DNA of 64,000 bases from NCBI GenBank assembly GCA_963842945.1, contig CAWJIM010000019.1, positions 672,001-736,000 on the forward strand, given 5' to 3'. Below are positions 1 to 64,000 of this stretch, piece after piece. This DNA comes from an uncultured Gemmatimonadales bacterium (GTDB taxonomy: Bacteria; Gemmatimonadota; Gemmatimonadetes; Gemmatimonadales; GWC2-71-9). Numbering within the stretch: the first letter of the stretch is position 1; the number at the start of each line of letters is the position of its first letter. The notes under the pieces are model-generated. The model was given only the letters and a program-made list of their open reading frames with translations, was not told the origin of the DNA and did not search any database. Position numbers and translations under genes: made by a program.

Positions 1-509
1 GACCTTTGCGGGATTGCCGAGCACGATCGCTTTTGGAGGGATCCGGCCGCTGACCACCGAGCCGGCGGAGACGATCGCGTCGTCGCCGATGTCCGCTCCG
101 GCCAGCACCACCGAGTTGGAGCCGATCCAGACCCGGTGGCCGATGCGCGTGGGCTTGCTGACGCTGCCCTGCTCCTGCAGCGGGACCTCCAGCTGGTCGA
201 ACTGATACGTGCCCGTCAGAATGGTGCAGTTCGGACTGACCAGCACATCGTCGCCCAGCGTGAGCCCCCCTCCCCCGCGCCGAGGAAACACCCGGTGGAG
301 ATCTGACATCGCCGCCCCATGACGAATGGGCCGTTGATCTTCACCTTGGTGAAGGCCGAGATGACGCAACCGCTGCCCCAGGTCGTCGAGTCGGCCAGGT
401 CCACTTCGGCTTTCGCGCTGATGACGGTCCGGTGCTTCGCAAAATAATAGAGACGAACGAGCACCATCGGGATCAGCGCCCGTCGGGTCAGTTTCGAGAT
501 CTTCGCCAT
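1..509 (-). CDS. Hexapeptide-repeat acyltransferase; frameshift near 265, runs off the left edge
   Basis: ORF 216..509 (MAKISK...TGCFLGAGEGG) continues after a C-run in another frame as LTLGDDVLVSPNCTILTG...IGHRVWIGSNSVVLAGADIGDDAIVSAGSVV...GNPAKV, a left-handed beta-helix pattern. Confidence 0.8.
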
Positions 510-806
510 CTACGGCGTTCCCCTGCGCCGACGGGGCGCAGCGACGGGTTGGCTCCACGGCAAGTTATCGGCCACCTGCTGCGAGCCTCGCAAGATAGAC
601 AGGCGTGACCCGCGTACAACCCTGGCAGGACGGCGCTTGAGCGGGTCGGACCACCTCGGGCGAGCACCCAACCATGGCTGGCCTGGTGCCGAAGACCTTC
701 CACACTTGCGGGGCCTCGTATCTTCAAGGCCACGCACCCCGCATCCAGAAGGACACCTCTGCGTCCGCACCCGCCTCGATCTCTCCGGATCGGGCTCAGG
801 GCCCTC

Positions 807-2825
807 GTGGCCCTGGCCCTGCCCGCCTGCCGTAGCGGCGACTTGGGCCCGGCCGCCGAGCCGGGGCAGCCGGCCGTTGTTACAATCACGTCCGGCTCGG
901 GGCAGAGCGGTCCCGCGGGTCGGCCGCTCGCCCGGGCGATCGTGGCCAGGGTCACCGATGCCGAAGGGCATGGCGTCGCGGGACAGCGGGTAACCTTTTC
1001 GACTTCCACAGGGGGCGGCGGACTAACCCCGACTACAGCGGTGACCCGGGAGTCGGGAGAAGCGACCGCCGTCTGGACCCTCGGCACCCAAGCCGGCCCA
1101 ATGACCGCGAGTGCCACCGTGCATGGTCTCGCACCCGCGGACTTCGCGGCCACGGCGGTCGCCGGAGCACCCGCTCGGTTGAGCTTCGTCGCCGCCCCCC
1201 GTGCGGCAGTCGCCGGTCGAGCCTTCGATCCTCCAGTCGCAGTCGTCCTCGAGGACGAGTACGGCAATCGTGTCCCGGGCGGCTCGAGGCAGGTGAGTCT
1301 GGCCTTGAACACCGGCCGGCTCGCCGGGCAGACCTCGGTCGGCGCGGTGGAGGGGCTCGCGGCCTTTCCCGGACTTCACATCGATTCGGCGGGCCTCGGC
1401 TACGTGCTCATTGCGGTGGCCGAGGGTCTCACCGGTGCGGAGAGTCCAGCCTTTCCGGTCGCCTCGGGCGTGGTGGCCGCGTCGCGGTCGACGCTGACTG
1501 CCTCACCCGCCACGGTTAGGACTGGTGAGGCCAGCATTGTGACCGTGACGGCGCGGGACGCCTTCGGCAATCCGGTGGCGGGCGCCCCGGTCGAGATCGG
1601 CGCGAGCGGGTCGGGCAATAGCATCGTGCAGCCTTCGGCGACGGGTGAGGGCGGTAGCGCGAGCGGGTCCATCAGCTCGAGTCGCGCCGGCAGGAAGAGC
1701 ATCACCGCTCGCGTCGGCGGGGTGACGCTCGAGGAGCAAGTCACGGTGGTGGTCCAGTCTCCTGAGATCGCCGAGGTGAGGGTGACGCCGGCGAGCGCGA
1801 CCCTGCTGGCGGGCCAGACCGTGGACCTCAGCGCCGTGGCGCTCGATCAGCAAGGGGACGCGGTCCCGGGAGCGACGATCCGCTGGAGCAGCAGCGACCC
1901 CGACATCGCTCGTGTCGGCACCGCGGGCCGGGTGACCGCCCTCGCACCCGGAGCCGCCATCGTGACCGCGACGAGCGGGGACCGGAGCGGAGCAGCGGAG
2001 ATCACCGTGAGCCTCAACGCCGGCACGCTAACCGACGTCACCTACTGCACCGTGGATCAGGTCGCGGTCAAGATGGATGTCTACATTCCCGACGCCTCGA
2101 AGCCGCGACCTCTCCCGGTCGCGGTGCACGTTCATGGGGGCGGGTGGACCAGTGGAACCAAGTCCTCCGGCAACCGGTTCGGCGAGCTGATGCCCCTCCT
2201 GTTGCAGCGGGGATACCTGGTGGCGAGCCTGGACTACCGGCTCGCGCCGGCGCACCGCTACCCGGCGCAGATCGAGGATGTGAAATGCGCGATCCGCCAC
2301 CTTCGCGCGCGGGCCTCGCGCTACGGGCTCGACCCGGATCGGATCGGCGCCTGGGGCGGCAGCGCTGGTGGCCAGCTCGTCTCCCTGCTGGGGACGGCGG
2401 GCGCGAGCGCCGGCTTCGACGATGTGGGCGGCTTTCAGGGGGCGTCGAGCGAGGTGCAGGCGGTGGTCGCGATCTCGGCCATTACCGACTTCACCCGGCC
2501 GGATGAGCTGCTCGACGACTACAGTCGTGCGTTCCAGACCTGGCCCGACCCCTCGTCAGCCGAGATGGTCGAAGCGAGCCCGGTGACCCATGTCTCCGCG
2601 GACGACGCGCCGTTCCTGCTGATCGCCGGAGAGGACGACGATCTGGTGCTGCCGGCACAGTCGCGGCGCTTGCATCAGCGGCTGCTGGACGCGGGCGTGC
2701 CCTCGACCCTGCTCACCGTGAGCAACGCGGACCACGACCTCGAGCCTACGGACGGCCCGACCGACCCGTCACCGGGGGTCATCAACTCGCGCTTGGCGGA
2801 CTTCTTCGACCGGCACCTCCGCTAG
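807..2825 (+). CDS. Lipoprotein with bacterial Ig-like domains fused to a C-terminal alpha/beta-hydrolase (carboxylesterase, HSL/BD-FAE type)
   Basis: Lipobox-like LALPAC; Ig-like segments (VTARDAFGNPVAG, IRWSSSDPDIARV); HGGGW and WGGSAGG motifs, candidate catalytic Asp/His near the end. True start may be slightly upstream. Confidence 0.8.
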   Translation: MALALPACRSGDLGPAAEPGQPAVVTITSGSGQSGPAGRPLARAIVARVTDAEGHGVAGQRVTFSTSTGGGGLTPTTAVTRESGEATAVWTLGTQAGPMTASATVHGLAPADFAATAVAGAPARLSFVAAPRAAVAGRAFDPPVAVVLEDEYGNRVPGGSRQVSLALNTGRLAGQTSVGAVEGLAAFPGLHIDSAGLGYVLIAVAEGLTGAESPAFPVASGVVAASRSTLTASPATVRTGEASIVTVTARDAFGNPVAGAPVEIGASGSGNSIVQPSATGEGGSASGSISSSRAGRKSITARVGGVTLEEQVTVVVQSPEIAEVRVTPASATLLAGQTVDLSAVALDQQGDAVPGATIRWSSSDPDIARVGTAGRVTALAPGAAIVTATSGDRSGAAEITVSLNAGTLTDVTYCTVDQVAVKMDVYIPDASKPRPLPVAVHVHGGGWTSGTKSSGNRFGELMPLLLQRGYLVASLDYRLAPAHRYPAQIEDVKCAIRHLRARASRYGLDPDRIGAWGGSAGGQLVSLLGTAGASAGFDDVGGFQGASSEVQAVVAISAITDFTRPDELLDDYSRAFQTWPDPSSAEMVEASPVTHVSADDAPFLLIAGEDDDLVLPAQSRRLHQRLLDAGVPSTLLTVSNADHDLEPTDGPTDPSPGVINSRLADFFDRHLR

Positions 2826-3465
2826 CCTCGGGCGTTCGCTTCGCCCCCGGCACGACGCCCACCTGCCGCGCCTTCTCCCGGAACAGCGGCCCGTGATCCA
2901 CCGGCAGGCCGGTCTCCGCCTGCCACTGGTGCACCATCTCGTGCAGCAGCGTCTGCTCCACCTCGCTCCACCGGTGCCGCGCGATGTGGCGACGGCTGAT
3001 CGCGATCTCGATCGGCTGCCCGGTGCGGATGTCCACGCTGAGCTCGCCGAGCCGACTTCGCATCCGGCCGGAGAGCCGGATCGGCACGGCGGACAGCTTG
3101 CCGGCGAAGTGCCCCCGGTTGAACCGGTCGAAGGCCTGACTGAGCCGGTGGACCAGCAGCAGGTCGCCCGGCCGGGGGCGCTCCTGCCGGAGCCGCGGCG
3201 CGCCGCCCGACGCGTACTCCTCCACCGGAAAGGCGAGCAGCTCTCGTTCGGCCGCACGGCGGACGGCGCGCGGGAGCCGCGGGTCGAGGAAGCGGATGAT
3301 CGCCCGCAGCACACCGTCGGACGCGTAGGCGTATCCCGCGTGGATCCGGAGGACCCGCCGCTTCCCGATGCTGACCATCACGCTTCGATTGGTGTGCGTG
3401 ACCACACGCGAGACTCCGTGCAGGCCGAGCAGGTAGAGGCGGGCTGGCAGATCCTCTTGGATCAC
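2782..3465 (-). CDS. SprT-like zinc metalloprotease domain protein
   Basis: C-terminal part of ORF 2782..4092: FDRFNRGHF, LSGRMRSRLG, TLLHEMVHQWQ, HGPLF; GTG start overlaps the stop of the upstream gene. Confidence 0.8.
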   Translation of the reverse strand: MIQEDLPARLYLLGLHGVSRVVTHTNRSVMVSIGKRRVLRIHAGYAYASDGVLRAIIRFLDPRLPRAVRRAAERELLAFPVEEYASGGAPRLRQERPRPGDLLLVHRLSQAFDRFNRGHFAGKLSAVPIRLSGRMRSRLGELSVDIRTGQPIEIAISRRHIARHRWSEVEQTLLHEMVHQWQAETGLPVDHGPLFREKARQVGVVPGAKRTPEASGGAGRRSPPSAS

Positions 3466-4334
3466 AGGGGCTGATCTCCTCCCGCCACGGACACGGCGAC
3501 CTTCGGCGGACCCGCTCGCGCGAAGGAGAACGTGTCGGAGCGGGTGAACTCCTTGGTCCGAAGCGCCCAACGGTAGTGCTGAATGTGTACCGCGCCGGCG
3601 TCGATGGTCACCAGGTTGAACACCGATGGGCGCCCGCCGCGGGAGCGATGACTGTGGGTGCCCGAGGTGCTCACGGCCAGACTTCCGTCGATCTGTCCCG
3701 CGCCCTCCTGGTGGTCGTGTCCGCAGAGGATGACGTCGGCGCCGGTGGCGAGGAGGCGGCGGTACGCCTTGCGCCAATTGGCGAGCCCCATCCGCCGTGA
3801 AAGCTCGCCGGGCAGCACGTTGTGATGGAACACGAGCACCCGCGCGGCTCCGGGCGGCGCCTTGGCGAAGATCGCCGTGACCCGGTCGGTCTCGCGGGCC
3901 GGCAGGTGCCCCTTCACCGCGACGTCTCGGATGTTCCAGGTCAGCGAGCCCAGCGCGACCCCGTAGCTGCTGAGCGCGCCCGCGATGACCGCGCCGGGGA
4001 TCTCCAGCACCGGCCTGAGCTCGTGGAAGTACCGCGAGTACTTCTGGTACTTGCGCTGCTCGCCGAGCAGGCCGAGCGGACTCTTCCACCACTCGATGTC
4101 ATGGTTGCCCGGCACGACCAGCAGGGGCGCGTGGGGGCGCAACCGGTTGAAGAAGGCGTGCGCCGCCTGGAACTCCCCATGCCGGGCGCGCTGGGACAGG
4201 TCGCCGGAAATGACGATGGCATCCAGCCCCAGCGTCGGGAGGAACGCCTCGAGGGCCTCGATCTGCGCCAGATCGGCGTAGCCGCCGAAGTGGAGGTCCG
4301 AGAGGTGCGCGATGACGACCCGCTCGGCGCTCAT
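3462..4334 (-). CDS. Calcineurin-like metallophosphoesterase
   Basis: HLSDLHFG, SGDL, PGNHD, FHH, LCGHDH motifs. Confidence 0.9.
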   Translation of the reverse strand: MSAERVVIAHLSDLHFGGYADLAQIEALEAFLPTLGLDAIVISGDLSQRARHGEFQAAHAFFNRLRPHAPLLVVPGNHDIEWWKSPLGLLGEQRKYQKYSRYFHELRPVLEIPGAVIAGALSSYGVALGSLTWNIRDVAVKGHLPARETDRVTAIFAKAPPGAARVLVFHHNVLPGELSRRMGLANWRKAYRRLLATGADVILCGHDHQEGAGQIDGSLAVSTSGTHSHRSRGGRPSVFNLVTIDAGAVHIQHYRWALRTKEFTRSDTFSFARAGPPKVAVSVAGGDQPL

Positions 4335-4335
4335 C

Positions 4336-5691
4336 TCACCACACGATCCGGAGCCGGTACGTCACTTCGGCTTCGCCGCGGGCGGGCACCTTTACACGGA
4401 AGCGGGTGCGCACGGTGGAAAGCTTCTCCGCAGGGACCGAGCTCTTCACCACGGACCACTCGCCCGCCCGCTCCTCGATCACGTCCACGGTCGTGGCGCT
4501 GTCGGTGGCGTTGCGCACCGTCACGCGGTAGTCGGCGGTGGCAACCGTCCGTACGCCCTGAGCGGCGGTGCTGTCGCGGCGGGTGACGTAGCCGGTCTGC
4601 ACCCGCCGCGCGGTGAGATCGAAGGCGATCCCGGCGGCGAGCCGGAGGTCGCGCCCCGCGGGAGTGTGCTCCATCGAGGCCTCGCCCACGAGTTGCGGCC
4701 GGCCCGCGCTGTCGGGCTGATAGATCCGGGCGACGCCACCGGGCAGCGGCCGATCGCCGAACTCGGTCTTGTGGGGACGCTTGAGGGTGTAGCTCACCTC
4801 GACCGGCGCCTCGCTCTCCTCGCCCTCCTGGGGGAGGATGCCCCAGTACGGCACCAGCCCACGCACCTCGTACGTCCGCTCGTACGGTACCTCGGCCGGC
4901 TCGAACAACGCGACCGAAGTGGTGAGCCCCGGGAGCAGCGTGCTCTTGCCGGGAAGCGTGTAGAGGTGGAACTCGCCCACCCGCTGCTCGCTCGCGGCCT
5001 GGTCGGCCATGGCGTACGCCGCCTCGAGGCGGCGCTCCATCGGCCGGGGCGGCTCCGGCGCCTTGTCGGCCCGCCCGACGGAGCCGGCGAGGAGCTGGAC
5101 ATCGGCCTTTTCGGCGCGGAGGCCCTGCGACTCCAGCACCGCGAGCCCCGCGACGCGGGCCGTACGGCCGCCGATCGTCACCTGGTAGCTCGCCTGCCAG
5201 GTCGCGCCGCCGGTGAAGTACCCCAGGCGGAGCGTCTTCCGCTCCCTGGTGCTGAAGAGGTCGATGGCGGCGCTCGGATCGGCCACCACCACCTCGGCCG
5301 GATACATCGCCGCGCCTGGGGGCTGGAAGGTGATACGGCCGTCGGGCAGCTGGAGTCGCAGCGGATCAACCCCGAGCACGACCGCGCTCAGCGTGTCCTT
5401 GGACTCGGGCAGCCGGAACACGATCCTGCGGCCGACCGAGCGCCGCAGCGCGCTGCCTTCGTCGGTGGCCCCGTCGTAGCTGACCCGGGTGATCGCCACG
5501 CCGGAGTCGAGCGGAAAGAGCGAGGCGGGATCGAGCGGGCCAAGGCTGACCTTGTGGCTCGAGCTCCCCTTCGGCACGGCGACGGGAACCTCGCGCCGCA
5601 CCAGGACGCGCCCGTCGTTGTAGATGGTCACACTGGTCTGCGCGGAGAGCGGGGCGGCCAGCACCCCGAGCGCCAGCAGGCTCTTCATCAT
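4336..5691 (-). CDS. DUF4139-domain secreted protein
   Basis: Signal peptide MMKSLLALGVLAAPLSAQ then TSVTIYND; GEFHLYTLP, PLPGGVARIY, AFDL motifs. Confidence 0.8.
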   Translation of the reverse strand: MMKSLLALGVLAAPLSAQTSVTIYNDGRVLVRREVPVAVPKGSSSHKVSLGPLDPASLFPLDSGVAITRVSYDGATDEGSALRRSVGRRIVFRLPESKDTLSAVVLGVDPLRLQLPDGRITFQPPGAAMYPAEVVVADPSAAIDLFSTRERKTLRLGYFTGGATWQASYQVTIGGRTARVAGLAVLESQGLRAEKADVQLLAGSVGRADKAPEPPRPMERRLEAAYAMADQAASEQRVGEFHLYTLPGKSTLLPGLTTSVALFEPAEVPYERTYEVRGLVPYWGILPQEGEESEAPVEVSYTLKRPHKTEFGDRPLPGGVARIYQPDSAGRPQLVGEASMEHTPAGRDLRLAAGIAFDLTARRVQTGYVTRRDSTAAQGVRTVATADYRVTVRNATDSATTVDVIEERAGEWSVVKSSVPAEKLSTVRTRFRVKVPARGEAEVTYRLRIVW

Positions 5692-5960
5692 TTCATGGTC
5701 TCCATGGCCACGCGGCTCGCGATGCGCCGCACGATGATGTAGGTCGCCAGGACGGCGACCGCCCCGTAGACCCGAGCCATCGGATCCGGGGGCATGGTGA
5801 GTGCGACGTACAGACCCATCAGCAACGTCGCGGCCAGGGAGATGCGGGTAGCCAGCTTTGATGCACGCCGGGACCGCTCCGCGCGGCAACGCGGGCAGAG
5901 ATCGCCCCAGGCGAGACCGACCACCCGGTCGCCGCACTTCGCACAGGGGACCTCAGGCAA
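5688..5960 (-). CDS. Small membrane protein with N-terminal CxxC...CxxC zinc ribbon
   Basis: CAKC...CPRC followed by two hydrophobic helices; overlaps both neighbours; start uncertain. Confidence 0.6.
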   Translation of the reverse strand: MPEVPCAKCGDRVVGLAWGDLCPRCRAERSRRASKLATRISLAATLLMGLYVALTMPPDPMARVYGAVAVLATYIIVRRIASRVAMETMK

Positions 5961-6969
5961 CCCGCCGCGCGACAGCACGGCCGAACTCCTCGGTGGAAGC
6001 CGTTCCGCCGAGATCCCGGGTGCGGATCCCGTCGGTCACGATGGTGTCGATCACGCCCCGCCGGATCCGCTCGGCCCGGCCCAGCTCGCCCAGGTGGTCG
6101 AGCATCATCGCGGCCGCGAGCATCTGGGCGGAGGGATTGGCGACGCCCTTGCCGGCGATGTCCGGGGCGCTGCCGTGCACCGCCTCGAAGATCGCGGCCT
6201 TGGTGCCGATGTTGGCGCCCGGCGCGAGCCCCAGGCCGCCGACCAGGCCGGAGACCTCGTCGCTCAGGATGTCGCCGAACATGTTCGTGGTCACCATGAC
6301 GTCGAACTGCTCGGGCCGCATCACCAGCTGCATCGCGGTGTTGTCCACGATCATGTCGTTGGACTCCACCCGGCCGGCGTACTCCTCGGCGATCGCACGG
6401 CCCACCTCGAGGAACAGGCCGCTCACCATCTTCAGGATGTTCGCCTTGTGCACGATGGTGACCTTGCGCCGGCCCTGTCGCAGGGCGTACTCGAAGGCGT
6501 AGCGCACGATGCGCTCGCACCCCGCGCGGGTGACGATGGCCATGGACTCGGCCACCGCGCGGGGGTCGTCGCCGATCTGCACGAAGTGCTCGACCCCGAT
6601 GTAGAGCCCCTCGAGGTTCTCCCGCACCAGCACGATGTCCACGTTCTCGAACCGGCCGCCGGGTACGATGGACTTGGCGGGACGAACGTTGGCGAAGAGC
6701 TCGAATTCCTTGCGGAGGCCGACGTTGACCGAGCGGAACCCGGTTCCGACCGGGGTGGTGAGGGGACCCTTGAGGGCGACGGTGTTCTTGCGGATGCTCT
6801 CGACGGTGGCGTCGGGCAGCGGGGTACCCGTGGCCTCGACGGCGCTCATCCCGGCGAGCTCCTCGTCCCAGTTGAAGCGCAGCCCGGTGGCCTCGAGGAC
6901 CTTCACCGTCTGGGCCGTGATCTCCGGACCGATGCCGTCCCCGGGGATGAGGGTGACGTCGTAGGTCAT
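5953..6969 (-). CDS. Isocitrate/isopropylmalate dehydrogenase family (likely NAD-dependent IDH)
   Basis: IPGDGIGPEI, LKGPLTTP, RENLEGLY, VHKANILK, NMFGDILSD, FEAVHGSAPDIAG. Confidence 0.92.
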   Translation of the reverse strand: MTYDVTLIPGDGIGPEITAQTVKVLEATGLRFNWDEELAGMSAVEATGTPLPDATVESIRKNTVALKGPLTTPVGTGFRSVNVGLRKEFELFANVRPAKSIVPGGRFENVDIVLVRENLEGLYIGVEHFVQIGDDPRAVAESMAIVTRAGCERIVRYAFEYALRQGRRKVTIVHKANILKMVSGLFLEVGRAIAEEYAGRVESNDMIVDNTAMQLVMRPEQFDVMVTTNMFGDILSDEVSGLVGGLGLAPGANIGTKAAIFEAVHGSAPDIAGKGVANPSAQMLAAAMMLDHLGELGRAERIRRGVIDTIVTDGIRTRDLGGTASTEEFGRAVARRVA

Positions 6970-7624
6970 GGCCCGCCGGTGTCGAGGGGGAGCACCGCCG
7001 TGAGCGCGGCATCGAGCGCGGTCTGCGGGTCGGCGCCGCTGCCTTTGGCCAGCGAGCGCCAGAGCACCTTTCCGCTCCGGGTATCCGCGACGACCAGCGT
7101 GAGATCGGCGCGGATCCGCCCGTCCGCCTGCCGCCCGAACCCGAGCGACGCCGGCACCATGACCGCTCGCCCGCCCACCACCGCCATCAGGTTCCGCAGC
7201 GAGGAGCGCAGCGGATCGGGAATGTCCTTCAGCTTGGGCGAGCGCAGCATCGCCTGGCCCATCTGGTCGGGGTCGCCGACGATGCCGGGCGAGCGCCGCG
7301 CGGCCTTGCGCAGCTCGGGCGGAAGGACCCAGCGCACCTCGGGCGCACGGCCGGTGAACGCCTCGCCGATGAGCGAGTCGGCCCAGAGGAGCGTCGTCTG
7401 GCGGTCGCGATAGGGAGCGTAGATGGTGTCCGACTGGAGAGCGGGATCGGCGGCGATGAGCGTGATGGGCATGACGGCGACACTCTGCCCGACGAGCGCT
7501 TCGGTCGGCACCGGTGGCGCCAGCTCCCGCGCGGCGGGGCCGGAGCGACGGGCGCGGGCTGCTGCGCGCCGGCCGCGCAACTGAACGACAGCAGCGCGAG
7601 TATCACGGCGGGAATCGGTTTCAC
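6966..7624 (-). CDS. Hypothetical lipoprotein; frameshift near 7530
   Basis: GTG start MKPIPAVILALLSFSC (lipobox) joins ORF 6966..7580 after an indel; TACTTT lies 6 nt before the start. Confidence 0.6.
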
Positions 7625-7652
7625 GGCGGGAAAGTAAACAGATAAGCCCGCT

Positions 7653-7684
7653 ACTGTCATCCCGAGCGAAGCGAGGGAACTTGC
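7653..7684 (+). repeat. REP-like palindrome (TGTCAT/CGTC type), left copy
   Basis: actgtcatcccgagcgaagcgagggaacttgc; reverse complement of 7996..8027 with one mismatch in 32. Confidence 0.9.
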
Positions 7685-7689
7685 TCGGT

Positions 7690-7990
7690 CTGATCGGGGA
7701 AGCCAGTCGAGTGCGAGGTCCTGCCAGCCGGGGTTGGTGGCCTCGATCAGCCGCACCTTCTTCTCCCGGCGCCAGCTCTTGATCTCCCGCTCCATCTCGA
7801 CCATCGCACGCGAGTTTGGCGTGACGTCATACCAGACGAGCCGGTTGACATTGTAGCGCTTAGTGAACCCGGGAATCAGGCCGTGCCGATGCTGGTAGAC
7901 TCGCCGGGCCAGATCGCAGGTGCTCCCGACATAGAGAACCCCGGACTTGCTGGCAAGGATGTACACGAAATAAGCGAGGGCTCGAGCCAT
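7690..7990 (-). CDS. Small GIY-YIG nuclease (about 100-aa stand-alone type); 3' end uncertain
   Basis: MARALAYFVYILASKSGVLYVGSTCDLARRVYQH...GFTKRYNVNRLVWY...EREIKSWRREKKVRLIEATNPGWQDL; no in-frame stop before the left REP. Confidence 0.88.
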
Positions 7991-7995
7991 GACTG

Positions 7996-8027
7996 GCAAG
8001 ATCCCTCGCTTCGCTCGGGATGACAGT
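7996..8027 (-). repeat. REP-like palindrome, right copy (inverted)
   Basis: gcaagatccctcgcttcgctcgggatgacagt. Confidence 0.9.
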
Positions 8028-8057
8028 GGCCTTGTCCTGCAAGCCGTCGCGAAACCC

Positions 8058-8924
8058 CTACTCCAGCGACAGCCCCCCATCCACCACGATCGTCTGTCCC
8101 GTGATGTGCCGCGCGGATTCGGAGCAGAGGAAGGAGACCACGTGCGCCACGTCCTCGGGATCGGCGACCCGGCCGAGGACCGAGCTCTTCTGCGCCCGCT
8201 CGACGACCTCGGAAGGGAGCATGGCCATCCGCTCGGTGCGGATGAACCCCGGCGCGACGGCGTTGACGTTGACGTTGGCCGGGCCCAGCTCCACGGCTGC
8301 CGCGCGGGTGAGCCCGAGCAGTGCCGCCTTGCTCGCGGCGTAGTTCGCGACGCCGAAGCCGGGCCGCTTGGCCTGATGCGCGCTGATGTTCACGATCTTG
8401 CCATAGTGCTGCTGCCGGAAGATCGGCGCGACCGAGCGGATGCAGTTGAAGGAGCCGGTGAGGTTGGTGTCGAGCACCTCGCGCCAGGCTACCTCGCTGA
8501 GCCGCCAGAGCGCCCCGTCGTTGGCGATCCCGGCGTTGTTCACCAGGAAGTGGACGCCGCCCAGCCTCTGCCGGGTCTCGGTCACGAAGCGCTCGACGTC
8601 ATCGCGATCCCGGACGTCGCAGCGGGAGGCATGGACCCCGATGCCCATCGCGGCCAGCGCGGTCTCGGTGAGCAGCGCCTGCTCCACCACGTCGCGCCCG
8701 GGCAGGTTGACGAAGCAGAAGGCCACGTTGCAGCCGAGCTTCCCGAACTCCATCGCCACCGCTCGCCCCAGCCCCGTGGCCCCGCCGGTCACGATGACGA
8801 CCTTCCCCTTCCATCCCCTCCGGATCGGCTGCGGCTCGGGCTCCTCGAGCGTGCCCGCACCCGCGTCGGGGGCCTCGTACTCCCACGACGGCCGGTGGCC
8901 GAAACCAAAGGATGGCAAGGGCAT
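8058..8924 (-). CDS. SDR family oxidoreductase (FabG-like)
   Basis: TGGATGLG, NNAGI, YAASK, VNAVAPGFI, ITGQTIVVDGG. Confidence 0.9.
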   Translation of the reverse strand: MPLPSFGFGHRPSWEYEAPDAGAGTLEEPEPQPIRRGWKGKVVIVTGGATGLGRAVAMEFGKLGCNVAFCFVNLPGRDVVEQALLTETALAAMGIGVHASRCDVRDRDDVERFVTETRQRLGGVHFLVNNAGIANDGALWRLSEVAWREVLDTNLTGSFNCIRSVAPIFRQQHYGKIVNISAHQAKRPGFGVANYAASKAALLGLTRAAAVELGPANVNVNAVAPGFIRTERMAMLPSEVVERAQKSSVLGRVADPEDVAHVVSFLCSESARHITGQTIVVDGGLSLE

Positions 8925-9012
8925 GGACCACGAAGGTACGGCGCGCTCGGGGGGACGGCAAGATAGCCCGGTCGCCCTTCGTTCCGCCCTTTTCCCCTCT
9001 TAAGTTGGTCTC

Positions 9013-11048
9013 ATGCTCCCAAAGCTAGGCTGGCTTCTGGTCGCCCTCGTCGGCGCGGCGGGCTGGGGCATGCTCGCCCTCCACGGGGCGAGGCGGTCAG
9101 CGCCGCCTGGCTGGTGCTGGCCGCGGTCGGGACCTACCTCGTCGCCTTCCGCTTCTACAGCCGCTTCCTCGCCGATCGCGTCTTCGGTCTCGACGACCGC
9201 CGCGCCACCCCCGCCGAGCGCCTGGCCAACGGGCGCGACTACGTGCCCACCGGCCGATGGGTCCTGTTCGGCCACCACTTCGCCGCGATCGCCGGCGCCG
9301 GGCCGCTCGTCGGGCCCGTCCTCGCCGCCCAGTTCGGCTACCTCCCGGGCACCATCTGGATCGTCTTCGGCGTTGTGTTCGGCGGCGCGGTGCAGGACTT
9401 CATCATCCTCTTCGGCTCCATGCGTCGCGACGGCAAGTCGCTGGGCCAGATGGCGAAGGAGGAGACCGGACCGTTCACCGGCATGATGGCGATGGTCGCG
9501 ATCCTCGCGATCATGGTGATCCTGCTGGCGGTGCTCGCGCTGGTGGTCGTGAACGCGCTGCGGGACAGCCCGTGGGGCGTCTTCACCATCCTCTGCACCA
9601 TCCCCATCGCGATCCTGATGGGCTTCTGGATGAAGGTGTGGCGCCCCGGGAAGACGCTGGAGGCGTCGGCGTTCGGCGTCGCGCTCCTCCTGCTCGCGCT
9701 GGTGGGCGGCCGCTACGTGGCCGAGTCGCCCACGCTGGCCCCGCTCTTCACCCACTCGGCGCTCACCATCGCCTACGGCATGATCGCCTACGGCTTCATC
9801 GCCAGCGTGCTGCCGGTGTGGATGCTGCTCTGCCCGCGGGACTACCTCTCCACCTTCATGAAGATCGGCACCATCCTCCTGCTCGCGCTGGGGATCCTGG
9901 TGGTGCTGCCGCCGCTCAGCATGCCGGCGATGACGCGCTTCATCGACGGCACCGGGCCGGTCTTCGCGGGCAAGCTCTTTCCCTTCGCCTTCATCACCAT
10001 CGCCTGCGGCGCGATCAGCGGGTTCCACGCCCTGGTGGCCTCGGGCACCACGCCCAAGATGCTCACCCGCGAGAGCGATGCCCGCCTCATCGGCTACGGC
10101 GGCATGCTCATGGAATCATTCGTCGCGGTGATGGCGATGTGCGCCGCGGCCGTGCTCGACCCGGGCGTCTACTTCGCGATCAACGTGCCGCTCGCGACGC
10201 TGGGCGGCAGCCTCGAAACGGCGGCGGAGACCATCCGGAGCTGGGGCTTCGCGGTGACGCCGGAGCAGATGACCGCCCTCGCCGCGTCGGTGGGCGAGAG
10301 TACCCTGCTCTCCCGCACCGGCGGCGCGCCGTCGCTGGCGGTCGGCATGGCCCACATCTTCAGCGGCGCGTTCGGCCAGGGCCTGATGGCGCTCTGGTAC
10401 CACTTCGCCATCATGTTCGAGGCGCTCTTCATCCTCACCACGGTGGACACCGGGACTCGGGTCGGCCGCTTCATGCTCCAGGAGCTGGCCGGACACGTCT
10501 GGAAGCCGCTGGGCCGCACCTCGTGGTACCCGAGCATCGTCCTCGCCTCCGGGCTGGTCGTCGCCGGCTGGGGCTACTTCCTGGTGCAGGGCGTGCTCGA
10601 TCCGCTGGGCGGAATCAACTCGCTCTGGCCGCTGTTCGGGATCAGCAACCAGCTGCTCGCCTCGGTGGCGCTCTGCGTGGGGACGACGCTCCTCATCAAG
10701 GGCGGGAAGGCGCGCTACGCCTGGGTCACGCTGCTGCCGCTCGCGTGGGTGCTGCTGGTGACCCTGACCGCCGGCTGGCAGAAGGTGTTCGCGGCCGACC
10801 CCCGGCTCGGCTTCCTGGCCCACGCGGCGGTCACCGCGCAGCAGGTGGCCGACGGCACGATGGATCCCGCGCGCGGCGCGCGCCTGATCTTCAACGACCG
10901 GCTCGACGCGGTCGTCGCGATCTCCTTCATGCTGGTCACGCTGCTGGTGGTGGTGGCGTCGGCGCGCGAGTGGGTGCTGGTGCTGACCCGGCGGAAGCCG
11001 GCGCGGGTGCAGGAGAGTCCGTTCGTGGAGACGGCGTATGTGGGCTAG
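9013..11048 (+). CDS. cstA: Carbon starvation CstA family transporter; frameshift near 9090
   Basis: GHHFAAIAGAGPLVGP, ACGAISGFH, LWYHFAIMFEALFILT, WPLFGISNQLL; N-terminus in ORF 9013. Confidence 0.92.
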
Positions 11049-11242
11049 GGCGACGGGCTGGCGCGGAGCGTGTCGCCGCGGCCCTGAGCGCGGTCCGCCG
11101 GGTGGCGGGAATGCCGGACTACGCGGCCCACCTCGAGCACCTCCGGCGCTGTCACCCCGAGCGCGCCGTGCCCACCGAGCGCGAGTACTTCGAGCAGTAC
11201 GTCGCCGCCCGCTACGGCGACGGCCCCACCCGCTGCTGCTGA
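11038..11242 (+). CDS. YbdD/YjiX family small CstA-associated protein; apparent frameshift near the start
   Basis: GMPDYAAHLEHLRRCHP...EREYF...RYGDGPTRCC directly after cstA. Confidence 0.85.
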
Positions 11243-12126
11243 GCCGGCAGCTCCGCGAGCCACGCCGTCAGCCACTTCCCCGTCCGCGAGATCACGGCCG
11301 AGCTGTCGTTGGCCAGAAAGTCGTAGCCGCCCCGGCTCAGCGCGGGATCGGCGTAGACTCCACGCGCGCGAGCCTGCTTCCGGGCGTCGAGCAGCGCGGT
11401 CATCGCCGCGCGGGTGCCGATCCAGAGCAGCGCGTCCGAGGCGCGCGAGCCGTAGCGCACGGGCACGCCGAAGCTGTCCGGCGCCGCGTACACCCGTGAC
11501 AGCAGCGGGATGGCGGACGTGTCGGCTGAGAAGGACAGCAGCGTCAGGTAGCGCACTTTGAGCTCGGGATCCTCCGCGGCGAGGAACCGAGCCTGCAGCG
11601 AGTCCGAAGCCGCACGTCCCAGGCGGCCCAGCACCCAGGCATCGCCCACGCCGTAGCGCCGGCTGGGAACCAGCGCGAGGAGATCCTTCAGCACCGGCGC
11701 ATCTCCGCGGACGGCGCGCTCCCGCTCGAGCTGGACGGCGCGGAGCGGCGCGAGCAGGTCGGCGGGGTCCTGCCCTGGCGGCGCCTCCACTCTGCCGGCC
11801 TCGATCCTTTCGGTCATTCGCGCCGCGCTGTCGGCGTACGCACGATCGCGCAGCTCCGCGAGGCGGGTGAGTGCCAGCGGTGCATCGTTCCACGGCGCGT
11901 CACCGCGGAGCGCCGCCTGGAGTCGGCGCCAGAGCACGACCGGCTGTTTTTCCTGCAGGACGCGCAGGGCGGAGTCGGCGGCAGGGGTGCCGGCGCGGAG
12001 CCCCTCGTGCAGCTCGGAGTAGGTGGCGCGCGCCGGATCCCCCACCCGGATGAGCACCTGCCCCTCCGCAGGGTGCGCCCAGCGGGTGCACGCCAGGAGC
12101 ATCACAGCCGCCCACACTCTCGTCAT
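11212..12126 (-). CDS. Hypothetical secreted helical (HEAT-like) protein
   Basis: Signal-like MTRVWAAVMLLAC; ATG overlaps the MFS stop; host-like codon usage. Confidence 0.6.
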   Translation of the reverse strand: MTRVWAAVMLLACTRWAHPAEGQVLIRVGDPARATYSELHEGLRAGTPAADSALRVLQEKQPVVLWRRLQAALRGDAPWNDAPLALTRLAELRDRAYADSAARMTERIEAGRVEAPPGQDPADLLAPLRAVQLERERAVRGDAPVLKDLLALVPSRRYGVGDAWVLGRLGRAASDSLQARFLAAEDPELKVRYLTLLSFSADTSAIPLLSRVYAAPDSFGVPVRYGSRASDALLWIGTRAAMTALLDARKQARARGVYADPALSRGGYDFLANDSSAVISRTGKWLTAWLAELPAQQQRVGPSP

Positions 12127-13309
12127 TGGCTCTCCGCGATTCTCGGCCTGGTGACGACCAGCCAGAGGCCCACGGCGAGGACCATGCCCGCCGCGGACGC
12201 CCAGAGTGCGCGCGCCCCTCCGAAGTTCTGATACAAGGCGCCGAACCCCACGCCCGGCCGGCAGGGCCGCGACACCGATCAGCGCGTGGTAGCTCCCGAA
12301 CCCGCGGCCGGTTCGCACCGGCGCGAGCCGCGCCACCAGGGCGCGCTCCGCCGACTCCGTCAGCCCCGCGACCGCCCCCAGCACGAGGAACACGACCACC
12401 GCCGCGCGCGGCGACAGCCGGCCTGCCAGCGCCGCGGCGACGCACCGCGAAGAGCAACCCGCCCGAAGCCACCGCGATCCTGGGGCCGAGGCGATCGGAG
12501 AGCCAGCCACCTGGGTAGGACGTCGCGCTCCGCACGACGTGGAGCCCGGCCCAGACCAGCGGAATCCAGGCGACCAGCACGCCCAGGTCCTGCAGTCTCA
12601 GCAGAAGCAACGCCTCGGGCAGGCGGAGGAAGGTAAGCGCGGCAAGCAGAAGCACCGGCGCCCAGAACACCCTACCCGTCGCGTCCACCGGGCGGGCCGT
12701 GCTCGTCTCGGCGGGCAGGCTCATTGGGCTCGGCCGCCGCAGAAGCGGCACCAGCACCAGGCAGACGAGCAGGCCCGGCACCGCGCTCCAGCCGATCACG
12801 TCTCGAACGCCGAGCCCCCGCTCCAGGAGCAGCCACGCCACCACCGAGCCGAGCACCGCGCCGAAGTGGTCGGCGGCCCGGTGGAAGCCGAACGCACGGC
12901 CGCGGAGGTCGGGCGGAGTGACCGCGGCGATCCATGCATCCCGCGCGGGCGTGCGGAGGCCCTTCCCCACTCGGTCGATGACCCGGAATCCCACCACCTG
13001 CCAAGCCGCACCTGCGACCGCGATCAGCGGGCGCACCAGTACCGCGGTCGCGTAGCCCACCAGGATGAGCGGACCACGCCAGCCGGGTCGGTCGGCAAGA
13101 CGTCCACTCACCACCTTCAGCGCCGCCGACGTGAGCTCCGCCGCGCCGTCGAGCAGCCCGAGCACCAGGGCACCCCCGCCGAGCGGCCCGGTCACCAGCG
13201 CCGGCAGGAGCGGATACACCATCTCGCTCGCGAGATCGTTGAAGAGCGAGACAACGGACAGCCCTTTGACCGTGCGCGGCACTCCGCCGCCGGGCGAGCG
13301 GGCGCTCAC
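12123..13309 (-). CDS. MFS transporter; frameshifts near 12450 and 12250
   Basis: VSLFNDLASEMVYPLLP, SGRLADR, DRVGKGLRTPARDA, RGRAFGFHRAADHFGAVLG; C-terminus spread over adjacent frames. Confidence 0.85.
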
Positions 13310-13559
13310 GCCGAGGCGGGCTCAGGCGTGAAGACCTCGAGCGCGCGGGGAACGACCTCGAATCGTCCGGGCGTCTCGGCGCCGAGCTCTCCATCCACGT
13401 CGATCGGCATGGGACGGCGGGTGCGGATGTCGAACACTTTCGCGCGCAGGCCTCCACCTCGCGCCGCTTCACGTGGGTGCCCCACTTCAGGAAGGGCGCC
13501 ACCAGCTCCAGGCCGGCAGCAGGAGCAGAGCGCGGGACGGCATCGCCCAAAGCTAGCAT
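13306..13559 (-). pseudogene. C-terminal fragment of a YegS/diacylglycerol kinase family protein
   Basis: LVAPFLKWGTHVKRREVE / LRAKVFDIRTRRPMPIDVDGE...FEVVPRALEVF; no N-terminal GGDGT domain and no room for it. Confidence 0.6.
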
Positions 13560-13573
13560 GTATGTTTGTCGCC

Positions 13574-14602
13574 ATGCCCGCCGAGTCCGCCCGCTTCCAT
13601 GAATCCAATCTCTGGGCCACACCGATCCGGGACTTCGGCCTCACAATCGAAGGGACTCCGCTCCAGCCGATCATCGAGGAGTTCGAGGAGGAGCTGCGCC
13701 GGGTCGGGCTCACCCGGATCCATCCCCGGTTCTATCTCTCCACCGAGTGGGGCGTGCCCTTCGAGTCGGTGGCGATCGGCATCCCCTTCTATCTCGCTCG
13801 GCCCGACCTGACCGCGCTGCACGTCGAGCGCACCGGCCTGGTCGAAGGATTCGACCGGGCGGACGTCCTGCGATATCTCCGGCACGAGATGGGGCACGTG
13901 GTGAACTACGCCTACCGCCTCTACGACCAGGAGGAGTGGGTCAAGCAGTTCGGCTCCATCACCCAGCCGTACGCGGAAGAGTACCGGCCCGAGCCCTTCA
14001 GCCGGCGGTACGTGCGCCACCTCCCGGGCTGGTACGCCCAGAAGCATCCGGACGAGGACTGGTCGGAGACGTTCGCGGTGTGGATGACGCCGGAGCTGGA
14101 CTGGCGCAAGGAGTACAGCGGTTGGCCGGTGGCGGCGGCCAAGCTGGCCTATTGCGACCGGACCATGGCGGCGCTGCGCGATCGCGACCCGATGGTCACC
14201 AACGTCGAGCTCGACGAGGACGTCGGGGACATCGAGTACTCGCTGGGTCACTACTATCGGGACGAGGCGATCGGCCTCGGTGAGGTGCCCCCGGGTCTCG
14301 ACGGGGCGATCCGCGCGATCTTCGAGGACCTCCGCTCGTCCGACGGCGCGCCGGGCGAGCCGCTCGCGCCCGCGGGAGCGCTCATCCGCCGGCTGGAGCC
14401 CGATCTCCTGACCAACGTCTTCCGCTGGACAGGCCACTTTCCCGAGCGGACCCGGGTGCTGATCCGCTATCTCGCCGACCGGGCGGAGCAACTGCGGCAG
14501 GGCTACCTGCCGGGTCGCGAGGCCGCGGCGACGGTCGCGGTGACGACGCTGGTGACAGGACTGGCGATGAACCACGTGCAGCGGGGGAGCTATCTGCCGT
14601 AG
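13574..14602 (+). CDS. Putative zinc-binding metallopeptidase
   Basis: LRHEMGH (HExxH), YAQKHPDEDWSETFAVW; TATGTT 7 nt before ATG 13574. Confidence 0.85.
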   Translation: MPAESARFHESNLWATPIRDFGLTIEGTPLQPIIEEFEEELRRVGLTRIHPRFYLSTEWGVPFESVAIGIPFYLARPDLTALHVERTGLVEGFDRADVLRYLRHEMGHVVNYAYRLYDQEEWVKQFGSITQPYAEEYRPEPFSRRYVRHLPGWYAQKHPDEDWSETFAVWMTPELDWRKEYSGWPVAAAKLAYCDRTMAALRDRDPMVTNVELDEDVGDIEYSLGHYYRDEAIGLGEVPPGLDGAIRAIFEDLRSSDGAPGEPLAPAGALIRRLEPDLLTNVFRWTGHFPERTRVLIRYLADRAEQLRQGYLPGREAAATVAVTTLVTGLAMNHVQRGSYLP

Positions 14603-14620
14603 TGTCATCCTTTCCAGCGC

Positions 14621-15604
14621 CTACTTCTTCCCCTTCCTCCTCGCCAGTGCCAGATCCACGATCCGCTCGATCAGCCTCGGGTAGTCCAGCCCCGCCGCGC
14701 CGGCCGCCATCGCGAACTCGCTGTCCTTCTCCAGATAGCAGCTGGCGTTGACCTCGAGCACGTAGATGTCGCCGGTGTCGGTGAGGCGGAGATCCACCCG
14801 ACCGTAATCGCGGACCCGGAGCGCCCGATAGGCATCCACCGCGACCTTCTGGAGCCGCGCGCGCAGCTCGTCGGGCAGCTGGGCCAGGACCGAGCGGGTG
14901 CCCTTGTACTCCTTGCTGCGCTCGTCCCACTTGGCCTTGCTGTCCATCACCTTGGGCACGCCTTCCGGAAAGCCGGTGAAGTCGATCTCCACCGGCGGCA
15001 GCGCCTTGGGCTGGGAGTTCCCGATCACGCCGACGTAGAACTCGCGCCCGTCGATGAACTCCTCCGCCAGCGCGGCGTCGTCGAGCTCCTTCCGGATCGC
15101 GCTCACCCGCTCCATCAGCCCGGTCCAGTCCTGCACCAGCGACTTGCCGCCGATCCCCAGGGAAGCATCGGAGCGCAGCGGCTTGACGAACAGCGGCATC
15201 CGGAGGTTGCCGCCGGTCTCGAAGCCGGTCTCCCGCGAGAAAACGGCGAAGCGGGGATAGAGGATCTCCTCGAAGGCGAGGAGCCGCTTGGTGAGACCCT
15301 TGTCCTGGCTCAGGTACAGCTCACCGGGACCGCTGCCGGTGTAGTCCACGCCCAGCAGGTCCAGCAGGCCGGTCACCGGGATGTCGCCGAAGACGTTGTC
15401 GCCGAACATCTCCATCAGGTTGAACACCAGGTCCGGCTTGCGCCGGGAGAGCCCGGCGATGAGCCGCTTGACGTCCCCGTGGACGCCGAGCACCGAGACC
15501 CGGTGGCCCAGCTTGCGCAGCGTGCGCGCGACCTGGCGCACGACCGGGTCGTACTCCTTGGAGTTCTCGCCATCGTCCAGGTACGTCAGGACGGTGATCT
15601 TCAC
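14621..15604 (-). CDS. D-Ala-D-Ala ligase-like ATP-grasp protein
   Basis: PDLVFNLME, YTGS, DK, FVKP..DASLGI, EEFIDGRE, YGRVDLR, LEVNA. Confidence 0.88.
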   Translation of the reverse strand: MKITVLTYLDDGENSKEYDPVVRQVARTLRKLGHRVSVLGVHGDVKRLIAGLSRRKPDLVFNLMEMFGDNVFGDIPVTGLLDLLGVDYTGSGPGELYLSQDKGLTKRLLAFEEILYPRFAVFSRETGFETGGNLRMPLFVKPLRSDASLGIGGKSLVQDWTGLMERVSAIRKELDDAALAEEFIDGREFYVGVIGNSQPKALPPVEIDFTGFPEGVPKVMDSKAKWDERSKEYKGTRSVLAQLPDELRARLQKVAVDAYRALRVRDYGRVDLRLTDTGDIYVLEVNASCYLEKDSEFAMAAGAAGLDYPRLIERIVDLALARRKGKK

Positions 15605-17220
15605 TCCTCCCCCAGCTCCATGCCCCAGCGCGCCAGCGACACCGGCAGTCCGCCGTACGCCAGCAGCTCGTCGTGGAACGTCTTCGGCCGGAACGACGCC
15701 CCCGCGCGCTCCCGGTAGGCGTCGCGCAGGCGGAGCAGCTCGCGCCGCCCCACCGCATAGCAGAGCTGGTAGGTCGGGTACGCGCAGTAGCGCCGCACCT
15801 CGGCCTCCGCGCTCGCCCGCTCGATCGGCAGGTGCTCCACCATGTAGTCCACCGCCTCCGCCGGCGCCATGCCGCGGGTGTGGAGGCCGACGTCGAGCAC
15901 GATCCGGATCGCGCGCCAGAGCAGATTCACCATCCGGAAGAGGCGCGCATGATCCTCGCCGTAGTAGCCCGACTCGTCCATGAGCTGCTCACAGTAGAGC
16001 GCCCAGCCCTCCACCATGACCGGCGTCCAGATGTGCCGCCGCACTTCGGAGGCGAGCCCCTGGGCCGTGACCAGCTGGAGGTGATGGCCGGGATACGCCT
16101 CGTGCGCCACCATCGCGGGGATCGCGTGCCGGCAGTGGCCCCGGCGCTGGCGGGCGCGCACCTCCGGCGGCGCGGACGCGTCGGGCTGGGTGACGTAGAA
16201 CCGCCCGGTCTGCTCCGAGAGAAAGATCGGCGGCGGCTCGTAGGCCGCGAAGGGCACCAGCGCCACCAGGAACGCGGGCGTCGGCACCACGTCCACCGGA
16301 TCGTGCGGGATGCTCACCAGCTCCCGCTCGGCGACGAAGGCATGCGCCCGGTCCAGCTCCGCGCGGTAGACCGGCAGGAGTGCCTCCAGGTCCGGTGCGT
16401 CGCCCCGCAGCTCCTCGACCAGCTCGCGCCACGGCCGCGCACCCATCCTTTCCGCCAGCGCGGCCAGCTCGGCCTCGGTCTCCTCCTGGAGGTGAAGCCC
16501 GTAGCGCCAGAGCTCGGGCGCGCTGGCGGTCAGCGCGTGCTCGTGGTGGAGCCGGCGGCTGAACTGATCCTCTCCCACCGCGAACGCGTGCGGGTCGGAG
16601 GCGGGCTCGATCTCGTCCCGGAGCGCGGTGCCGAAGCGCTTGAGCGCTTCCAGCGCCTTCCCCGCCGCCTCGTGGAGATCGGCGCGCAGCTCGGGGGATT
16701 CCGGCTCGAGCGCGGCGACCAGCTGCACCACCAGCTCGCCCCCGCCGCCCAGCATGCCGAGGGTGGTGTCCACGAACACGGAGGGCGGCTCGTCGAGCGT
16801 GTCGCGCGCCGCGTCGAGGAACGCGGGGACGGCTCGGAGCCGCTCGAGCGCGGCCGGCGCGCGCTCGGCCAGCCCGCCGTTCCGCCGCGCGAGCATCGCG
16901 TAGAGCCCCTGGAAGACGTGCGACAGCCAATAGGCCGGGTTGCGCACGTGGGGCTGCTCGTGCTCCAGCCGGAAGGTCGCGCCGCGAATCTCTCCCAGAA
17001 GGGCGGTGCGGTCGATCTCCGCCTGCAGGTCGTCGCTCTCCAGCTCCTCGACCGCGCCCGCGACCGACCGCAGGGCGGAGAGATGCCCGCGCACCGTGCC
17101 GGTGTCGAACCGGCCGAGCCGCGAGTCGTGCGAGACCAGCCCCGCCGCGCTCGCGGCGGCGGGGTCGAAGTGGTACTTGAGATCGAGATAGGACCGGCAG
17201 AGGTCGTCAACCGACGCCAT
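15601..17220 (-). CDS. DUF885 family protein
   Basis: AHEAYPGHHLQ, EGWALYCE, RIVLDVGLH, EVRRY, FHDELLAYG. Confidence 0.9.
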   Translation of the reverse strand: MASVDDLCRSYLDLKYHFDPAAASAAGLVSHDSRLGRFDTGTVRGHLSALRSVAGAVEELESDDLQAEIDRTALLGEIRGATFRLEHEQPHVRNPAYWLSHVFQGLYAMLARRNGGLAERAPAALERLRAVPAFLDAARDTLDEPPSVFVDTTLGMLGGGGELVVQLVAALEPESPELRADLHEAAGKALEALKRFGTALRDEIEPASDPHAFAVGEDQFSRRLHHEHALTASAPELWRYGLHLQEETEAELAALAERMGARPWRELVEELRGDAPDLEALLPVYRAELDRAHAFVAERELVSIPHDPVDVVPTPAFLVALVPFAAYEPPPIFLSEQTGRFYVTQPDASAPPEVRARQRRGHCRHAIPAMVAHEAYPGHHLQLVTAQGLASEVRRHIWTPVMVEGWALYCEQLMDESGYYGEDHARLFRMVNLLWRAIRIVLDVGLHTRGMAPAEAVDYMVEHLPIERASAEAEVRRYCAYPTYQLCYAVGRRELLRLRDAYRERAGASFRPKTFHDELLAYGGLPVSLARWGMELGEE

Positions 17221-17250
17221 GGATCCTCGAGCAGGAGTCCCGAGGCTGCA

Positions 17251-18231
17251 TCAACCTTTCGTCGTCACTTCTGAATGATCGCCCAGTGACGCCGTTCCGC
17301 GGTAGCCCTCCAGCACCACGTGATTCCCGAGCAGGGCGCCGTCGAGCGCGGAGTCGGCGATGGACGCGTCCCGGCCGACGATCGTGTTGCGCAGCCTGCT
17401 GCCGCGCACCTTGGTGCCGCGCTCGAGGGAGACGTTGGGCCCGATCTCGCTCCGCTCCACGGTGACGCCGTCCTCGATGTACACCGGATCGTGGATGGTG
17501 ACGCCGGGAAAGTCCACCCGCCGCGCGGCGCCTTTCCGCAGCAGCGTCTCGTTGGTCTCCAGCAGCGCGCCCGGTGCCCCGCAGTCGTACCAGCCGCCCA
17601 CCTCCGCGGTCAGGATGCGCTTGCCGTGCTCGATCATCCACTGGAAGGCGTCGGTGAGGAAGTATTCGCCCTTGTTCTTCGGGCTGGCGAGCACGTGGTC
17701 GATCCCCTGCCACAGGCTGTCCACCGCCCGGATGTAGTAGAGCCCGATGTTGGCGAGCTTGGAGATGGGCGTGCTCGGCTTCTCGACGATGCGGGTCATG
17801 TAGCCCTCGTCGTCGGTCACCACCACGCCGAAGCGTTGGTAGTCTTCCACCTCCTTGGCCCAGATGATCCCGTCGGCGTCGGTACGGTTGATCAGGGTGA
17901 GATCCGCCTCGAACACCGTGTCCACGAAGATGATCAGCACCGGCTCGCGCACGTGAGGGCGGGCGAGGTTGACCGCGCCGGCGGTGCCGTCCTGCACCTT
18001 CTGCTCGATGAAGCGGGACGGGATCGGGTAGCGGGCGCGGGCATAGGCCTCGACCTGCTCCTTGAGATGTCCGGTGATGAAGATCAGCTCGCTCACGTCC
18101 AGACCATCGAGCCGATCCATCACCCAGTCCATCACCGGCCGGCCCGCCACCTTCAGCAGGGGCTTGGGCACGAGATGGGTATGCGGACGGAGCCGGGTGC
18201 CCTTCCCCGCGAGCGGAATGATCACCTGCAT
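17251..18231 (-). CDS. Sugar-phosphate nucleotidyltransferase
   Basis: MQVIIPLAGKGTRLRPHT...PKPLL, EKP, GEYFLTDA, C-terminal hexapeptide repeats. Confidence 0.9.
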   Translation of the reverse strand: MQVIIPLAGKGTRLRPHTHLVPKPLLKVAGRPVMDWVMDRLDGLDVSELIFITGHLKEQVEAYARARYPIPSRFIEQKVQDGTAGAVNLARPHVREPVLIIFVDTVFEADLTLINRTDADGIIWAKEVEDYQRFGVVVTDDEGYMTRIVEKPSTPISKLANIGLYYIRAVDSLWQGIDHVLASPKNKGEYFLTDAFQWMIEHGKRILTAEVGGWYDCGAPGALLETNETLLRKGAARRVDFPGVTIHDPVYIEDGVTVERSEIGPNVSLERGTKVRGSRLRNTIVGRDASIADSALDGALLGNHVVLEGYRGTASLGDHSEVTTKG

Positions 18232-18232
18232 G

Positions 18233-18583
18233 TCAGCCTCGGCCGTAGCGGTCCTGGAGACGCACCAGATCGTCGAGCTCGGGCGTCGATGCCTCGAGCA
18301 CGTCGCTGTCCTCGACGGCTTCGATCTGGTGCACGAGTCCTGGTGGAATGTGTGCGCTCTCGCCCGCCCGGAAGCGCCGTTCCTCCAGCGCATCGGCCGG
18401 CCCGGTGCGCAGGATCAGCTCGCCCCGGAAGACGTGCATCGTCTCGTCCTTGCGGTTGTGGTACTGGAGACTAAGCACATGCCCGGCGCGCACGTGGAGC
18501 ACCTTGCCCACGTAGCGGTCGGTGCGGGCCCAGATCAGCTCGTATCCCCACGGCTTCTCGACTCGGTACGGGACCTCGGCCAC
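18233..18583 (-). CDS. Cupin domain protein (mannose-6-phosphate isomerase-like)
   Basis: VEKPWGYE, LSLQYH..KDET, HIPPGLVH, EASTPELDDLVRLQDRYGR. Confidence 0.88.
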   Translation of the reverse strand: MAEVPYRVEKPWGYELIWARTDRYVGKVLHVRAGHVLSLQYHNRKDETMHVFRGELILRTGPADALEERRFRAGESAHIPPGLVHQIEAVEDSDVLEASTPELDDLVRLQDRYGRG

Positions 18584-18794
18584 TCGATCTCCACGCGGGT
18601 GTGAGGGTGCGGTAATATAGGCGTGCCTTCGACATACACCCACCGCGATGATTCCCGAGTGGCCGCTGGCGGCCGTGGAGTTGCGCAGTATGGAAGGGGT
18701 GCGGCCTGCCGGCGGCCTCCCCCGCCTGGCCATCGGCTTGGCGTAGGCGTTACACGGCTGAAACCTTCTTTTAGCCTGTATCGTACCGGCGGTA

Positions 18795-18822
18795 TTGACG
18801 AAACGTAGGTCTCTCATACATT
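18795..18822 (+). promoter_or_regulatory. Sigma70-like promoter upstream of the Lrp gene
   Basis: TTGACG-N16-TACATT, 26 nt before the ATG, with GGGAG RBS. Confidence 0.5.
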
Positions 18823-18848
18823 CGACTTACGACTTGGGAGATAGCGTC

Positions 18849-19325
18849 ATGACCGCCCCCGCTCTCGATCACATCTCGCGCCGCATCCTCCAGCTGCTCG
18901 CCGCCGACGGCCGCACCAGCTACCAGGCCATCGCCGACGAGATCGGCCTCTCGCGGCCGGCGGTCATGGAGCGGGTCAAGCGCCTCGAGGAGGCCGGCTT
19001 CATCCGCGGTTACCACGCCTCGCTCGACCGGTCGAAGTGCGGTCTCCCTGTCACCGCGTTCGTGGCCATCCGCTACCCCGTCTCCGAGCACGCCGGCGAC
19101 GATCCGCAGATCCAGGCCCTCGCCGCCAACCCCCACGTGCTCGAGTGCCACCATGTGGCGGGCGACGACTGCTATGTGCTGAAGGTGGCCGCGCCCTCCA
19201 TCGAGAGCCTCGAGGGCGTGCTGCGCGAGATCAAGCGGCCCGGCCACCCGGTGAGCACCCGCACCACCATCGTGCTCTCCACCGTGTTCGAGAAGACCGG
19301 CCTCGCGCCGGTGGAGGCGGACTGA
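18849..19325 (+). CDS. Lrp/AsnC family transcriptional regulator
   Basis: ILQLLAADGRTSYQAIADEIGLSRPAVMERVKRLEEAGFIRGY; ECHHVAGDDCYVLKV; TRTTIVLS. Confidence 0.93.
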   Translation: MTAPALDHISRRILQLLAADGRTSYQAIADEIGLSRPAVMERVKRLEEAGFIRGYHASLDRSKCGLPVTAFVAIRYPVSEHAGDDPQIQALAANPHVLECHHVAGDDCYVLKVAAPSIESLEGVLREIKRPGHPVSTRTTIVLSTVFEKTGLAPVEAD

Positions 19326-20278
19326 TGGCGGGGCTTCGCGGTAAGGCGCTGGTCGCCTATCTCCTCGTCTGCACGGTCTGGGGCTCCACCTACCTCGCCA
19401 TCCGCGTCGGGGTGATGCACCTGCCGCCCGTGCTCTTCGCGGGGGTGCGCTTCCTGGTCGCGGGCCTGATCCTCGCCGGCATCGTGCTGGCCACGGGAGA
19501 CCGGCTCCCCCGCCGCCTGCGGGACTGGCGGGTGAACGCGATCACCGGAGTATTCCTCCTGCTCGGCGGGAACGCCGTGGTGGTGTGGGCGGAGCAGCAC
19601 GTGGAGTCCGGCGCAGCCAGCGTGTTCGTCGCGGCCGTGCCGCTCTGGGCCGCGTTCTTCGACGCGCTCTGGCCCGGTGGTACCACCGTCTTCACCTGGC
19701 GGGTCGGCGTCGGGCTCGCGCTCGGCTTTCTCGGCAGCGCGCTCCTCGCGGGGGTGACGCCGGGGGAGCTGATGAGCGCCGACCTCGCGGGTCCGGTGGC
19801 CCTCACCCTCGCCAGTGCGTCCTGGGCGCTCGGCACCGTGTACTCCAAGCGCAACCCGACGGAGACGTCGCCCTACGCCGCGTCCGCCGTGCAGATGCTC
19901 GCCGGAGGACTGGTGATCTCGCTGTTGGGCCTCGTGCTCGGCGAAGCGGGCCAGTGGCGCTGGTCCGCGGAGGGCCTGGGCGCCCTGGCGTATCTGGTGG
20001 TGTTCGGCTCCATCGTCGGGTTTACGTCCTACGCCTATGCGCTGCGCCACGCTTCGGCGACCATCGTCGGCACCTACGCCTACGTGAACCCGGTCGTGGC
20101 GGTGCTGCTCGGCTGGCTGATCCTGCACGAGGAGATCACGGCGCGGACCATCGGCGCGATGGTGCTGATCCTCGGCGCCGTCCTCATGATCCAGCTCGCG
20201 CCCGGAGCGCACGGGAAGGCGAAGGCTCCGGCCGAGCGCGCGGCGGGTCCCGGTCGTCACGAGAGGGCCCGGGCATGA
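19325..20278 (+). CDS. EamA/DMT family transporter
   Basis: VWGSTYLAIR, FAGVRFLVAG, YLVVFGSIVGF, TYAYVNPVVAV. Confidence 0.92.
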   Translation: MAGLRGKALVAYLLVCTVWGSTYLAIRVGVMHLPPVLFAGVRFLVAGLILAGIVLATGDRLPRRLRDWRVNAITGVFLLLGGNAVVVWAEQHVESGAASVFVAAVPLWAAFFDALWPGGTTVFTWRVGVGLALGFLGSALLAGVTPGELMSADLAGPVALTLASASWALGTVYSKRNPTETSPYAASAVQMLAGGLVISLLGLVLGEAGQWRWSAEGLGALAYLVVFGSIVGFTSYAYALRHASATIVGTYAYVNPVVAVLLGWLILHEEITARTIGAMVLILGAVLMIQLAPGAHGKAKAPAERAAGPGRHERARA

Positions 20279-20715
20279 GCGGCGCAACCCCGCCCCGGCT
20301 GGTCGCGCAGTTCGAGAGCTGCACGCTGCCCAAGGAGGAGTGGACCCATCAGGCGCACCTGACGGTGGGCCTGTGGTACGCCTCGCGCCTGCCGTACCAG
20401 GAGGCGCTCGTCGCGGTGCGCGAGGGCATCCTGCGACTGAACGCGGCGCACGGCGTGCCCACCACGCCCACGCGCGGCTACCACGAGACCATCACGCGCT
20501 TCTACCTGCGCGTGCTCTGCGACTATGTGGCGAGCGAGGAGGAGCGGCCGATGGGAAGCTGGCCGGAGCGGGTGGCCCGGCTGCTGTCGCGCTACGGCGA
20601 CCGGGAGCTCCCGCTCCGGCACTACACGAAGGACCTGCTGATGTCGTCCGAGGCGAGGTTCGGCTGGGTGGAGCCGGATCTCCTGCCCCTGGGCCCGGAG
20701 GTGGTCAGCCGCTGA
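20275..20715 (+). CDS. Conserved hypothetical protein
   Basis: FESCTLPKEEWTHQAHL, GYHETITRF, YTKDLLMSSEARFGWVEPDL; translationally coupled to EamA. Confidence 0.75.
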   Translation: MSGATPPRLVAQFESCTLPKEEWTHQAHLTVGLWYASRLPYQEALVAVREGILRLNAAHGVPTTPTRGYHETITRFYLRVLCDYVASEEERPMGSWPERVARLLSRYGDRELPLRHYTKDLLMSSEARFGWVEPDLLPLGPEVVSR

Positions 20716-21241
20716 TCAGGTGCCGTCGGAGCTTGGTCATCCGGCGCCGAACAGAGCCGTCGTGGATGCGCTCGCCGATCCGCACCACCGTGCCGCCGAG
20801 GATCTCGGGGTCCACGCGGAACGCCGCGATGACCTCCTTGCCCAGCTCACGGCTCAGGGCGTCCTGAATCTCGCGCTGGAGCGCGGGATCGGCCGGATGC
20901 GCCAGGGTGACGCCGGCGCGGATGCGGTTGTGCTTGATATCGAGCAGCGTCTGGTACTCCCCGGAGATCTCGCGGAGGAACCGGTGCCGCCCCCGCTTCA
21001 ACAGCGCCTGGAGAAACAGCACGAACTCGCGCGGCGCACCCTTGAGCGCGGCGCCGAGCAGCCGGATCTTCTCCGCCTTCGGCACCCGCGGGGACATGAG
21101 GACGCTCTGCACCTCGGGCGTGGTCTCCACCGCGCCCGCCAAGGCGTCGAGCAGCTCCGCGTACCGATCCGCGTTGCCGCTCCGCTCGCCGAGCTCGAAC
21201 AGCGCCTCGGCGTAGTTGCGGGCGATCGTCGTCGCGCTCAC
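20705..21241 (-). CDS. atpH: ATP synthase F1 subunit delta
   Basis: IARNYAEALF, VDPEILGGTVVRIGERIHDGSV. Confidence 0.93.
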   Translation of the reverse strand: MSATTIARNYAEALFELGERSGNADRYAELLDALAGAVETTPEVQSVLMSPRVPKAEKIRLLGAALKGAPREFVLFLQALLKRGRHRFLREISGEYQTLLDIKHNRIRAGVTLAHPADPALQREIQDALSRELGKEVIAAFRVDPEILGGTVVRIGERIHDGSVRRRMTKLRRHLISG

Positions 21242-21786
21242 CGCTTCTCGTCCAGGGTGGCGAGGAACTCGAGCACCAGCTTGCGGTCGGTCTCACCGTC
21301 GAGGCGCTTCTCGATCAGCCGGGAGGCTGCGGCGAGGGAGAGATCCACCGCCTCGCGTCGAAGCTCCTCCACCGCGCGGTCGCGCTCCGCGCCGATCTCG
21401 CGCCGGGCCCGGGCCAGCAGATCCTCCTGCTCCTGCCGGGTCTTCTCCATCGCCAGCGCGCGCTCCTTTTCCGCGATCCCGCGGGCTTCCACGATCATGC
21501 CGTGCGCCCGGGACTGGGCGTCGGCGATCAGCTTCTGGTGCTCGGCCAGGAGCGCGGCCGCCTGCTCCCGGTCGCGCGCGGCCTCGGCGAGCTGGCGCTC
21601 GAGCGCCTGTTCCCGCGCCTCCACGGCGCCCAGAATCGCCGGCCAGGCGAACCGCTTCAGGATCAGGAGCAGCAGCAGGAAGATGAAGACGGTCCAGACC
21701 ATCAGCCCGCCGTCGACGGTGAGTGGGCCGGACGCGTGCTCTTGGGCCGCGGGGGCGTGTTCCTGGATGGCGAGCAGTGTCAGCAT
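21238..21786 (-). CDS. atpF: ATP synthase F0 subunit b
   Basis: TM helix then KRFAWPAILGAVEARE and a long coiled coil. Confidence 0.93.
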   Translation of the reverse strand: MLTLLAIQEHAPAAQEHASGPLTVDGGLMVWTVFIFLLLLLILKRFAWPAILGAVEAREQALERQLAEAARDREQAAALLAEHQKLIADAQSRAHGMIVEARGIAEKERALAMEKTRQEQEDLLARARREIGAERDRAVEELRREAVDLSLAAASRLIEKRLDGETDRKLVLEFLATLDEKR

Positions 21787-21802
21787 GCGAGCTCCGACGA
21801 GG

Positions 21803-21891
21803 AGCTATCAGCTTCAGCGATCAGCCATCAGTCAAGCACACCTCGCCCCCGGTGTGCCTGGCTGATAGCTGATATCTGATAGTTGACGGCT
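21803..21891. repeat. Inverted arrays of AGCTATC-like heptamers forming a long hairpin between atpE and atpF
   Basis: agctatc agcttc agcgatc agccatc ... gatagct gatatct gatagtt gacggct around a central gcacacc/ggtgtgc stem. Confidence 0.75.
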
Positions 21892-22148
21892 CAGTACGTG
21901 ATTTTCCCCTGAATCAGGAACGCGATCACCGCCACGAACAGCGCCACGCCTTCCACCAGCGCGGCCGCGATGATCATCGCCGTCTGGATCCGTGCCGTGG
22001 CGTCGGGCTGCCGGGCGATGCCCTCGGTCGCCCGTCCACCGATCTGGCCGATGCCGATGCCTGCGCCCACGACGGCGAGTCCGGCGGCGAGACCGGCGCC
22101 GATGAGGCCGTAGCCCTTGTCGGCCCCGGCCGAGGCGGCCTGAAGCAT
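21891..22148 (-). CDS. atpE: ATP synthase F0 subunit c
   Basis: GAGIGIGQIG, ARQP loop, ion-binding Glu in LVEGVALF; real start may be 22167 with an indel. Confidence 0.95.
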   Translation of the reverse strand: MLQAASAGADKGYGLIGAGLAAGLAVVGAGIGIGQIGGRATEGIARQPDATARIQTAMIIAAALVEGVALFVAVIAFLIQGKITY

Positions 22149-22365
22149 GCGGAAGAATGTCCAGCATGTGTTGCTCCTCAGCTCAACGGAAGATCCGGAG
22201 TCGGTTGCGCCCGCCGCGCGTGGATCGCCTCTCCCGGAGCGATCTCGCCTCGGTGACCCGCCGGCGCCCGCCGGCTCGAGGCCGGTGAGCAGCGGGCATC
22301 GTCCGCCGGACGGCGGACTACTTCGCCGACGCCGCGCGGGCGCGCGGGGCGTCGGGGTGACGTCT

Positions 22366-23367
22366 CTAGTGCTCCGCCCGCATCAGCCCGATGAACACGC
22401 TGGTGAGCAGCGTGAACACGAAGGCCTGCAGGAACGCCACGAACAACTCCAGGATCATGACACCGGTCGCGAGCACCGAGGCGCCGAGCCCGACCGCGTA
22501 GCTCTTGAACAGGAAGGTGAGCCCGATCAGCGCCAGCACCAGCACGTGCCCCGAGGTCATGTTGGCGAAGAGCCGGACCGCCAGGGCGAACGGCTTCGCC
22601 AGCTTGCCGATCAGCTCGATCGGCGTCATGACCGCCAGCAGCACCACCTTGAGGATGGTGCCGCCGATGCCGCCCGGCAGGCCGGACGGCAGATAGAAGA
22701 TGGTCTTCAGGTATCCCTTCGGGCCCAACGTCCGCATGCCGGTCACTTCGATCACCAGGAACGCCATCACCGCGAGTGCCGCGGTCACCGCGATGTTGCC
22801 GGTCGCGGTGGCGCCCCAGGGCAGCAGGCCCAGCAGGTTCATCGCCAGGATGAAGAAGAACAGCGTCAGCAGGTACGGCGCGTATCCTTCACCGTGGTGG
22901 CCCACGTTGGGCAGCACCACCTCCTGCCGGATGTAGAGCGCCAGCGCCTCCATCGAGCCGGCGAATCCCTTGGCCGGCCGGCCCCGCGCCTGCTCCCGCG
23001 CGATGGTGCGCGCGCTCAGCAGGAAGACCAGCGCCACCAGGATCGCCGCGAGCAGCATGTAGACCAGGTGCTTGGTGGGCGAGAGATCGAGGGTGATCCC
23101 GCCGAGGTGAATCGGCTCCCACCGGGGCAGGTGCACCAGACCGAACGGGGTTTCGAGCTCGTGCGAGTTCCCGATGTGGTGCACGATGTCGATCTGGTTC
23201 TCGGACGCCTCCTGCTGCGACGTCGGCGCGACCTCGTCGCGAGCCACATCCGCGGTGGTGCCGTGCTCCTGTGCAGCCAGGCTCCCGCCCGCACCTAGCG
23301 CTGCCAGCATGAGCGCCACAGCGACCATGGTACGGAGTGAAGTGAGGGACCGTCCGAAACCCGTCAT
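22366..23367 (-). CDS. atpB: ATP synthase F0 subunit a with signal-like N-terminal extension
   Basis: NLLGLLP, ATATGN, KPFALAVRLFANM, ELFVAFLQAFVFTLL. Confidence 0.95.
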   Translation of the reverse strand: MTGFGRSLTSLRTMVAVALMLAALGAGGSLAAQEHGTTADVARDEVAPTSQQEASENQIDIVHHIGNSHELETPFGLVHLPRWEPIHLGGITLDLSPTKHLVYMLLAAILVALVFLLSARTIAREQARGRPAKGFAGSMEALALYIRQEVVLPNVGHHGEGYAPYLLTLFFFILAMNLLGLLPWGATATGNIAVTAALAVMAFLVIEVTGMRTLGPKGYLKTIFYLPSGLPGGIGGTILKVVLLAVMTPIELIGKLAKPFALAVRLFANMTSGHVLVLALIGLTFLFKSYAVGLGASVLATGVMILELFVAFLQAFVFTLLTSVFIGLMRAEH

Positions 23368-23732
23368 CGCTCGCCTTTCCGCGAGTATTCTCCCATTGCC
23401 ACCACCCCCTCCACCAGCAGCAGCCCGACCAGCACACTCACCATCGTCACCAGCATGGGCGAGGCCAGTCGGTCCGGTGTCCCCATCAGCGCGAAGGCGG
23501 CCACGGCCAGCACTCCGAAGCGCGCCAGCATCCCCAGGCCCCACACCAGGAAGAACTGCTCGGTGCCGATCGCCTTGAGGGTCCACCAACCGAGGGGCGC
23601 CTGAAGCAGCAGGCCGGCGCCGAGCCCCCACACGATACCGCCGCGCCACTCCGAGGGCGAGGCGGCCATGGCCACCAGTCCGCCGGCGCCCACCGCCGCC
23701 ACGCCGGCGACGTAGCGGCCGGCGCGGGTCAC
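23364..23732 (-). CDS. AtpI-like four-helix membrane protein
   Basis: Hydrophobic ORF between atpZ-like gene and atpB, overlapping both. Confidence 0.65.
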   Translation of the reverse strand: MTRAGRYVAGVAAVGAGGLVAMAASPSEWRGGIVWGLGAGLLLQAPLGWWTLKAIGTEQFFLVWGLGMLARFGVLAVAAFALMGTPDRLASPMLVTMVSVLVGLLLVEGVVAMGEYSRKGER

Positions 23733-23959
23733 TTCTCGCCGCCGTCTTTCCTGGTGAGCGTCCGGATCAGGGAGTACATGGTCCCGCCGAAACCCAGGAA
23801 GGCCGCGACCATCGTGATGATGCCCCCGGTGCCGAGCTTGCGATCGACCCACTGGCCGGCCAGGACACAGACCACGAGGATCACGGCCAGCTGCACGCCG
23901 AGCCCCGCGTAACGCATCGGCCCGGGCGCCTTTTGGCCGCCCGGATCAGGGTTGGTCAC
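23729..23959 (-). CDS. AtpZ/AtpI family protein
   Basis: YAGLGVQLAV...GQWVDRKLGT...GFGGTMYSLIR. Confidence 0.85.
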   Translation of the reverse strand: MTNPDPGGQKAPGPMRYAGLGVQLAVILVVCVLAGQWVDRKLGTGGIITMVAAFLGFGGTMYSLIRTLTRKDGGEK

Positions 23960-24044
23960 GGGGCAAACCTATCGGCTTGTGAAAAATTTCGCAAGGAAAG
24001 GAGAGCGGGCGGTACGGCGGTACGACGACGCTCGGTGGACGGCG

Positions 24045-24136
24045 CTGTCATCCCGAGGAGCGCAAGCGACGAGGATCTTCTCGACCCGGTCACCGATGAC
24101 CGTCGAGAAGATCCCTCGCTTCGCTCGGGATGACAG
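24045..24136. repeat. REP doublet (REPIN/BIME-like), same family as 7653/7996
   Basis: ctgtcatcccgag...ctcgggatgacag ends; aagatccctcgcttcgctcgggatgacag identical to the 7998..8026 copy; whole unit folds as one long hairpin. Confidence 0.88.
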
Positions 24137-24206
24137 GTTAGGCTCGGTCCCCCTCACCGCCCTACCGCCCTACCGCCCTCCCCCACCACCCGGGTAATCT
24201 CAATCA

Positions 24207-25221
<1,015 letters not shown>

Positions 25222-25247
25222 GGCGAGAAGAGTGACGCGTGAAAAGT

Positions 25248-25286
25248 GAAAGGGGAAGAGGAGGGTGACCCTCCTCTTCCCCTTTC
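25248..25286. terminator. Perfect 18-bp hairpin between convergent genes
   Basis: gaaaggggaagaggaggg-tga-ccctcctcttcccctttc. Confidence 0.75.
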
Positions 25287-25303
25287 GACCTTTCAGCCGG
25301 CGG

Positions 25304-26389
25304 TTACGCCACCGGGACGATCGGGTCCAGCAGATCCTCGAAGAAGTCGAACCCGCCGAGGAACACCAGATAGATCTCCTGGAGCGAGTGCAGCTCCTCC
25401 TCGCTCAGCGGCTCGCCGTCGGCGCCGGTGATCACCGGCTCAGCGCCCTGGGTCACGGTGATGGTCGCGAACGGATCGCCGTTCACCTCGACGTTGTAGG
25501 TCCCGGCATTGTCGGCCCAGTTGCCGACGATCGTCACCGTGCCGTGCGGGCCGCGCAGCTCCAGGCTCGAGGACACGGCGCTGGTGTTCATGTTCCACTC
25601 TTCCTCGAGGTCCATCCGGAAGTTGCCGCGGGTCGGCACGCTGAGCGCGTAGTCGAACGTGATGATGTTTTCGGAATTGAGGTGCATGTCGAGATCGAAA
25701 TTGACCCGGTCCTCACCGTTGCTCACGAACCCGGAGACGTTGATGGTGGCCGCAGTCTGGCTGGCTGTGGCGCCAACCGTGTAGTCGAGGTAGGTCACGT
25801 TGCCCGAGACCAGCTCGATCCTGATGCTGGCGGAATTCGTGGTCTGAGTGACCTCGACGTCGGCGTACCCGACTTCCTGCAGCGGCGTGACCGGCTGGCC
25901 GCTGATCGGATTCACCGTGTACACGATGAACCGCACCCCGTTCGAGGGCGCGCCGGTCCGGTCCGAGACCTCGTACTCCAGGGTCTCGGCGTTGCGGACG
26001 AAGGTCTTGCCGAGATGCTCCTCGAGAATCGCCGCCCGGCTCCCGACCGGCCGCATGCCGGCGGTCGGCACGGTGTAGAGGCGGGCAAGGGTGCTGGCAT
26101 ACTCCCGCGCGCCCGACTTGCCGGTCGCCATGATCTTGCTCGGCGCGGCGCGAAGGGCGACCGCCGCCGACGACTCGCCCAGCGTGGTGCTGATCGCCGG
26201 CATGGCGCTCTGGAAGCCGTACATCGCGTCGCTCTCGTACGAGGCCTCGATCGCGTCGATGTCGGACGAGGTCCCCGCCGGATCGAACGGCGCGTCGGGA
26301 GCGGTGGAGTCGTTCCCACCGCAGCCGGTCATGAGGCCGATCAGGGCCACGACCGCGAGGGGTCGCATTGCGTAATGCGGGACACGCAT
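25304..26389 (-). CDS. Hypothetical lipoprotein
   Basis: MRVPHYAMRPLAVVALIGLMTGC lipobox then GGNDSTAP; GGAGG RBS. Confidence 0.8.
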   Translation of the reverse strand: MRVPHYAMRPLAVVALIGLMTGCGGNDSTAPDAPFDPAGTSSDIDAIEASYESDAMYGFQSAMPAISTTLGESSAAVALRAAPSKIMATGKSGAREYASTLARLYTVPTAGMRPVGSRAAILEEHLGKTFVRNAETLEYEVSDRTGAPSNGVRFIVYTVNPISGQPVTPLQEVGYADVEVTQTTNSASIRIELVSGNVTYLDYTVGATASQTAATINVSGFVSNGEDRVNFDLDMHLNSENIITFDYALSVPTRGNFRMDLEEEWNMNTSAVSSSLELRGPHGTVTIVGNWADNAGTYNVEVNGDPFATITVTQGAEPVITGADGEPLSEEELHSLQEIYLVFLGGFDFFEDLLDPIVPVA

Positions 26390-26437
26390 GGGGTATCGCC
26401 TCCGTACGTCGGGTGCAGGGATTGGGTCCGAAGCTGC

Positions 26438-26463
26438 CGTCGCAGGCCCACTTGCACGACCGG
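26438..26463. repeat. 26-bp direct repeat, copy 1
   Basis: cgtcgcaggcccacttgcacgaccgg identical to 33785..33810. Confidence 0.9.
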
Positions 26464-26522
26464 TGCAGGCGGGTGCGCGGGCTCGAGGTCGGCCCGGATT
26501 TCGGCCGGCCGGGAGGCGAGGG

Positions 26523-26538
26523 GCAACGGCCGTGCCGA
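26523..26538 (-). promoter_or_regulatory. Possible sigma54 (-24/-12) promoter for the lipoprotein gene
   Basis: Minus strand TCGGCACGGCCGTTGC matches GGCAC-N5-TTGC. Confidence 0.45.
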
Positions 26539-26547
26539 AAGGGAGGG

Positions 26548-26676
26548 TTACTTCTTGGTCACCGGGAGGCCGGCCTCGTTCCAGGCCGTCCAGCCTCCCA
26601 GCAAGGCCCTGGCCTTCTTCCATCCTGCCTGACGGAGCTCTCGCGCCACCCGGGCGCTTGTGGCTTCGTCCTTTCA
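26548..26676 (-). pseudogene. Displaced original 3' end of the antiporter-rhodanese gene (attR-like, copy C)
   Basis: TGA then KDEATSARVARELRQAGWKKARALLGGWTAWNEAGLPVTKK*; first 71 nt identical to the copy at 38581; tail has host-like GC-ending codons; no upstream gene body. Confidence 0.85.
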
Positions 26677-27285
26677 AATAGATGTTCCCAAACCACAAGG
26701 ATCGGTACGGGGTAAGTCGGTACGCTTCCGTTAGTTTCCGACAATGAACCGCGCTTCGGTCGAGACCGTTTCCTGTGCAAGCAACGGAGTAGCGGAGAGC
26801 AGCGGGCAGAACACCAGCAAGCTGGTTGATCTCACTAGCACTCCCGTTTGGGCGGTTGGCCTACACTGCTCCTGCCACCTTCGTGGGAACTAGGCGGGGT
26901 GACGTCGTTTGTGGCGCCCTGGAGCAAGGTGGACTTTCAGCCACGAACGGTCGCGGGACTCACGAGATGTCGCGGGGCGACCGGCCCATCGCGGCGATGG
27001 ACCGGGCGGACCGACTGATGCTTGGAGCAGTAGCGGGGATCACGACCCAAACGTAGACGCCGTTCCACTTCTACGATGTGGCGGCCCAGAGGATGGGGGT
27101 GCGGGAGGCGCGTCAAGTGCCCGAGCGAAGCGTCCCCGCGTTATCTCTAGAGCTTACCCTTGTTTCTGTACCAGCTACTTCGGGCGGCCCGAAGACTTAC
27201 GAGTTCACCGTGATGCAAGGGAGAGTGGAGTTCCTTAACGAGAAACCGTTTTAGCCCTTAGCTGGCATTCAGCTCGAACCCACAG

Positions 27286-27314
27286 CGGAATCTACGGACC
27301 GAGGGTCCAATGGG
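27286..27314 (+). repeat. 29-bp direct repeat, left of the copper module
   Basis: cggaatctacggaccgagggtccaatggg identical to 33320..33348. Confidence 0.9.
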
Positions 27315-27368
27315 GTCTGGGAGTTTCATGATTGCCCTCCCTACCGGGTATCACCCGGCATTTCGGCC

Positions 27369-27770
27369 TCACTCCGGCGGGTGATGAGCCGCATGATTGG
27401 TCGTGTCAGCCGTCGCATCAGGGCTCGGCATCGCCTTCCGCCCGGGTGCCGTTGAGTCTTTCATCATCCCCATCATGCCCCCACGCTCCATCATCTGATG
27501 CATGCGCTCCTGCATCGCCTTCCGCTGAACGACTAGCTCGTTTATGACGGCCGCCATGGACTGCACCTTCTGGTTGCCGCTTGTCCGATTCATCCGATCC
27601 ACAAGGCTGTCGAGACGGCGGTTGAGGGAATCCATCATCATCATCGACATCTGATTCTTGCCCGCGATTTCACGATGACCATCAGGAGTCGACGCCCCGG
27701 GCTGCTGCGCGGCAACCGTTGAGGCGCTCAAGACCAGAGCGGCGATGCCGCCGACTAGTCGTGACATCAT
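27369..27770 (-). CDS. Met-rich secreted protein, candidate Cu(I)/Ag(I) binder
   Basis: Signal peptide; MSMMMMD, MHQMMERGGMMGMM, HAAHH; last gene of the Cu-ATPase cluster. Confidence 0.7.
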   Translation of the reverse strand: MMSRLVGGIAALVLSASTVAAQQPGASTPDGHREIAGKNQMSMMMMDSLNRRLDSLVDRMNRTSGNQKVQSMAAVINELVVQRKAMQERMHQMMERGGMMGMMKDSTAPGRKAMPSPDATADTTNHAAHHPPE

Positions 27771-27797
27771 TTGTAGCCTCCGATTCGGTTTCCCAGC

Positions 27798-28106
27798 TTA
27801 CGTCTGGACCCGTGACCACCACACGTAGCCCCCCAACGCGAGCAGCAGCAGCCAACAGGTCCAGTACGCCCACACCGTCCAACGCGGTCTCGCCTCCCCC
27901 AGGGAAGTGTCCAGATGGTGCTTCTGGTACATGGCCAGCGCGTGCACCACTCCACCCACCACCAAGAGCGGTACCGCCATTGTCTCCAAGGCCTCCTTGA
28001 ATAGCAGGGCGAGGCCAGCTCCGAGCACACCAGCACCTAGACCGCCAAGCAGCTCTGTTCGCGCTCGCTCGCCGATGTACCTGCTGCTGGTCCGAAGCAC
28101 CGTCAT
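27798..28106 (-). CDS. Small membrane protein
   Basis: Three hydrophobic helices; GGVVHALAM; YWTCW. Confidence 0.65.
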   Translation of the reverse strand: MTVLRTSSRYIGERARTELLGGLGAGVLGAGLALLFKEALETMAVPLLVVGGVVHALAMYQKHHLDTSLGEARPRWTVWAYWTCWLLLLALGGYVWWSRVQT

Positions 28107-28240
28107 ACGCGCCTCACCAAGGAATCGACGGAAACGATAGCTCGGTTCTCATGAAGAACCGGTGAAGGTCGTGCGAGACTACCTTCAACGGTCACAGCCC
28201 TCGGCTGCACGGAAACCCACTGCAGCAGAGACATTAGCGG

Positions 28241-30421
28241 CTAGATAGCCGAGCGGCGCAGCAGCTGGGCATTCACGGCCACGATGATTGTGCTCAGTGA
28301 CATCAGGACTGCTCCAATAGCAGGCGAGAGCAGGATGCCTTGCCGTGCCAATACCCCGGCGGCAAGCGGGATCGCCACCACGTTGTAGCCTGCCGCCCAC
28401 CACAGGTTCTGGACCATCTTCCGGTAGGAGGCCCTGCTGAGCCGCACGATGCGCGGCACGTCTCTGGGGATCGCTCCGAACCAGCACGATGTCCCCAGCC
28501 TCAACTGCGACGTCGGTGCCAGCGCCGATGGCCACGCCAACATCGGCCGAGACCAAGGCCGGGGCATCGTTGACCCCGTCGCCCACCATGCCGACCCTTT
28601 CACCGGCTCGCTGAAGTTCTTGAATCTTGTTGACCTTGTCTTGCGGCAAGACCTCGGCGAACACTGTGTCGATGCCCAGCTCGGCAGCCACGGCCTCCGC
28701 CACCGGGCGTGCATCGCCGGTCAGCATCACCACTCTGATGCGCTGGTCGTGCAGCTCCTCGACCGCTGCCTTGGATTCCGGGCGTACCACATCCGCCACG
28801 ATGAACACGGCCAGCGCTTGCACGCTATGCTCACTGCCCGCTTCCTCGGCCAGGAAGATGGCGGCCTGTCCTCGCCTCGCGGCCTGATCCATGGCTGTGC
28901 GCAGGGAATCGGGAACAACAACAGAGCGCGCCTTGAGCAACGCCGGGCCCCCTATCAATAGCGTCCGACCATCAACCCGCGCGCTGACCCCTACGCCGGG
29001 AATGGCGCGGAAGTCGGTGGCTGGCGGCGAGACGATTCCCCGTTCCTTGGCAGACCGGACGATGCCCTGTGCGATGGTGTGCTCCGAGTCCCTCTCGACC
29101 GCTGCTGCCAGCTGCAGCGCCTCCTCGTCGGTAATGCCACCAGCGGTGGCGATGCCGACCACACCGAACTCGCCCCGCGTCAGGGTTCCGGTCTTGTCGA
29201 AGACCATGGCGGTGAGATTGCGGGCCTCCTCCAAGCCGCGCCGGTCCCGCACCAGGAGCCCAGCCCGTGCGCCCAGCGTGGTGGAGATGGCAATGACCAG
29301 CGGCACGGCCAGGCCAAGGGCATGGGGGCAGGAGATCACCAGCACGGTGACCAGGCGCTCGACCGCGAACGCGGGATCGCCTCGGATGGTCATCCACGCC
29401 ACGAACGTCGCCGCCCCCGCGACGATGGCCGCAATGGTGAGCCAGAATGCCGCCCGGTCAGCCAAAGCCTGCGCCCGCGAGCGTGAGGACTGCGCCTGTT
29501 CGACCAGGCGCATGATGCCAGCGAGGGCGGTCTGTTCGCCCGTGCCGGTGACGCGGACACGTAGCGACCCAGCACCGTTTACCGTTCCGGCGATCACACG
29601 GTCGCCCGGGCCTTCTTCACTGGTCGCGACTCGCCAGTGATCATGGACTCGTTGACCTCGCTCGCACCCTCCTCAACTACGCCATCGGCCGGGATACTCG
29701 CGCCGGGGCGTACCAGCACGAGGTCTCCGACCTTGAGCGCGCTGATCGGGACTTCCTCGACCTCCTCACCCGCCACTCGGAGCGCGGTGTTCGGCAGGAG
29801 CTTCGCCAGCTCACGTAGGGCACCCTGGGCCTGGGAAATCGACCGCATCTCGATCCAGTGGCCCAGGAGCATGATCGTGACCAGCGTGGACAGCTCCTCC
29901 CACAGCGGCATGCCCGGATAGCCCAGCGTCACGGCCGCGCTGAAGACGAACGCGACTGAGATGGCCAAGCCGATCAGCGTCATCATGCCGGGAAGCCGGG
30001 CGCGCAGCTCACGCCAGGCACCCTGGAGGAACACGAGTCCGCCGTAGAGGAACACCGCCGTCCCGAACACCGGCGCGATCCACTGTTGGCCGGGCAGATT
30101 GGGTGGTGTGTACCCGAGCGCCCGGGGCAGCATGTGGCCCCAGCACGAGCGTCGGAAGGGTGAGCGCCAGCGAGATCCAGAACTTGTCCCGGAACATCGC
30201 TACGCTGTGACCCGCATGTTTGTCGTGGCCTTCGTGCCCTGGATGCTCATTGTGTCCGCCGTGGCCCAGGTGGCCAGCGTGGCCTGTCATTTCTGGGTGT
30301 TCGGGGTGGCCCACCGCGACTGGCTCCTCGGCCATGGCACCGTGAACGTGATCATGAGCATGCCCCGGGGCGGTTGCCCATCGCCATTCCCTCCGGATGG
30401 CCGATCGGTGTGGTCCCTCAT
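28241..30421 (-). CDS. copB: Copper-exporting P1B-type ATPase (CopB/P1B-3-like); several frameshifts
   Basis: His-rich N-terminus, [26 protein letters not shown] (CPH), [22 protein letters not shown] and MSLST, spread over ORFs 30009, 29594, 28185, 28241. Confidence 0.9.
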
Positions 30422-30947
30422 GTCGCACTCATCTCCCTGGAAGTCTGCGCTCGGGCGCTCCCGATCCTGCCCCACGGCTTGTACACCGACAGTGCGGTGA
30501 CGGTGAGCAAGACCAGAAGGCCACCCACCGCATGCACCACGAGCTGGATGCGCAACAGCCTGAAGTCGCCGGTGGACAATGTCGTGGCCACTGCGATTCG
30601 GGCCATGCGACTCACGTTCGGGATGTGCATCAACAAGACGCCCGTGGCGACCGTCGTCAGAACGAGCTTCGCCACGATCCAGTAGTGACGGAACAGCCCC
30701 CACTCCGTCCCAAGTGCCTGAACGACTCCTGAGATCAGGGTGGCGAGGCTCGACGGAATGATGACAGCCCATCCAATCGGCTCCATGCTCCGATAGGCGG
30801 CGCGTGCCATGTCGTCGTCTCGGCTGACGATGCCGACAACCGCGAGGGACAGGTAGCGGCAGCCGCGCCGAGCCAGCCAACCGATACGGTGACGTGCGAC
30901 GTCAAGACGAACTTGCGTAGGCGAGACGACATCATTCGTGGGCTCAT
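30418..30947 (-). CDS. DUF2269-like membrane protein; frameshift near 30860
   Basis: LRKFVLTSHVTVSVGWLGA; LGTEWGLFRHYWIVAKLVLT; LSVYKPWG. Confidence 0.7.
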
Positions 30948-30997
30948 AAGACTCACCTCAGTGCTGGTTCCGCACGGTAATGGTTAGGCTTGACGGC

Positions 30998-32471
30998 CTA
31001 CTCGTGCTCGTGATCGGGCATTACACCTCTGGGCATGCCCTCCTCCGGGTTCTCATCCCGATCTCCAGCGTGCGCCCGCTGCAGCAGCGTCGGCCGTAGC
31101 CGGACGTACAGCGCGAGGCCAGCAGGTGTGCGGGTGCCATAGGTGTCCTTGAGATCCTGGGGCACGAGGTTGAGCGAGCCCCGGAGACCCAGGCCGAGAC
31201 TCGCGCCGCCGTACTGCACGACCTCCCGCACATAACCGAGCACGAGGCTGGACACGTTGAAGCGGGTCTCTGGGTTGATACCCGGCACGACCAGCTCCTC
31301 GGCGCTTTTCTGTACCCACTCGGCCCGGCCGAAGATGCTGTTCCGCTGGTCGAGCTGCAGGTTGGTCTCCAACAGGAGGCTGTGCTCGAACCCCTGCGAC
31401 GGCTCTCTCGGCACCGTGTGCTTGTTTGCGCCGTAGACCAGCGCGCTGGCCCAATCGCCATCGCGGGCGATTCGCCTGGTGTACAGGATAGACGCACTGA
31501 GCCGGTGCTGGTTTTCGTCGGGGTGCAGCTCCTCGGGACTCTTGAGGTAACCGTAGCTGGCCGCCATGCTCCAGTGCGGGGTCGGATTCGCTGTCAATCG
31601 CCCGCCGTAGGAGTCGAGCGCGCCGAAGTCGAAGTCGTAGCGGTCGTCATCGGGCTCGCGGCCCTGGAAAAGCGTGCCTTCCACCTGCACGGTGCGCGTG
31701 AATACGCCCGCCGTGACGACACCGTAGGTAATGTGGGTCGCGTCTTGCCAATGGTGCCCAAGTGGGGCGAACGGGTCGTTCTGGGCCGATGGACGGTGCA
31801 TGTAGGCCACCGGCCCGATGGCGGGCTCGCCAACAGGGGCCGCGAAGATTGAGACGCCGAGATTCCTCCCGACGGGCACCTCGTAGCGCGCGGAAAGCTC
31901 CATGAACAGATCGTGCGGGTGCTGCCGATCCCGGAGCGGCTCGCCTTGGTACGACTCGCCGGTCTGAAGCAAGCAGCGGGTAGCCGCGAGCGCCGACGGT
32001 GAGCGGTTCAGCGCTGAGCATTCCATGCAGGTGGAGCATACCGCGCCCGACCGGACGCATGGCCATGAGCATCGCCCAGTTGGTGCTGCCGACCTGGTCG
32101 TCACCCCGCACTGTGCCTTGGTGGTCGTAGTACAAGGCCACATCTCCATGGACCATCAGCGTCCAGCGGTCGGCCATGAAGTGGTAGGCACGCATCGGAG
32201 ACGCGTCGGGTAGCCATGACGTGCCGGAGCCCATCCTGGTCATGGGAATACCGAGCGGGCGCGGCGGCATCCCCATGCCCGGCATCTGCCCGGTGTTGGT
32301 GGTGTCACGCATGGCCATGGAGTCGGCTGACGTGTCTGCGTGCTCGGGCTGGTGGTGATGCTCGTGCTGCTGGGCACCGGCCACGGACCGAGCCCAGAGC
32401 AGGGCCAAGGCCAGCATCAGGAGCGCGTGCGGGTGCCCGGCCGCTTTTCGCCTGGCCAGTCGGTCAGGCAT
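30998..32471 (-). CDS. Putative outer-membrane protein with His/Met-rich N-terminus; frameshift near 31975
   Basis: Signal, QQHEHHHQ, GSGTSWLPDASPM, QTGESY, DRQHPHDLFMELS, LGHHWQDATHI; amphipathic beta-strand pattern. Confidence 0.75.
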
Positions 32472-32525
32472 CGTGATCCTCCTAGTCGTGGTGACCCTGG
32501 TGCCCGTGCGGCCCAGGTGAGCGGA

Positions 32526-32939
32526 CTAGGCGATCAGTTGTGGGGGTGGAGTATCCGGTGGAGGAAACGGCGGAGTGGGCCTGCCGACGGGCGAGATCGA
32601 CCGCCACCCGGTGGCTAGAAGGTCATCAACTGTCGCACGCGATGGTGGGACCGCCGTGCTGGACGACCCGGTGCATGGCGAAACCTGGGCGCACTCGGAC
32701 GCGGGACAGTGGGCGCACCCGTGATCGTGGCGCTGGCTCCAAGATTGAAGGTCGTGTTCGTGTGCCATCGAGGACGAGGCTGCATGCTGCCCGGCCCGCT
32801 CGTGTTGGGCGCAGTGGGGCCGTTGCAAGGCGTCCACCCCGACGCTCGGCGTGGCTACGATGCCCAGGGCGAGCATGAGCAGACGAAGGACCCGAGAGGG
32901 CCACGAGTTGGGTGTTCCGACCATCATGATTGGGACCAT
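32526..32939 (-). CDS. Small His/Cys-rich protein (DUF2946-like architecture)
   Basis: TM segment, HCAQH, HDHGCAHCPASEC..C and Pro-rich end PDTPPPQ, upstream of the OM protein gene. Confidence 0.55.
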   Translation of the reverse strand: MVPIMMVGTPNSWPSRVLRLLMLALGIVATPSVGVDALQRPHCAQHERAGQHAASSSMAHEHDLQSWSQRHDHGCAHCPASECAQVSPCTGSSSTAVPPSRATVDDLLATGWRSISPVGRPTPPFPPPDTPPPQLIA

Positions 32940-33196
32940 AGGCGCACCGACAATAAATCGCAAATGGAGCACGCCACCCCGGTAGCGTCCGGTTTTGACT
33001 GTAACACCTCCTATCTGTAGGTTGGTGGTGGCAAGCATCCCCGCCGGGGAGGACCTATGGCAGGGGCCAACTGCGGTTGCACCAAGGGCTGTTGCGATAC
33101 AGGGTGTTGCTGCGGTACCAGCGCCTGCGAGTGCGGGTGAGCGCGGCGGGCGACTGAGCGAAGGCCGGGGAGCGTCCCCTGCCTTCTTCCGTTCTG

Positions 33197-33295
33197 CTAC
33201 TCCACCCGCGCCGTCGCGGGGTCCATGAGCGCGAAGATGTCCTTCACCGTCCAAACCCATAGGGCATCGCGCCCCGATGGCCACCGGGCGTTTTG
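33197..33295 (-). pseudogene. Degenerate C-terminus of an IS1-like/DDE transposase
   Basis: Across shifted frames KTP-VAIGA...VWTVKDIFALMDP, resembling the TPAMAAG..DHVWT.EEI..L terminal motif; recognised by eye only. Confidence 0.35.
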
Positions 33296-33319
33296 TATAA
33301 GTCAAAACCGGACACCAAC

Positions 33320-33348
33320 CGGAATCTACGGACCGAGGGTCCAATGGG
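33320..33348 (+). repeat. 29-bp direct repeat, right of the copper module
   Basis: Identical to 27286..27314; contains GAGGG RBS and the ATG of the next ORF. Confidence 0.9.
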
Positions 33349-33511
33349 AGCAAGATCGAAGGGGAACCCACCCCGGAAGCGGGGACCGAAGCCAGACACC
33401 TTGGTCCTGCCCGGCAAGTGGGAGAAGAACGTCGGGAAGGCCCTCAAGAAGCCACCGCCCAAGGCCAGCTGGCCCAAGCCACCGAACAAGAAGGGCCGGG
33501 GCGGCAGGTAG
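33344..33511 (+). CDS. Small Lys/Pro-rich basic protein (55 aa)
   Basis: MGARSKGNPPRKRGPKPDTLVLPGKWEKNVGKALKKPPPKASWPKPPNKKGRGGR; RBS upstream and hairpin plus T-run at the end. Confidence 0.55.
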   Translation: MGARSKGNPPRKRGPKPDTLVLPGKWEKNVGKALKKPPPKASWPKPPNKKGRGGR

Positions 33512-33527
33512 CCCCGGCCTTCGTTTT
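33494..33527 (+). terminator. Rho-independent terminator candidate
   Basis: ggccggggc-N8-gccccggcc followed by ttcgtttt. Confidence 0.55.
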
Positions 33528-33550
33528 GACTTCTTGCCTAGCCCTGTGCG

Positions 33551-33694
33551 TCAAGTACCTACTCCTGGTTTTTTCACTACTTGTAAACCCGCTTCGTTCC
33601 ACGCGATCCAGCCACCGACCAGCGCTCTGGCCTTCCTCCATCCCGCCTTTCGGAGCTCTCGCGCCACCCGGGCGCTTGTGGCTTCGTCCTTTCA
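33551..33694 (-). pseudogene. Second displaced 3' end of the antiporter-rhodanese gene (internal att-like, copy B)
   Basis: TGA then KDEATSARVARELRKAGWRKARALVGGWIAWNEAGLQVVKKPGVGT*; first 44 nt identical to copies A and C. Confidence 0.85.
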
Positions 33695-33784
33695 GGAGAA
33701 CGATCTACTAACACCAAGTGTCCGCGGATCCTGCCCGTCGGCCTTGTACTGGATCGGGAGCGGCAGGACACGCGGATCGTCGGG

Positions 33785-33810
33785 CGTCGCAGGCCCACTT
33801 GCACGACCGG
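33785..33810. repeat. 26-bp direct repeat, copy 2
   Basis: Identical to 26438..26463. Confidence 0.9.
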
Positions 33811-33902
33811 AAATACCTTTCCGCTTTGCTCTGGCCGCTGCCAATGCCCAGCACTATCCTTTCTCAACTTCCCATTCCGACGTCCAATGCGACAGGCCCT
33901 GA

Positions 33903-36843
33903 GTGGCAGCGCTGCCTGACGACCTGCAGGCGGCACTCGCCGACCGCTACAGAATTGACCGCGAGCTGGGTCGCGGTGGCATGGCCACGGTCTACCTCGT
34001 CCACGACCTGAAGCACGATCGCCGGTCGCTCTCAAGGTGATGCACCCAGAGCTTGCCCCCTCCTCGGGCCTGAACGGTTCCTGCGGGAGATCAGGTTCGT
34101 GGCGCGGCTTCAACACCCCCACATCATCACCGTGCTGGACTCCGGCGAAGCCGCCGGGCAGCTCTGGTACACGATGCCCTACATACGGGGCGAGACCTTG
34201 CGCCAGCGACTGCGCCAGGAAGTGCAGCTGCCGGTTGAAGCGGCCGTGGACATCGCTCGGCAGGTGGCGCTCGCGCTCGACTACGCGCACCGCGAGGGGG
34301 TGGTCCACCGCGATCTGAAGCCTGAGAACATCCTCCTGACAGAAGACCAGGCGCTAGTCGCGGACTTTGGAGTGGCCAAGGGGCTGGAGGCAGGCGGCCG
34401 GGCGCAGCTCACCGAGACGGGGATGGCCGTAGGTACCCCCACCTACATGTCCCCCGAGCAAGCCAGCGGCGGGGCAGTGGATGCTCGCTCAGACGTCTAC
34501 GCACTCGCCTGCGTGCTTTACGAAATGCTCGCGGGCGAACCGCCCTACACTGGCTCCACGCCCCAAGCCATCTTCGCCAAGCGAGTCTTGGAGCCGGTGC
34601 CGCACGTGCGCACGCTGCGTCAGAGCGCGCCGGAAGGGGTCGAGCAGGCGATCACGAAGGCGCTCGCGACGGTCCCGGCGGATCGGTTCCAGAGCGCCGC
34701 AGAGTTCGCCCGGTCGCTCATGGTGGCACCTCCGACGGAGGTAGTGGCCGCCACTCCCGCCGCGCCTCAGGTTACTCCAAAGAGCGAACGGCAGGGAATG
34801 CCGCGCCGGTTCCTGGCTCTCGGCCTGGCGACGATTCTCGCCCTGGGAGCCGGGGGCGCGTTGCTGTTGCGCTCTAGGGCCACCCCTGCGGCGCTTGATG
34901 CTGACCTTGTGGCTGTCGCCCCGTTCGACGTACTCTCGCCCGGCCTTGAGCTGTGGCGTGAAGGTCTGGTGGATCTCCTGGCGCGCAGCCTCGACGGTGC
35001 GGGCCCACTCCGCACCGTCTCCCCGACGGTAGTCATCCGCCGGTGGGATGGCCGGGCGGACCGATCCTCAGCTGAGGCGCTCGCACGGCGCACGGGAGCC
35101 GGACTCGTTATTTACGGGTCGGTCGTGCCCGAGAGCCGCGATTCGGTTCGGGTAACAGCCGCCGTACTCGACGCCGGACGCGCCGAGGCCGCCGCCGAGG
35201 CCGAGGTGCGCGGCCCCGCCGACCAGCTCGCACGGCTCGGCGACTCCCTTGCCCTGCGATTGCTCGCTGAGCTTGGGCGCGCCCGACCGCTGAGCGCGGC
35301 GCGCTCGGGCGGAGTCGGCTCGCGCTCACTGCCGGCTGTCCGAGCCTTCCTGCGGGGGGAACAGTGGTTTCGGCGCACCGCGTGGGACTCGGCCCGGGCG
35401 AGCTATGAACGTGCGGTTGAGCTGGACAGCACTTTCGCGCTCGCGTATTGGCGGCTCGGTGCCGTTCGCGACTGGCAAGATGGCTTCAGTGGACTCCCTC
35501 TCGCGGGCCTACTATCGCCTCGCTGGCGAGCGCAACCACGGGCTCCCACCCCGAGAGAGCCTGCTGATGACGTTCGACTCATTGAAGGGGACCCTCCTCG
35601 ACGAGGGCTTTCTCTCCGACTCAGCCTCGGAGCAGCAGGTGCAGCGGCTGTTCCGTATTGCCGAGGAGACGACGCGACGGTATCCGAATGACCCAGAAGG
35701 TTGGGTGGCGCAAGGCGAGGCGGGAGTGCACTTCGGTGCGGGCCGAGGGGTAAGCGATGAGACAACCCTCAGCGCGTTTGCCCGTGCCATCGCGTTGGAT
35801 TCGGCCTACGCTCTGAGTTACATCCACGCATGGCAGCTGGCAGCGTCGCTCGACGACTGGCCTACGGCCCGCCAGTACGCACTGGGCTTTCTCGCCCTAC
35901 GCCCGGGGCGGAAAGAGGCGATCGCTGCGCGGACGGCCATCCACATACTCAATCGGCCCCCGGCGGGCGAGGTAGGCCGCCTGTTGGACACAATTCCCCT
36001 GCACGTCCTTATCGCTGTCGTCAACGCGCTTCGTAGCCACCACCGACTCCGAGGAGGTCGGGGTGGCAGTCGGTCGGGCGTTCGTCGCCGCGCCGCCGAC
36101 CCCAGACGGGCCAGAACTAGATAGAGAGACTCGGGAGGCTCTTTTTGCGGCCACCCTCGCCTATCGTGGGCATCTTCGGGAAGCCTCCCGGCTCCTCGCC
36201 CGCCACCCCGGGGTCATGGCGTGGGGTACGTTCACCGAGTTGGCGCTGCTAGGGCTGATACCGGCGGACACTGTGGACGCCGTGTTCGAGCGCCAACTTC
36301 GCGAGGGTCCTACTCGCCATGCGATCGGGCACCACCTCCGTCTCGGTTTCCCGCTTCCATGGTGGGCCGTTAGGCGCGACACTACCAGGCTCAAGCGCTA
36401 TGCCTCGCGTCTCAGCTGGCGAGGACCGGCGGAGAACGTGCCGCTATTGGATCGCTATCTGCATGCGGCCTCGAACGCCTACCTGTCGCTTGCCCGAGGC
36501 GACTCGGCGGAGGCGGCGGCTCGCTTCCAAGCCCTCCCGGCAACGGTGGGAATGGTGTGGTACGAGCGGCTGACGCTCGCACGCTTGCTTGCGGCGCTCG
36601 GGCGAGAACGCGAGGCACTGGACGTGCTAGACCGCGAGTTCCCGTCTGGGGCTTGCCATCTCTGCACGTGGCACGTGGGCCTTGGAGCGGGCGCGCTTGG
36701 CCGAGAAACTGGGCCAGCCCGAGAAGGCCCGTCACTGGTACGGCTTTGTAGCCCGGCTGTGGCGGCACGGCGACCCTGAGCTGCGGCCTGCCGTGGACGA
36801 AGCGCGTGAGGCGCTGACGCGACTTACCGGCGAGCCGCAGTGA
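33903..36843 (+). CDS. Ser/Thr protein kinase with TM helix, TolB-like and TPR regions; multiple frameshifts
   Basis: LADRYRIDRELGRGGMATVY, HRDLKPEN, DFG, GTPTYMSPE, VAVAPFDV, LDSTFALAYWRL, ends WRHGDPELRP; ORFs 34099, 35405, 36063. Confidence 0.88.
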
Positions 36844-36890
36844 CCTGTACCTGCTTCTTCGTTGGGTTTGGCTACTGCATCGCGTGCCCG

Positions 36891-37487
36891 CTACTCAGGC
36901 TCGTGGCCGTGATGCAAGGATCGCAGAGGGGGCTGGAGCGCCATGCGGCGGCGAAGCTCCATCAAGGCGATCATGAGATCGCCGCTCTTGGCCATCTGAT
37001 CTCTTGCGATCGTCCGTTGTCGTTCGGCCAATGAGCGCGATTCGGCGGCATCCGCACGCGCTTGCCGCGCCTGCCGACGCATCGCTTGCGAGCTGAGGAC
37101 CAGCGGCGCAAGCGTTCGCACCAACTCCTCTGGCTCGAACGGCTTCCGCAGGAAGGGCACCGGAAGGAGGTCGGGTGGGAGGTCGACCGCTGCCGACATG
37201 GCCACGACGGGTAATGCAGGGCGGCATTCCATGAGTACCGCGATCAATTCGGAGCCGGATACGACCGGCATCTTCAGGTCGGTCAGGACCACGTCGAGCA
37301 GCTGAGCCTCGTCCCGCTCAATCACCCGAATGGCATCCTCGCCGTCGGCGGCCTCGATCACGGAGGTTCGCTCCAGCTGCAGCATCCTGCGGAGTGATCG
37401 GCGCAGCGATGGATCGTCGTCCACGATGAGCAAGGTCGCTCCGTCGGGGATCTGGAAGCACGTGGTCTGGGTATCCACATTGCTCAT
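36891..37487 (-). CDS. Response regulator receiver with C-terminal coiled coil
   Basis: LIVDDD, VVLTDLKMPVVSG, FLRKPF. Confidence 0.85.
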   Translation of the reverse strand: MSNVDTQTTCFQIPDGATLLIVDDDPSLRRSLRRMLQLERTSVIEAADGEDAIRVIERDEAQLLDVVLTDLKMPVVSGSELIAVLMECRPALPVVAMSAAVDLPPDLLPVPFLRKPFEPEELVRTLAPLVLSSQAMRRQARQARADAAESRSLAERQRTIARDQMAKSGDLMIALMELRRRMALQPPLRSLHHGHEPE

Positions 37488-37594
37488 AATGCGCTTCCGT
37501 GTCCAAGCTGCCCTGACCACCAAAGTATGCACTCGGTGCCCCGGATGCACAGATGTGTTGCCGATCACAGAGGGCGGGCGGAAAGGCTCTATCT

Positions 37595-37792
37595 ATGGCC
37601 ACATGTCGGCAACAGACTCACCTTCCGATCCGCCCGACCGGTCCCGCGTTCTCCGCTGGTACCAGCGAGGATCTCCGCCAGCACTCCCGCACGCTCCGCC
37701 AGCACGCACGCCGGCTGATCGAGAGCAGCCGCGAGCTTCGGGACCGCCTAGGCAGCTTCCTCAAGCCACCCCCGCCCACCCAGTCAGCCTGA
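37595..37792 (+). CDS. Possible small coiled-coil protein
   Basis: SEDLRQHSRTLRQHARRLIESSRELRDRL heptad pattern; start uncertain. Confidence 0.35.
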   Translation: MATCRQQTHLPIRPTGPAFSAGTSEDLRQHSRTLRQHARRLIESSRELRDRLGSFLKPPPPTQSA

Positions 37793-37868
37793 CCCCCACG
37801 CTTCGCCGTGCGTCAGGGGCGGCCCGGAGACAGCGCGGATCAGATGATCCGCGTTTGTCCTTTCGGGG

Positions 37869-38261
37869 TCATGCCTCCCTTCGCATTGGTCGCTCCGCCA
37901 TGGCCAGCGCCACTGATTCCAGCAGCGCCCCAATGCTGAACGGTTTGCGGAGCGTGGGCACCGCCTCAGCGTGCGGTCCGATGGGCCTGGCGAGATCGTC
38001 CAGGTGGAGGATGGGAAGATGGGGGAACAAGCGCCGCAAGTGGCCGATCAACTGTTCACCACTCATGTGCGGCATGTAGCTGTTGGTGAGGACCAGATCG
38101 AACGAGATACCCGCCGTCTTGGCCGCCGTCAGACCTGCCTCGCCATCCCCTACTGCAACGACCTCGTAGCCCGCTTCCTCTAAGGCGCGCACGATGAGTG
38201 CGCGGACGGCGGGCTCGTCGTCCACCACAAGAATGCGGGACGGTCGGTCGGTCGGCGGCAT
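37869..38261 (-). CDS. Single-domain receiver with Asn at the phosphoacceptor position
   Basis: ILVVDDE, DLVLTNSYMPHMSG, LRKPF. Confidence 0.85.
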   Translation of the reverse strand: MPPTDRPSRILVVDDEPAVRALIVRALEEAGYEVVAVGDGEAGLTAAKTAGISFDLVLTNSYMPHMSGEQLIGHLRRLFPHLPILHLDDLARPIGPHAEAVPTLRKPFSIGALLESVALAMAERPMRREA

Positions 38262-38443
38262 GGGCCGGTCGGTGCGGTCAGGGCAAGTAATCCGATATTC
38301 TACGCCGGACACTCAGCGCCGTCCATGGCCCAAATTGCCTATACCTCCCGGGCCGACAGCCCCAGCCCTAGTGCTCTACTGCACGCCGCCGAAGGGTGCA
38401 GTAGAGCACAAGCGTGTTCAATCCCGCTCAAACCAAGGGGATC

Positions 38444-40060
38444 CTATTCTGCCGGTTTGGCAGACACTGGTAACCCCGCCTCATTCCACGCGTTCCAGCC
38501 ACCGACCAGCGCCCTGGCCTTCTTCCATCCTGCCTGACGGAGCTCTCGCGCCACCCGGGCGCTTGTGGCTTCGTCCTTTCAGGTACAGTAGAGGACCAGT
38601 GTCGCGTCGGGATCGAGCCTCCGCTCCCGCGCGAGGCGCACCGCGTCGTCGGGCGGCATCCGGATCGCGTCGCGGGCGATCGCGGCGGAGTCGCGATAGC
38701 TCCGCTCGGTCCGCACGTCCAGCAGGGTCACCGGCTCCCCGCGCTCCTGCAGGTCGCGAAGCTCCTCGATGGTGATCTTCTCCGAAAGCTGCGGCGCTTC
38801 GCCCGGGGCGGGCCCGAACGAGATCTCCTCCGGCTTCTCCGGCCGGGGCGCGGGCGCCGGGGCCTGCTCCGATCGCGCGCGGCGGAGAAAAATCGCGATG
38901 CCGGCGCCGTGCACCACCACCGATAGCAGGACCACGAGGCAGGTGATCTGGAACAGGCGCACGGATCCCTCGACCCCCGCGAACACCGGCAGCAAGGCCA
39001 GGAGCAGCGTGCTCAGGCCGCGCGGCCCGAGCCACGCGATCAGCCGCCGGCTCCGCGGCTCGACCCCGCCCAGCCGCAGCACCGGGATCAGGACCGCCGT
39101 GCGCAGCCCCAGCGCGAGCACCGCGAAGGCCAGCGTCAATCCGTCCGCCACCTGGAAGCCGGTCCAGATCACCGAGGCACCGAACGCCACGAACGTGAGC
39201 AGCAGGAACATCTCGGCCGAGGCTTCGCCGTAATCCAGGAAGCAATCGCACAGCTCCACGTCCATCGCGGCCACCATCAGCCCGCCGGCGAACGCCGCGA
39301 GGAACCCGCTGCCGCCCACCGACTCCGCGGCCGCGAACGCGGTGAACGCCACACCCAGCGCGTAGAGCGACTCGTAGTCCCGGCGCACCCCGACCTTCGA
39401 TCGCACCCGGTCGAGGAGGGCGATGGCGACGTAACCCACCCCCACGCCCAGCGCCGGCCCCAGGATGAAGAGGCCCATCGCGCGGCGCGAGACATCGGCA
39501 TCGGACGCGCCTCCCGCGCCCAGGGCCAGACTGGCGAGCACCACGACGGGGAGGAGGATCACGTCGTTGCTCCCGCTCTCGAGTCGGAGGGCCAGGCGTG
39601 CGGGGGGCGGGAGCGCCGGACTCCGGACCAGGGTCCGCAGGAGGACCGGGTCGGTCGAGGCCAGCGCGGCGCCGAGAATCGCGGCGCCGGCGGGCGGCAG
39701 GCCGAGCAGGAGCCAGGCGGCGAGGGCGATGAGCGCGGCCGGCAGGATCGTGCCCGGCCCCAGGATGAGCAGCGCGAGCCGCCGCTGCTCCCGCACTTCG
39801 CCGATGTCGACGGAGATGGCGTCGCTGAACAGCACCAGCACCAGGGCCAGCGTGGCGAGGACCTCGAGCGACTCCGACTCGAGCGAGAACTCCACCACGC
39901 CCAGACCGGCGGGGCCCAGCATGGCGCCGAGGAGGAGGAAGATCGCGACCTGGGGCACGCCCGACCGCTCGACCGCGCCCGACAGCAGCGAGGCGGCGAT
40001 GATGACGACGCCGATGAGCGCGAGCGCGGCGACGAAGGGATCGTGGAACATGGTCCTCAT
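38444..40060 (-). CDS. CPA1 cation:proton antiporter fused to a C-terminal rhodanese domain, predicted selenocysteine at TGA 38581-38579
   Basis: LVLFSDA, ASTDPV, LRLESGSND, WLGPRGLST; rhodanese LLDVR...LVLYCT*KDEATSARVARELRQAGWKKARALVGGWNAWNEAGLP continues in frame for 44 residues past TGA to TAG at 38444. Confidence 0.85.
38550..38581 (-). promoter_or_regulatory. Candidate bacterial SECIS hairpin directly 3' of the UGA
   Basis: UGA AAGGACGAA GCCAC AAGCGCCCGG GUGGC: GCCAC/GUGGC stem 9 nt after UGA; invariant in all three copies; not tested with a SECIS model. Confidence 0.5.
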
Positions 40061-40112
40061 TATGGCAGCGTACTGGCGGTCACCGCCAGCCGCATGGTAA
40101 CCTGGATTCCTG

Positions 40113-41595
40113 ATGCCCACGAGCGAGCCGACCGCCACCGCCATCCTGCTCACCATCTGCGGAATCCTGCTGCTGGTGAGCGTGCTCTCCAGCCGCGCGT
40201 CCCAGCGGATCGGGGTCCCGATCGCGCTGTTCTTCCTCCTCGTCGGCATGCTGGCCGGGTCCGAGGGGATCGGCGGGATCCCGTTTGCCGACTACCGGCT
40301 CGCCTTCCGCATCGGGGCGGTGGCGCTGGCGCTCATCCTCTTCGACGGCGGACTCAACACCCCGCTGGACGTGGTGCGCCGAGTCTGGGCTCCGGCGGGC
40401 GTTCTCGGCACGGTCGGGGTCCTGCTCGTCGCGGGGCTGGTCGCGATGGTGGCACGGCTGGGCGGACTGCCCTGGCCCGCCGCGCTGGTGCTCGGGGCCA
40501 TCGTCTCGTCCACCGACGCGGCCGCCACGTTCGCCGTGCTTCGGGCCAGCGGGCTTCAGCTCAAGCGGCGGGTGGCCGCGACGCTGGAGGTCGAGTCCGG
40601 CGCCAACGATCCCGCCGCGGTCATCCTGACCACCACGCTCGCCTCCAACCTCCTCGGCGCCGGGGCACCTCGGCCTGGGCGAGATGCTCGTCGAGATCGT
40701 CACCCAGCTGGTGATCGGGGCCGTGGTAGGCATCGGCGCCGGCTACGCCGGCCGCGCGCTCATGGCCCGGCTCCAGCTGATGACCGGCGGCCTCTACCCG
40801 GCGCTGATGCTCGCGTTCGGCTTCCTCTCCTTCGGGGTGGCAACGCTGGTCGAGGGGAGCGGGTTCCTGGCGGTGTATGCCACGGGGATCGTGCTCGGCA
40901 ACGGTCCCCTGCCCTATCGCGCCGGTCTGCTGCGCATCTTCGACGCGCTCGCCTGGCTGGCCCAGATCGGGATGTTCCTGCTCCTGGGGCTGCTGGTGTT
41001 CCCCTCGCGCCTGGGCGAGATGGCGGGACTCGGGCTCGGCATCGCACTGCTGCTGGCGATCCTGATCCGGCCGCTGGTCGTCGCGCTCTGTCTGGCACCG
41101 TTCCGCTATTCGGCACGGGAGATCGCCTTCATCGGCTGGGTGGGCCTCCGCGGCGCGGTGCCGATCGTGCTGGCCACCTACCCGGTGCTGGTCGGTGCGC
41201 CGGGCGCGGACCGGATCTTCCACCTCGTGTTCTTCATCGTGGTGGTCGGCGCCATCATCCCCGGCGGCACCGTGGCCTGGGCGACCCGGCGCCTCGCCCT
41301 CGAGTCGCCCCAGCCGCCCGCGCCGCACGCCCTCCTCGCCATCGAGTCGCGGGTGCCGCTCGAGGGCGACCTGATGTCCTTCTATATAGACGATGCGCTG
41401 GTGGTGTGCGGGCTGAGGCTGGACGAGCTGGATTTCCCCGAGGGCGCCGCGGTCGCGCTCATGGTCCGCGGGGACCGGCTGGTGGCGCCCAGGGGCAGCA
41501 CCCGACTCGAGCCGGGCGACCACGTGTATGTGGTCGCCCAGGAGGAGGACCGGCCGTTCATCCAGCTGATGTTCGGAAGGCCGGAGGAGGATTGA
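40113..41595 (+). CDS. cvrA: K+/H+ antiporter NhaP2/CvrA type with TrkA-C domain; frameshift near 40670
   Basis: GMLAGSEGIGGI, LILFDGGL, SSTDAAATF, LEVESGANDP, WVGLRGAVPIVLATYP, PRGSTRLEPGDHV. Confidence 0.88.
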
Positions 41596-41601
41596 TCGGG
41601 T

Positions 41602-44020
41602 TCAGTCGGACCTGAGTGCCACGACCGCGTCCTGCCGGCTCGCGCGCCACGCCGGGAGCAGCGCTGCGAGCAGCGCCACCATCGCGAGCACGCCCGCGAC
41701 CGCGGCATAGGTCGGCAGGTCGTGCGGCCCCACCTCGAAGAGCAGCCCCCGCACCAGCCGAGCCAGCGCGGCCGCGAGCCCGGCGCCGACGACGAGCCCA
41801 ACCAGCGCGAGTCCCGCGCCCTCCCGCAGCACCTCCATCCGGATCCGCCCCGCGCTCGCGCCGAGCGCCATGCGGATACCGATCTCGCGGGTGCGCTCCC
41901 GGGTCGTGAACCAGAGCACCCCGGCGAGCCCGACCGCGGCCAGCAGGAGCGCGGAGATCCCGAAGGTGCCCAGGAGCATGGTGGTGAAGCGCGGCCGAGC
42001 GAGCGCGGCCGACACCATCGCGCCCACGGTGGCGACGTCGAGCAGCCGCACGCTCGGCTCCAGCGCCGAGGCCTCTCGGCGGAGGGCCGGCAGCAGCGAG
42101 GCCGGATCGGCAGTGGTGCGGATGACGAGATGGTTGAGCGGCCAGGGGCTCTGCTCGTAGGGGACGTACACGTCGAGGCTCACGCTCTCGAGCCCGCGGT
42201 AACGGCCGTCCTCCACCACCCCGACCACTTCCAGCCAGGGCGCGGGTCCGTCGGGCCCGCCCCACTTGATCCGCCTGCCGACGGGATCGTCGCCACCCCA
42301 GAAGCGCCGCGCGACCGACTCCCCCAGGATCACCACCCGCGGCGCCTCGGCGCGGTCGCCCGCGGTGAACCCGCGGCCGCGCAGGACGCGCAGCCCGGTG
42401 CTCTCGAAGTAGCGCGGGGTGACCGCCTCGTAGTTGAGGAAGGGATAGCTCTTCTGCTCGTCGGCGGTGCGGCCCTCGATCGTGAACGGATAGTCGAATC
42501 CCTGCGGACCCTCGAGCGGCCGCACCAGCACGCCGGCGGCAGCCTCCACTCCCGGCAGCGCCTCCGCGCGCTCCACCAGCTGCCCGAAGAACGCGTGCGA
42601 CTTCTTCGCCTCGGCCAGGTCGGGAGTCGACGGGAACACCTGGAGCGTGAGGGTGCGATCGGGATCGGGGCCGGGATCCACCGCACGGAGTCGGAGGAAC
42701 CCGTTGAGCAGGAGCCCGGCTCCGACGAGGAGCACCATCGCCACCGCGGTCTCCCCGACGACCAGCAGCCGAAGGAAGCGGCGCGCTCCCCGGCCGCTGG
42801 AGGTCTTGCCGCCGTCCCGCAGGACCGACTGCACGTCGGTCCGCGCGCCGGTCAGCGCGGGCGCGAGCCCGAAGCCGGTCGAGGCCGCGAGCGCGACCAG
42901 CAGCGCGAACGCCAGCACCGAGCCGTCCATCGTCACCGATTCGGCCCGGAACAGCTCGGCCGGCACCATGGCGCCCAATGTGTGCACCGCGCCAAGGGCC
43001 AGCAGCACGCCGAGCGCGCCGCCGACCGCGCCGAGCACGAGGCTCTCCAGCAGCAGCTGACGCACCAGCCGGCCGCGTGCAGCGCCGAGCGCGGTGCGCA
43101 CCGCCAGCTCGCGACGGCGGGCCGGCGCCTGCGCCAGCAGCAGGCTCGCGACGTTGACGCAGGAGATGACCAGCACCAGCGCGGTGGCGCCGAAGAGGAC
43201 GAGCAGCACCGGCCGCACCCGGCCGGTCAGCCGCTCGCCGAGCGGCTCGATCGTGGTCGCCAGGTGCAGGTCGGGCGGCAGCGCCTCGCGCGCCGCTTCG
43301 TCCGCCACGCGCGACAGCTCGCCGGCCGCGGCACTCGGCGTCACACCGGGCCGCAGCCGACCGATCACCGAGAGGAACCCGATCTCTCGTTTGTCCACCA
43401 GCGAGTCCACCGCCGGCTCAACCGCGCGCCAGAAGCCTGCGCCACGCGGGTAGTCGAACGCCGGCGGCATGACGCCGACGACGGTGTGGGCGATCCCGTC
43501 GATCGCGCACGCTCCGGCCGAGCGCGTCATGTGTCCCGCCGAGCTCGCGCCGCCACAGCGCATCGCTCAGGACCAGCACCGGCGCGGCGCCGGGCCGGTC
43601 GTCGGCGGGCTCCAGCGCGCGGCCGATCGCGGGGCGGACGCCCAGGAGATCGAAAAAGTGGCCCGAGACCATGAATCCCGCCGCCGGCACCGGCTCGCCG
43701 CCGCCTTCCCACACGACCCGCCCGAGGGCGGTCTGATGCGCGGCGAGATCCTGGAACGAGCGCGAGCGCGCCCGCCAGTCGCGGAAGTCGGGGTAGGAGA
43801 TCTCGAGGCGGGTCTCCGGCCGGGCGGCCGGATGGAGATCCACCGCGACCAGCTCGTGGGGAGCGCGGAACGGGGGCGGACGAAGGAGCACGGCCCGGAC
43901 CACGCTGAAGAGCGCCGTCACCGCGCCGACGCCGAGCGCGAGGGTCAGCGTGGCGGCGATGGAGGCGGCGGCGTGGCGGCGAAGGCGGCGAAGCGCGAAG
44001 CGGAGGTCGGAGGCGGTCAT
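41602..44020 (-). CDS. ADOP-type duplicated MacB/FtsX ABC permease; frameshift near 43530
   Basis: DLRFALRRL...TLALGVGAVTALFSVV, ISCVNVASLLL, RELAVRTALGA, RTREIGIRMALGA, PAWRASRQD. Confidence 0.9.
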
Positions 44021-47000
44021 GCCTCGGGAGACGCCGCGGTCCCCGGGCGCCGCACGCCGCGGCGCTCCAGGGCTCGGGCGACGGTCTCCACCAGCACGTC
44101 GGGCGAAAGCGGCTTCTGGAGGAAGAGCCCCGACCCGCGGTCGGTCGGCGCCATGTCCTTCGGATGTCCCGAGACCCACACGACCGGGAGGCCCGGGTGC
44201 TCGGCCGCCAGCCGGTTCGCCAGCTCGCGACCGCCCATCACCGGCATCACGAGGTCGCTCAGCACGAGATCCACCGCGCCGCGGTGCCGCGCGAGCGAGT
44301 CGAGCGCCTCCCGGCCGTTCCGCGCGAGCAGCACCTCGTACCCCGCTTCCTCCAGGGTCCGCTTCATGAGGGAGCGGATGATGTCCTCGTCGTCCACCAC
44401 CAGCACCGTCGCGGGCCGCGCCTGCTCGATCGCGCGCGCCGGCGCCGCGTCCCGGCGACTGGGCTCCTGGGTCAGCGGCAGCAGCACGATGAAGGTGGTG
44501 CCCTTGTCGGGCTTGCTCTCGGCCCACACGTGGCCGCGGCTGTGGGAGACGATGCCGTGCACGGTGGCGAGACCGAGGCCGGTGCCTTCACCCGTCTCCT
44601 TGGTGGTGAAGAAGGGCTCGAAGATGTGGGGGAGATGCTCGGGCGAGATCCCGGAGCCGGAATCCGACACCATCAGCGCGGCATAGGGGCCGTCCGTGGC
44701 GCCCGCCTCCGGCACCGAGGTGCGGGTGGCGGTGCGCACCACCAGCTCGCCGCCGGCGGGCATCGCGTCGCGCGCGTTGATGGCGAGGTTCATCAGCACC
44801 TGGAGCAGCTGCGCGCGGTCCACCTGCACCCACTTCGGCCCCGGGGCGAGCTGCACCACCATCTCGATACTGCTCCCGATCAGCCGCTGGAGCAGCGACT
44901 GGCTGTCCGCGACCGCGGCGTTCAGGTCGAGCACCTCGGCCACCAGCACCTGCTGTCGGCTGAACGCGAGGAGCTGCTGCGTCATGCCGGCCATCCGCTC
45001 CGCGGCCTTCCGGATCTCGTGCACGTCCTGCCGCGCCCGCGCGCTGAGCCCGGGGTCGCGATCCACGAAGGCGGCGAAGCCCGCGATCCCCTGGAGCTGA
45101 TTGTTGAAGTCGTGCGCGAGGCCGCCGGCCAGCCTGCCGATCGCCTCCATCTTGGCCGCCTGGCGAAGGCGTTCCTCCGCCTGGAGCTGGTCCTCCATGT
45201 CGGTGATGGTGCCGACCCACTCCCTGATGTCGCCGTCGGATTGGCGGAGCGGCACGGCCCGGCTGATGGCGCGGCGGTATGCACCGTCGGCCCGGCGGAA
45301 GCGGAAGCGGATCTCGCCGGGGGACGCGCTGCGCAGGATCGTCGCCCACTCCGCCGTGACGCGATCGTGATCGGCGGGATGGACGGCCCGACCGCTGCCG
45401 TCCCGGTACTCCTCCCAGGTCAGGCCGGTGTACCGCTCGAAGCTCGGCGAAGGCGACCGCCAGCGCCCATCGGCGTCCATGGTCCACACGACCTGCGCGG
45501 TCGCCTCGGTCAGTGACCGGTAGCGCTCTTCGCTCTCCCGCAGCGCCGCGCTCGCCTCCTCGCGGACGCGCGCCAGGTGCAGCGCGGCCGAAACCCGCGC
45601 CAGCAGCTCCCGCGCGGCGAACGGCTTCACGATGTAGTCGTCCGCGCGCGCCTCGAGGCCCTCGACCTTCGCCTCCTCGCCGGCACGGGCGGAGAGGAGG
45701 ATCACGGGGAGGCGCTCGGTGTCGGGATGACCCCGCAACGCCCGCAGGAGACCGAACCCGTCGAGCAGCGGCATCATGACGTCGCTCAGGACCAGATCCA
45801 CTGGCTCCTCGCGGACGAGGCGAAGCGCCTCCTTCCCGTTGCCGGCGAGGAGCACGTCGTAGTGCTCCCCGAGGAGGCGTCCCACGTACTCGCGCATGTC
45901 GGCGTTGTCGTCGGCCACGACTACGCGAGCGCGGGGCCCATTCTGCGCCGGGAGGATTGCCGCGGCCGAGGCGATCTCGGCGGGATCGGGGGCGGGCGGT
46001 CCCTCGCCAGAGGCGGGGAGCCAGCGGAGCGCTTCCTCCACATACGCCTCCGCCCGGGTCGCCGTGGCCGAAGGCGGGGCGCCGCTCTCCAACTGCTCCG
46101 CCGGCAAGTGCGCGGTGCCGAGCGGGATCCGCACCTTGAACCGGCTGCCGCGCCCGACCTCGCTCTCGACCGTCACGCCGCCACCGTGCAGCCGCGTCAG
46201 CTCCTGGACCAGCGCGAGCCCGATGCCGGTGCCCTCGTGGGTGCGGCCCCGCGATCCTTCCACCCGGTGGAACCGCTCGAAGAGCCGGGGCAGGTCGGCC
46301 GCGGGGATGCCGGTGCCGGTGTCCTCGACCGTCAGCACCGCTTCGCGGTCGACCTCGCGCAGCTCGACCGTGATCCCGCCGTCGAAGGTGAACTTGAAGG
46401 CGTTGGAGACGAGGTTGAGGACGATCTTCTCCCACATGTCGCGGTCCACCCAGACCGGCTCCGCGAGCGGGGGGCAGCGCACCTCGAAGCGGAGGCCGGT
46501 CCGCTCCACCGCCGACTGGAAGCTGGAGGCCAGCTCGGCCGTGAGCGATGGGAGGTCGGTCGGGTGGTAGCTCGCCCTCGCCCGCCCCGCCTCGATGCGG
46601 GCGAAATCCAGCAGGGTATTCACCAGCTTGAGCAGCCGGAGACCGTTCCGGTGCGCGGTGTGTATCAGCGCGCGCTCGCCCGGCGCCGCGCCCGGATCCC
46701 AGCGGACGAGCACCTCCTCCAACGGGCCGAGCAGGAGGGTGAGCGGGGTGCGGAACTCGTGGCTCACGTTGGAGAAGAACGCGGTCTTCGCCCGGTCCAG
46801 CTCGGCCAGCGCCTCGGCGCGCTCGCGCTCGTCCTCGTAGGCCTGGGCGTTGACCATCGCCCCCGCGATCTGCGCGGCGACCAGCTCCAGGAACCCGCGG
46901 TAGTCGTCGTCGAACAGCCGGTAGGGATTGAGCCCGGCGACGAACACGCCAGCGCGGCCGGACTCGCCGGAGGGTGAGAGCGGGAGGGCGACGGCTCGCG

Positions 47001-47814
47001 ACGGCGGGCGGTCCCAGGCGCCGGCGGGGAGGGTGCCCACCTGGGAGAAATCGGTGATCTCCTGCAGCGCTCCGGTACGGAGCACGTCGCCCAGCGGCCA
47101 CGGCGCGATGGCGTCGAGCTCCACCGCCGGCGGTGCGGCGGGATGACCGGGCGGCAGCCCGGCGGCCCCCGCCAGCACCATCCGGTTGCGCTCGGGCTCG
47201 TGCAGGTAGAGGAGCGCGAAGGGCAGGTCGCGCGAGCCGGTGGCGAGCGCCCGGGCGCTGAGGGCGCAGGCGTCACGCACGGTGCGCGCCTCGCCCGCCC
47301 CGGCCGCGAGCTCGCGCAGGAGCGCGAGCCGGCGCTCGCCGATGATGCGCTGGGTATCGTCGGTGTTGGCGCAGAGGATCCCGCCGGTGCCGCCCTCGTC
47401 GTTGGGCACCGGGCTGTAGGAGAAGGTGTAGTAGGTCTCCTCGGGGTAGCCGTATCGGTGCATGATGAGGAGGAGGGCCTCGTCGTAGGTCCCCTCGTTC
47501 TGCTGCATCGCGGAGGCGGCGCGGGGGCCCACCGAGTCCCAGATCTCCCGCCACACGACCGACGCGGGCTGTCCCAGGGCGACCGGGTGCTTCCCGCCGA
47601 CGATGGTGCGGTAGGCGTCGTTGTAGAGATTGATCAGCTCGTCGCCCCACCAGACGAACATCGGCTGGCGGGAGGTGAGCATGATGCGGACGCAGGTGCG
47701 GAGCGCGCGGGGCCAGCCTTCCACCGGGCCGAGGGGCGTGGCGGACCAGTCCCGGCGGCCCATCAGCTCACCGAGCTCACCTCCGCCGGCGAAGAGGTCG
47801 TCCGGAGCGGACAC
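44017..47814 (-). CDS. Hybrid histidine kinase: PAS/GAF-HisKA-HATPase-REC-PAS-HisKA-HATPase-REC
   Basis: FFSNVSHEFRTPL, NLVSNAFKFT, GTGIGL, SDVMMP, GLAHDFNNQL, NARDAMP, FFTTK...GTGLGL, SDLVMP. Confidence 0.95.
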   Translation of the reverse strand: MSAPDDLFAGGGELGELMGRRDWSATPLGPVEGWPRALRTCVRIMLTSRQPMFVWWGDELINLYNDAYRTIVGGKHPVALGQPASVVWREIWDSVGPRAASAMQQNEGTYDEALLLIMHRYGYPEETYYTFSYSPVPNDEGGTGGILCANTDDTQRIIGERRLALLRELAAGAGEARTVRDACALSARALATGSRDLPFALLYLHEPERNRMVLAGAAGLPPGHPAAPPAVELDAIAPWPLGDVLRTGALQEITDFSQVGTLPAGAWDRPPSRAVALPLSPSGESGRAGVFVAGLNPYRLFDDDYRGFLELVAAQIAGAMVNAQAYEDERERAEALAELDRAKTAFFSNVSHEFRTPLTLLLGPLEEVLVRWDPGAAPGERALIHTAHRNGLRLLKLVNTLLDFARIEAGRARASYHPTDLPSLTAELASSFQSAVERTGLRFEVRCPPLAEPVWVDRDMWEKIVLNLVSNAFKFTFDGGITVELREVDREAVLTVEDTGTGIPAADLPRLFERFHRVEGSRGRTHEGTGIGLALVQELTRLHGGGVTVESEVGRGSRFKVRIPLGTAHLPAEQLESGAPPSATATRAEAYVEEALRWLPASGEGPPAPDPAEIASAAAILPAQNGPRARVVVADDNADMREYVGRLLGEHYDVLLAGNGKEALRLVREEPVDLVLSDVMMPLLDGFGLLRALRGHPDTERLPVILLSARAGEEAKVEGLEARADDYIVKPFAARELLARVSAALHLARVREEASAALRESEERYRSLTEATAQVVWTMDADGRWRSPSPSFERYTGLTWEEYRDGSGRAVHPADHDRVTAEWATILRSASPGEIRFRFRRADGAYRRAISRAVPLRQSDGDIREWVGTITDMEDQLQAEERLRQAAKMEAIGRLAGGLAHDFNNQLQGIAGFAAFVDRDPGLSARARQDVHEIRKAAERMAGMTQQLLAFSRQQVLVAEVLDLNAAVADSQSLLQRLIGSSIEMVVQLAPGPKWVQVDRAQLLQVLMNLAINARDAMPAGGELVVRTATRTSVPEAGATDGPYAALMVSDSGSGISPEHLPHIFEPFFTTKETGEGTGLGLATVHGIVSHSRGHVWAESKPDKGTTFIVLLPLTQEPSRRDAAPARAIEQARPATVLVVDDEDIIRSLMKRTLEEAGYEVLLARNGREALDSLARHRGAVDLVLSDLVMPVMGGRELANRLAAEHPGLPVVWVSGHPKDMAPTDRGSGLFLQKPLSPDVLVETVARALERRGVRRPGTAASPEA

Positions 47815-47817
47815 GCG

Positions 47818-48678
47818 CTAGGCCTCGGCCACGAACACGATGTTCGGATCGTCCCCACACCCTCCCCACCCGATGTGCAGCGTGCCCGGCGTCTCGCCGA
47901 AGGTGCCGGAGACGGCGAGCTCGCCGGCGTCGAAGCGCTGGCCGGTGGCGTCGCAGGCGGCGTTGTAGTGGAGGGGCGTCAGGGTGGTGAGGGTGAGCTC
48001 GAACGTCTCGTCGCCCCGGGACCAGTTGACCGTGCCGGCGATGGTGACGGAGCCGTTGGGGAGCGGCTGGTTGATCTGGAGCGTGGACTCGGGCTCGAAG
48101 CCGATGGTCCACACGTGCTCCACCGCCGCGTCGGAGAGGCCGCTGAATGTGCGGAGGATCTGCATCTCGCTGCTCAGCTCCAGGCCGGCGGGGGAGCCGG
48201 TGAGCGTCACCCGCCCGTTCCGGGTGACGGAGTAGTTCTTGTCGGGATCGTCCGTGGTCAGGCTGAAGCGGAAGTTGGTGAAGTCCACCACCGCGCCGAA
48301 GCCCGCGGTCTCGGGCGCGGGGTCCACCACGCGGAGCTGGCCGACCACATCGAGGTTGAAGCCGCGCACGCCGGCGAAGCGGCAGGGCGGCGCGGTAAAG
48401 GTGTAGCTGGCATCGTCGGGCACGCCGTCGCCGTCGGTGTCGGCCGGGGAGGAGGCGGTGACGCAGGGAGCCTGGGCCGCCCCGGTGCTGAGGGGCTGGA
48501 ACAGCCGGGCCGGGTAGAAGGCGTCGATGGAGGCTTCCACGTTGTCCCGAACCGTGAGCCCGACGGCGGTGGCGGCGTTGTCGGGCAGCGGATCCGCATC
48601 GGGGTCCGTCGAATCGCCGCACGCAGTCAGCCCGGCGGCAAGGGCGCCGAGGACGAGCGCATACGTGCAGGGGCGCAT
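47818..48678 (-). CDS. Hypothetical lipoprotein with a DxDxDG Ca-binding-like loop
   Basis: MRPCTYALVLGALAAGLTAC lipobox; DTDGDGVPDD; GGAGAGG RBS. Confidence 0.8.
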   Translation of the reverse strand: MRPCTYALVLGALAAGLTACGDSTDPDADPLPDNAATAVGLTVRDNVEASIDAFYPARLFQPLSTGAAQAPCVTASSPADTDGDGVPDDASYTFTAPPCRFAGVRGFNLDVVGQLRVVDPAPETAGFGAVVDFTNFRFSLTTDDPDKNYSVTRNGRVTLTGSPAGLELSSEMQILRTFSGLSDAAVEHVWTIGFEPESTLQINQPLPNGSVTIAGTVNWSRGDETFELTLTTLTPLHYNAACDATGQRFDAGELAVSGTFGETPGTLHIGWGGCGDDPNIVFVAEA

Positions 48679-48727
48679 GGCCTCTCCAATCCATTTGTGC
48701 AGGAGGATAGTCCGACCGGGGCCGGGG

Positions 48728-48913
48728 CTACAAGCGCGGTTCGAGGCGCCGCCGCCCTTCCTGGCGGGCGGCGCAGGCCGGGCACAGCTCTCGACCGCCC
48801 GTGCCAACCTGGCGGAGCTCGGGAGGGATCCGCCGGCCTACGGGACAGTCATCGAGTACATGGTACACACCTTCTATGACCGTAAAGAACGGCTCATCTG
48901 CAGTTTCCACCAA
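48728..48913 (-). CDS. Possible small zinc-binding protein
   Basis: VYHVLDDC...LCPAC (H-x4-C...CxxC); GGAGG upstream. Confidence 0.5.
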   Translation of the reverse strand: MVETADEPFFTVIEGVYHVLDDCPVGRRIPPELRQVGTGGRELCPACAARQEGRRRLEPRL

Positions 48914-49427
48914 GCTTTACCTCCGATCCCTCCAGCTCCGTGATCGGGCGGAGAATTGGGCGGAGGCAATCGGCGTGCCGGAGCCTTGTCCTCATTCCTG
49001 GACATTCGCCGGTCGAACCCGACTCGCGGGCGACGTTTCCTGTGGTCCGATCGTCGGCTCCGCTTGAGCAATTGGCGTAGCATGGAGGAGATCGAGGGTA
49101 TCGAGGAACTGAACGTCGAGGCCACAGTCCCCATCGCCGCGGGAAAAACGGTCGCCATCCAGCTTCGACGGGTGCGCCGTGTGCCAGCCGTGAGACGACC
49201 GCGCGCGTGACCCGAAACGCAGCCGCGTGTCCCTGGTCGACCGTTCCCGGAGTGCGCACGCGAGCCCTGGTCTCCGAGCGACGCATCCTCAAGCTCAACA
49301 CGCAATTGCTCCTCATCGAGCGGCCTCGTCGCGCCGCCGCGCCGTCTCGCTGAACGATCAGCCGTCGCTTCGCGAAGGCCGAACGACGCGCGGAATCATC
49401 GAGCGACGCTGCACCGGCACCGATCGC

Positions 49428-49616
49428 GAGCATCACGACGCTCTGCTTCACCACCTTCAGCACGACCGACACGAGCTTCACGGTGCACGACACCGACTGC
49501 CATCGCCGTGTCATCGATGTGCGCGCAATCTCTGGCACACTCGATGCCTCCCTCACCGACGGACGGCATGCGACCGGGTTCCTGCCGTCGCTCGATACCA
49601 TCACCATCATCGTCGG
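49428..49616. repeat. Degenerate 21-nt periodic tract
   Basis: Units in register at 21 nt: caccaccttcagcacgaccga, cacgagcttcacggtgcacga, caccgactgccatcgccgtgt, catcgat..., caccgac..., taccatc... Confidence 0.45.
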
Positions 49617-49658
49617 CGGTGCCCGGCCACCTCCGGCCACACGCAGCAGGAGGGACGT

Positions 49659-50357
49659 ATGAATGCGCAGTCTCGTAGGAAGATCGAGATGGGAACGCGG
49701 GCGCTGGAGTTCAGTCGCGCGCACCCGGACGCCGACCCGGGCTACGCCGCGGCGGCGGCCAAGCTGGAGCAGCTGGTGGCGCGGGCCGCGGAGGCAGCCA
49801 CCGCGCAGCGAAGCGGCATCGTGGATGTGCGCGCCGCCTCGGCACGCAAGGGTGACCTGCGCCGCACCATGCTGTCGGTTCACATTTCCCACTTGGCTCA
49901 GGTCGGCCAGGAGGCGGCGGCCGAGAACCACGAGCTCGGCAAGATGTTCCGGTTCAAGCCGACGGCATCCACCTTCCTCGCGTTTCGTTCCGCCGCAGGC
50001 GCCATGAAGGACGAGGCGCAGGCGTACCGCGAGCTCCTGGTGAAGTACGGACTCTCGGGGTCGGTGCTGGAGGAGCTGGGCCAGCGGCTGGAGCAGTTCG
50101 ACGCCGCCGTGGCGCTCGGCAACGCGGGGCGTGCCGCGCACATGCGGGCGACCGCGGAGCTTCGTGCAGTGTCCGCGGGGATCGGCCGTGCGGTGCGGGT
50201 GATGGATGGGCGCAACCGGCAGCGGTTCCAGCAGGAGCAGAGCCTGCTGGCCGAGTGGATCAGCGCCAGCACGGTGCTGGGACAGCCACGCGGTGGGCCG
50301 GCGACGCCCACGCCCGAACCGATGCCGTCCACCGGTGATGTGAGGCCGGCCGCGTGA
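49659..50357 (+). CDS. Hypothetical all-alpha protein (232 aa)
   Basis: AGGAGG RBS, MNAQSRRKIEMGTRALEFSRAHP...LLAEWISAS; host-like codon usage. Confidence 0.8.
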   Translation: MNAQSRRKIEMGTRALEFSRAHPDADPGYAAAAAKLEQLVARAAEAATAQRSGIVDVRAASARKGDLRRTMLSVHISHLAQVGQEAAAENHELGKMFRFKPTASTFLAFRSAAGAMKDEAQAYRELLVKYGLSGSVLEELGQRLEQFDAAVALGNAGRAAHMRATAELRAVSAGIGRAVRVMDGRNRQRFQQEQSLLAEWISASTVLGQPRGGPATPTPEPMPSTGDVRPAA

Positions 50358-50580
50358 TCCGGGGGTTGACATGTTCGGAGCGCGAAAGCGTGAGCCGTCG
50401 CCGATAGTCGCGACTGTCGGCGGCGGTTTTGCTTCCAAACGCACTCTCCCCTAACCGTGGATGCCGCCGCTCTGGCCGGCAGAGCGATCGGGGCTCGCAT
50501 CTATTCTCGGGGACGGGAATATTCGGGCCGATCGGTCGCCGTGGCTCACGCAGGGTTCATAAACCACGACGAGGTTCCTG

Positions 50581-51153
50581 ATGAATCACATCATCGAATC
50601 GCTGAGGGCCGAGTACCTACGGTACAAGGGGCTGGCCGAGGCGGCCATCGGCCAGCTGAGCGAGGCCGAGCTGGTGGCGGCCGGCGCGGGGGGCGGCAAC
50701 TCCATCGCCGTCATCTGCTGGCATCTGGGGGGAACCTCCGGTCGCGGTTCACGGACTTCCTCACGACCGATGGCGAGAAGCCATGGCGCAAACGCGACGA
50801 GGAATTCGAGCGCCGCGCCGTCACCCGCGCCGAGCTCCTGAACCAGTGGGAGCGGGGCTGGGCGACGCTGCTGGAGACGCTGGACGCACTGAGCGACGCG
50901 GATCTCGAGCGGGAGGTCACGATCCGCCGGCAGCCGTGCGCGTGTCGGAGGCGCTCCATCGCTCGCTGGCGCACGCGAGCTACCAGTCGGACAGATCGTC
51001 CACGTCGCACGCGGCCTACGGGGGAGCGACTGGCACTTCCTCAGCATTCCGCCGGGGCAATCGGAGCAATACAACGCGCGCCCGACGCTGGAGAAACCCG
51101 CCGCGCAGCTCGAGCTGGTCCGCGGGCGGGGCGACCCGAGGAGCGGCAGGTGA
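50581..51153 (+). CDS. DUF1572/DinB-like protein; several frameshifts
   Basis: YKGLAEAAIGQL, NSIAVICWHLGG-NLRSRFTDFLTTDGEKPWRKRDEEF, RSLAHASY, LSIPPGQS. Confidence 0.85.
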
Positions 51154-51548
51154 CCCCGGCGGACGCCGTGCTCGCGTCCGAGGACCGCTTCTTCCAGGCA
51201 CTACTGCGGGGGGACGGCGCCGCGCTGCAGGCGGTGCTCGCACCCGATTTCCTGCTGATCGACGTGATGACCGGCTCGGAGATTCCTGGAACCGTGCTGC
51301 AGGACCTGGTCGGCTCGGGGCAGCTTCGGTTCGAGTCGGTCGAGCGGGTCGATGCCCGGGTGCGGTTGTACGGATCGGCCGCGGTGGTCACCGGGCAGAC
51401 CCGGATGCGGGGACGCTTCGGCGACCAGAGCTTCGCGGCGCACAGCCGGTACACCCACGTCTACATACACGCCGCGTCCGGGTGGCGGCTCGCGTCGGCG
51501 CAGGGCACCCAAATCGCGGCGCAGGCGTCTATTCCCGGGCGGGAATAA
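51150..51548 (+). CDS. NTF2-like/DUF4440 protein
   Basis: EDRFFQALLRGD, VRLYGSAAVVTG, RYTHVY...WRLASAQGT. Confidence 0.85.
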   Translation: MTPADAVLASEDRFFQALLRGDGAALQAVLAPDFLLIDVMTGSEIPGTVLQDLVGSGQLRFESVERVDARVRLYGSAAVVTGQTRMRGRFGDQSFAAHSRYTHVYIHAASGWRLASAQGTQIAAQASIPGRE

Positions 51549-51598
51549 ACTCCTGCCAGCGCGGGGCGGGACGGTGAATGGCGGCGCAGTACCGCCGC

Positions 51599-54581
51599 TC
51601 ATTGCGTCCGCTCAGAGAGAGACGCGCGCTCCGCCGCCGCTTGGTCCAGCATAGGCTTCAACTCCGGGTCGCTCTCCCGCCAGAGAGCAAGAAATTCGTC
51701 GTACAATGTGGCGGCTTCGCGCGGGCGCCCGAGTGCCCGCTGGATGCGCGCTTCGGCCAAGGTCGCCGGTCCGAGGAAAACCAGCTCCTGCGTCGTGTTC
51801 TGGCCGAGGCCACGGTACCATCCGAGTGCTTCCTCCCGAGAGCCCATCTTCCGGAGAAGCTCGGCCCGAGTGAACCGCTCCATCGCCCCCGAGTAGAACG
51901 GAGAGACGAAGGTCAGCTCGTACCACCCCTCGATGCGCAACGCCTCGAGATCGGCGAGGGCGCTGTCAAACCGACCATTCGCCACCGCGATCTGTGCCCT
52001 GAGCCCCTGCGCCAGTTCGAGGGCAAGCGGGGGTCCCTCGGAGGTGCGGCCGGCTGAGTCGAGCTCCGCTGCGCGCACCATGGCGTGGCCGCCGTCGCCC
52101 AGACGGGTGTCAAGCAGGCCGAGGAGATAGGTCTTCAGGATTTGGTGCACGCCGTTGTGCCCGCTGTAGAACGCGCTGGCCCGCGTACTCCGCGTGGCGG
52201 ATTCCCCTGCGTCCCACCGCTCGAGTCGCGATCTGGCGGCACCGAGCTCCTCCGGGGACTGGGGGACGAACGGGAGCGCCCTGAACCAGGCATCGACCGG
52301 AGGGTGCTCGGAACTGCCCAGCTTGCCGGCTGCCTCCAGCTCGCTCCACGCCGCGCTCCTCCGCCCGCGAGCCAGCTCGAGATGCGCCAGCAGGATGTGC
52401 CCCTGCGCCCGCACATCGCGCGGCCGCCCTGGCTGGGTCAGAAGTCGAGCGATACGCTCGGCACCCGGAATATTCCGGGCGAAGACGGCGACCGACCACG
52501 CGGCGAGCGGGAGGATTCCATCCGGCGCTCGGCCGAACTCGGTCACCACCGAGTCGGCGCCGGCGGAGTCGTGCGTGGTGTAGGCCTGCAATGCTCGTAG
52601 CTCGAGCGTGCGGTCGCCCGCCGGGCTCAGTTGATAGAAGCGCGCCGCGAGGGAGTCGAGCTCGCTCCGGTTCCCATTACGCGCCGCGATCCGGACCAGG
52701 TGATAGAGTGCACCGAGATCGCCGGGGTCGAAGAAGAGCGCTCGGTAGAACGGCGCCCTGGCGGCGGTCATCGAGACGCCACGGAGAGGGTTCCCATGAA
52801 AAACGAGCTCGCCCAACTGGTACCACGCCTCCGAGTCGTCCGGGTAGGCCTGGACGATCGCGCGGAACTGCTGCTCGGCGTCTCCCGACCGCCCCCGCCG
52901 CATGGCCAGCACCGCCTCGAGGAAGCGTCGGTCGTGCACCGAGAGCCGGCTGCTGTGGCGGAACGCGAGCTCGGCGGAGCGACGCGACTCGTCGGCCCAC
53001 GCGAGGCGCTCCTGGGCCCCGCTCAGGCGGTAAAAGGCGAGCGCGAACGTGGTGTCGGCCGCGGCGGCTTCCTGAAAGGCGCTCACCGCCGCGGCGTACT
53101 GACCCGCCCGATAGGCCTGTTCCCCGGCCAGGTAGGCCTTGAGCGCCGGGAGTGAGGAGGTGGTCACCGCGGCCGTCCGCGTGAGGCGCGCTCCGCCTTC
53201 AGTGGATCGGGCCGCCGCCAGGCGCGTCGCCAGCAGATCGACCAGGGCGAGGACGTCGCCCGACTCCCCGTCCACCGTCGCTTCGGCCAGCGGGCGGTCC
53301 CCCTGAGTGCGGTCGAACAGCGAGGCACTGAGCCGAAGCTTTCCTTGCACTTCCAACACGTCCCCGACCACGAACAGTCCCGCCTGGAAGTGCTCCGCCA
53401 CGCCGCGGGCGCGCTCCAGACTGATGGCCGACTGCCCAGGGCCGACGAAACCGAGGAGGGCGTGCGGGTTGACGCTCCGGATGCCAGCGGCTCCGTCGAG
53501 GCTGGCACTGAGCAGAGCGACGAGTCCCTCGCCGAGGTACTCGAGCGTCGGACTACCGCGCACGGTGAACGGGAGCACGGCGAGAACGTTGGTCGAGGCC
53601 AGGTCTCTCGGCGGGCCGGCCAGACGCCGGACCCCGAGCGTTACCACGACGAGGAGGACGACCGCCCCGACGAGGACGGCGACGCGCCGTCGTGTCCACC
53701 ACGACACACGGTGGGGGGTCGTCGTCTCGACGGCCCCGAGCCGGGTGAGGACATCTTCCGCCGACTGCCAGCGCTCGTCGGGGTTCTTCGAGAGGCACCG
53801 CATGACCAGCGCCGCCAGGGCGGGGGGGCAATCTGGGCGCTTTAGGTGGATCGGCGGCGGCGCTTGGGTGAGGTGCGCCGCCATTTGCTGCTGCGGGGTG
53901 GTGGCCGCGTAGGGCGAGCCACCAACGAGCATCTCGTACGCCACCAACCCCAGGGCTGTAGAGATCGGCCCGATGATCGATGCGCGGATCGGCGGCCACC
54001 TGCTCCGGCGCCATGTAGGCCGGCGTGCCGAGCGACAGGCCGGCACTGGTCAGCCCCTGCCGGCCGGTGGCGTCGCTCACCGCCTTGGCGATGCCGAAAT
54101 CCATCACCAGTGCGTGGCCGTCGGCGAGGAGTATGTTCTCCGGCTTGATGTCGCGGTGGACTACCCCGACCTTGTGGGCCTTGGCGAGCGCGTCGGCGAT
54201 CTCGCCGGTCAACCGGACGACCTCGGGCACCGCCAGCGGTCCGGTGCGGGCCAGCCGCTCGCGGAGTGTCTCGCCCTCCACGAAGGGCATCACGTAGTAG
54301 GAAAGCACCTCCGAGCCGGGCCCGGCAGCGGTCACGCCCGAGTCGAGCAGACCGACGATGTGTGGGTGCTGCAGTTTCGCGGCGAGCCGGATCTCCTGGA
54401 GAAAGCGCTCAGGGCCGAGGGAAGCACCCAGCTCCGGCCGCAGCACCTTGATCGCCACTTTGCGATCATGTTTCAAGTCCTGCGCGAGATACACCGTGGC
54501 CATGCCGCCCTGGCCGAGCTCCCGCTCGATCAGGTAGCGGTCGCGCAGAGCGTCGGTGAGGCGCGAGTCGACTGCGGTCAC
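51599..54581 (-). CDS. Ser/Thr protein kinase with TM helix, TolB-like and TPR regions; frameshift near 53955
   Basis: LRDRYLIERELGQGGMATVY, VAIK, HRDIKPEN, DFG, GTPAYMAPE, LAVLPF, ends WRESDPELKP. Confidence 0.92.
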
Positions 54582-55222
54582 AATACTGCCTGCCGGGGAT
54601 GACTAGAATGTGTCGTGGATGGTCACGGATCGCCAGGAAAGTCGCTCCGTTTCGGCTTCCTTCTCGACCCTTGATTCACTGATTCCGTTCGTTCTCTGCT
54701 CCGCCGCGATGCTGGCGATTCTGCGCTGGCGAGGAGACATTTGAGGCATCCCTTCATGGGGCTTGGCCGTGACCAACGTGACGGCCTCCGCATTAGCCGA
54801 CGCCCTCCGCGATCGCTGCCGCCAAGTCTCTCCCCAGCCGACAACGAGGTTGGTTGGCGTATGTCACTGGGCAAGCTTGCGGCTCTGGTCGAAGCGGACG
54901 GTTCCTGACACGGCGACTTCAGCACCTTTTCACCTTTATCCGAGGTACTCATGCGTCCCTTGGTGCTCAGTGCTCTCCTGGTGATCGGTGTCCTGAGCTG
55001 CGGGAAGGACTGACTCCACAGCGCGCCGAGACAGTCTCACGCAGCGCGAACGCGACAGCATGCTCGGGGCTTCCCAGCTTCCTGGCGCCCAGGGTGTTCG
55101 CGGAGCGCTCAAGGCGAGTGACTCCGCCGCTGCTCGGCGTGAGCGGGAGGACGCTGCGGCTCAGCCGGAATAGGCGGCCTTGTAGCCCGCGAGCTCACCC
55201 AGACATCGGAAGGATGGAGCCT

Positions 55223-55417
55223 ATGGACAAGCCTCCTCGACGTCGCTTCGCCGTTTTCGCAGTGCCCATGATCATCGGGCTGATTGCCGCTCAGCGCGCC
55301 GCTCCGCGCGTTCGAGCTGTCGATTTTATCCTCCTGTTCGCGAGCGGCGTCGCATTCGGGGTCAGCCTTATGGGCTTTATCCAGATGTGGAAGGGTCGGA
55401 GTTCGTCGCTCGATTGA
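55223..55417 (+). CDS. Small two-helix membrane protein
   Basis: MDKPPRRRFAVFAVPMIIGLIA...RAVDFILLFASGVAFGVSL; GGAG RBS. Confidence 0.6.
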   Translation: MDKPPRRRFAVFAVPMIIGLIAAQRAAPRVRAVDFILLFASGVAFGVSLMGFIQMWKGRSSSLD

Positions 55418-55533
55418 GTTGGAGAAGAGGTGCCTCGCGCGGGGCCGAGCAGCGGGCGCCCCACCTATTCGTCCGCGCCGACCGGCATCCTCGCCTTCGC
55501 ACTAGTCCTCTGGGGCCCGCGGCTGGGCGAGCC

Positions 55534-55755
55534 CACGACGTGGAATCGCAGCTGAACAGGATCATCGCGCGAACGCTGGTCACCTTCGGTCGCCACGACC
55601 GGCTGACCTCTACCGGGTTCGCGGATCGGCTGCGTGGCGCCATCCGCGGCTCGGAGGTGGTGGTCTTCGAGGAGTGTTCGCATGCTCCCATCTACGAGAG
55701 AGTAGAGGAGTTCAACCAGAGGACGCTGGCGTTCTTGAGGCTGCACGCGGCCTGA
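55534..55755 (+). pseudogene. C-terminal fragment of an alpha/beta hydrolase
   Basis: TLVTFGRHD...FEECSHAPIYERVEEFNQRTLAFL; no N-terminal half or nucleophile motif. Confidence 0.7.
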
Positions 55756-55874
55756 GCCGCGCATGCATCGGAGCGACCTCTATCAAGGCGGAAAAACTGG
55801 TTGCAGGGGTTAGAATCGAATGCCCGGCTCCGACCCGGGATGGCGACTAATACGGGGCTGCCCCAGGAGAGGCT

Positions 55875-56261
55875 ATGCCTGAGAAGTCCGAAGCACCTGC
55901 GTATCCCTATGTGACCCACTTGGACATCAAGTTCGGGCCACTGCAGCGGGTGGATGTGCCCGCGCTCGTTGCCGCTTGCACCGATCGGTGGTACAACCAG
56001 ACCCTCTGCCGGGTAAACGACGCTGTCGTCCGCCTGGGGGTGGTCGAAGGGGAGTACCACTGGCACAAGCACGACGCCGATGACGAGTTCTTCTACGTGG
56101 TCAGCGGCCGGTTCTGGATCGACCTGGAGGACCAGGTGATCGAGTTGGGACCGGGCCAGGGCGTGGTGGTGCCCAAGGGAGTGCCGCATCGCCCCCGCGC
56201 ACCGGAGCGAACGGTCGTTCTCATGGTCGAGACCGCCGGCATCGTGCCTACCGGTGACTAG
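55875..56261 (+). CDS. Cupin domain protein
   Basis: GEYHWHKHDADDEFFYV, VPKGVPHRP. Confidence 0.9.
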   Translation: MPEKSEAPAYPYVTHLDIKFGPLQRVDVPALVAACTDRWYNQTLCRVNDAVVRLGVVEGEYHWHKHDADDEFFYVVSGRFWIDLEDQVIELGPGQGVVVPKGVPHRPRAPERTVVLMVETAGIVPTGD

Positions 56262-56295
56262 GTGAAGGCTACTTGCCCCCAGGCTGGAGGATGAG

Positions 56296-56697
56296 ATGAT
56301 GTCGACGGAAGCAGCTCCTCATACGGCGCGCCTGACCGGCATCGTGCCGCAGTTCCTGGTCGACGATCTCGATACGGCGATCGGGTACTACCGGGACAAG
56401 CTCGGATTCGGCCTCGACTTCTGCTACGACTCGTTCTATGCCGGCGTGAGCCGCGATGGCTTCGCGATCCATCTCAAGTGCGCGCCCAAGTTGCCCGGCG
56501 ACAGGGCGCACCGCAAACAGCACGAGCACCTCGACGCCTACATCGGCGTCACTCGGCTGGCTACGCTGCACGATGAGCTGCGGTCGCGCGGCGCGCTCAT
56601 CATCAGGTCGCCGGAGGCGCGACCCTGGTCGTGCATCGACTTCTACGTCGAAGACCCCGATGGATACATTCTCTGCTTCAGCGAGCCGACCGCCTAG
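56296..56697 (+). CDS. VOC/glyoxalase family protein
   Basis: PQFLVDDLDTAIGYYRDKLGF, DFYVEDPDGYILCF. Confidence 0.9.
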   Translation: MMSTEAAPHTARLTGIVPQFLVDDLDTAIGYYRDKLGFGLDFCYDSFYAGVSRDGFAIHLKCAPKLPGDRAHRKQHEHLDAYIGVTRLATLHDELRSRGALIIRSPEARPWSCIDFYVEDPDGYILCFSEPTA

Positions 56698-56792
56698 CGG
56701 TGCTGGCCGGCGGCTGCCGAAGCAACTCTGGGACTTGATTCCCTCTTGACTCGCTCGGGACAGATTGTGCCATCCCCTATCCCGAGCGACTC

Positions 56793-57368
56793 ATGTCACT
56801 CCCTCGGCGGGCACGCAATGCGGTCTGGGCGGTCGGTTTGCTCATCCTCTCGCTGGGCCTGCCTGCCCCCATGACCGGCCAGGCAGTCGATTCACTGGCA
56901 ACCGGAGCCAGAGTCCGGGTGAGGCTTCCGGGTCATGGTGCCGGCTGGCTGCAAGGACAGTTCGTCATGCTCTCCGCGGACTCGGCTGCGATCGCGCTGA
57001 GCGAAACTCCCGACTCCGTCCGTTTCGCCACGGAATCGGCCGAGCGAGTCGAGGTGAGCGAGGGCCGGCATTCCCATGCCGGCAAGGGCGCACTGGTGGG
57101 ATTGGGCCTTGGCGCCGGAACGGGGCTGATCCTGGGCCTCGCAGCCTCGGCCGAGGAGTGCGAGGAGTGGTGCGTGATCGAAGTGGGCGCGGGAGAAATA
57201 GCAGGAGTCACGGTCATGCTTGGCGCAGTCGGAGCCGGAATCGGCGCGCTGATCGGGTCATTCTCTCACGGAGAACGGTGGAGGCAAGTCGATCTCCATC
57301 CGAGCGAACCGGCCCGCCTTGCGCCAATCGCGCGCGCCGGTGGCCTCGGCATCGCACTCCGATTCTAG
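56793..57368 (+). CDS. Hypothetical secreted protein with glycine-zipper segments
   Basis: Signal peptide; GARVRV; GALVGLGLGAGTG; GAGIGALIGS..ERW; terminal Phe. Confidence 0.7.
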   Translation: MSLPRRARNAVWAVGLLILSLGLPAPMTGQAVDSLATGARVRVRLPGHGAGWLQGQFVMLSADSAAIALSETPDSVRFATESAERVEVSEGRHSHAGKGALVGLGLGAGTGLILGLAASAEECEEWCVIEVGAGEIAGVTVMLGAVGAGIGALIGSFSHGERWRQVDLHPSEPARLAPIARAGGLGIALRF

Positions 57369-57390
57369 AGGGCAGGGGAGTAGGCGAGCC

Positions 57391-57864
57391 TTGTGCCCGC
57401 ACAAAGTGTCGGATGCGCCCGGCGTCCTGGTGTTTCCGCCGGCGCTCTTCGCCGTGACGCTCGTCCTGGGGCTGGTCCTGCACTGGCTCCGCCCGGTCTC
57501 GCTCCTGCCGCCGCTTGCAGCACGACTGGCGGGCCTCGTCGTTCTCGTCCTCAGTTGGTGGCTGGTGCATTCGGCCGAAGCGGCCATGAAGCGCGCGGGA
57601 ACCAACGTGCGACCAGACCAGCCGAGCCTGGCGATCGTCACCGACGGCCCGTTCCGCTTCAGTCGCAATCCGATGTACCTCGCCACCACGGGCCTGTACC
57701 TGGGGATCACACTGCTGGTCAACACCCCCTGGCCATTGGTTCTGCTGCCGCCGATGCTGCTGGTACTCCACTGGGGCGTGGTCCGGCGGGAGGAGCGGTA
57801 CCTGGAGGCGAAGTTCGGTGAGCCGTATCGGGCTTACAAGTCACGGGTTCGACGCTGGGTCTGA
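57391..57864 (+). CDS. Isoprenylcysteine carboxyl methyltransferase (ICMT/PEMT) family
   Basis: VTDGPFRFSRNPMY, REERYLEAKFGEPYRAYKSRVRRW. Confidence 0.9.
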   Translation: MCPHKVSDAPGVLVFPPALFAVTLVLGLVLHWLRPVSLLPPLAARLAGLVVLVLSWWLVHSAEAAMKRAGTNVRPDQPSLAIVTDGPFRFSRNPMYLATTGLYLGITLLVNTPWPLVLLPPMLLVLHWGVVRREERYLEAKFGEPYRAYKSRVRRWV

Positions 57865-58022
57865 AGCGATGCGTGCACTGGCATACTGGACCGGAGTGCA
57901 CTGCTCGTCGCCTTCGGCGCGCTCGGCTCTGCGGCAGCCGGCTCGACGCAGTGCGGCCATTGGCGGGGTCGTGGCAGCATGGCTCGCGACTCGGCCGCCT
58001 GTAGCGGGTGTTGTGGACGCGA

Positions 58023-58433
58023 TCAGTCGGCGACGAGGGCCCCGCTTGGAAGCGTATGCCAGCATGCCGGCTTACGGGCGCTCGAGATGACCGGGCTCGG
58101 GGCCACACCGATACCGTCGTAAAGTCCGCATGTCAAACCCAGCTCTTCGGTGGTCGTCAAGGTCGCACTGTAACCCTTATCCTCATGCGCGACGACGATC
58201 ACTCGGCGCTCCGGCCTGGTCGCGAACTCCTCTTGGGGAAGCACGCCGGTGTAGGTGCTGTTGCGCGCAAGGAACGCGTCCTCGGCCTTGACCAGCCGGC
58301 GAAGGTCCTGCTTCATGGCTTCGACGAGGCCTGCATGAGCCTTGTCCGACGCCGAGCCGTGGCTCGTCTGTGCGGCGACCGGAGGCACAATGAGCAGGCA
58401 GGCGAGTAATACGACACGATAGCCGAGGAACAT
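58023..58433 (-). CDS. Secreted protein resembling a type IV pilin globular domain
   Basis: Sec-type signal then AMKQDLRRLVKAEDAFLARNSTY...GYSAT...TCGLY...PAC; AGGAG RBS. Confidence 0.55.
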   Translation of the reverse strand: MFLGYRVVLLACLLIVPPVAAQTSHGSASDKAHAGLVEAMKQDLRRLVKAEDAFLARNSTYTGVLPQEEFATRPERRVIVVAHEDKGYSATLTTTEELGLTCGLYDGIGVAPSPVISSARKPACWHTLPSGALVAD

Positions 58434-58708
58434 TGCCTTCTCCTGGGCGAATGGGGCCAACAGCCTACGCAAGGTGCGCACCACGAGGCGACGAGAGGTC
58501 AACTGATGACAAGGGTGGTAGTTACGAGAGCAAGCAGACGGGCGACCCACTGCATTCTGCCACCTTCTCACCCTCGCGATAGCCCGGCGAGATCGCTCGG
58601 CACATCGCCGGAGCGATGCGCAATGCCAGCGGTGACCCCGACCCTCTTGTGAGCCCCGCAGCCGAGCCGGATATTCGCCCGAACACGAAGTCCAGCGCGA
58701 GGTTACTC

Positions 58709-61285
58709 GTGAAGCACATCCAGACGCTCGGCGGGATGGCGGTGTTCGACGATGGCCGCCCGCTGGGCGGCAACGCCAAGCAGCCGCGGCGTCTCGCGGT
58801 CCTCGCGATCCTGGCCCGCGCCGGCGAGCGCGGGGTGAACCGGGACCGCCTGGCGGCACTGCTCTGGGGGGAGCAGGAGGAGGAGCGCGCTCGCCGCAGT
58901 CTCAACCAGGCGCTCTACGCCCTGCGCCAGGAGCTGGGCTCCGAGGAGGCCATCCTCGGCACCCGCGACCTGCGGCTCAATCCCGAACTGATCGAGGTGG
59001 ATCTGGCGGCCTTCGAGACCGCGCGCGCGTCGGGCGCGTTCGAGGAGGCCGCGCGGCTGTACGCCGGCCCGTTTCTGGGCGACTTCCATCTGCCGGGCGC
59101 GCCGGACTTCGCCCGCTGGGCGGAGGAGGAGCGGGAAGGGATCGCGGCCGACTACCGCGCGCTGCTCGAGGCGGCCGCGGCTTCGGCCACTGGGCGCCAG
59201 GACCGGGGTGGCGCGGTCCTCTGGTGGCGCCGGCTGGCGGCGCTCGACCCGACCGATGCCCGTGCCGCGCAGGGACTGATGCGGGCGCTGGCGGTCGCGG
59301 GCGATGCGCCGGGAGCGCTCCGCCACGCGGAGATCGTGCAGCAGATCCGGCAGCAGGAGCTGGAGCTGCCGCCGGACGCGGAGGTCGCGGCGCTCGCGGA
59401 GCGGATCCGCCGGGGAGAAGTGGCGGCTCCTCCCGCGGAGACGCCGCCGGCGCCGGCGCAGGCGGCGGTGGCTCCGAGCGGGGCGCCTCCAACCATCGAG
59501 CCTCTCCCTTCGGCCGCACCCACCGTACCTCGCCGCCGAGCCTTCGGCGCGCGCGCCGCCGCGTTGGCCGTCGTGCTGCTGCTGGGACTGCTCGTCTGGC
59601 GCTGGACCCGGCGGACCGAGCCGCCGGTGGAGTCACGCCGCCTCGCCGTGCTCCCGTTCGAGAACCTCGGCGACTCGGCCGACGCGTATTTCGCCGACGG
59701 CGTGACCGACGAGATCCGTGGCAAGCTGGCCGCGGTGCCCGGGCTGGAGGTGGTCGCCAGCCTCAGCTCGAACGACTATCGCGGCAGCACGCGGGGGCTG
59801 TCGGAGGTCGCCCGGGAGCTGGGCGTGGACTACCTCCTGATCGGGAAGATCCGATGGCAGCGGCGGCCGGAGGGGATGAGCCGGGTGCGGGTGAATCCCG
59901 AGCTGATCCGCTTCGCCCCCGGCGCGCCGCCGACGACGCGCTGGCAGCAGCCGATCGACGCCGCGCTCACCGACGTGTTCGCCGTCCAGGCGGACATCGC
60001 CGGCAAGGTGGCCGACGCGCTCGGCGTGGTGCTGGGCGACAGCGCCCGGCGCGAGCTGACGGCGAAGCCCACCGAGAACCTGGCGGCGTACGACGAGTAC
60101 CTGAAGGGCGAAGCGGCCGCGCAGGAGATGAAGGCCGACCAGGCCGGCCTGCGGCGGGCGATCGGCTTCTTCCAGCGTGCGGTGTCGCTCGACTCGACCT
60201 TCGCGCAGGCGTGGAGCCAGCTCTCGCGAGCCCGCACCTCGCTCTACTCCAACGGCGTGCCCGACCAGGCGCTGGCCGACGCGGCGCGGACGGCGCTCGA
60301 GCGGGCGCGCGCGCTCCGGCCCGACGATCCGCTGGTCTACCTCGCCGCCGGCGACTTCTACAGCAGCGTCAACCCGATCGAGAACGACCGCGCGATGGAG
60401 GAGTACGAGCGCGGGCTGCGCCTCGCGCCCGACGACGTGGAGCTGCTGAGCGCGGCGGCGACGGCCGGGGGGAGGCTGCAGCGCTGGGACGCCATCGCCC
60501 CGCGGCTCGACCGCGCCCTGCGGCTCGATCCCCGCTCGCCTACCGTGGCGCGCCGGGTGGCCACGGTGGACCTCTTCCTCCGACGGTACGACGCCGCCGA
60601 CTCGGCCGTGGACCGGGCGATGGCGCTGGCGCCCACCAACCCGCAGATGGTGCTGGTCAAGGTGATGGTGGCCGTGGCGCGGGGCGATCTCCCCGGCGCG
60701 CGCGCCGTGGTCCGAGCTGCCGCGGGCCGGATCGACGCCACGACGCTCTTCACCTTCCTGGCCACATACCAGGACCTCTACTGGGTGCTGGACGACGCGC
60801 AGCAGAAGTGGGTGCTGGAGCTGCCGCCGAGCGCGTTCGACGACGACCGCGGCGTATGGGGGGTCGTGCGGAGCGAGATCTACCAGCTCCGCGGCGACCG
60901 GCGCCGCGCCGCCGCCTACGCCGATTCGGCGCGCTCCACGCTGGAAGCGCAGAGCCGGGCCGCGCCCGACGACGGACAGCGTCACGCGCTGCTCGGGCTG
61001 GCGCTGGCCTTCCTGGGACGGAAGGCGGAGGCGATCGAGGAGGGCCGGCGCGCAGTCGAAGCGCTCCCGGTCGAGCGCGACGGCTTCCTGGGTCCCTACG
61101 TCCAGCTCCAGCTGGTCAGGATCTACCTGCTGAGCGGCGAGCCCGACCGGGCGCTCGACCAGCTCGAGCCGCTGCTCCGCATTCCTTTCTATCTGTCCCC
61201 GGGATGGCTGCGCCTCGATCCGGCATTCGAGCCGGTGCGGACCCATCCGCGGTTCGAGCGGCTGCTCGCCGGCCCTCACGCCTGA
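58709..61285 (+). CDS. SARP/BTAD-type regulator fused to TM helix, TolB-like and TPR regions
   Basis: RLAVLAIL, RDRLAALLWG...ARRSLNQALYALR, LYAGPFLGDF, LAVLPFENLG...FADGVTDEI, LRLDPAFEPVRTHPRF. Confidence 0.9.
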   Translation: MKHIQTLGGMAVFDDGRPLGGNAKQPRRLAVLAILARAGERGVNRDRLAALLWGEQEEERARRSLNQALYALRQELGSEEAILGTRDLRLNPELIEVDLAAFETARASGAFEEAARLYAGPFLGDFHLPGAPDFARWAEEEREGIAADYRALLEAAAASATGRQDRGGAVLWWRRLAALDPTDARAAQGLMRALAVAGDAPGALRHAEIVQQIRQQELELPPDAEVAALAERIRRGEVAAPPAETPPAPAQAAVAPSGAPPTIEPLPSAAPTVPRRRAFGARAAALAVVLLLGLLVWRWTRRTEPPVESRRLAVLPFENLGDSADAYFADGVTDEIRGKLAAVPGLEVVASLSSNDYRGSTRGLSEVARELGVDYLLIGKIRWQRRPEGMSRVRVNPELIRFAPGAPPTTRWQQPIDAALTDVFAVQADIAGKVADALGVVLGDSARRELTAKPTENLAAYDEYLKGEAAAQEMKADQAGLRRAIGFFQRAVSLDSTFAQAWSQLSRARTSLYSNGVPDQALADAARTALERARALRPDDPLVYLAAGDFYSSVNPIENDRAMEEYERGLRLAPDDVELLSAAATAGGRLQRWDAIAPRLDRALRLDPRSPTVARRVATVDLFLRRYDAADSAVDRAMALAPTNPQMVLVKVMVAVARGDLPGARAVVRAAAGRIDATTLFTFLATYQDLYWVLDDAQQKWVLELPPSAFDDDRGVWGVVRSEIYQLRGDRRRAAAYADSARSTLEAQSRAAPDDGQRHALLGLALAFLGRKAEAIEEGRRAVEALPVERDGFLGPYVQLQLVRIYLLSGEPDRALDQLEPLLRIPFYLSPGWLRLDPAFEPVRTHPRFERLLAGPHA

Positions 61286-61317
61286 TATGAGGGGCGGGCG
61301 CCAGCCTGCCCCTCATA
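61286..61317. terminator. Hairpin between convergent genes
   Basis: tatgaggggcgggc-gcca-gcctgcccctcata. Confidence 0.7.
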
Positions 61318-61321
61318 GCAC

Positions 61322-62191
61322 TTACCTCCGACAACCCATCCCCATCGGCCCCATCGGCATGCCCATGGCTTGCGCCTGCAGGCCCATGAGGCGCTGCATG
61401 CGCTCGGCGTGCGCCTGCATCCGGGATCGCAAGCTGTCGCCCTGGAGTTTCGGGAGCTCGGCCATGTCCCGCTTCACCGAATCGCGGAGCGCCGTCCATT
61501 CCGAGCTCGGAGCAGCGCCGTGTGCACGCATGTTGGCCATCATCGCGTCCATCATCTGCGTCGACATGCGCGTGTGCATCGCCCACATGCGCTGTCGCTG
61601 CTGTGCCGACATGTGACCCGCCGAGTCCAGCATCCAGCACCCGCCGGGCATGGCCGCCCATCCGCCGCCGGACATCATGCCCAGGCCGAGCACCATCATA
61701 CGGCGCATGCGGTCGATGTGCGCTTGCGAGCGGCTGGCCAGGTCCCTTTCTGAAAGGCCCGGCATCGTCGACAAGTCGTTCTGGATCGAGTCTCGCAAAG
61801 CCCTCCACGGTGAGCCCCGACCCATGCCCATACCGCCGGCCATCATGCCCGGTCCCATCGTGCCGGTTGGACCCATCATCTGCATCATCCGCCTCGCCAT
61901 CTGCTGGTGGGCAGTCATCATCTGTTGCATCTGCGCTGGCGACGACCGAGCCATCGAGTCCAGGTGCATCCACATCATTGGCATGAAGCGGATGGCCTGG
62001 GAATCGACCGCCGCCGGCTGTCTTGTAGCGACGGTGTCTCGGGTCATTCCGGCCGTGTCCTGCGCCGCTGGCGGTGCTGAGGCTTGAGAACCCTCCGGCG
62101 TACGGCTACCACCTCGTCCACATCCCGCATACCAGGGTAGCAACGCCAGGCACAAGAGCATCTTGGCATTGGTGTTCATTGGCATCTCCAT
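61322..62191 (-). CDS. Met-rich lipoprotein with an internal duplicated helical domain
   Basis: Lipobox YAGC; WRALRDSIQNDL..MP.L....L..R.QAH..RM motif occurs twice; start could be 62191, 62185 or 62179. Confidence 0.75.
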   Translation of the reverse strand: MEMPMNTNAKMLLCLALLPWYAGCGRGGSRTPEGSQASAPPAAQDTAGMTRDTVATRQPAAVDSQAIRFMPMMWMHLDSMARSSPAQMQQMMTAHQQMARRMMQMMGPTGTMGPGMMAGGMGMGRGSPWRALRDSIQNDLSTMPGLSERDLASRSQAHIDRMRRMMVLGLGMMSGGGWAAMPGGCWMLDSAGHMSAQQRQRMWAMHTRMSTQMMDAMMANMRAHGAAPSSEWTALRDSVKRDMAELPKLQGDSLRSRMQAHAERMQRLMGLQAQAMGMPMGPMGMGCRR

Positions 62192-62251
62192 TCCCCGTGT
62201 CGTGCGCCAGACAGCGCGACATTCGCGCGGTCGGCCGGTGCGAAGCTTCGC

Positions 62252-62476
62252 TCAGGCTGCGCGGGGCCTCGGCGTCCGCTCGGCCTCAGGCTGGGCAAGC
62301 CCGAGCCGCTCCAGGATCGTCTCCATCAGACACCAGTGAGTGAAGGCCGACTGGATCAGGTTCACCCCCACGAACGCGGTGAACAGGAACCACAGCGGGT
62401 TCACCCAGTATCCCAGCGCGAGCGAGAGCAGTACGAACACGCCCGCGACCAGGCGAATGGCATAGTGCATCGGCAT
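62252..62476 (-). CDS. DUF2892 (YgaP-like) membrane protein
   Basis: [13 protein letters not shown]...[24 protein letters not shown]. Confidence 0.88.
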
Positions 62477-62484
62477 ACGTCCTC

Positions 62485-64000
62485 CTTATGGCGTCGCGCC
62501 GCCTGCTGGGCGGGACCGCGCCCACCAGGTCGGCGTAGAGCAGGGGAATGGCGACGAGGGTCAGCAGGGTGGCGACCACCGCGCCCGAGATCATGGCGAT
62601 GCCGAGCCCCTGGAAGATCGGATCGCCGACCATCACCGCACCGCCGACCACCACGGCGGCCGCGGTGAGCAGGATGGGCCGGGCCCGGACCGCGCCGGCC
62701 TCGACCACCGCCTCCGACAGTCGGCGCGCCGCGGGCCCGGGCCAGCTCGATGAAGTCCACCAGCAGGATCGAGTTGCGGACGATGATCCCGGCGAGCGCG
62801 ATCATCCCGATCATCGAGGTGGCGGTGAAGAAGGCGCCGCTGAGCCAGTGGGCCGGAAGGATCCCGGCCAGGGTGAGCGGGATCGGCGCCATGATGACCA
62901 GCGGGATCAGGTAGGACTGGAACCAGGCGACCACCAGCAGGTAGATCAGCACCAGCACCGCGGCGAACGCGATGCCGAGATCGCGGAACACCTCGTAGGT
63001 GATCCGCCACTCGCCGTCCCAGTTGAGGCTCACCTGCTCGGTGAGCTCGGCGGGACCCGCCCAGGTGGTCGCGATCCCCGCCGTTCGCCAGCCGGTCCTC
63101 CATCGCCAGCATGGCGTAGGCCGGCGACTCGAGCTCCCGCGCCACGTCCGCCGGTCACGTAGACCACCGGCTTGAGATCCTTCCGGTAGATCGGCTGCGG
63201 CGCGGCGCGCTCCTCCAGCACCGCCACCGCCGTGGCGGGGACCAGCGCGCCGGCGCGGGTGGGGAGCGCGCAGGTTGCGCACCGCCTCGCTGCCGGCGCG
63301 GTCGGCCGCGGCGAAGCGCACCACGATGCCCACCGGATCGGCGGCACGAGGATCGTGCAGGGCGCCCGCGGGCACCCCGCCCACCGCCGGTCATGGCCCG
63401 CGCCACCTCGGCCGGCGCGAGCCCGGCGAGCGCCGCCGCGTCGGGGACGGCGGAGAGGTGCAGCTCGGAGTGCTCGGCCCGGAGCGACCAGTCCACGTCC
63501 ACCACGCCCGGCACCGAGTCGAACACGCCGCGCACCACCTCCGCCGCCGCGCGGCGCGCCTCCGGGGTCGGCCCGTAGACCTCGGCGGTGAGGGTCGCGA
63601 GCACCGGCGGGCCAGGCGGGATCTCGGCCACCTTCGCGCTGCGCGCCGTAGCGGCGGGCCACCTCCTCGACCAGCGGCCGCAGCCGCACCGCCACGGCGT
63701 GGCTCTGCGCCTCGCGCTCATGGCGCGAGCGCAGGTTCACCTGGACGTCCGCGACGGCCGGGCCCTGGCGGAGGAAGTAGTGCCGCACCAGGCCGTTGAA
63801 GTTGAACGGCGCGGCCACGCCGGCGTACACCTGCACGTCGCGCACGTCGGCGTCCGCCAGCAGCCGCTCGGCGATCTCCTGCGCCCCGCGGGCCGAGGTC
63901 TCGAGCGTGGTGCCCGCCGGGAAGTCGAGCACCACCTGGAACTCGCTCTTGTTGTCGAAGGGGAGCATCTTGACCGTCACCGCGCGCACCAGCACGAGGC
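62485..64000 (-). CDS. RND efflux permease (AcrB/CusA superfamily), C-terminal part; frameshifted, runs off the right edge
   Basis: [72 protein letters not shown]. Confidence 0.9.

Follow-up and report, generated by a model that had tools for sequence, protein, structure and literature searches.

Displaced 3' ends of a predicted selenoprotein gene in a Gemmatimonadales bacterium: a putative array, variable between strains and possibly joined enzymatically at the UGA-SECIS boundary

How did a gene of a soil bacterium have its ending replaced and its old ending pushed downstream by inserted DNA without a moving enzyme of its own? This question is raised by a locus in a 64,000-nucleotide window (the whole stretch of DNA analysed) of an uncultured Gemmatimonadales bacterium. 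A preliminary description of the window had noted a 44-nt minus-strand block occurring three times in the same orientation. Exact copies, with 0 mismatches, were present in direct orientation at 38581-38538 (copy A), 33694-33651 (copy B) and 26676-26633 (copy C), while 0 of 100 dinucleotide shuffles matched the 44-mer. Similarity between the copies reached past the 44 nt, to 107-118 nt at 86-92%, and the first ~72 nt were the same in copies A and C. The rest of the 4.3-Mb assembly contains just one further 44-mer, with one mismatch, on the homologous gene of contig C21.

The gene body (38582..40249, minus strand) encodes a CPA1 cation/proton antiporter and the N-terminal portion of a rhodanese domain, the last residues being ...LVLYCT (Pfam Na_H_Exchanger, 2.3e-36; NCBIfam NF003716 and NF041203). 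Its real start codon probably lies downstream of 40249. The in-frame TGA at 38579..38581 (minus strand) is the predicted Sec codon of residue U557 in the motif LYC-T-U. Its position is unchanged in each of the 58 public loci, and C21, G094, G187, G146 and G023 keep it too; LYC-x-TGA followed by an open, conserved tail was found in all 58 public Gemmatimonadales loci. Because the codon before the TGA differs between lineages (GCG, GCC, GCT, ACC, ACT, ACG, ATG), perfect identity between lineages starts at the TGA, and it then runs for ~41-44 nt.

A predicted SECIS hairpin begins 16 nt past the UGA, within the coding sequence; its apical loop contains G and U, and its stem consists of 5 bp plus 5 interrupted pairs. 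Among 55 distinct sequences, gathered with a search pattern that permitted broken pairs, stem pair 34-44 was G-C in 45 and A-U in 10 and was broken in 0. Pairs 21-56 and 24-53 were preserved through wobble changes, and compensatory changes that kept the hairpin paired altered two amino acids (SARVAR to STRVVR). At least 40 nt of the block are near-invariant across the order, an estimate that is partly inflated because the loci were gathered with a pattern. Two tRNA-Sec genes, selA, selB and selD were found in the assembly, a mixed bin in which these genes may belong to different organisms. In-frame conservation, covariation and the Sec machinery indicate that the TGA genuinely encodes Sec and that a SECIS hairpin follows it, in agreement with the preliminary description. 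Bacterial SECIS elements of the fdhF type are hairpins just downstream of the UGA, and the hairpin here likewise lies there, in coding sequence; it differs from them in its unusually high nucleotide conservation, and an Rfam search with it matched no family.

Among the NCBIfam families, NF041203 (rhodanese_LYCAU) matched the domain best; the alignment covered positions 21-126 of 126 and scored 95 bits, under the 115-bit cut-off. The gene works like a member of NF041203 and, as a fusion, is no equivalog by score. The LYC-x-U motif and the hairpin after the UGA are present here too, but the domain here forms the C-terminus of a CPA1 antiporter. A review gives NF041203 in a table as 'Rhodanese-like form 3, CxU' (PMC13188914); its available passages contain 0 occurrences of 'antiporter' and 0 of 'gemmatimon'.

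Upstream of the TGA, local-alignment scores among copies A, B and C fell within the range of shuffled sequences, and a tblastn search with the gene product found no remnant of the gene body in the 1.7 kb upstream of copies B and C. The identity of the three copies therefore begins at the TGA, to within the 2 nt that had been stated; A and B agree 2 nt beyond this boundary. Each copy continues as an intact tail, all on the minus strand. Copy A (38444..38581), attached to the gene body, consists of the 44-nt UGA-SECIS block (38538-38581) and a further 44 codons closed by a stop. Copy B (33551..33694) consists of the block, a diverged 47-codon tail and a stop, and copy C (26548..26676) of the block and a 42-codon tail; both are orphans, since the gene body adjoins copy A only. 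The tails end, before the stop, in ...GLPVSAKPAE (A), ...GLQVVKKPGVGT (B) and ...GLPVTKK (C), and the translations agree with those described earlier. At 42-47 codons they are one and the same rhodanese end with few replacements; synonymous to non-synonymous codon differences were 9:3 for A-C, 12:6 for B-C and 7:5 for A-B. No conserved partner gene after the tails was found in Pfam and NCBIfam ORF searches of the units. Downstream of the 44-mer, GC3 was 0.89 in C, 0.67 in A and 0.53 in B, compared with 0.93 in the gene body. Tail C, the farthest copy, had been described as host-like in its GC-ending codons; it is the native C-terminus, and the attached one is not native, which upholds the proposed swap of the C-terminus. 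By composition, tail A is foreign past its first 72 nt.

Compared with a strain of 97-98% identity, 11,905 bp are inserted exactly between the gene body and its native UGA-SECIS-tail, and this insert is real. It consists of two units, one of 4,887 bp and one of 7,018 bp. In each, a UGA-SECIS-tail copy of its own comes first and unrelated sequence last, abutting the next TGA. Owing to the tail copy at the start of each unit, the gene is whole and has a foreign C-terminus, and two older tails stand downstream without a gene body. The unit 1 cargo (X1, 33811..38443; Pfam and NCBIfam annotation; GC 0.62-0.72) comprises response regulators at 37872-38312 and 36894-37592 (minus strand), ORFs without assigned function at 35976-36776 and 35294-36121 (plus strand) and a TPR-containing Ser/Thr kinase at about 33893-35688 (plus strand). 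Paralogous kinase-unknown-unknown modules sit elsewhere on contig C19. At 33785..33810, 90 nt upstream of copy B, lies D4b, a 26-nt exact copy of the native 26-mer D4a, with dissimilar flanks on both sides.

In unit 2, a Lys/Pro-rich 55-aa ORF (33344..33511, plus strand) converges with tail B, and a terminator scan placed a predicted bidirectional terminator common to both at 33492-33521. The only homologue found of this ORF was at G023:C214:5247-5425 (84% nt). D2b (33309..33348), a 40-nt direct repeat of which 29 nt are exact, spans the 5' leader and ATG of the ORF and contains the hairpin GGACC-CTC-GGTCC; its partner D2a lies at 27275..27314, and the long-form junction there was present in run X5 record 9. 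Between them, a 6-kb segment (27315..33308, minus strand) carries a five-gene block colinear with G146:C50 (L028 5543-10539; 74-75% nt): ORFs without assigned function at 32529-32943 and 31001-32525, a heavy-metal P-type ATPase at 28188-30199 (TIGR01525, 3.4e-118) and small ORFs at 27801-28148 and 27372-27797. The far end of the unit (26677..27274) is 598 nt without a convincing ORF that abuts copy C. It had no Pfam or NCBIfam match and no homologue among 200 family genomes; it occurs in L090, L091 and run X7 record 26, each 186 nt shorter. Beyond copy C follows D4a (26438..26463), which L078, L090 and L091 share. Next comes a predicted lipoprotein gene (25304..26389, minus strand; signal peptide with an LMTGC lipobox); in many of the 58 loci, a homologue of it likewise follows the tail. 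The locus is anchored by a conserved MoxR-type AAA ATPase gene (24207..25221, plus strand; Pfam AAA_3, 1.2e-63), with ~80-84% nt identity in most loci extending to it. The D2 (29 nt) and D4 (26 nt) exact direct-repeat pairs flank nested segments, and neither is SECIS-related.

The preliminary description had predicted an empty site in which YCT-TGA runs straight into the GLPVTKK tail and the lipoprotein gene, and such a site exists. In the public contig L078, the gene body (97.3%) passes straight into tail C and its flank (98.05%), and the attached tail is 100% identical to the variable part of copy C. The locus is likewise uninterrupted on contig C21, which is colinear, and in the relatives G187 and G023. 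Recombinant and shortened forms of the array occur in other samples. The metagenome contigs L090 and L091 (JGI samples Ga0247825 and Ga0247822) hold a 798-bp form running from TGA to TGA, in which the attached tail is of type A at positions 45-88 and of type B from 89 on, save one A-type base at 99; the evidence for this A/B hybrid consists of these two contigs, both assembled from short reads. An A×B crossover that removed X1 would leave such a tail, and the 798-bp form accordingly has the look of a deletion product. Short forms lack the 6-kb segment, and arrays with and without its operon both exist in nature. The junction of the X1 end with core B was recovered in the independent run X1 (record 4, 33662-34184), and run X7, L090 and L091 contain that of the X2 end with core C. 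Independent support covers these two orphan junctions and not the passage from tail A into X1; in the contig data, a junction closing a circular form would look the same as one within the array. As the two junctions of cargo with TGA are different, there were at least two joining events, which bears out the claim that the site was hit at least twice. L078 is possibly an A×C revertant, so the empty site may not be the earlier state.

An integrase next to the repeat had also been expected at occupied sites, and there was none beside any of the three repeats. Neither unit contained a gene for an integrase, other recombinase, transposase, phage or plasmid function (Pfam, 148 six-frame ORFs; NCBIfam, 57). 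In whole-genome searches with stop read-through, PF00589 matched at 4 sites, each more than 600 kb away from the locus, and PF00239 and PF00078 were not found. No further occupied site was detected in the 58 genome loci or in 201 family genomes (200 besides this one), and a metagenome scan for non-attached copies returned only this lineage, in 2 contigs; among the loci and metagenomes scanned, orphan copies were found in no other lineage. No viral contig matched the block. The cargo consists of chromosomal-type, lower-GC Gemmatimonadales genes with orthologues or paralogues in related genomes, including response regulators, a kinase and the operon of the heavy-metal ATPase. The observation reported in the preliminary description is therefore confirmed, and its interpretation as tandem integrative islands at a SECIS is partly supported: the insertion at the UGA and the displaced tails hold, while integrative elements of the usual kind are not supported, no mobility gene in the units and no other occupied site in the scanned genomes and metagenomes having been found.

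Tentatively, and at somewhat short of an even chance, we favor the view that displaced 3' ends of the selenoprotein gene form an array that varies between strains, and that an enzyme made at least two joins at the UGA-SECIS boundary. Each unit would enter as UGA-SECIS-tail-cargo by recombination within the 44-72-nt block, which is nearly invariant across the order and therefore the sole stretch where diverged DNA still matches. Both orphans start at the same nucleotide despite unrelated upstream DNA, so we favor site-specific cutting and joining at the UGA boundary, by an enzyme that may act in trans or have since been lost. The units would then be non-autonomous or eroded islands, and later host homologous recombination between repeats would delete and reshuffle them. 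No recombinase was identified anywhere, so it is the two coincident boundaries only that point to the site-specific step. A family using a near-universal site should, however, leave other occupied sites, and none appeared in the scanned genomes and metagenomes; the D2 and D4 repeats point to a general short-homology process instead of a SECIS-specific enzyme, and the isolated D4b near a junction resembles filler DNA from a repair event.

Displacement could also have proceeded without a dedicated recombinase, which we consider possible but rather doubtful. Units would excise as circles when the host recombines two repeat copies, and would re-enter any Gemmatimonadales genome by a single RecA-type Campbell crossover in the 44-72-nt block, the SECIS serving merely as the sole perfect identity between diverged Gemmatimonadales genomes. 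The units and their surroundings without a recombinase, the interlineage identity that begins at the TGA, the chromosomal DNA of relatives as cargo and the 6-kb operon between 29-40-nt repeats, natural in both forms, are consistent with this, and the copies visibly recombine (the hybrid tail of L090/L091; A equal to C for 72 nt). A circle would, however, be expected to close anywhere, whereas two unrelated unit ends both close at the TGA and neither unit keeps a trace of the gene body; moreover, the first circle requires an already duplicated donor, and a 44-nt anchor is short for RecA-dependent integration. Break-and-copy repair is unlikely. Here, recurrent breaks or stalled forks at the UGA-SECIS hairpin would yield an end that copies a homologous foreign or paralogous gene tail with its downstream genes and is then end-joined. 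This would explain the fixed junction without an element-encoded enzyme and D4b as templated filler, and the units do resemble the native downstream region of another copy: the homologue of the 55-aa ORF lies in the same neighbourhood in G023, and G146 has a kinase-TPR gene downstream of the tail. Yet the stem has just 5 bp and 5 interrupted pairs, no sign of breakage was seen there, such scars occur in 0 of 58 other loci, and searches did not find the donors.

That each unit is, or recently was, self-mobile with its own integrase targeting the SECIS is very improbable. Such islands would account for the repeats of the target's 3' part, the far-end position of the native copy, the lower GC and a sister strain with an empty site. 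However, ORF scans and the read-through genome search gave neither an integrase nor a piece of one, unit 2 has a form of just 798 bp from TGA to TGA, and neither another occupied site nor a viral contig was found. We regard as scarcely credible an assembly artefact in which the shared block led the assembler to chain alternative haplotypes or paralogous loci. In its favor, the bin is a mixture (140 kb of C19 and C21 colinear at ~73%, two tmRNAs, two tRNA-Sec genes), the GC of C19 shifts at about 548-550 kb, and the assembly has frameshifts, even in selA and selB. Nevertheless, a repeat with the gene body always on one side cannot yield orphan junctions, both of these recur in independent runs and JGI contigs, and L078 (k141_...) crosses the 72-nt repeat into tail C, for which a k of 141 needs spanning reads. 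Equally remote is the decay of three full genes in a row by deletion of two bodies. Some MAGs carry several attached copies (in CAWEMG01, three contigs with one each), but two independent deletions must then end at the same nucleotide, no body remnant lies upstream of B or C, the 97-98% identical strain is empty, and full tandem genes were found at none of the 58 loci.

Genomic islands and prophages of the tyrosine-integrase type enter the 3' ends of tRNA, tmRNA and protein genes and carry a replacement 3' fragment. The array resembles them in its direct repeats derived from the target's 3' end, its sharp 5' edge, an intact gene with a borne-in end, the displaced native end, tandem stacking, an empty site in a sister strain and differing base composition. 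It is unlike them in having no integrase or mobility gene, ordinary chromosomal operons as cargo, a 798-bp form and no further occupied site found, and in its target, a UGA-SECIS block in a coding region; a literature search for such a block as an integration target gave none among the matches listed. The polymorphic toxin genes rhs and cdiA form C-terminal displacement arrays with orphan C-terminal modules downstream. In these, new ends arrive horizontally and push old ones downstream, and homologous recombination switches or deletes modules, with no dedicated recombinase known to take part. In the present array, too, a complete gene precedes orphan 3' ends, which are truncated on their 5' side and start at a conserved junction, and main and orphan copies recombine. 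Unlike those of rhs and cdiA, the tails here differ by few residues, have no immunity-like partner and show no sign of diversifying selection. The junction here is an RNA recoding signal, not a protein motif, and the orphans start at the same base.

The 44-nt minus-strand sequence was found three times in the window, in one orientation and without a mismatch, starting at 38581 (copy A, attached to the gene body), 33694 (copy B, orphan) and 26676 (copy C, orphan), as the preliminary description had reported; it was absent from all 100 shuffled sequences. The repeat family reached 107–118 nt at 86–92% identity, with spacings of 4,887 and 7,018 nt, and copies A and C were identical over approximately 72 nt. 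Past the 44-mer, pairwise identity of the tails was only 68–82%, as distant as tails from different species. All three tails were still open, and synonymous differences outnumbered non-synonymous ones (A–C 9:3, B–C 12:6, A–B 7:5; small numbers), which fits a history of divergence within working genes before the tails were brought together. GC3 was 0.93 in the gene body, 0.89 in the native tail C, 0.67 in the attached tail A and 0.53 in tail B, and tail A was a mosaic, its first 72 nt matching C exactly and the remainder foreign. The three tail sequences, their contrast in codon usage and the attachment of a single copy were all as first described. Among 201 sampled family genomes, the 44-mer at up to three mismatches occurred only in the source assembly and two congeners, once each. 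Exact direct repeats of at least 24 nt within 20 kb were rare in the 4.3-Mb assembly (162 merged segments, mostly clusters within paralogous genes), and five of these segments lay in the 12-kb array region.

The attached frame (38447–40249, minus strand) comprised 601 codons, with the real start probably later. Profile searches assigned its product a Na+/H+-exchanger domain, followed at the C-terminus by a rhodanese domain, and the TGA, within the motif LYC-T-U, was residue 557. Among NCBIfam families, NF041203 ("rhodanese_LYCAU, rhodanese-related (seleno)protein") fitted the rhodanese domain best, scoring 95 bits where the cut-off is 115; the alignment reached the end of the model only with the tail read through the TGA. 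This family is tabulated as a CxU selenoprotein in a 2026 review (PMC13188914), and rhodanese-related sulfurtransferases are counted among selenoproteins in an older survey (PMC1088965). A degenerate block pattern detected 58 stretches in species-representative genomes, nearly all labelled Gemmatimonadales or Gemmatimonadota and one Chloroflexota. Every one of the 58 loci had LYC-[A/T/M] immediately 5′ of the TGA, an open, conserved tail 3′ of it, and one tail only; LYC-[A/T/M]-TGA with an open tail was likewise present in C21, another contig of the source assembly, and in the relatives G094, G187, G146 and G023. In a 56-sequence alignment (55 distinct rows), one pair of the upper stem GCGCC/GGCGC was G-C in 45 rows, A-U in 10 and broken in none, and the pattern had permitted broken combinations at this pair; the remaining block columns were near-invariant in part because the pattern itself had fixed them. 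In the lower stem, the only third-position changes were ones retaining G-U pairs. The A-U variant alters two amino acids (SARVAR to STRVVR), so that the RNA structure is preserved at a cost to the protein. Sec machinery was found in the assembly, namely two tRNA-Sec genes, selB, selA and selD. The conserved LYC-x-TGA, the covarying hairpin and this machinery make the reading of the TGA as part of a UGA-SECIS signal well supported. Automated annotation will end the gene at the TGA and overlook the fusion selenoprotein as well as the orphan tails.

Several further loci are of note. The selD gene (C19:381780–382700, on the contig of the window) carried one in-frame TGA and probably encodes a Sec-containing selenophosphate synthetase. 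At the public locus L036 (approximately 10001–10140), the tail left the conserved frame after ...GGWAA, reflecting either an indel error or a genuine frameshift within the last 20 codons. The metagenome-assembled genome CAWEMG01 had three contigs (L034, L040 and L068), each with an attached gene copy and a different tail; these are true paralogues or a strain mixture.

C19, of which the window makes up positions 672001–736000, was compared with C21 and with public contigs. Approximately 140 kb of C19 was colinear with C21 at 66–83% identity, and in C21 the MoxR ATPase gene, lipoprotein gene, tail and antiporter gene were contiguous. The preliminary description had predicted an empty-site strain, and one was found: in L078 (DATLHD010000230.1, 2,201 nt), from a near-identical strain, YCT-TGA runs directly into the native GLPVTKK tail and the region upstream of the lipoprotein gene. 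Bases 771–2201 of this contig matched window positions 38582–40012 within an alignment of 97.3%, and bases 1–770 matched 25907–26676 at 98.05%. The contig name starts with k141, suggesting an assembly k above the 72-nt repeat, so a jump across the repeat is not expected. The insert measured 11,905 bp, and most of it had a GC content of 0.60–0.69, against 0.70–0.75 in the flanks; one stretch at 34750–35500 reached 0.72. A further single attached copy in an uninterrupted locus was observed in the unpublished genome G187, with the same tail in the public locus L063, and no conclusion depends on G187 alone. The two cargo–TGA junctions, the empty site and the foreign tail support the structure first proposed, with insertion at the Sec codon in at least two events and replacement of the tail.

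Logan contigs from four public soil or rhizosphere runs of four studies were aligned to window positions 25000–41000. In run X1, a 525-nt contig (33662–34184, 15 differences) joined copy B to the end of unit 1, the segment from A to B. In run X7, a 787-nt contig at depth 49.7 (33648–33338 to 27302–27168 to 26981–26647) joined a short unit 2, the segment from B to C, to copy C; it lacked the 6-kb stretch flanked by the D2 repeats as well as 186 nt. Run X6 contained a similar short form, and a contig of run X5 crossed the long-form junction at D2a. These run contigs end inside the shared block, so that the cover is of these junctions and does not extend to the continuity of body and tail A; parts of the insert uncovered in some runs were not counted as evidence. 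A metagenome scan was targeted at non-attached copies: matches with G as the second base of the Cys codon, 5 nt ahead of the TGA, were excluded, so that attached copies were skipped. With this filter, which would miss approximately one quarter of orphan copies and any with an altered block, the scan returned two contigs only, L090 and L091. Their order was body, block, tail, small ORF, D2, 135 nt, 305 nt, block, tail C and lipoprotein gene, with 798 nt from TGA to TGA.

Each variable position of the L090/L091 tails was classed by the matching window copy. The attached tail was A-type (not B) at 45–69, A- or B-type (not C) at 72–93 and B-type from 89, with one A-type base at 99, and the orphan copy was C-type throughout. 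A crossover between A and B within their shared 18-nt stretch, deleting unit 1, would give exactly this hybrid tail. A C × B origin would require a crossover within a 2-nt window. The 798-bp form is thus, judged from these sequences, most simply a derivative of the three-copy array, and the empty site could be a revertant through A × C recombination in the 72 identical bases; both readings come from two short-read contigs of two JGI samples (Ga0247825 and Ga0247822), in which assembly chimera via the repeat is possible. The empty, 798-bp and 11.9-kb forms provide a natural series for testing nucleotide-exact placement of DNA without a mobility gene.

Unit 1 (4,887 bp) contained tail A, two response-regulator genes, two unknown ORFs and a Ser/Thr kinase gene with TPR repeats; kinase-unknown-unknown modules were found elsewhere on C19 too. 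Unit 2 (7,018 bp) began with tail B, a bidirectional terminator and a convergent 55-aa Lys/Pro-rich ORF, followed by a 6-kb five-gene block including a heavy-metal P-type ATPase gene, colinear at 74–75% with an intact block on another contig of the congener G146. For the 55-aa ORF a single homologue was found (window 33344–33511 against L095 1504–1671, 84% nucleotide identity), situated within a few kb of that MoxR neighbourhood in the congener G023, directly before a gene for a 317-aa multi-pass membrane protein. The 6-kb block was bracketed by D2, a 40-nt direct repeat (29 nt exact) spanning the leader and ATG of the small ORF. D4b, a 26-nt exact copy of the native D4a, lay 90 nt upstream of copy B, and no similarity was detected on either side beyond its 26 nt. 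The last 598 nt of unit 2 had no homologue among 200 family genomes. No donor was found for the 644-nt end of unit 2 (one of 201 genomes matched, the source assembly itself) or for unit 1 at 35700–38443 (2 of 401 matched, the source assembly and a paralogous response-regulator match in G247; only two candidates were scored per genome). The nearest public tails showed 74–80% identity in the variable part.

Outside the insert, an approximately 90-nt palindromic element at 24044–24137, between the upstream gene and MoxR, looks REP- or REPIN-type and matched, in both orientations, several other places on C19 and locus L033. The MoxR and lipoprotein genes converge on a perfect 19-nt inverted repeat with a 1-nt spacer at 25248–25286. 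This repeat is a probable bidirectional terminator, mistaken for miRNA precursors in Rfam scans. Known RNA families in 24000–42000 were limited to chance miRNA-like hairpin matches far under the gathering scores.

The bin was mixed, with two tmRNAs, two tRNA-Sec genes and 6% contamination. The GC content of C19 shifted from 0.64 to 0.70 at about 548–550 kb, and the colinear region comprised C19 at approximately 548–750 kb (GC 0.70) and C21 at 215–336 kb (GC 0.65). Probably the bin combines two related organisms, or else C19 is chimeric. The family matches of selA (C2:138515–139839) and selB (C2:8832–10665) were broken into two or three segments lying in different frames, which points to frequent single-base indel errors in this assembly; independent contigs differed from the window by 1-nt indels at 30143, 31974, 32559, 32617 and 34020, among others. 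Assembly error, rather than decay, may therefore account for the splitting of the ATPase gene, the 481-aa gene and the kinase gene.

Searches for mobility genes in the insert were negative. The 148 stop-to-stop ORFs of ≥55 aa in 26300–38700 were searched with Pfam, and 57 of them, picked by length and position, with NCBIfam; only the families already named were detected, and none was a mobility family. A genome-wide six-frame read-through search gave four tyrosine-recombinase matches, none less than 600 kb from the locus, and no serine recombinase in the assembly. RNA-mediated copying from a UGA-cut mRNA was rejected, with no reverse transcriptase in the 87%-complete assembly, as was IS200/IS605-like (HUH) single-strand transposition with the SECIS hairpin as left end, because the last 96 nt of the units folded like shuffles (z 0.15 and 0.86). 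The sole Y1 transposase gene of the assembly was on C21, away from the locus. In both C21 and G023, this single-copy IS200-like gene (C21:326712–327050; G023:C214 approximately 4370–4890, L095 625–1143) is located upstream of the MoxR neighbourhood, at a distance of a few kb; the equivalent position in the window lacks it. The tail-to-MoxR space ranged from <2 kb to approximately 8 kb among other lineages, and no recombinase was found in these gaps in 10 lineages (69 ORFs). In L027 (G146:C44, 5419–11172), L069, L089, L071 and L060, 2–8 kb of differing ordinary genes lay between tail and lipoprotein/MoxR (kinase-TPR, Band_7, MFS, response regulator, DUF1003, amylase); this region is variable even with a single tail. 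No viral contig carrying the block was found.

Two conclusions are firm. DNA of lower-GC relatives was joined at least twice exactly at the body/UGA boundary, each piece led by a UGA-SECIS-tail of its own, and the gene persists with a swapped C-terminus, the older tails piling up as orphans. For the joining step, we favour, at somewhat less than even confidence, a site-specific cut and join at the UGA boundary, as in 3′-end-targeting islands, by a putative enzyme absent from the units. No similarity was detectable 5′ of the TGA among A, B and C (local alignment of the last 60, 150 or 400 nt, with scores within shuffle distributions), and tblastn of the gene product against the 1.7 kb upstream of B and C gave nothing meaningful and no gene-body remnant. 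Site-specific cutting is favoured by the finding that the ends of both units, unrelated in sequence, directly adjoin one and the same nucleotide without any gene-body trace. Decayed tandem paralogues are hardly credible as an origin of the array and poorly supported, and the same applies to an assembly artefact.

Host recombination of circular units is possible, if rather doubtful; in its favour, homologous recombination among the copies is visible, no recombinase was found here or at any other site, and there are the D2 and D4 repeat pairs, unrelated to the SECIS block. Break-and-copy repair is unlikely, and the isolated 26-nt filler (D4b) and a cargo resembling "someone else's downstream region" are the features in its favour. 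Self-mobile islands, the original proposal, are very improbable and poorly supported, and the label "integrative elements" could not be upheld, there being no mobility gene in the units.

Between lineages, the codon before the UGA varies and the next 41–44 nt are essentially fixed, so the block is the only long perfect match between genomes of otherwise approximately 73% identity. We tentatively propose that the block, frozen by its codon and RNA-signal duty, might serve as an order-wide landing pad, at which small non-autonomous units of SECIS, tail and cargo would hop between diverged Gemmatimonadales, through host recombination alone or a putative Sec-codon-cutting enzyme, each hop rewriting the C-terminus. 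If this is true, a recoding signal doubles as a recombination site, and a signal of translation can become a fixed point of genome rearrangement. The selenoprotein would then outlive repeated insertions only as each insert supplies a working UGA-SECIS-tail, and the extreme conservation of the block may itself admit foreign DNA between genera. No description of insertion at a SECIS was found among the papers listed in a literature search that covered few subscription journals. With respect to known systems, the array, seen in one lineage only and at a target not found described before, is a case of 3′-end displacement.

Follow-up and report, generated by a model that had tools for sequence, protein, structure and literature searches.

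The CPA1-rhodanese locus

The gene of interest lies on the minus strand of the window (the whole stretch of DNA analysed, 64,000 nucleotides long). Under translation table 11 its frame ends at LVLYCT (ORF 38579..40249), in the middle of a domain; a first, sequence-only reading of this DNA had reported the same, and our re-analysis agrees. When the TGA is read as selenocysteine (Sec), 44 extra codons follow before a TAG at 38444. The read-through product carries a Pfam Na_H_Exchanger domain (residues 22–393) and a complete Rhodanese domain (residues 431–527), such that the second half of a rhodanese fold, which the first reading had recognised beyond the TGA, becomes part of a whole domain. Residues are numbered according to the 538-aa form that begins at an in-frame ATG at 40060.

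Table 1. Features of the CPA1-rhodanese locus and of the DNA inserted at its UGA (positions in the window).
Feature	Position	Strand	Remarks
CPA1-rhodanese gene, read through UGA	38444..40051	minus	535 aa from ATG 40051
CPA1 (NhaP-like) transporter domain	38882..39997	minus	Pfam, PaNhaP alignment
C271-D-C273 transporter motif	39242..39250	minus	aligns approximately with PaNhaP 287-289, start of helix H10, near Glu290/His292
Rhodanese-like domain, NF041203-like, loop C492-T-U494	38480..38770	minus	Pfam and NCBIfam profile
In-frame TGA, putative selenocysteine 494	38579..38581	minus	both insertions begin here
SECIS-like apical stem-loop	38548..38562	minus	5-bp stem; 5-nt loop CGGGU, the loop beginning 21 nt after UGA
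Weaker lower stem of SECIS-like hairpin	38539-38572	minus	
Second CPA1 (NhaP2/CvrA-like) gene, divergent	40113..41615	plus	frameshifted in assembly, without C-D-C
Tail A, 3' end now joined to gene, probably from cassette 1	38444..38581	minus	GC3 0.70 vs 0.94 for gene body; same tail in L180
Cassette 1, 4.7 kb, GC 0.67	33695..38443		two response-regulator receiver genes, Ser/Thr kinase-TPR gene
Tail B, orphan 3' end starting at TGA (33694-33692)	33551..33694	minus	gene-attached in L173/L174 and L183
Cassette 2, 6.9 kb, GC 0.65	26677..33550		small basic ORF 33344-33511, heavy-metal-type P-ATPase, neighbours
Tail C, displaced native 3' end, TGA 26676-26674	26548..26676	minus	126/126 nt identical to gene-attached tail of L057

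The native neighbours of the fusion gene are the second CPA1 gene, a lipoprotein gene, a MoxR ATPase gene and ATP synthase genes. The second CPA1 gene stands head to head with the fusion gene across a gap of ~60 nt, a pairing also seen on another contig of the genome (C21) and in relatives, and the two genes may be co-regulated. Contig C21 holds a second full CPA1-rhodanese gene, with the motif C-A-TGA (G000:C21:333186-334766; 63% identical) and a divergent CPA1 neighbour of its own. Two tRNA-Sec and two tmRNA genes are also found in the genome (contigs C1, C15, C10 and C16). Given 6% contamination, the second fusion gene and the doubled tRNA-Sec and tmRNA genes may come from a co-binned relative. 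Elsewhere in the window (~11045-11242, plus strand), a small Sel_put protein (PF04328, DUF466/YbdD-like) ends in R-C-C followed by a stop; it is the Cys form here.

Frameshifts in several genes (window positions 28185-30133, selA and selB) resemble long-read indel errors, and short-read contigs differ from the window by single-base indels at 28470 and 29604. Because single-base indels are numerous in this assembly (selA, selB and the neighbouring antiporter gene all contain them), a lone stop codon would be suspect; the TGA of the fusion gene, however, is not alone. Four RNA runs yielded short, low-depth pieces only.

The UGA is conserved and aligns with cysteine

TGA occupies the Sec codon in all 30 genus loci (the window's own locus counted) and in 80 of 80 GTDB loci, where TAA or TAG never occurs. 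The GTDB set comprises the best 80 of 94 confirmed relatives and overlaps with the 30 genus loci; four chance regex matches elsewhere in GTDB loci were dropped. TGA-type loci come from three phyla: Gemmatimonadota (the window's relatives are labelled Gemmatimonadales), Acidobacteriota (Blastocatellia) and Chloroflexota (Chloroflexales). A CPA1 domain lies in frame upstream of the TGA in 74 of the 80 GTDB loci, and in 75 the next stop follows after 41–51 codons. Since the TGA is shared by all 80 related loci, among them a 97%-identical short contig (L057), a sequencing error is ruled out. The first reading had called such an error unlikely on the strength of three diverged copies within the window; its verdict is borne out, by the related loci and not by the copies.

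Cysteine is found at the same column in more distant homologues. Among the best 150 distant representatives, 66 have cysteine at both motif columns (C-x-C), 22 terminate at Y/F-C-x, and the remaining 62 belong to other rhodaneses; the Cys/TGA alternation that the first reading had proposed as a check is thus observed. Two of the C-x-C proteins, P0140 and P0194, are CPA1 fusions by both Pfam models, and a third fusion, P0124, has a CPA1 match below cut-off. In the TGA-type loci, the amino acids of the tail beyond the hairpin described below (W, G-G-W) are kept over 25 codons while synonymous codons vary freely, which points to protein-level selection after the stop.

Standard annotation truncates the gene, as had been foreseen: every one of the best 120 of 319 database proteins ends at Y-C-x, that is, at the TGA. 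It follows that a family which the majority of genomes in one common soil genus carry, and which extends to two further phyla, is mis-annotated.

A SECIS-like hairpin follows the UGA

Across 79 loci, synonymous codon identity reaches 0.87 at codons +6 to +10; the upstream and downstream flanks have values of 0.42 and 0.35. A GCGCC/GGCGC stem around a CG[G/U]GU loop is 100% paired in 70 distinct 45-nt sequences and belongs to the predicted minimum-energy fold. It displays 11 compensatory cells in two pairs—a number equalled by none of 500 shuffles—which may represent few evolutionary events. The lower stem is 77% paired in the same 70 sequences. Published bSECIS criteria comprise a loop of 3–9 nt, a stem of 4–16 bp, G then G/U at the loop start, a spacing of 16–37 nt and an MFE of -7.5 or below (PMC13188914, Fig 2 legend). 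With its 5-nt loop, 5-bp stem, 21-nt spacing and -18.3 kcal/mol, the hairpin falls within all of these ranges. In energy alone it is unremarkable (z of -1.89 over 48 nt, -0.61 over 60 nt), and a loose hairpin filter applied genome-wide passes 102 of 5242 Cys-adjacent TGAs, so the case for a SECIS rests on conservation. The same filter is too unspecific for finding other selenoproteins. Rfam at the gathering threshold returned no match in the window.

The first reading had singled out a different stem, GCCAC/GUGGC, close behind the UGA. This stem is present in the sequence, but it is not the conserved structure: it is 89% paired, one of its pairs is broken in 28 of 70 sequences, and it has undergone zero compensatory changes, whereas the overlapping GCGCC/GGCGC stem combines full pairing with compensation. 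By established Sec biology, SelB with Sec-tRNA would bind the latter hairpin and insert Sec; without Sec insertion, the protein would end mid-domain.

Selenocysteine machinery and other readings of the UGA

The Sec machinery that the first reading had asked to be looked for is present. Alongside the two tRNA-Sec genes, the genome contains selA and selD above cut-offs, the latter with an in-frame TGA of its own, and selB in frameshifted pieces that lie under cut-off as pieces; selA and selB are each split by single-base indels in this assembly. Within the genus, selA is found in 94 of 103 genomes and the tail peptide in 88 of 103 (both tallies include G065, an unpublished genome; a single genome makes no difference to them). 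selA is present in 80 of the 88 genomes with the tail peptide; the other eight, which gave no selA match, are 56–96% complete. Outside the genus, selA was found in four of five genomes searched, as was selD, the one lacking a match being G131 in either case.

SelD itself alternates between Sec and Cys within the genus and order (L005, L184-L212), with 13 TGA and 12 Cys among 25 parsed loci and with selA kept; other selenoproteins, such as the CPA1 fusion, may hence be the reason that the Sec pathway is retained. At the same distance after the selD UGA as in the fusion gene, a stem averages 3.1 of 4 Watson-Crick pairs in the 13 Sec-type loci versus 1.8 in the 12 Cys-type loci, a comparison (25 of 30 loci parsed) that is confounded by protein constraint and kinship.

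Were the UGA a true stop, the downstream 40 nt would be kept as a recombination site or some other DNA or RNA element, and the tail frame would be a relic. The same 44 nt do act as an insertion point here, and one genome labelled as a cyanobacterium (G131, locus L130) has the TGA gene with neither selA nor selD detected. Against this stand the W and G-G-W retained in the 25 codons past the hairpin, replacement tails that preserve the reading frame, and a codon that is always TGA and aligned with Cys. The L130 locus, moreover, looks like contamination: one third of it is N, and its pieces (60–70% GC) are 80–82% identical to a Chloroflexaceae locus, from which family its TGA gene likely derives as contaminating DNA. 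We consider a true stop very improbable. Read-through as Cys or Trp, via a suppressor or an altered genetic code, would in the case of Cys supply the homologous residue, and yet its probability is close to negligible: the only tRNAs with a UCA anticodon reported by ARAGORN are the two 98-nt tRNA-Sec, TGA terminates ordinary genes here (tail B), and the hairpin fits the SECIS model at a position like that of the one after the selD UGA.

The central proposal of the first reading—a selenoprotein made by reading through UGA in a CPA1-rhodanese fusion—is thus supported by the presence of the Sec machinery and by a column that alternates between TGA and Cys. We conclude that the in-frame UGA is very likely decoded as selenocysteine.

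Two insertions at the putative selenocysteine codon

The three diverged copies noted by the first reading do all contain the TGA, but two of them, B and C, are orphan 3' tails and not genes. In both, similarity to the gene sets in at the TGA (in B, two bases earlier); the sequence upstream is unrelated and contains no rhodanese N-half, which rules out three independent gene copies. The first 44 nt are identical among the tails. An assembly artefact is also ruled out, as short-read metagenome contigs share orphan tail C and its upstream junction. Contigs from four DNA runs cover parts of the gene and of the cassettes, none usefully spanning a junction.

Related loci provide several alleles of this site: (i) in L057, the empty allele (97% identical over the gene), the gene runs directly into tail C and then into the lipoprotein gene, the tail differing from A at 20 positions, (ii) in L173/L174 (one contig) and L183, the gene is followed by a B-type tail, 798 bp and orphan C, and (iii) in L180, the gene carries tail A. 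GC3 is 0.94 in the gene, 0.89 in C (host-like), 0.70 in A and 0.63 in B, and the inserted DNA (11.9 kb in total) has a GC content of 0.65–0.67 versus 0.73 for the gene. Together, the allelic series, GC3 values and tail identities indicate that C is the native end, that cassette 2 brought B, and that cassette 1 then brought A to the same point. The end of the target gene is repeated directly at both borders, and the empty site exists as an allele. About 6 kb of cassette 2, including the P-type ATPase gene, is flanked by 29-nt direct repeats (27286-27314 and 33320-33348); L174 and L183 lack this part.

No doubled tail was found in 129 other loci, and orphan tails occur at three of 50 metagenome sites. 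The only genus genomes with more than one match are G000, G015 (three full genes) and G068 (two matches). Insertion at the Sec codon is rare, and was seen in one species-level lineage only.

In this lineage, two cassettes have thus entered the gene at the UGA, and each supplied a replacement tail (UGA, hairpin and last 41–46 codons), such that the gene stays whole. Site-specific integration at the UGA is, in our judgement, the most likely route, and we favour it with some reserve; the recombinase would since have been lost, or have been supplied from elsewhere. Searches of the window revealed no integrase either within or beside the cassettes (one search covered 92 of 136 six-frame segments) and no tyrosine or large serine recombinase; tblastn with the genome's four integrases found none in 205 related loci, viral contigs gave 0 matches with two patterns, and no conjugation genes were found. 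The contig joints listed from the four DNA runs include none that would mark an excised circle.

Since no integrase was found, homologous recombination on the conserved hairpin stays a rival. Circular foreign DNA would then have recombined with the hyper-conserved hairpin region through single crossovers of the RecA type, without a dedicated integrase, and so have given rise to the repeated tails. The negative searches of the window, related loci and viral contigs agree with such crossovers, and the 44 nt identical among the tails offer an ample homology anchor. Two features, however, argue against them. Firstly, the homology of two different donors starts no more than 2 nt from the TGA and in both extends to near the stop, like attP replacement fragments. 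Secondly, deletion accounts for remnants that lack an integrase, as is suggested by the 798-bp insert of L174. We regard the crossover route as doubtful, and retain site-specific integration as the preferred one.

Several further sequence elements were observed around the insertions. An exact 26-nt repeat has one copy at 26438-26463, in the native spacer that follows tail C downstream (a copy shared with L057, L174 and L183), and another at 33785-33810, in cassette 1 ~90 nt before tail B; the genome contains no third copy even when 4 mismatches are allowed, and the repeat may record an earlier capture of flanking chromosome. Just after tail A lies a strong hairpin (38368-38412; -29.7 kcal/mol), kept in L180. 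In 13 of 80 relatives, its 11-nt arm recurs as coding sequence 4–5 nt ahead of the TGA; the hairpin may be a terminator, a recombinase site or a product of chance. A long imperfect inverted repeat (33715-33790; -29 kcal/mol) directly precedes the tail B junction. Finally, the small basic ORF of cassette 2 (plus strand) is Lys/Pro-rich, encodes ~55 aa with no Pfam match, and occurs both within the 798-bp minimal insert and in the accessory patches of a few relatives. Its homologues are rare (4 of 301 family genomes); the neighbourhood of the one in L037 contains no tRNA and no evident integrase.

The C-D-C motif and predicted redox gating

The ion ligands of PaNhaP are E73, T129, D130, S155 and D159 (PMC4381880); in our alignment their equivalents are D80, T136, D137, S162 and D166. 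The transporter shows the sequence hallmarks of CPA1: PF00999, the TDP and ES-x-x-ND ion-binding motifs, and GPRG. It lies below the cut-off of every NCBIfam antiporter equivalog, and a PDB search with the transporter domain alone returned no match at E 0.01.

Within this domain lies a C-D-C motif in the context E-L-C-D-C-F. C-D-C-F is present in 67 of 67 full-length fusions, and C-D-C in 120 of the best 120 database proteins and in the Cys-type protein P0194. A phylum-wide draw gave matches in 30 of 251 genomes; 21 of these 30 loci have both C-D-C and the TGA rhodanese, and the other nine are distant CPA1s without a rhodanese, of which two have a different C-x-C in the corresponding position and two did not align. 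As two of these nine unfused CPA1s carry one, a C-x-C pair does not require the rhodanese. C-D-C aligns within one helical turn of PaNhaP Glu290 and His292, the register being approximate and the alignment gapped just upstream. In PaNhaP, these two residues of helix H10 lie at the cytoplasmic dimer interface and have a pivotal allosteric role; the C-terminus, too, is cytoplasmic (PMC4381880).

That the rhodanese domain regulates the antiporter, as the first reading had supposed, is suggested by one clue: the conserved C-D-C of the transporter. By disulfide, selenylsulfide or persulfide exchange, the cytoplasmic C-x-U could act on C271/C273, where H10 starts, and would thereby tune Na+ or K+/H+ exchange to the redox or sulfur state of the cell. 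Redox gating of transport through C-D-C is a prediction that we put forward tentatively.

The main rival to this relay also assumes that Sec is inserted. C-x-U and C-D-C would jointly bind a soft metal or a metalloid (Cu, Hg, Zn, As), making the protein a metal sensor or a metal-gated exchanger. Two C-x-C-type pairs offer four thiolate or selenolate ligands, and the intact Na+/H+ ligand set suits a sensor better than a metal carrier. The native neighbours, however, include no metal-related gene; the P-type ATPase sits in a recently inserted cassette; and Cys492 occupies the position that is catalytic in rhodaneses. We judge a metal site rather unlikely.

Implications

Overall, we consider it probable that the locus encodes a Sec-decoded CPA1-rhodanese with a predicted C-D-C redox switch, and that it has received tail-replacing insertions. 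A bolder conjecture, which seems to us somewhat unlikely, joins two claims: that a thiol relay from the selenocysteine domain gates a widespread soil-bacterial antiporter family at a dimer-interface allosteric site, and that the near-invariant SECIS of this family serves mobile elements as a tRNA-like attachment site. If true, ion and pH homeostasis would depend on selenium and redox state; the near-invariance of the SECIS would reflect the double demand of protein and RNA structure, and elements would need a functional Sec codon and SECIS of their own in order to repair the target.

Among the catalogued bacterial selenoproteins checked, we found no secondary ion transporter that has a selenocysteine domain built into it. 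With two cysteines, one putative selenocysteine and natural Cys-only versions as controls, the family offers a direct test case for redox control of CPA1 transporters. The insertions also show that a probable recoding signal can serve as a target for integration, of which natural empty, single and double alleles exist.

Comparison with known systems

Some integrative elements restore the conserved genes that they target, as do the tRNA-targeting ICEclc and, in prfC, SXT/R391, and tandem accretion occurs (PMC5812530). The insertions described here resemble them in three respects: (i) an element-borne copy of the gene end, (ii) tandem arrays at one site, and (iii) displacement of the native end to the far side. 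They differ in their target, a Sec codon together with its SECIS, which obliges the replacement to bring a working recoding signal, in that no integrase or conjugation genes were found here, and in having been seen in one species-level lineage only. No description of integration at a Sec codon, or of a CPA1-rhodanese selenoprotein, was found in the literature searched, which was mostly open-access.

The transporter resembles PaNhaP (4CZ8/4CZA) and NhaP2/CvrA (YcgO) in having PF00999 and a C-terminal cytoplasmic extension, with all five PaNhaP ligands matched; unlike these, the fusion has C-D-C at the start of H10 and a putative Sec rhodanese domain. DedA/VTT-rhodanese fusions (P0201, P0234, P0229, P0233 and P0265) likewise place this rhodanese subfamily, with a C-x-C-P-x-E loop, behind a membrane domain. 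That membrane domain is a different one, and the examples seen have Cys, not Sec.

The rhodanese domain, complete and with C-x-U in its active-site loop, is matched best by NF041203, 'rhodanese-related (seleno)protein' (E 1.6e-27, positions 21-126 of 126), at scores of 95.6 bits for the domain and 91 for the full protein that do not reach the cut-off of 115. Rhodanese-like selenoprotein form 3 (NF041203 rhodanese_LYCAU, C-x-U) is catalogued in PMC13188914 and PMC9312934. The word 'antiporter' is absent from the main texts of both, from the deep-Sep supplements, and from the available portion of the BSepDB supplement (a genome list only, with 323 Gemmatimonad mentions). The domain studied here shares the C-x-U loop and the LYCA/LYCT-U motif with NF041203, a 126-position model, and differs from it in being fused behind a CPA1 transporter; it is probably a relative rather than a member, belonging to or beside the catalogued family. 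The Sec rhodanese domain type is therefore already known; new, as far as the literature searched extends, is a probable hidden selenoprotein that joins such a domain to a CPA1 antiporter.
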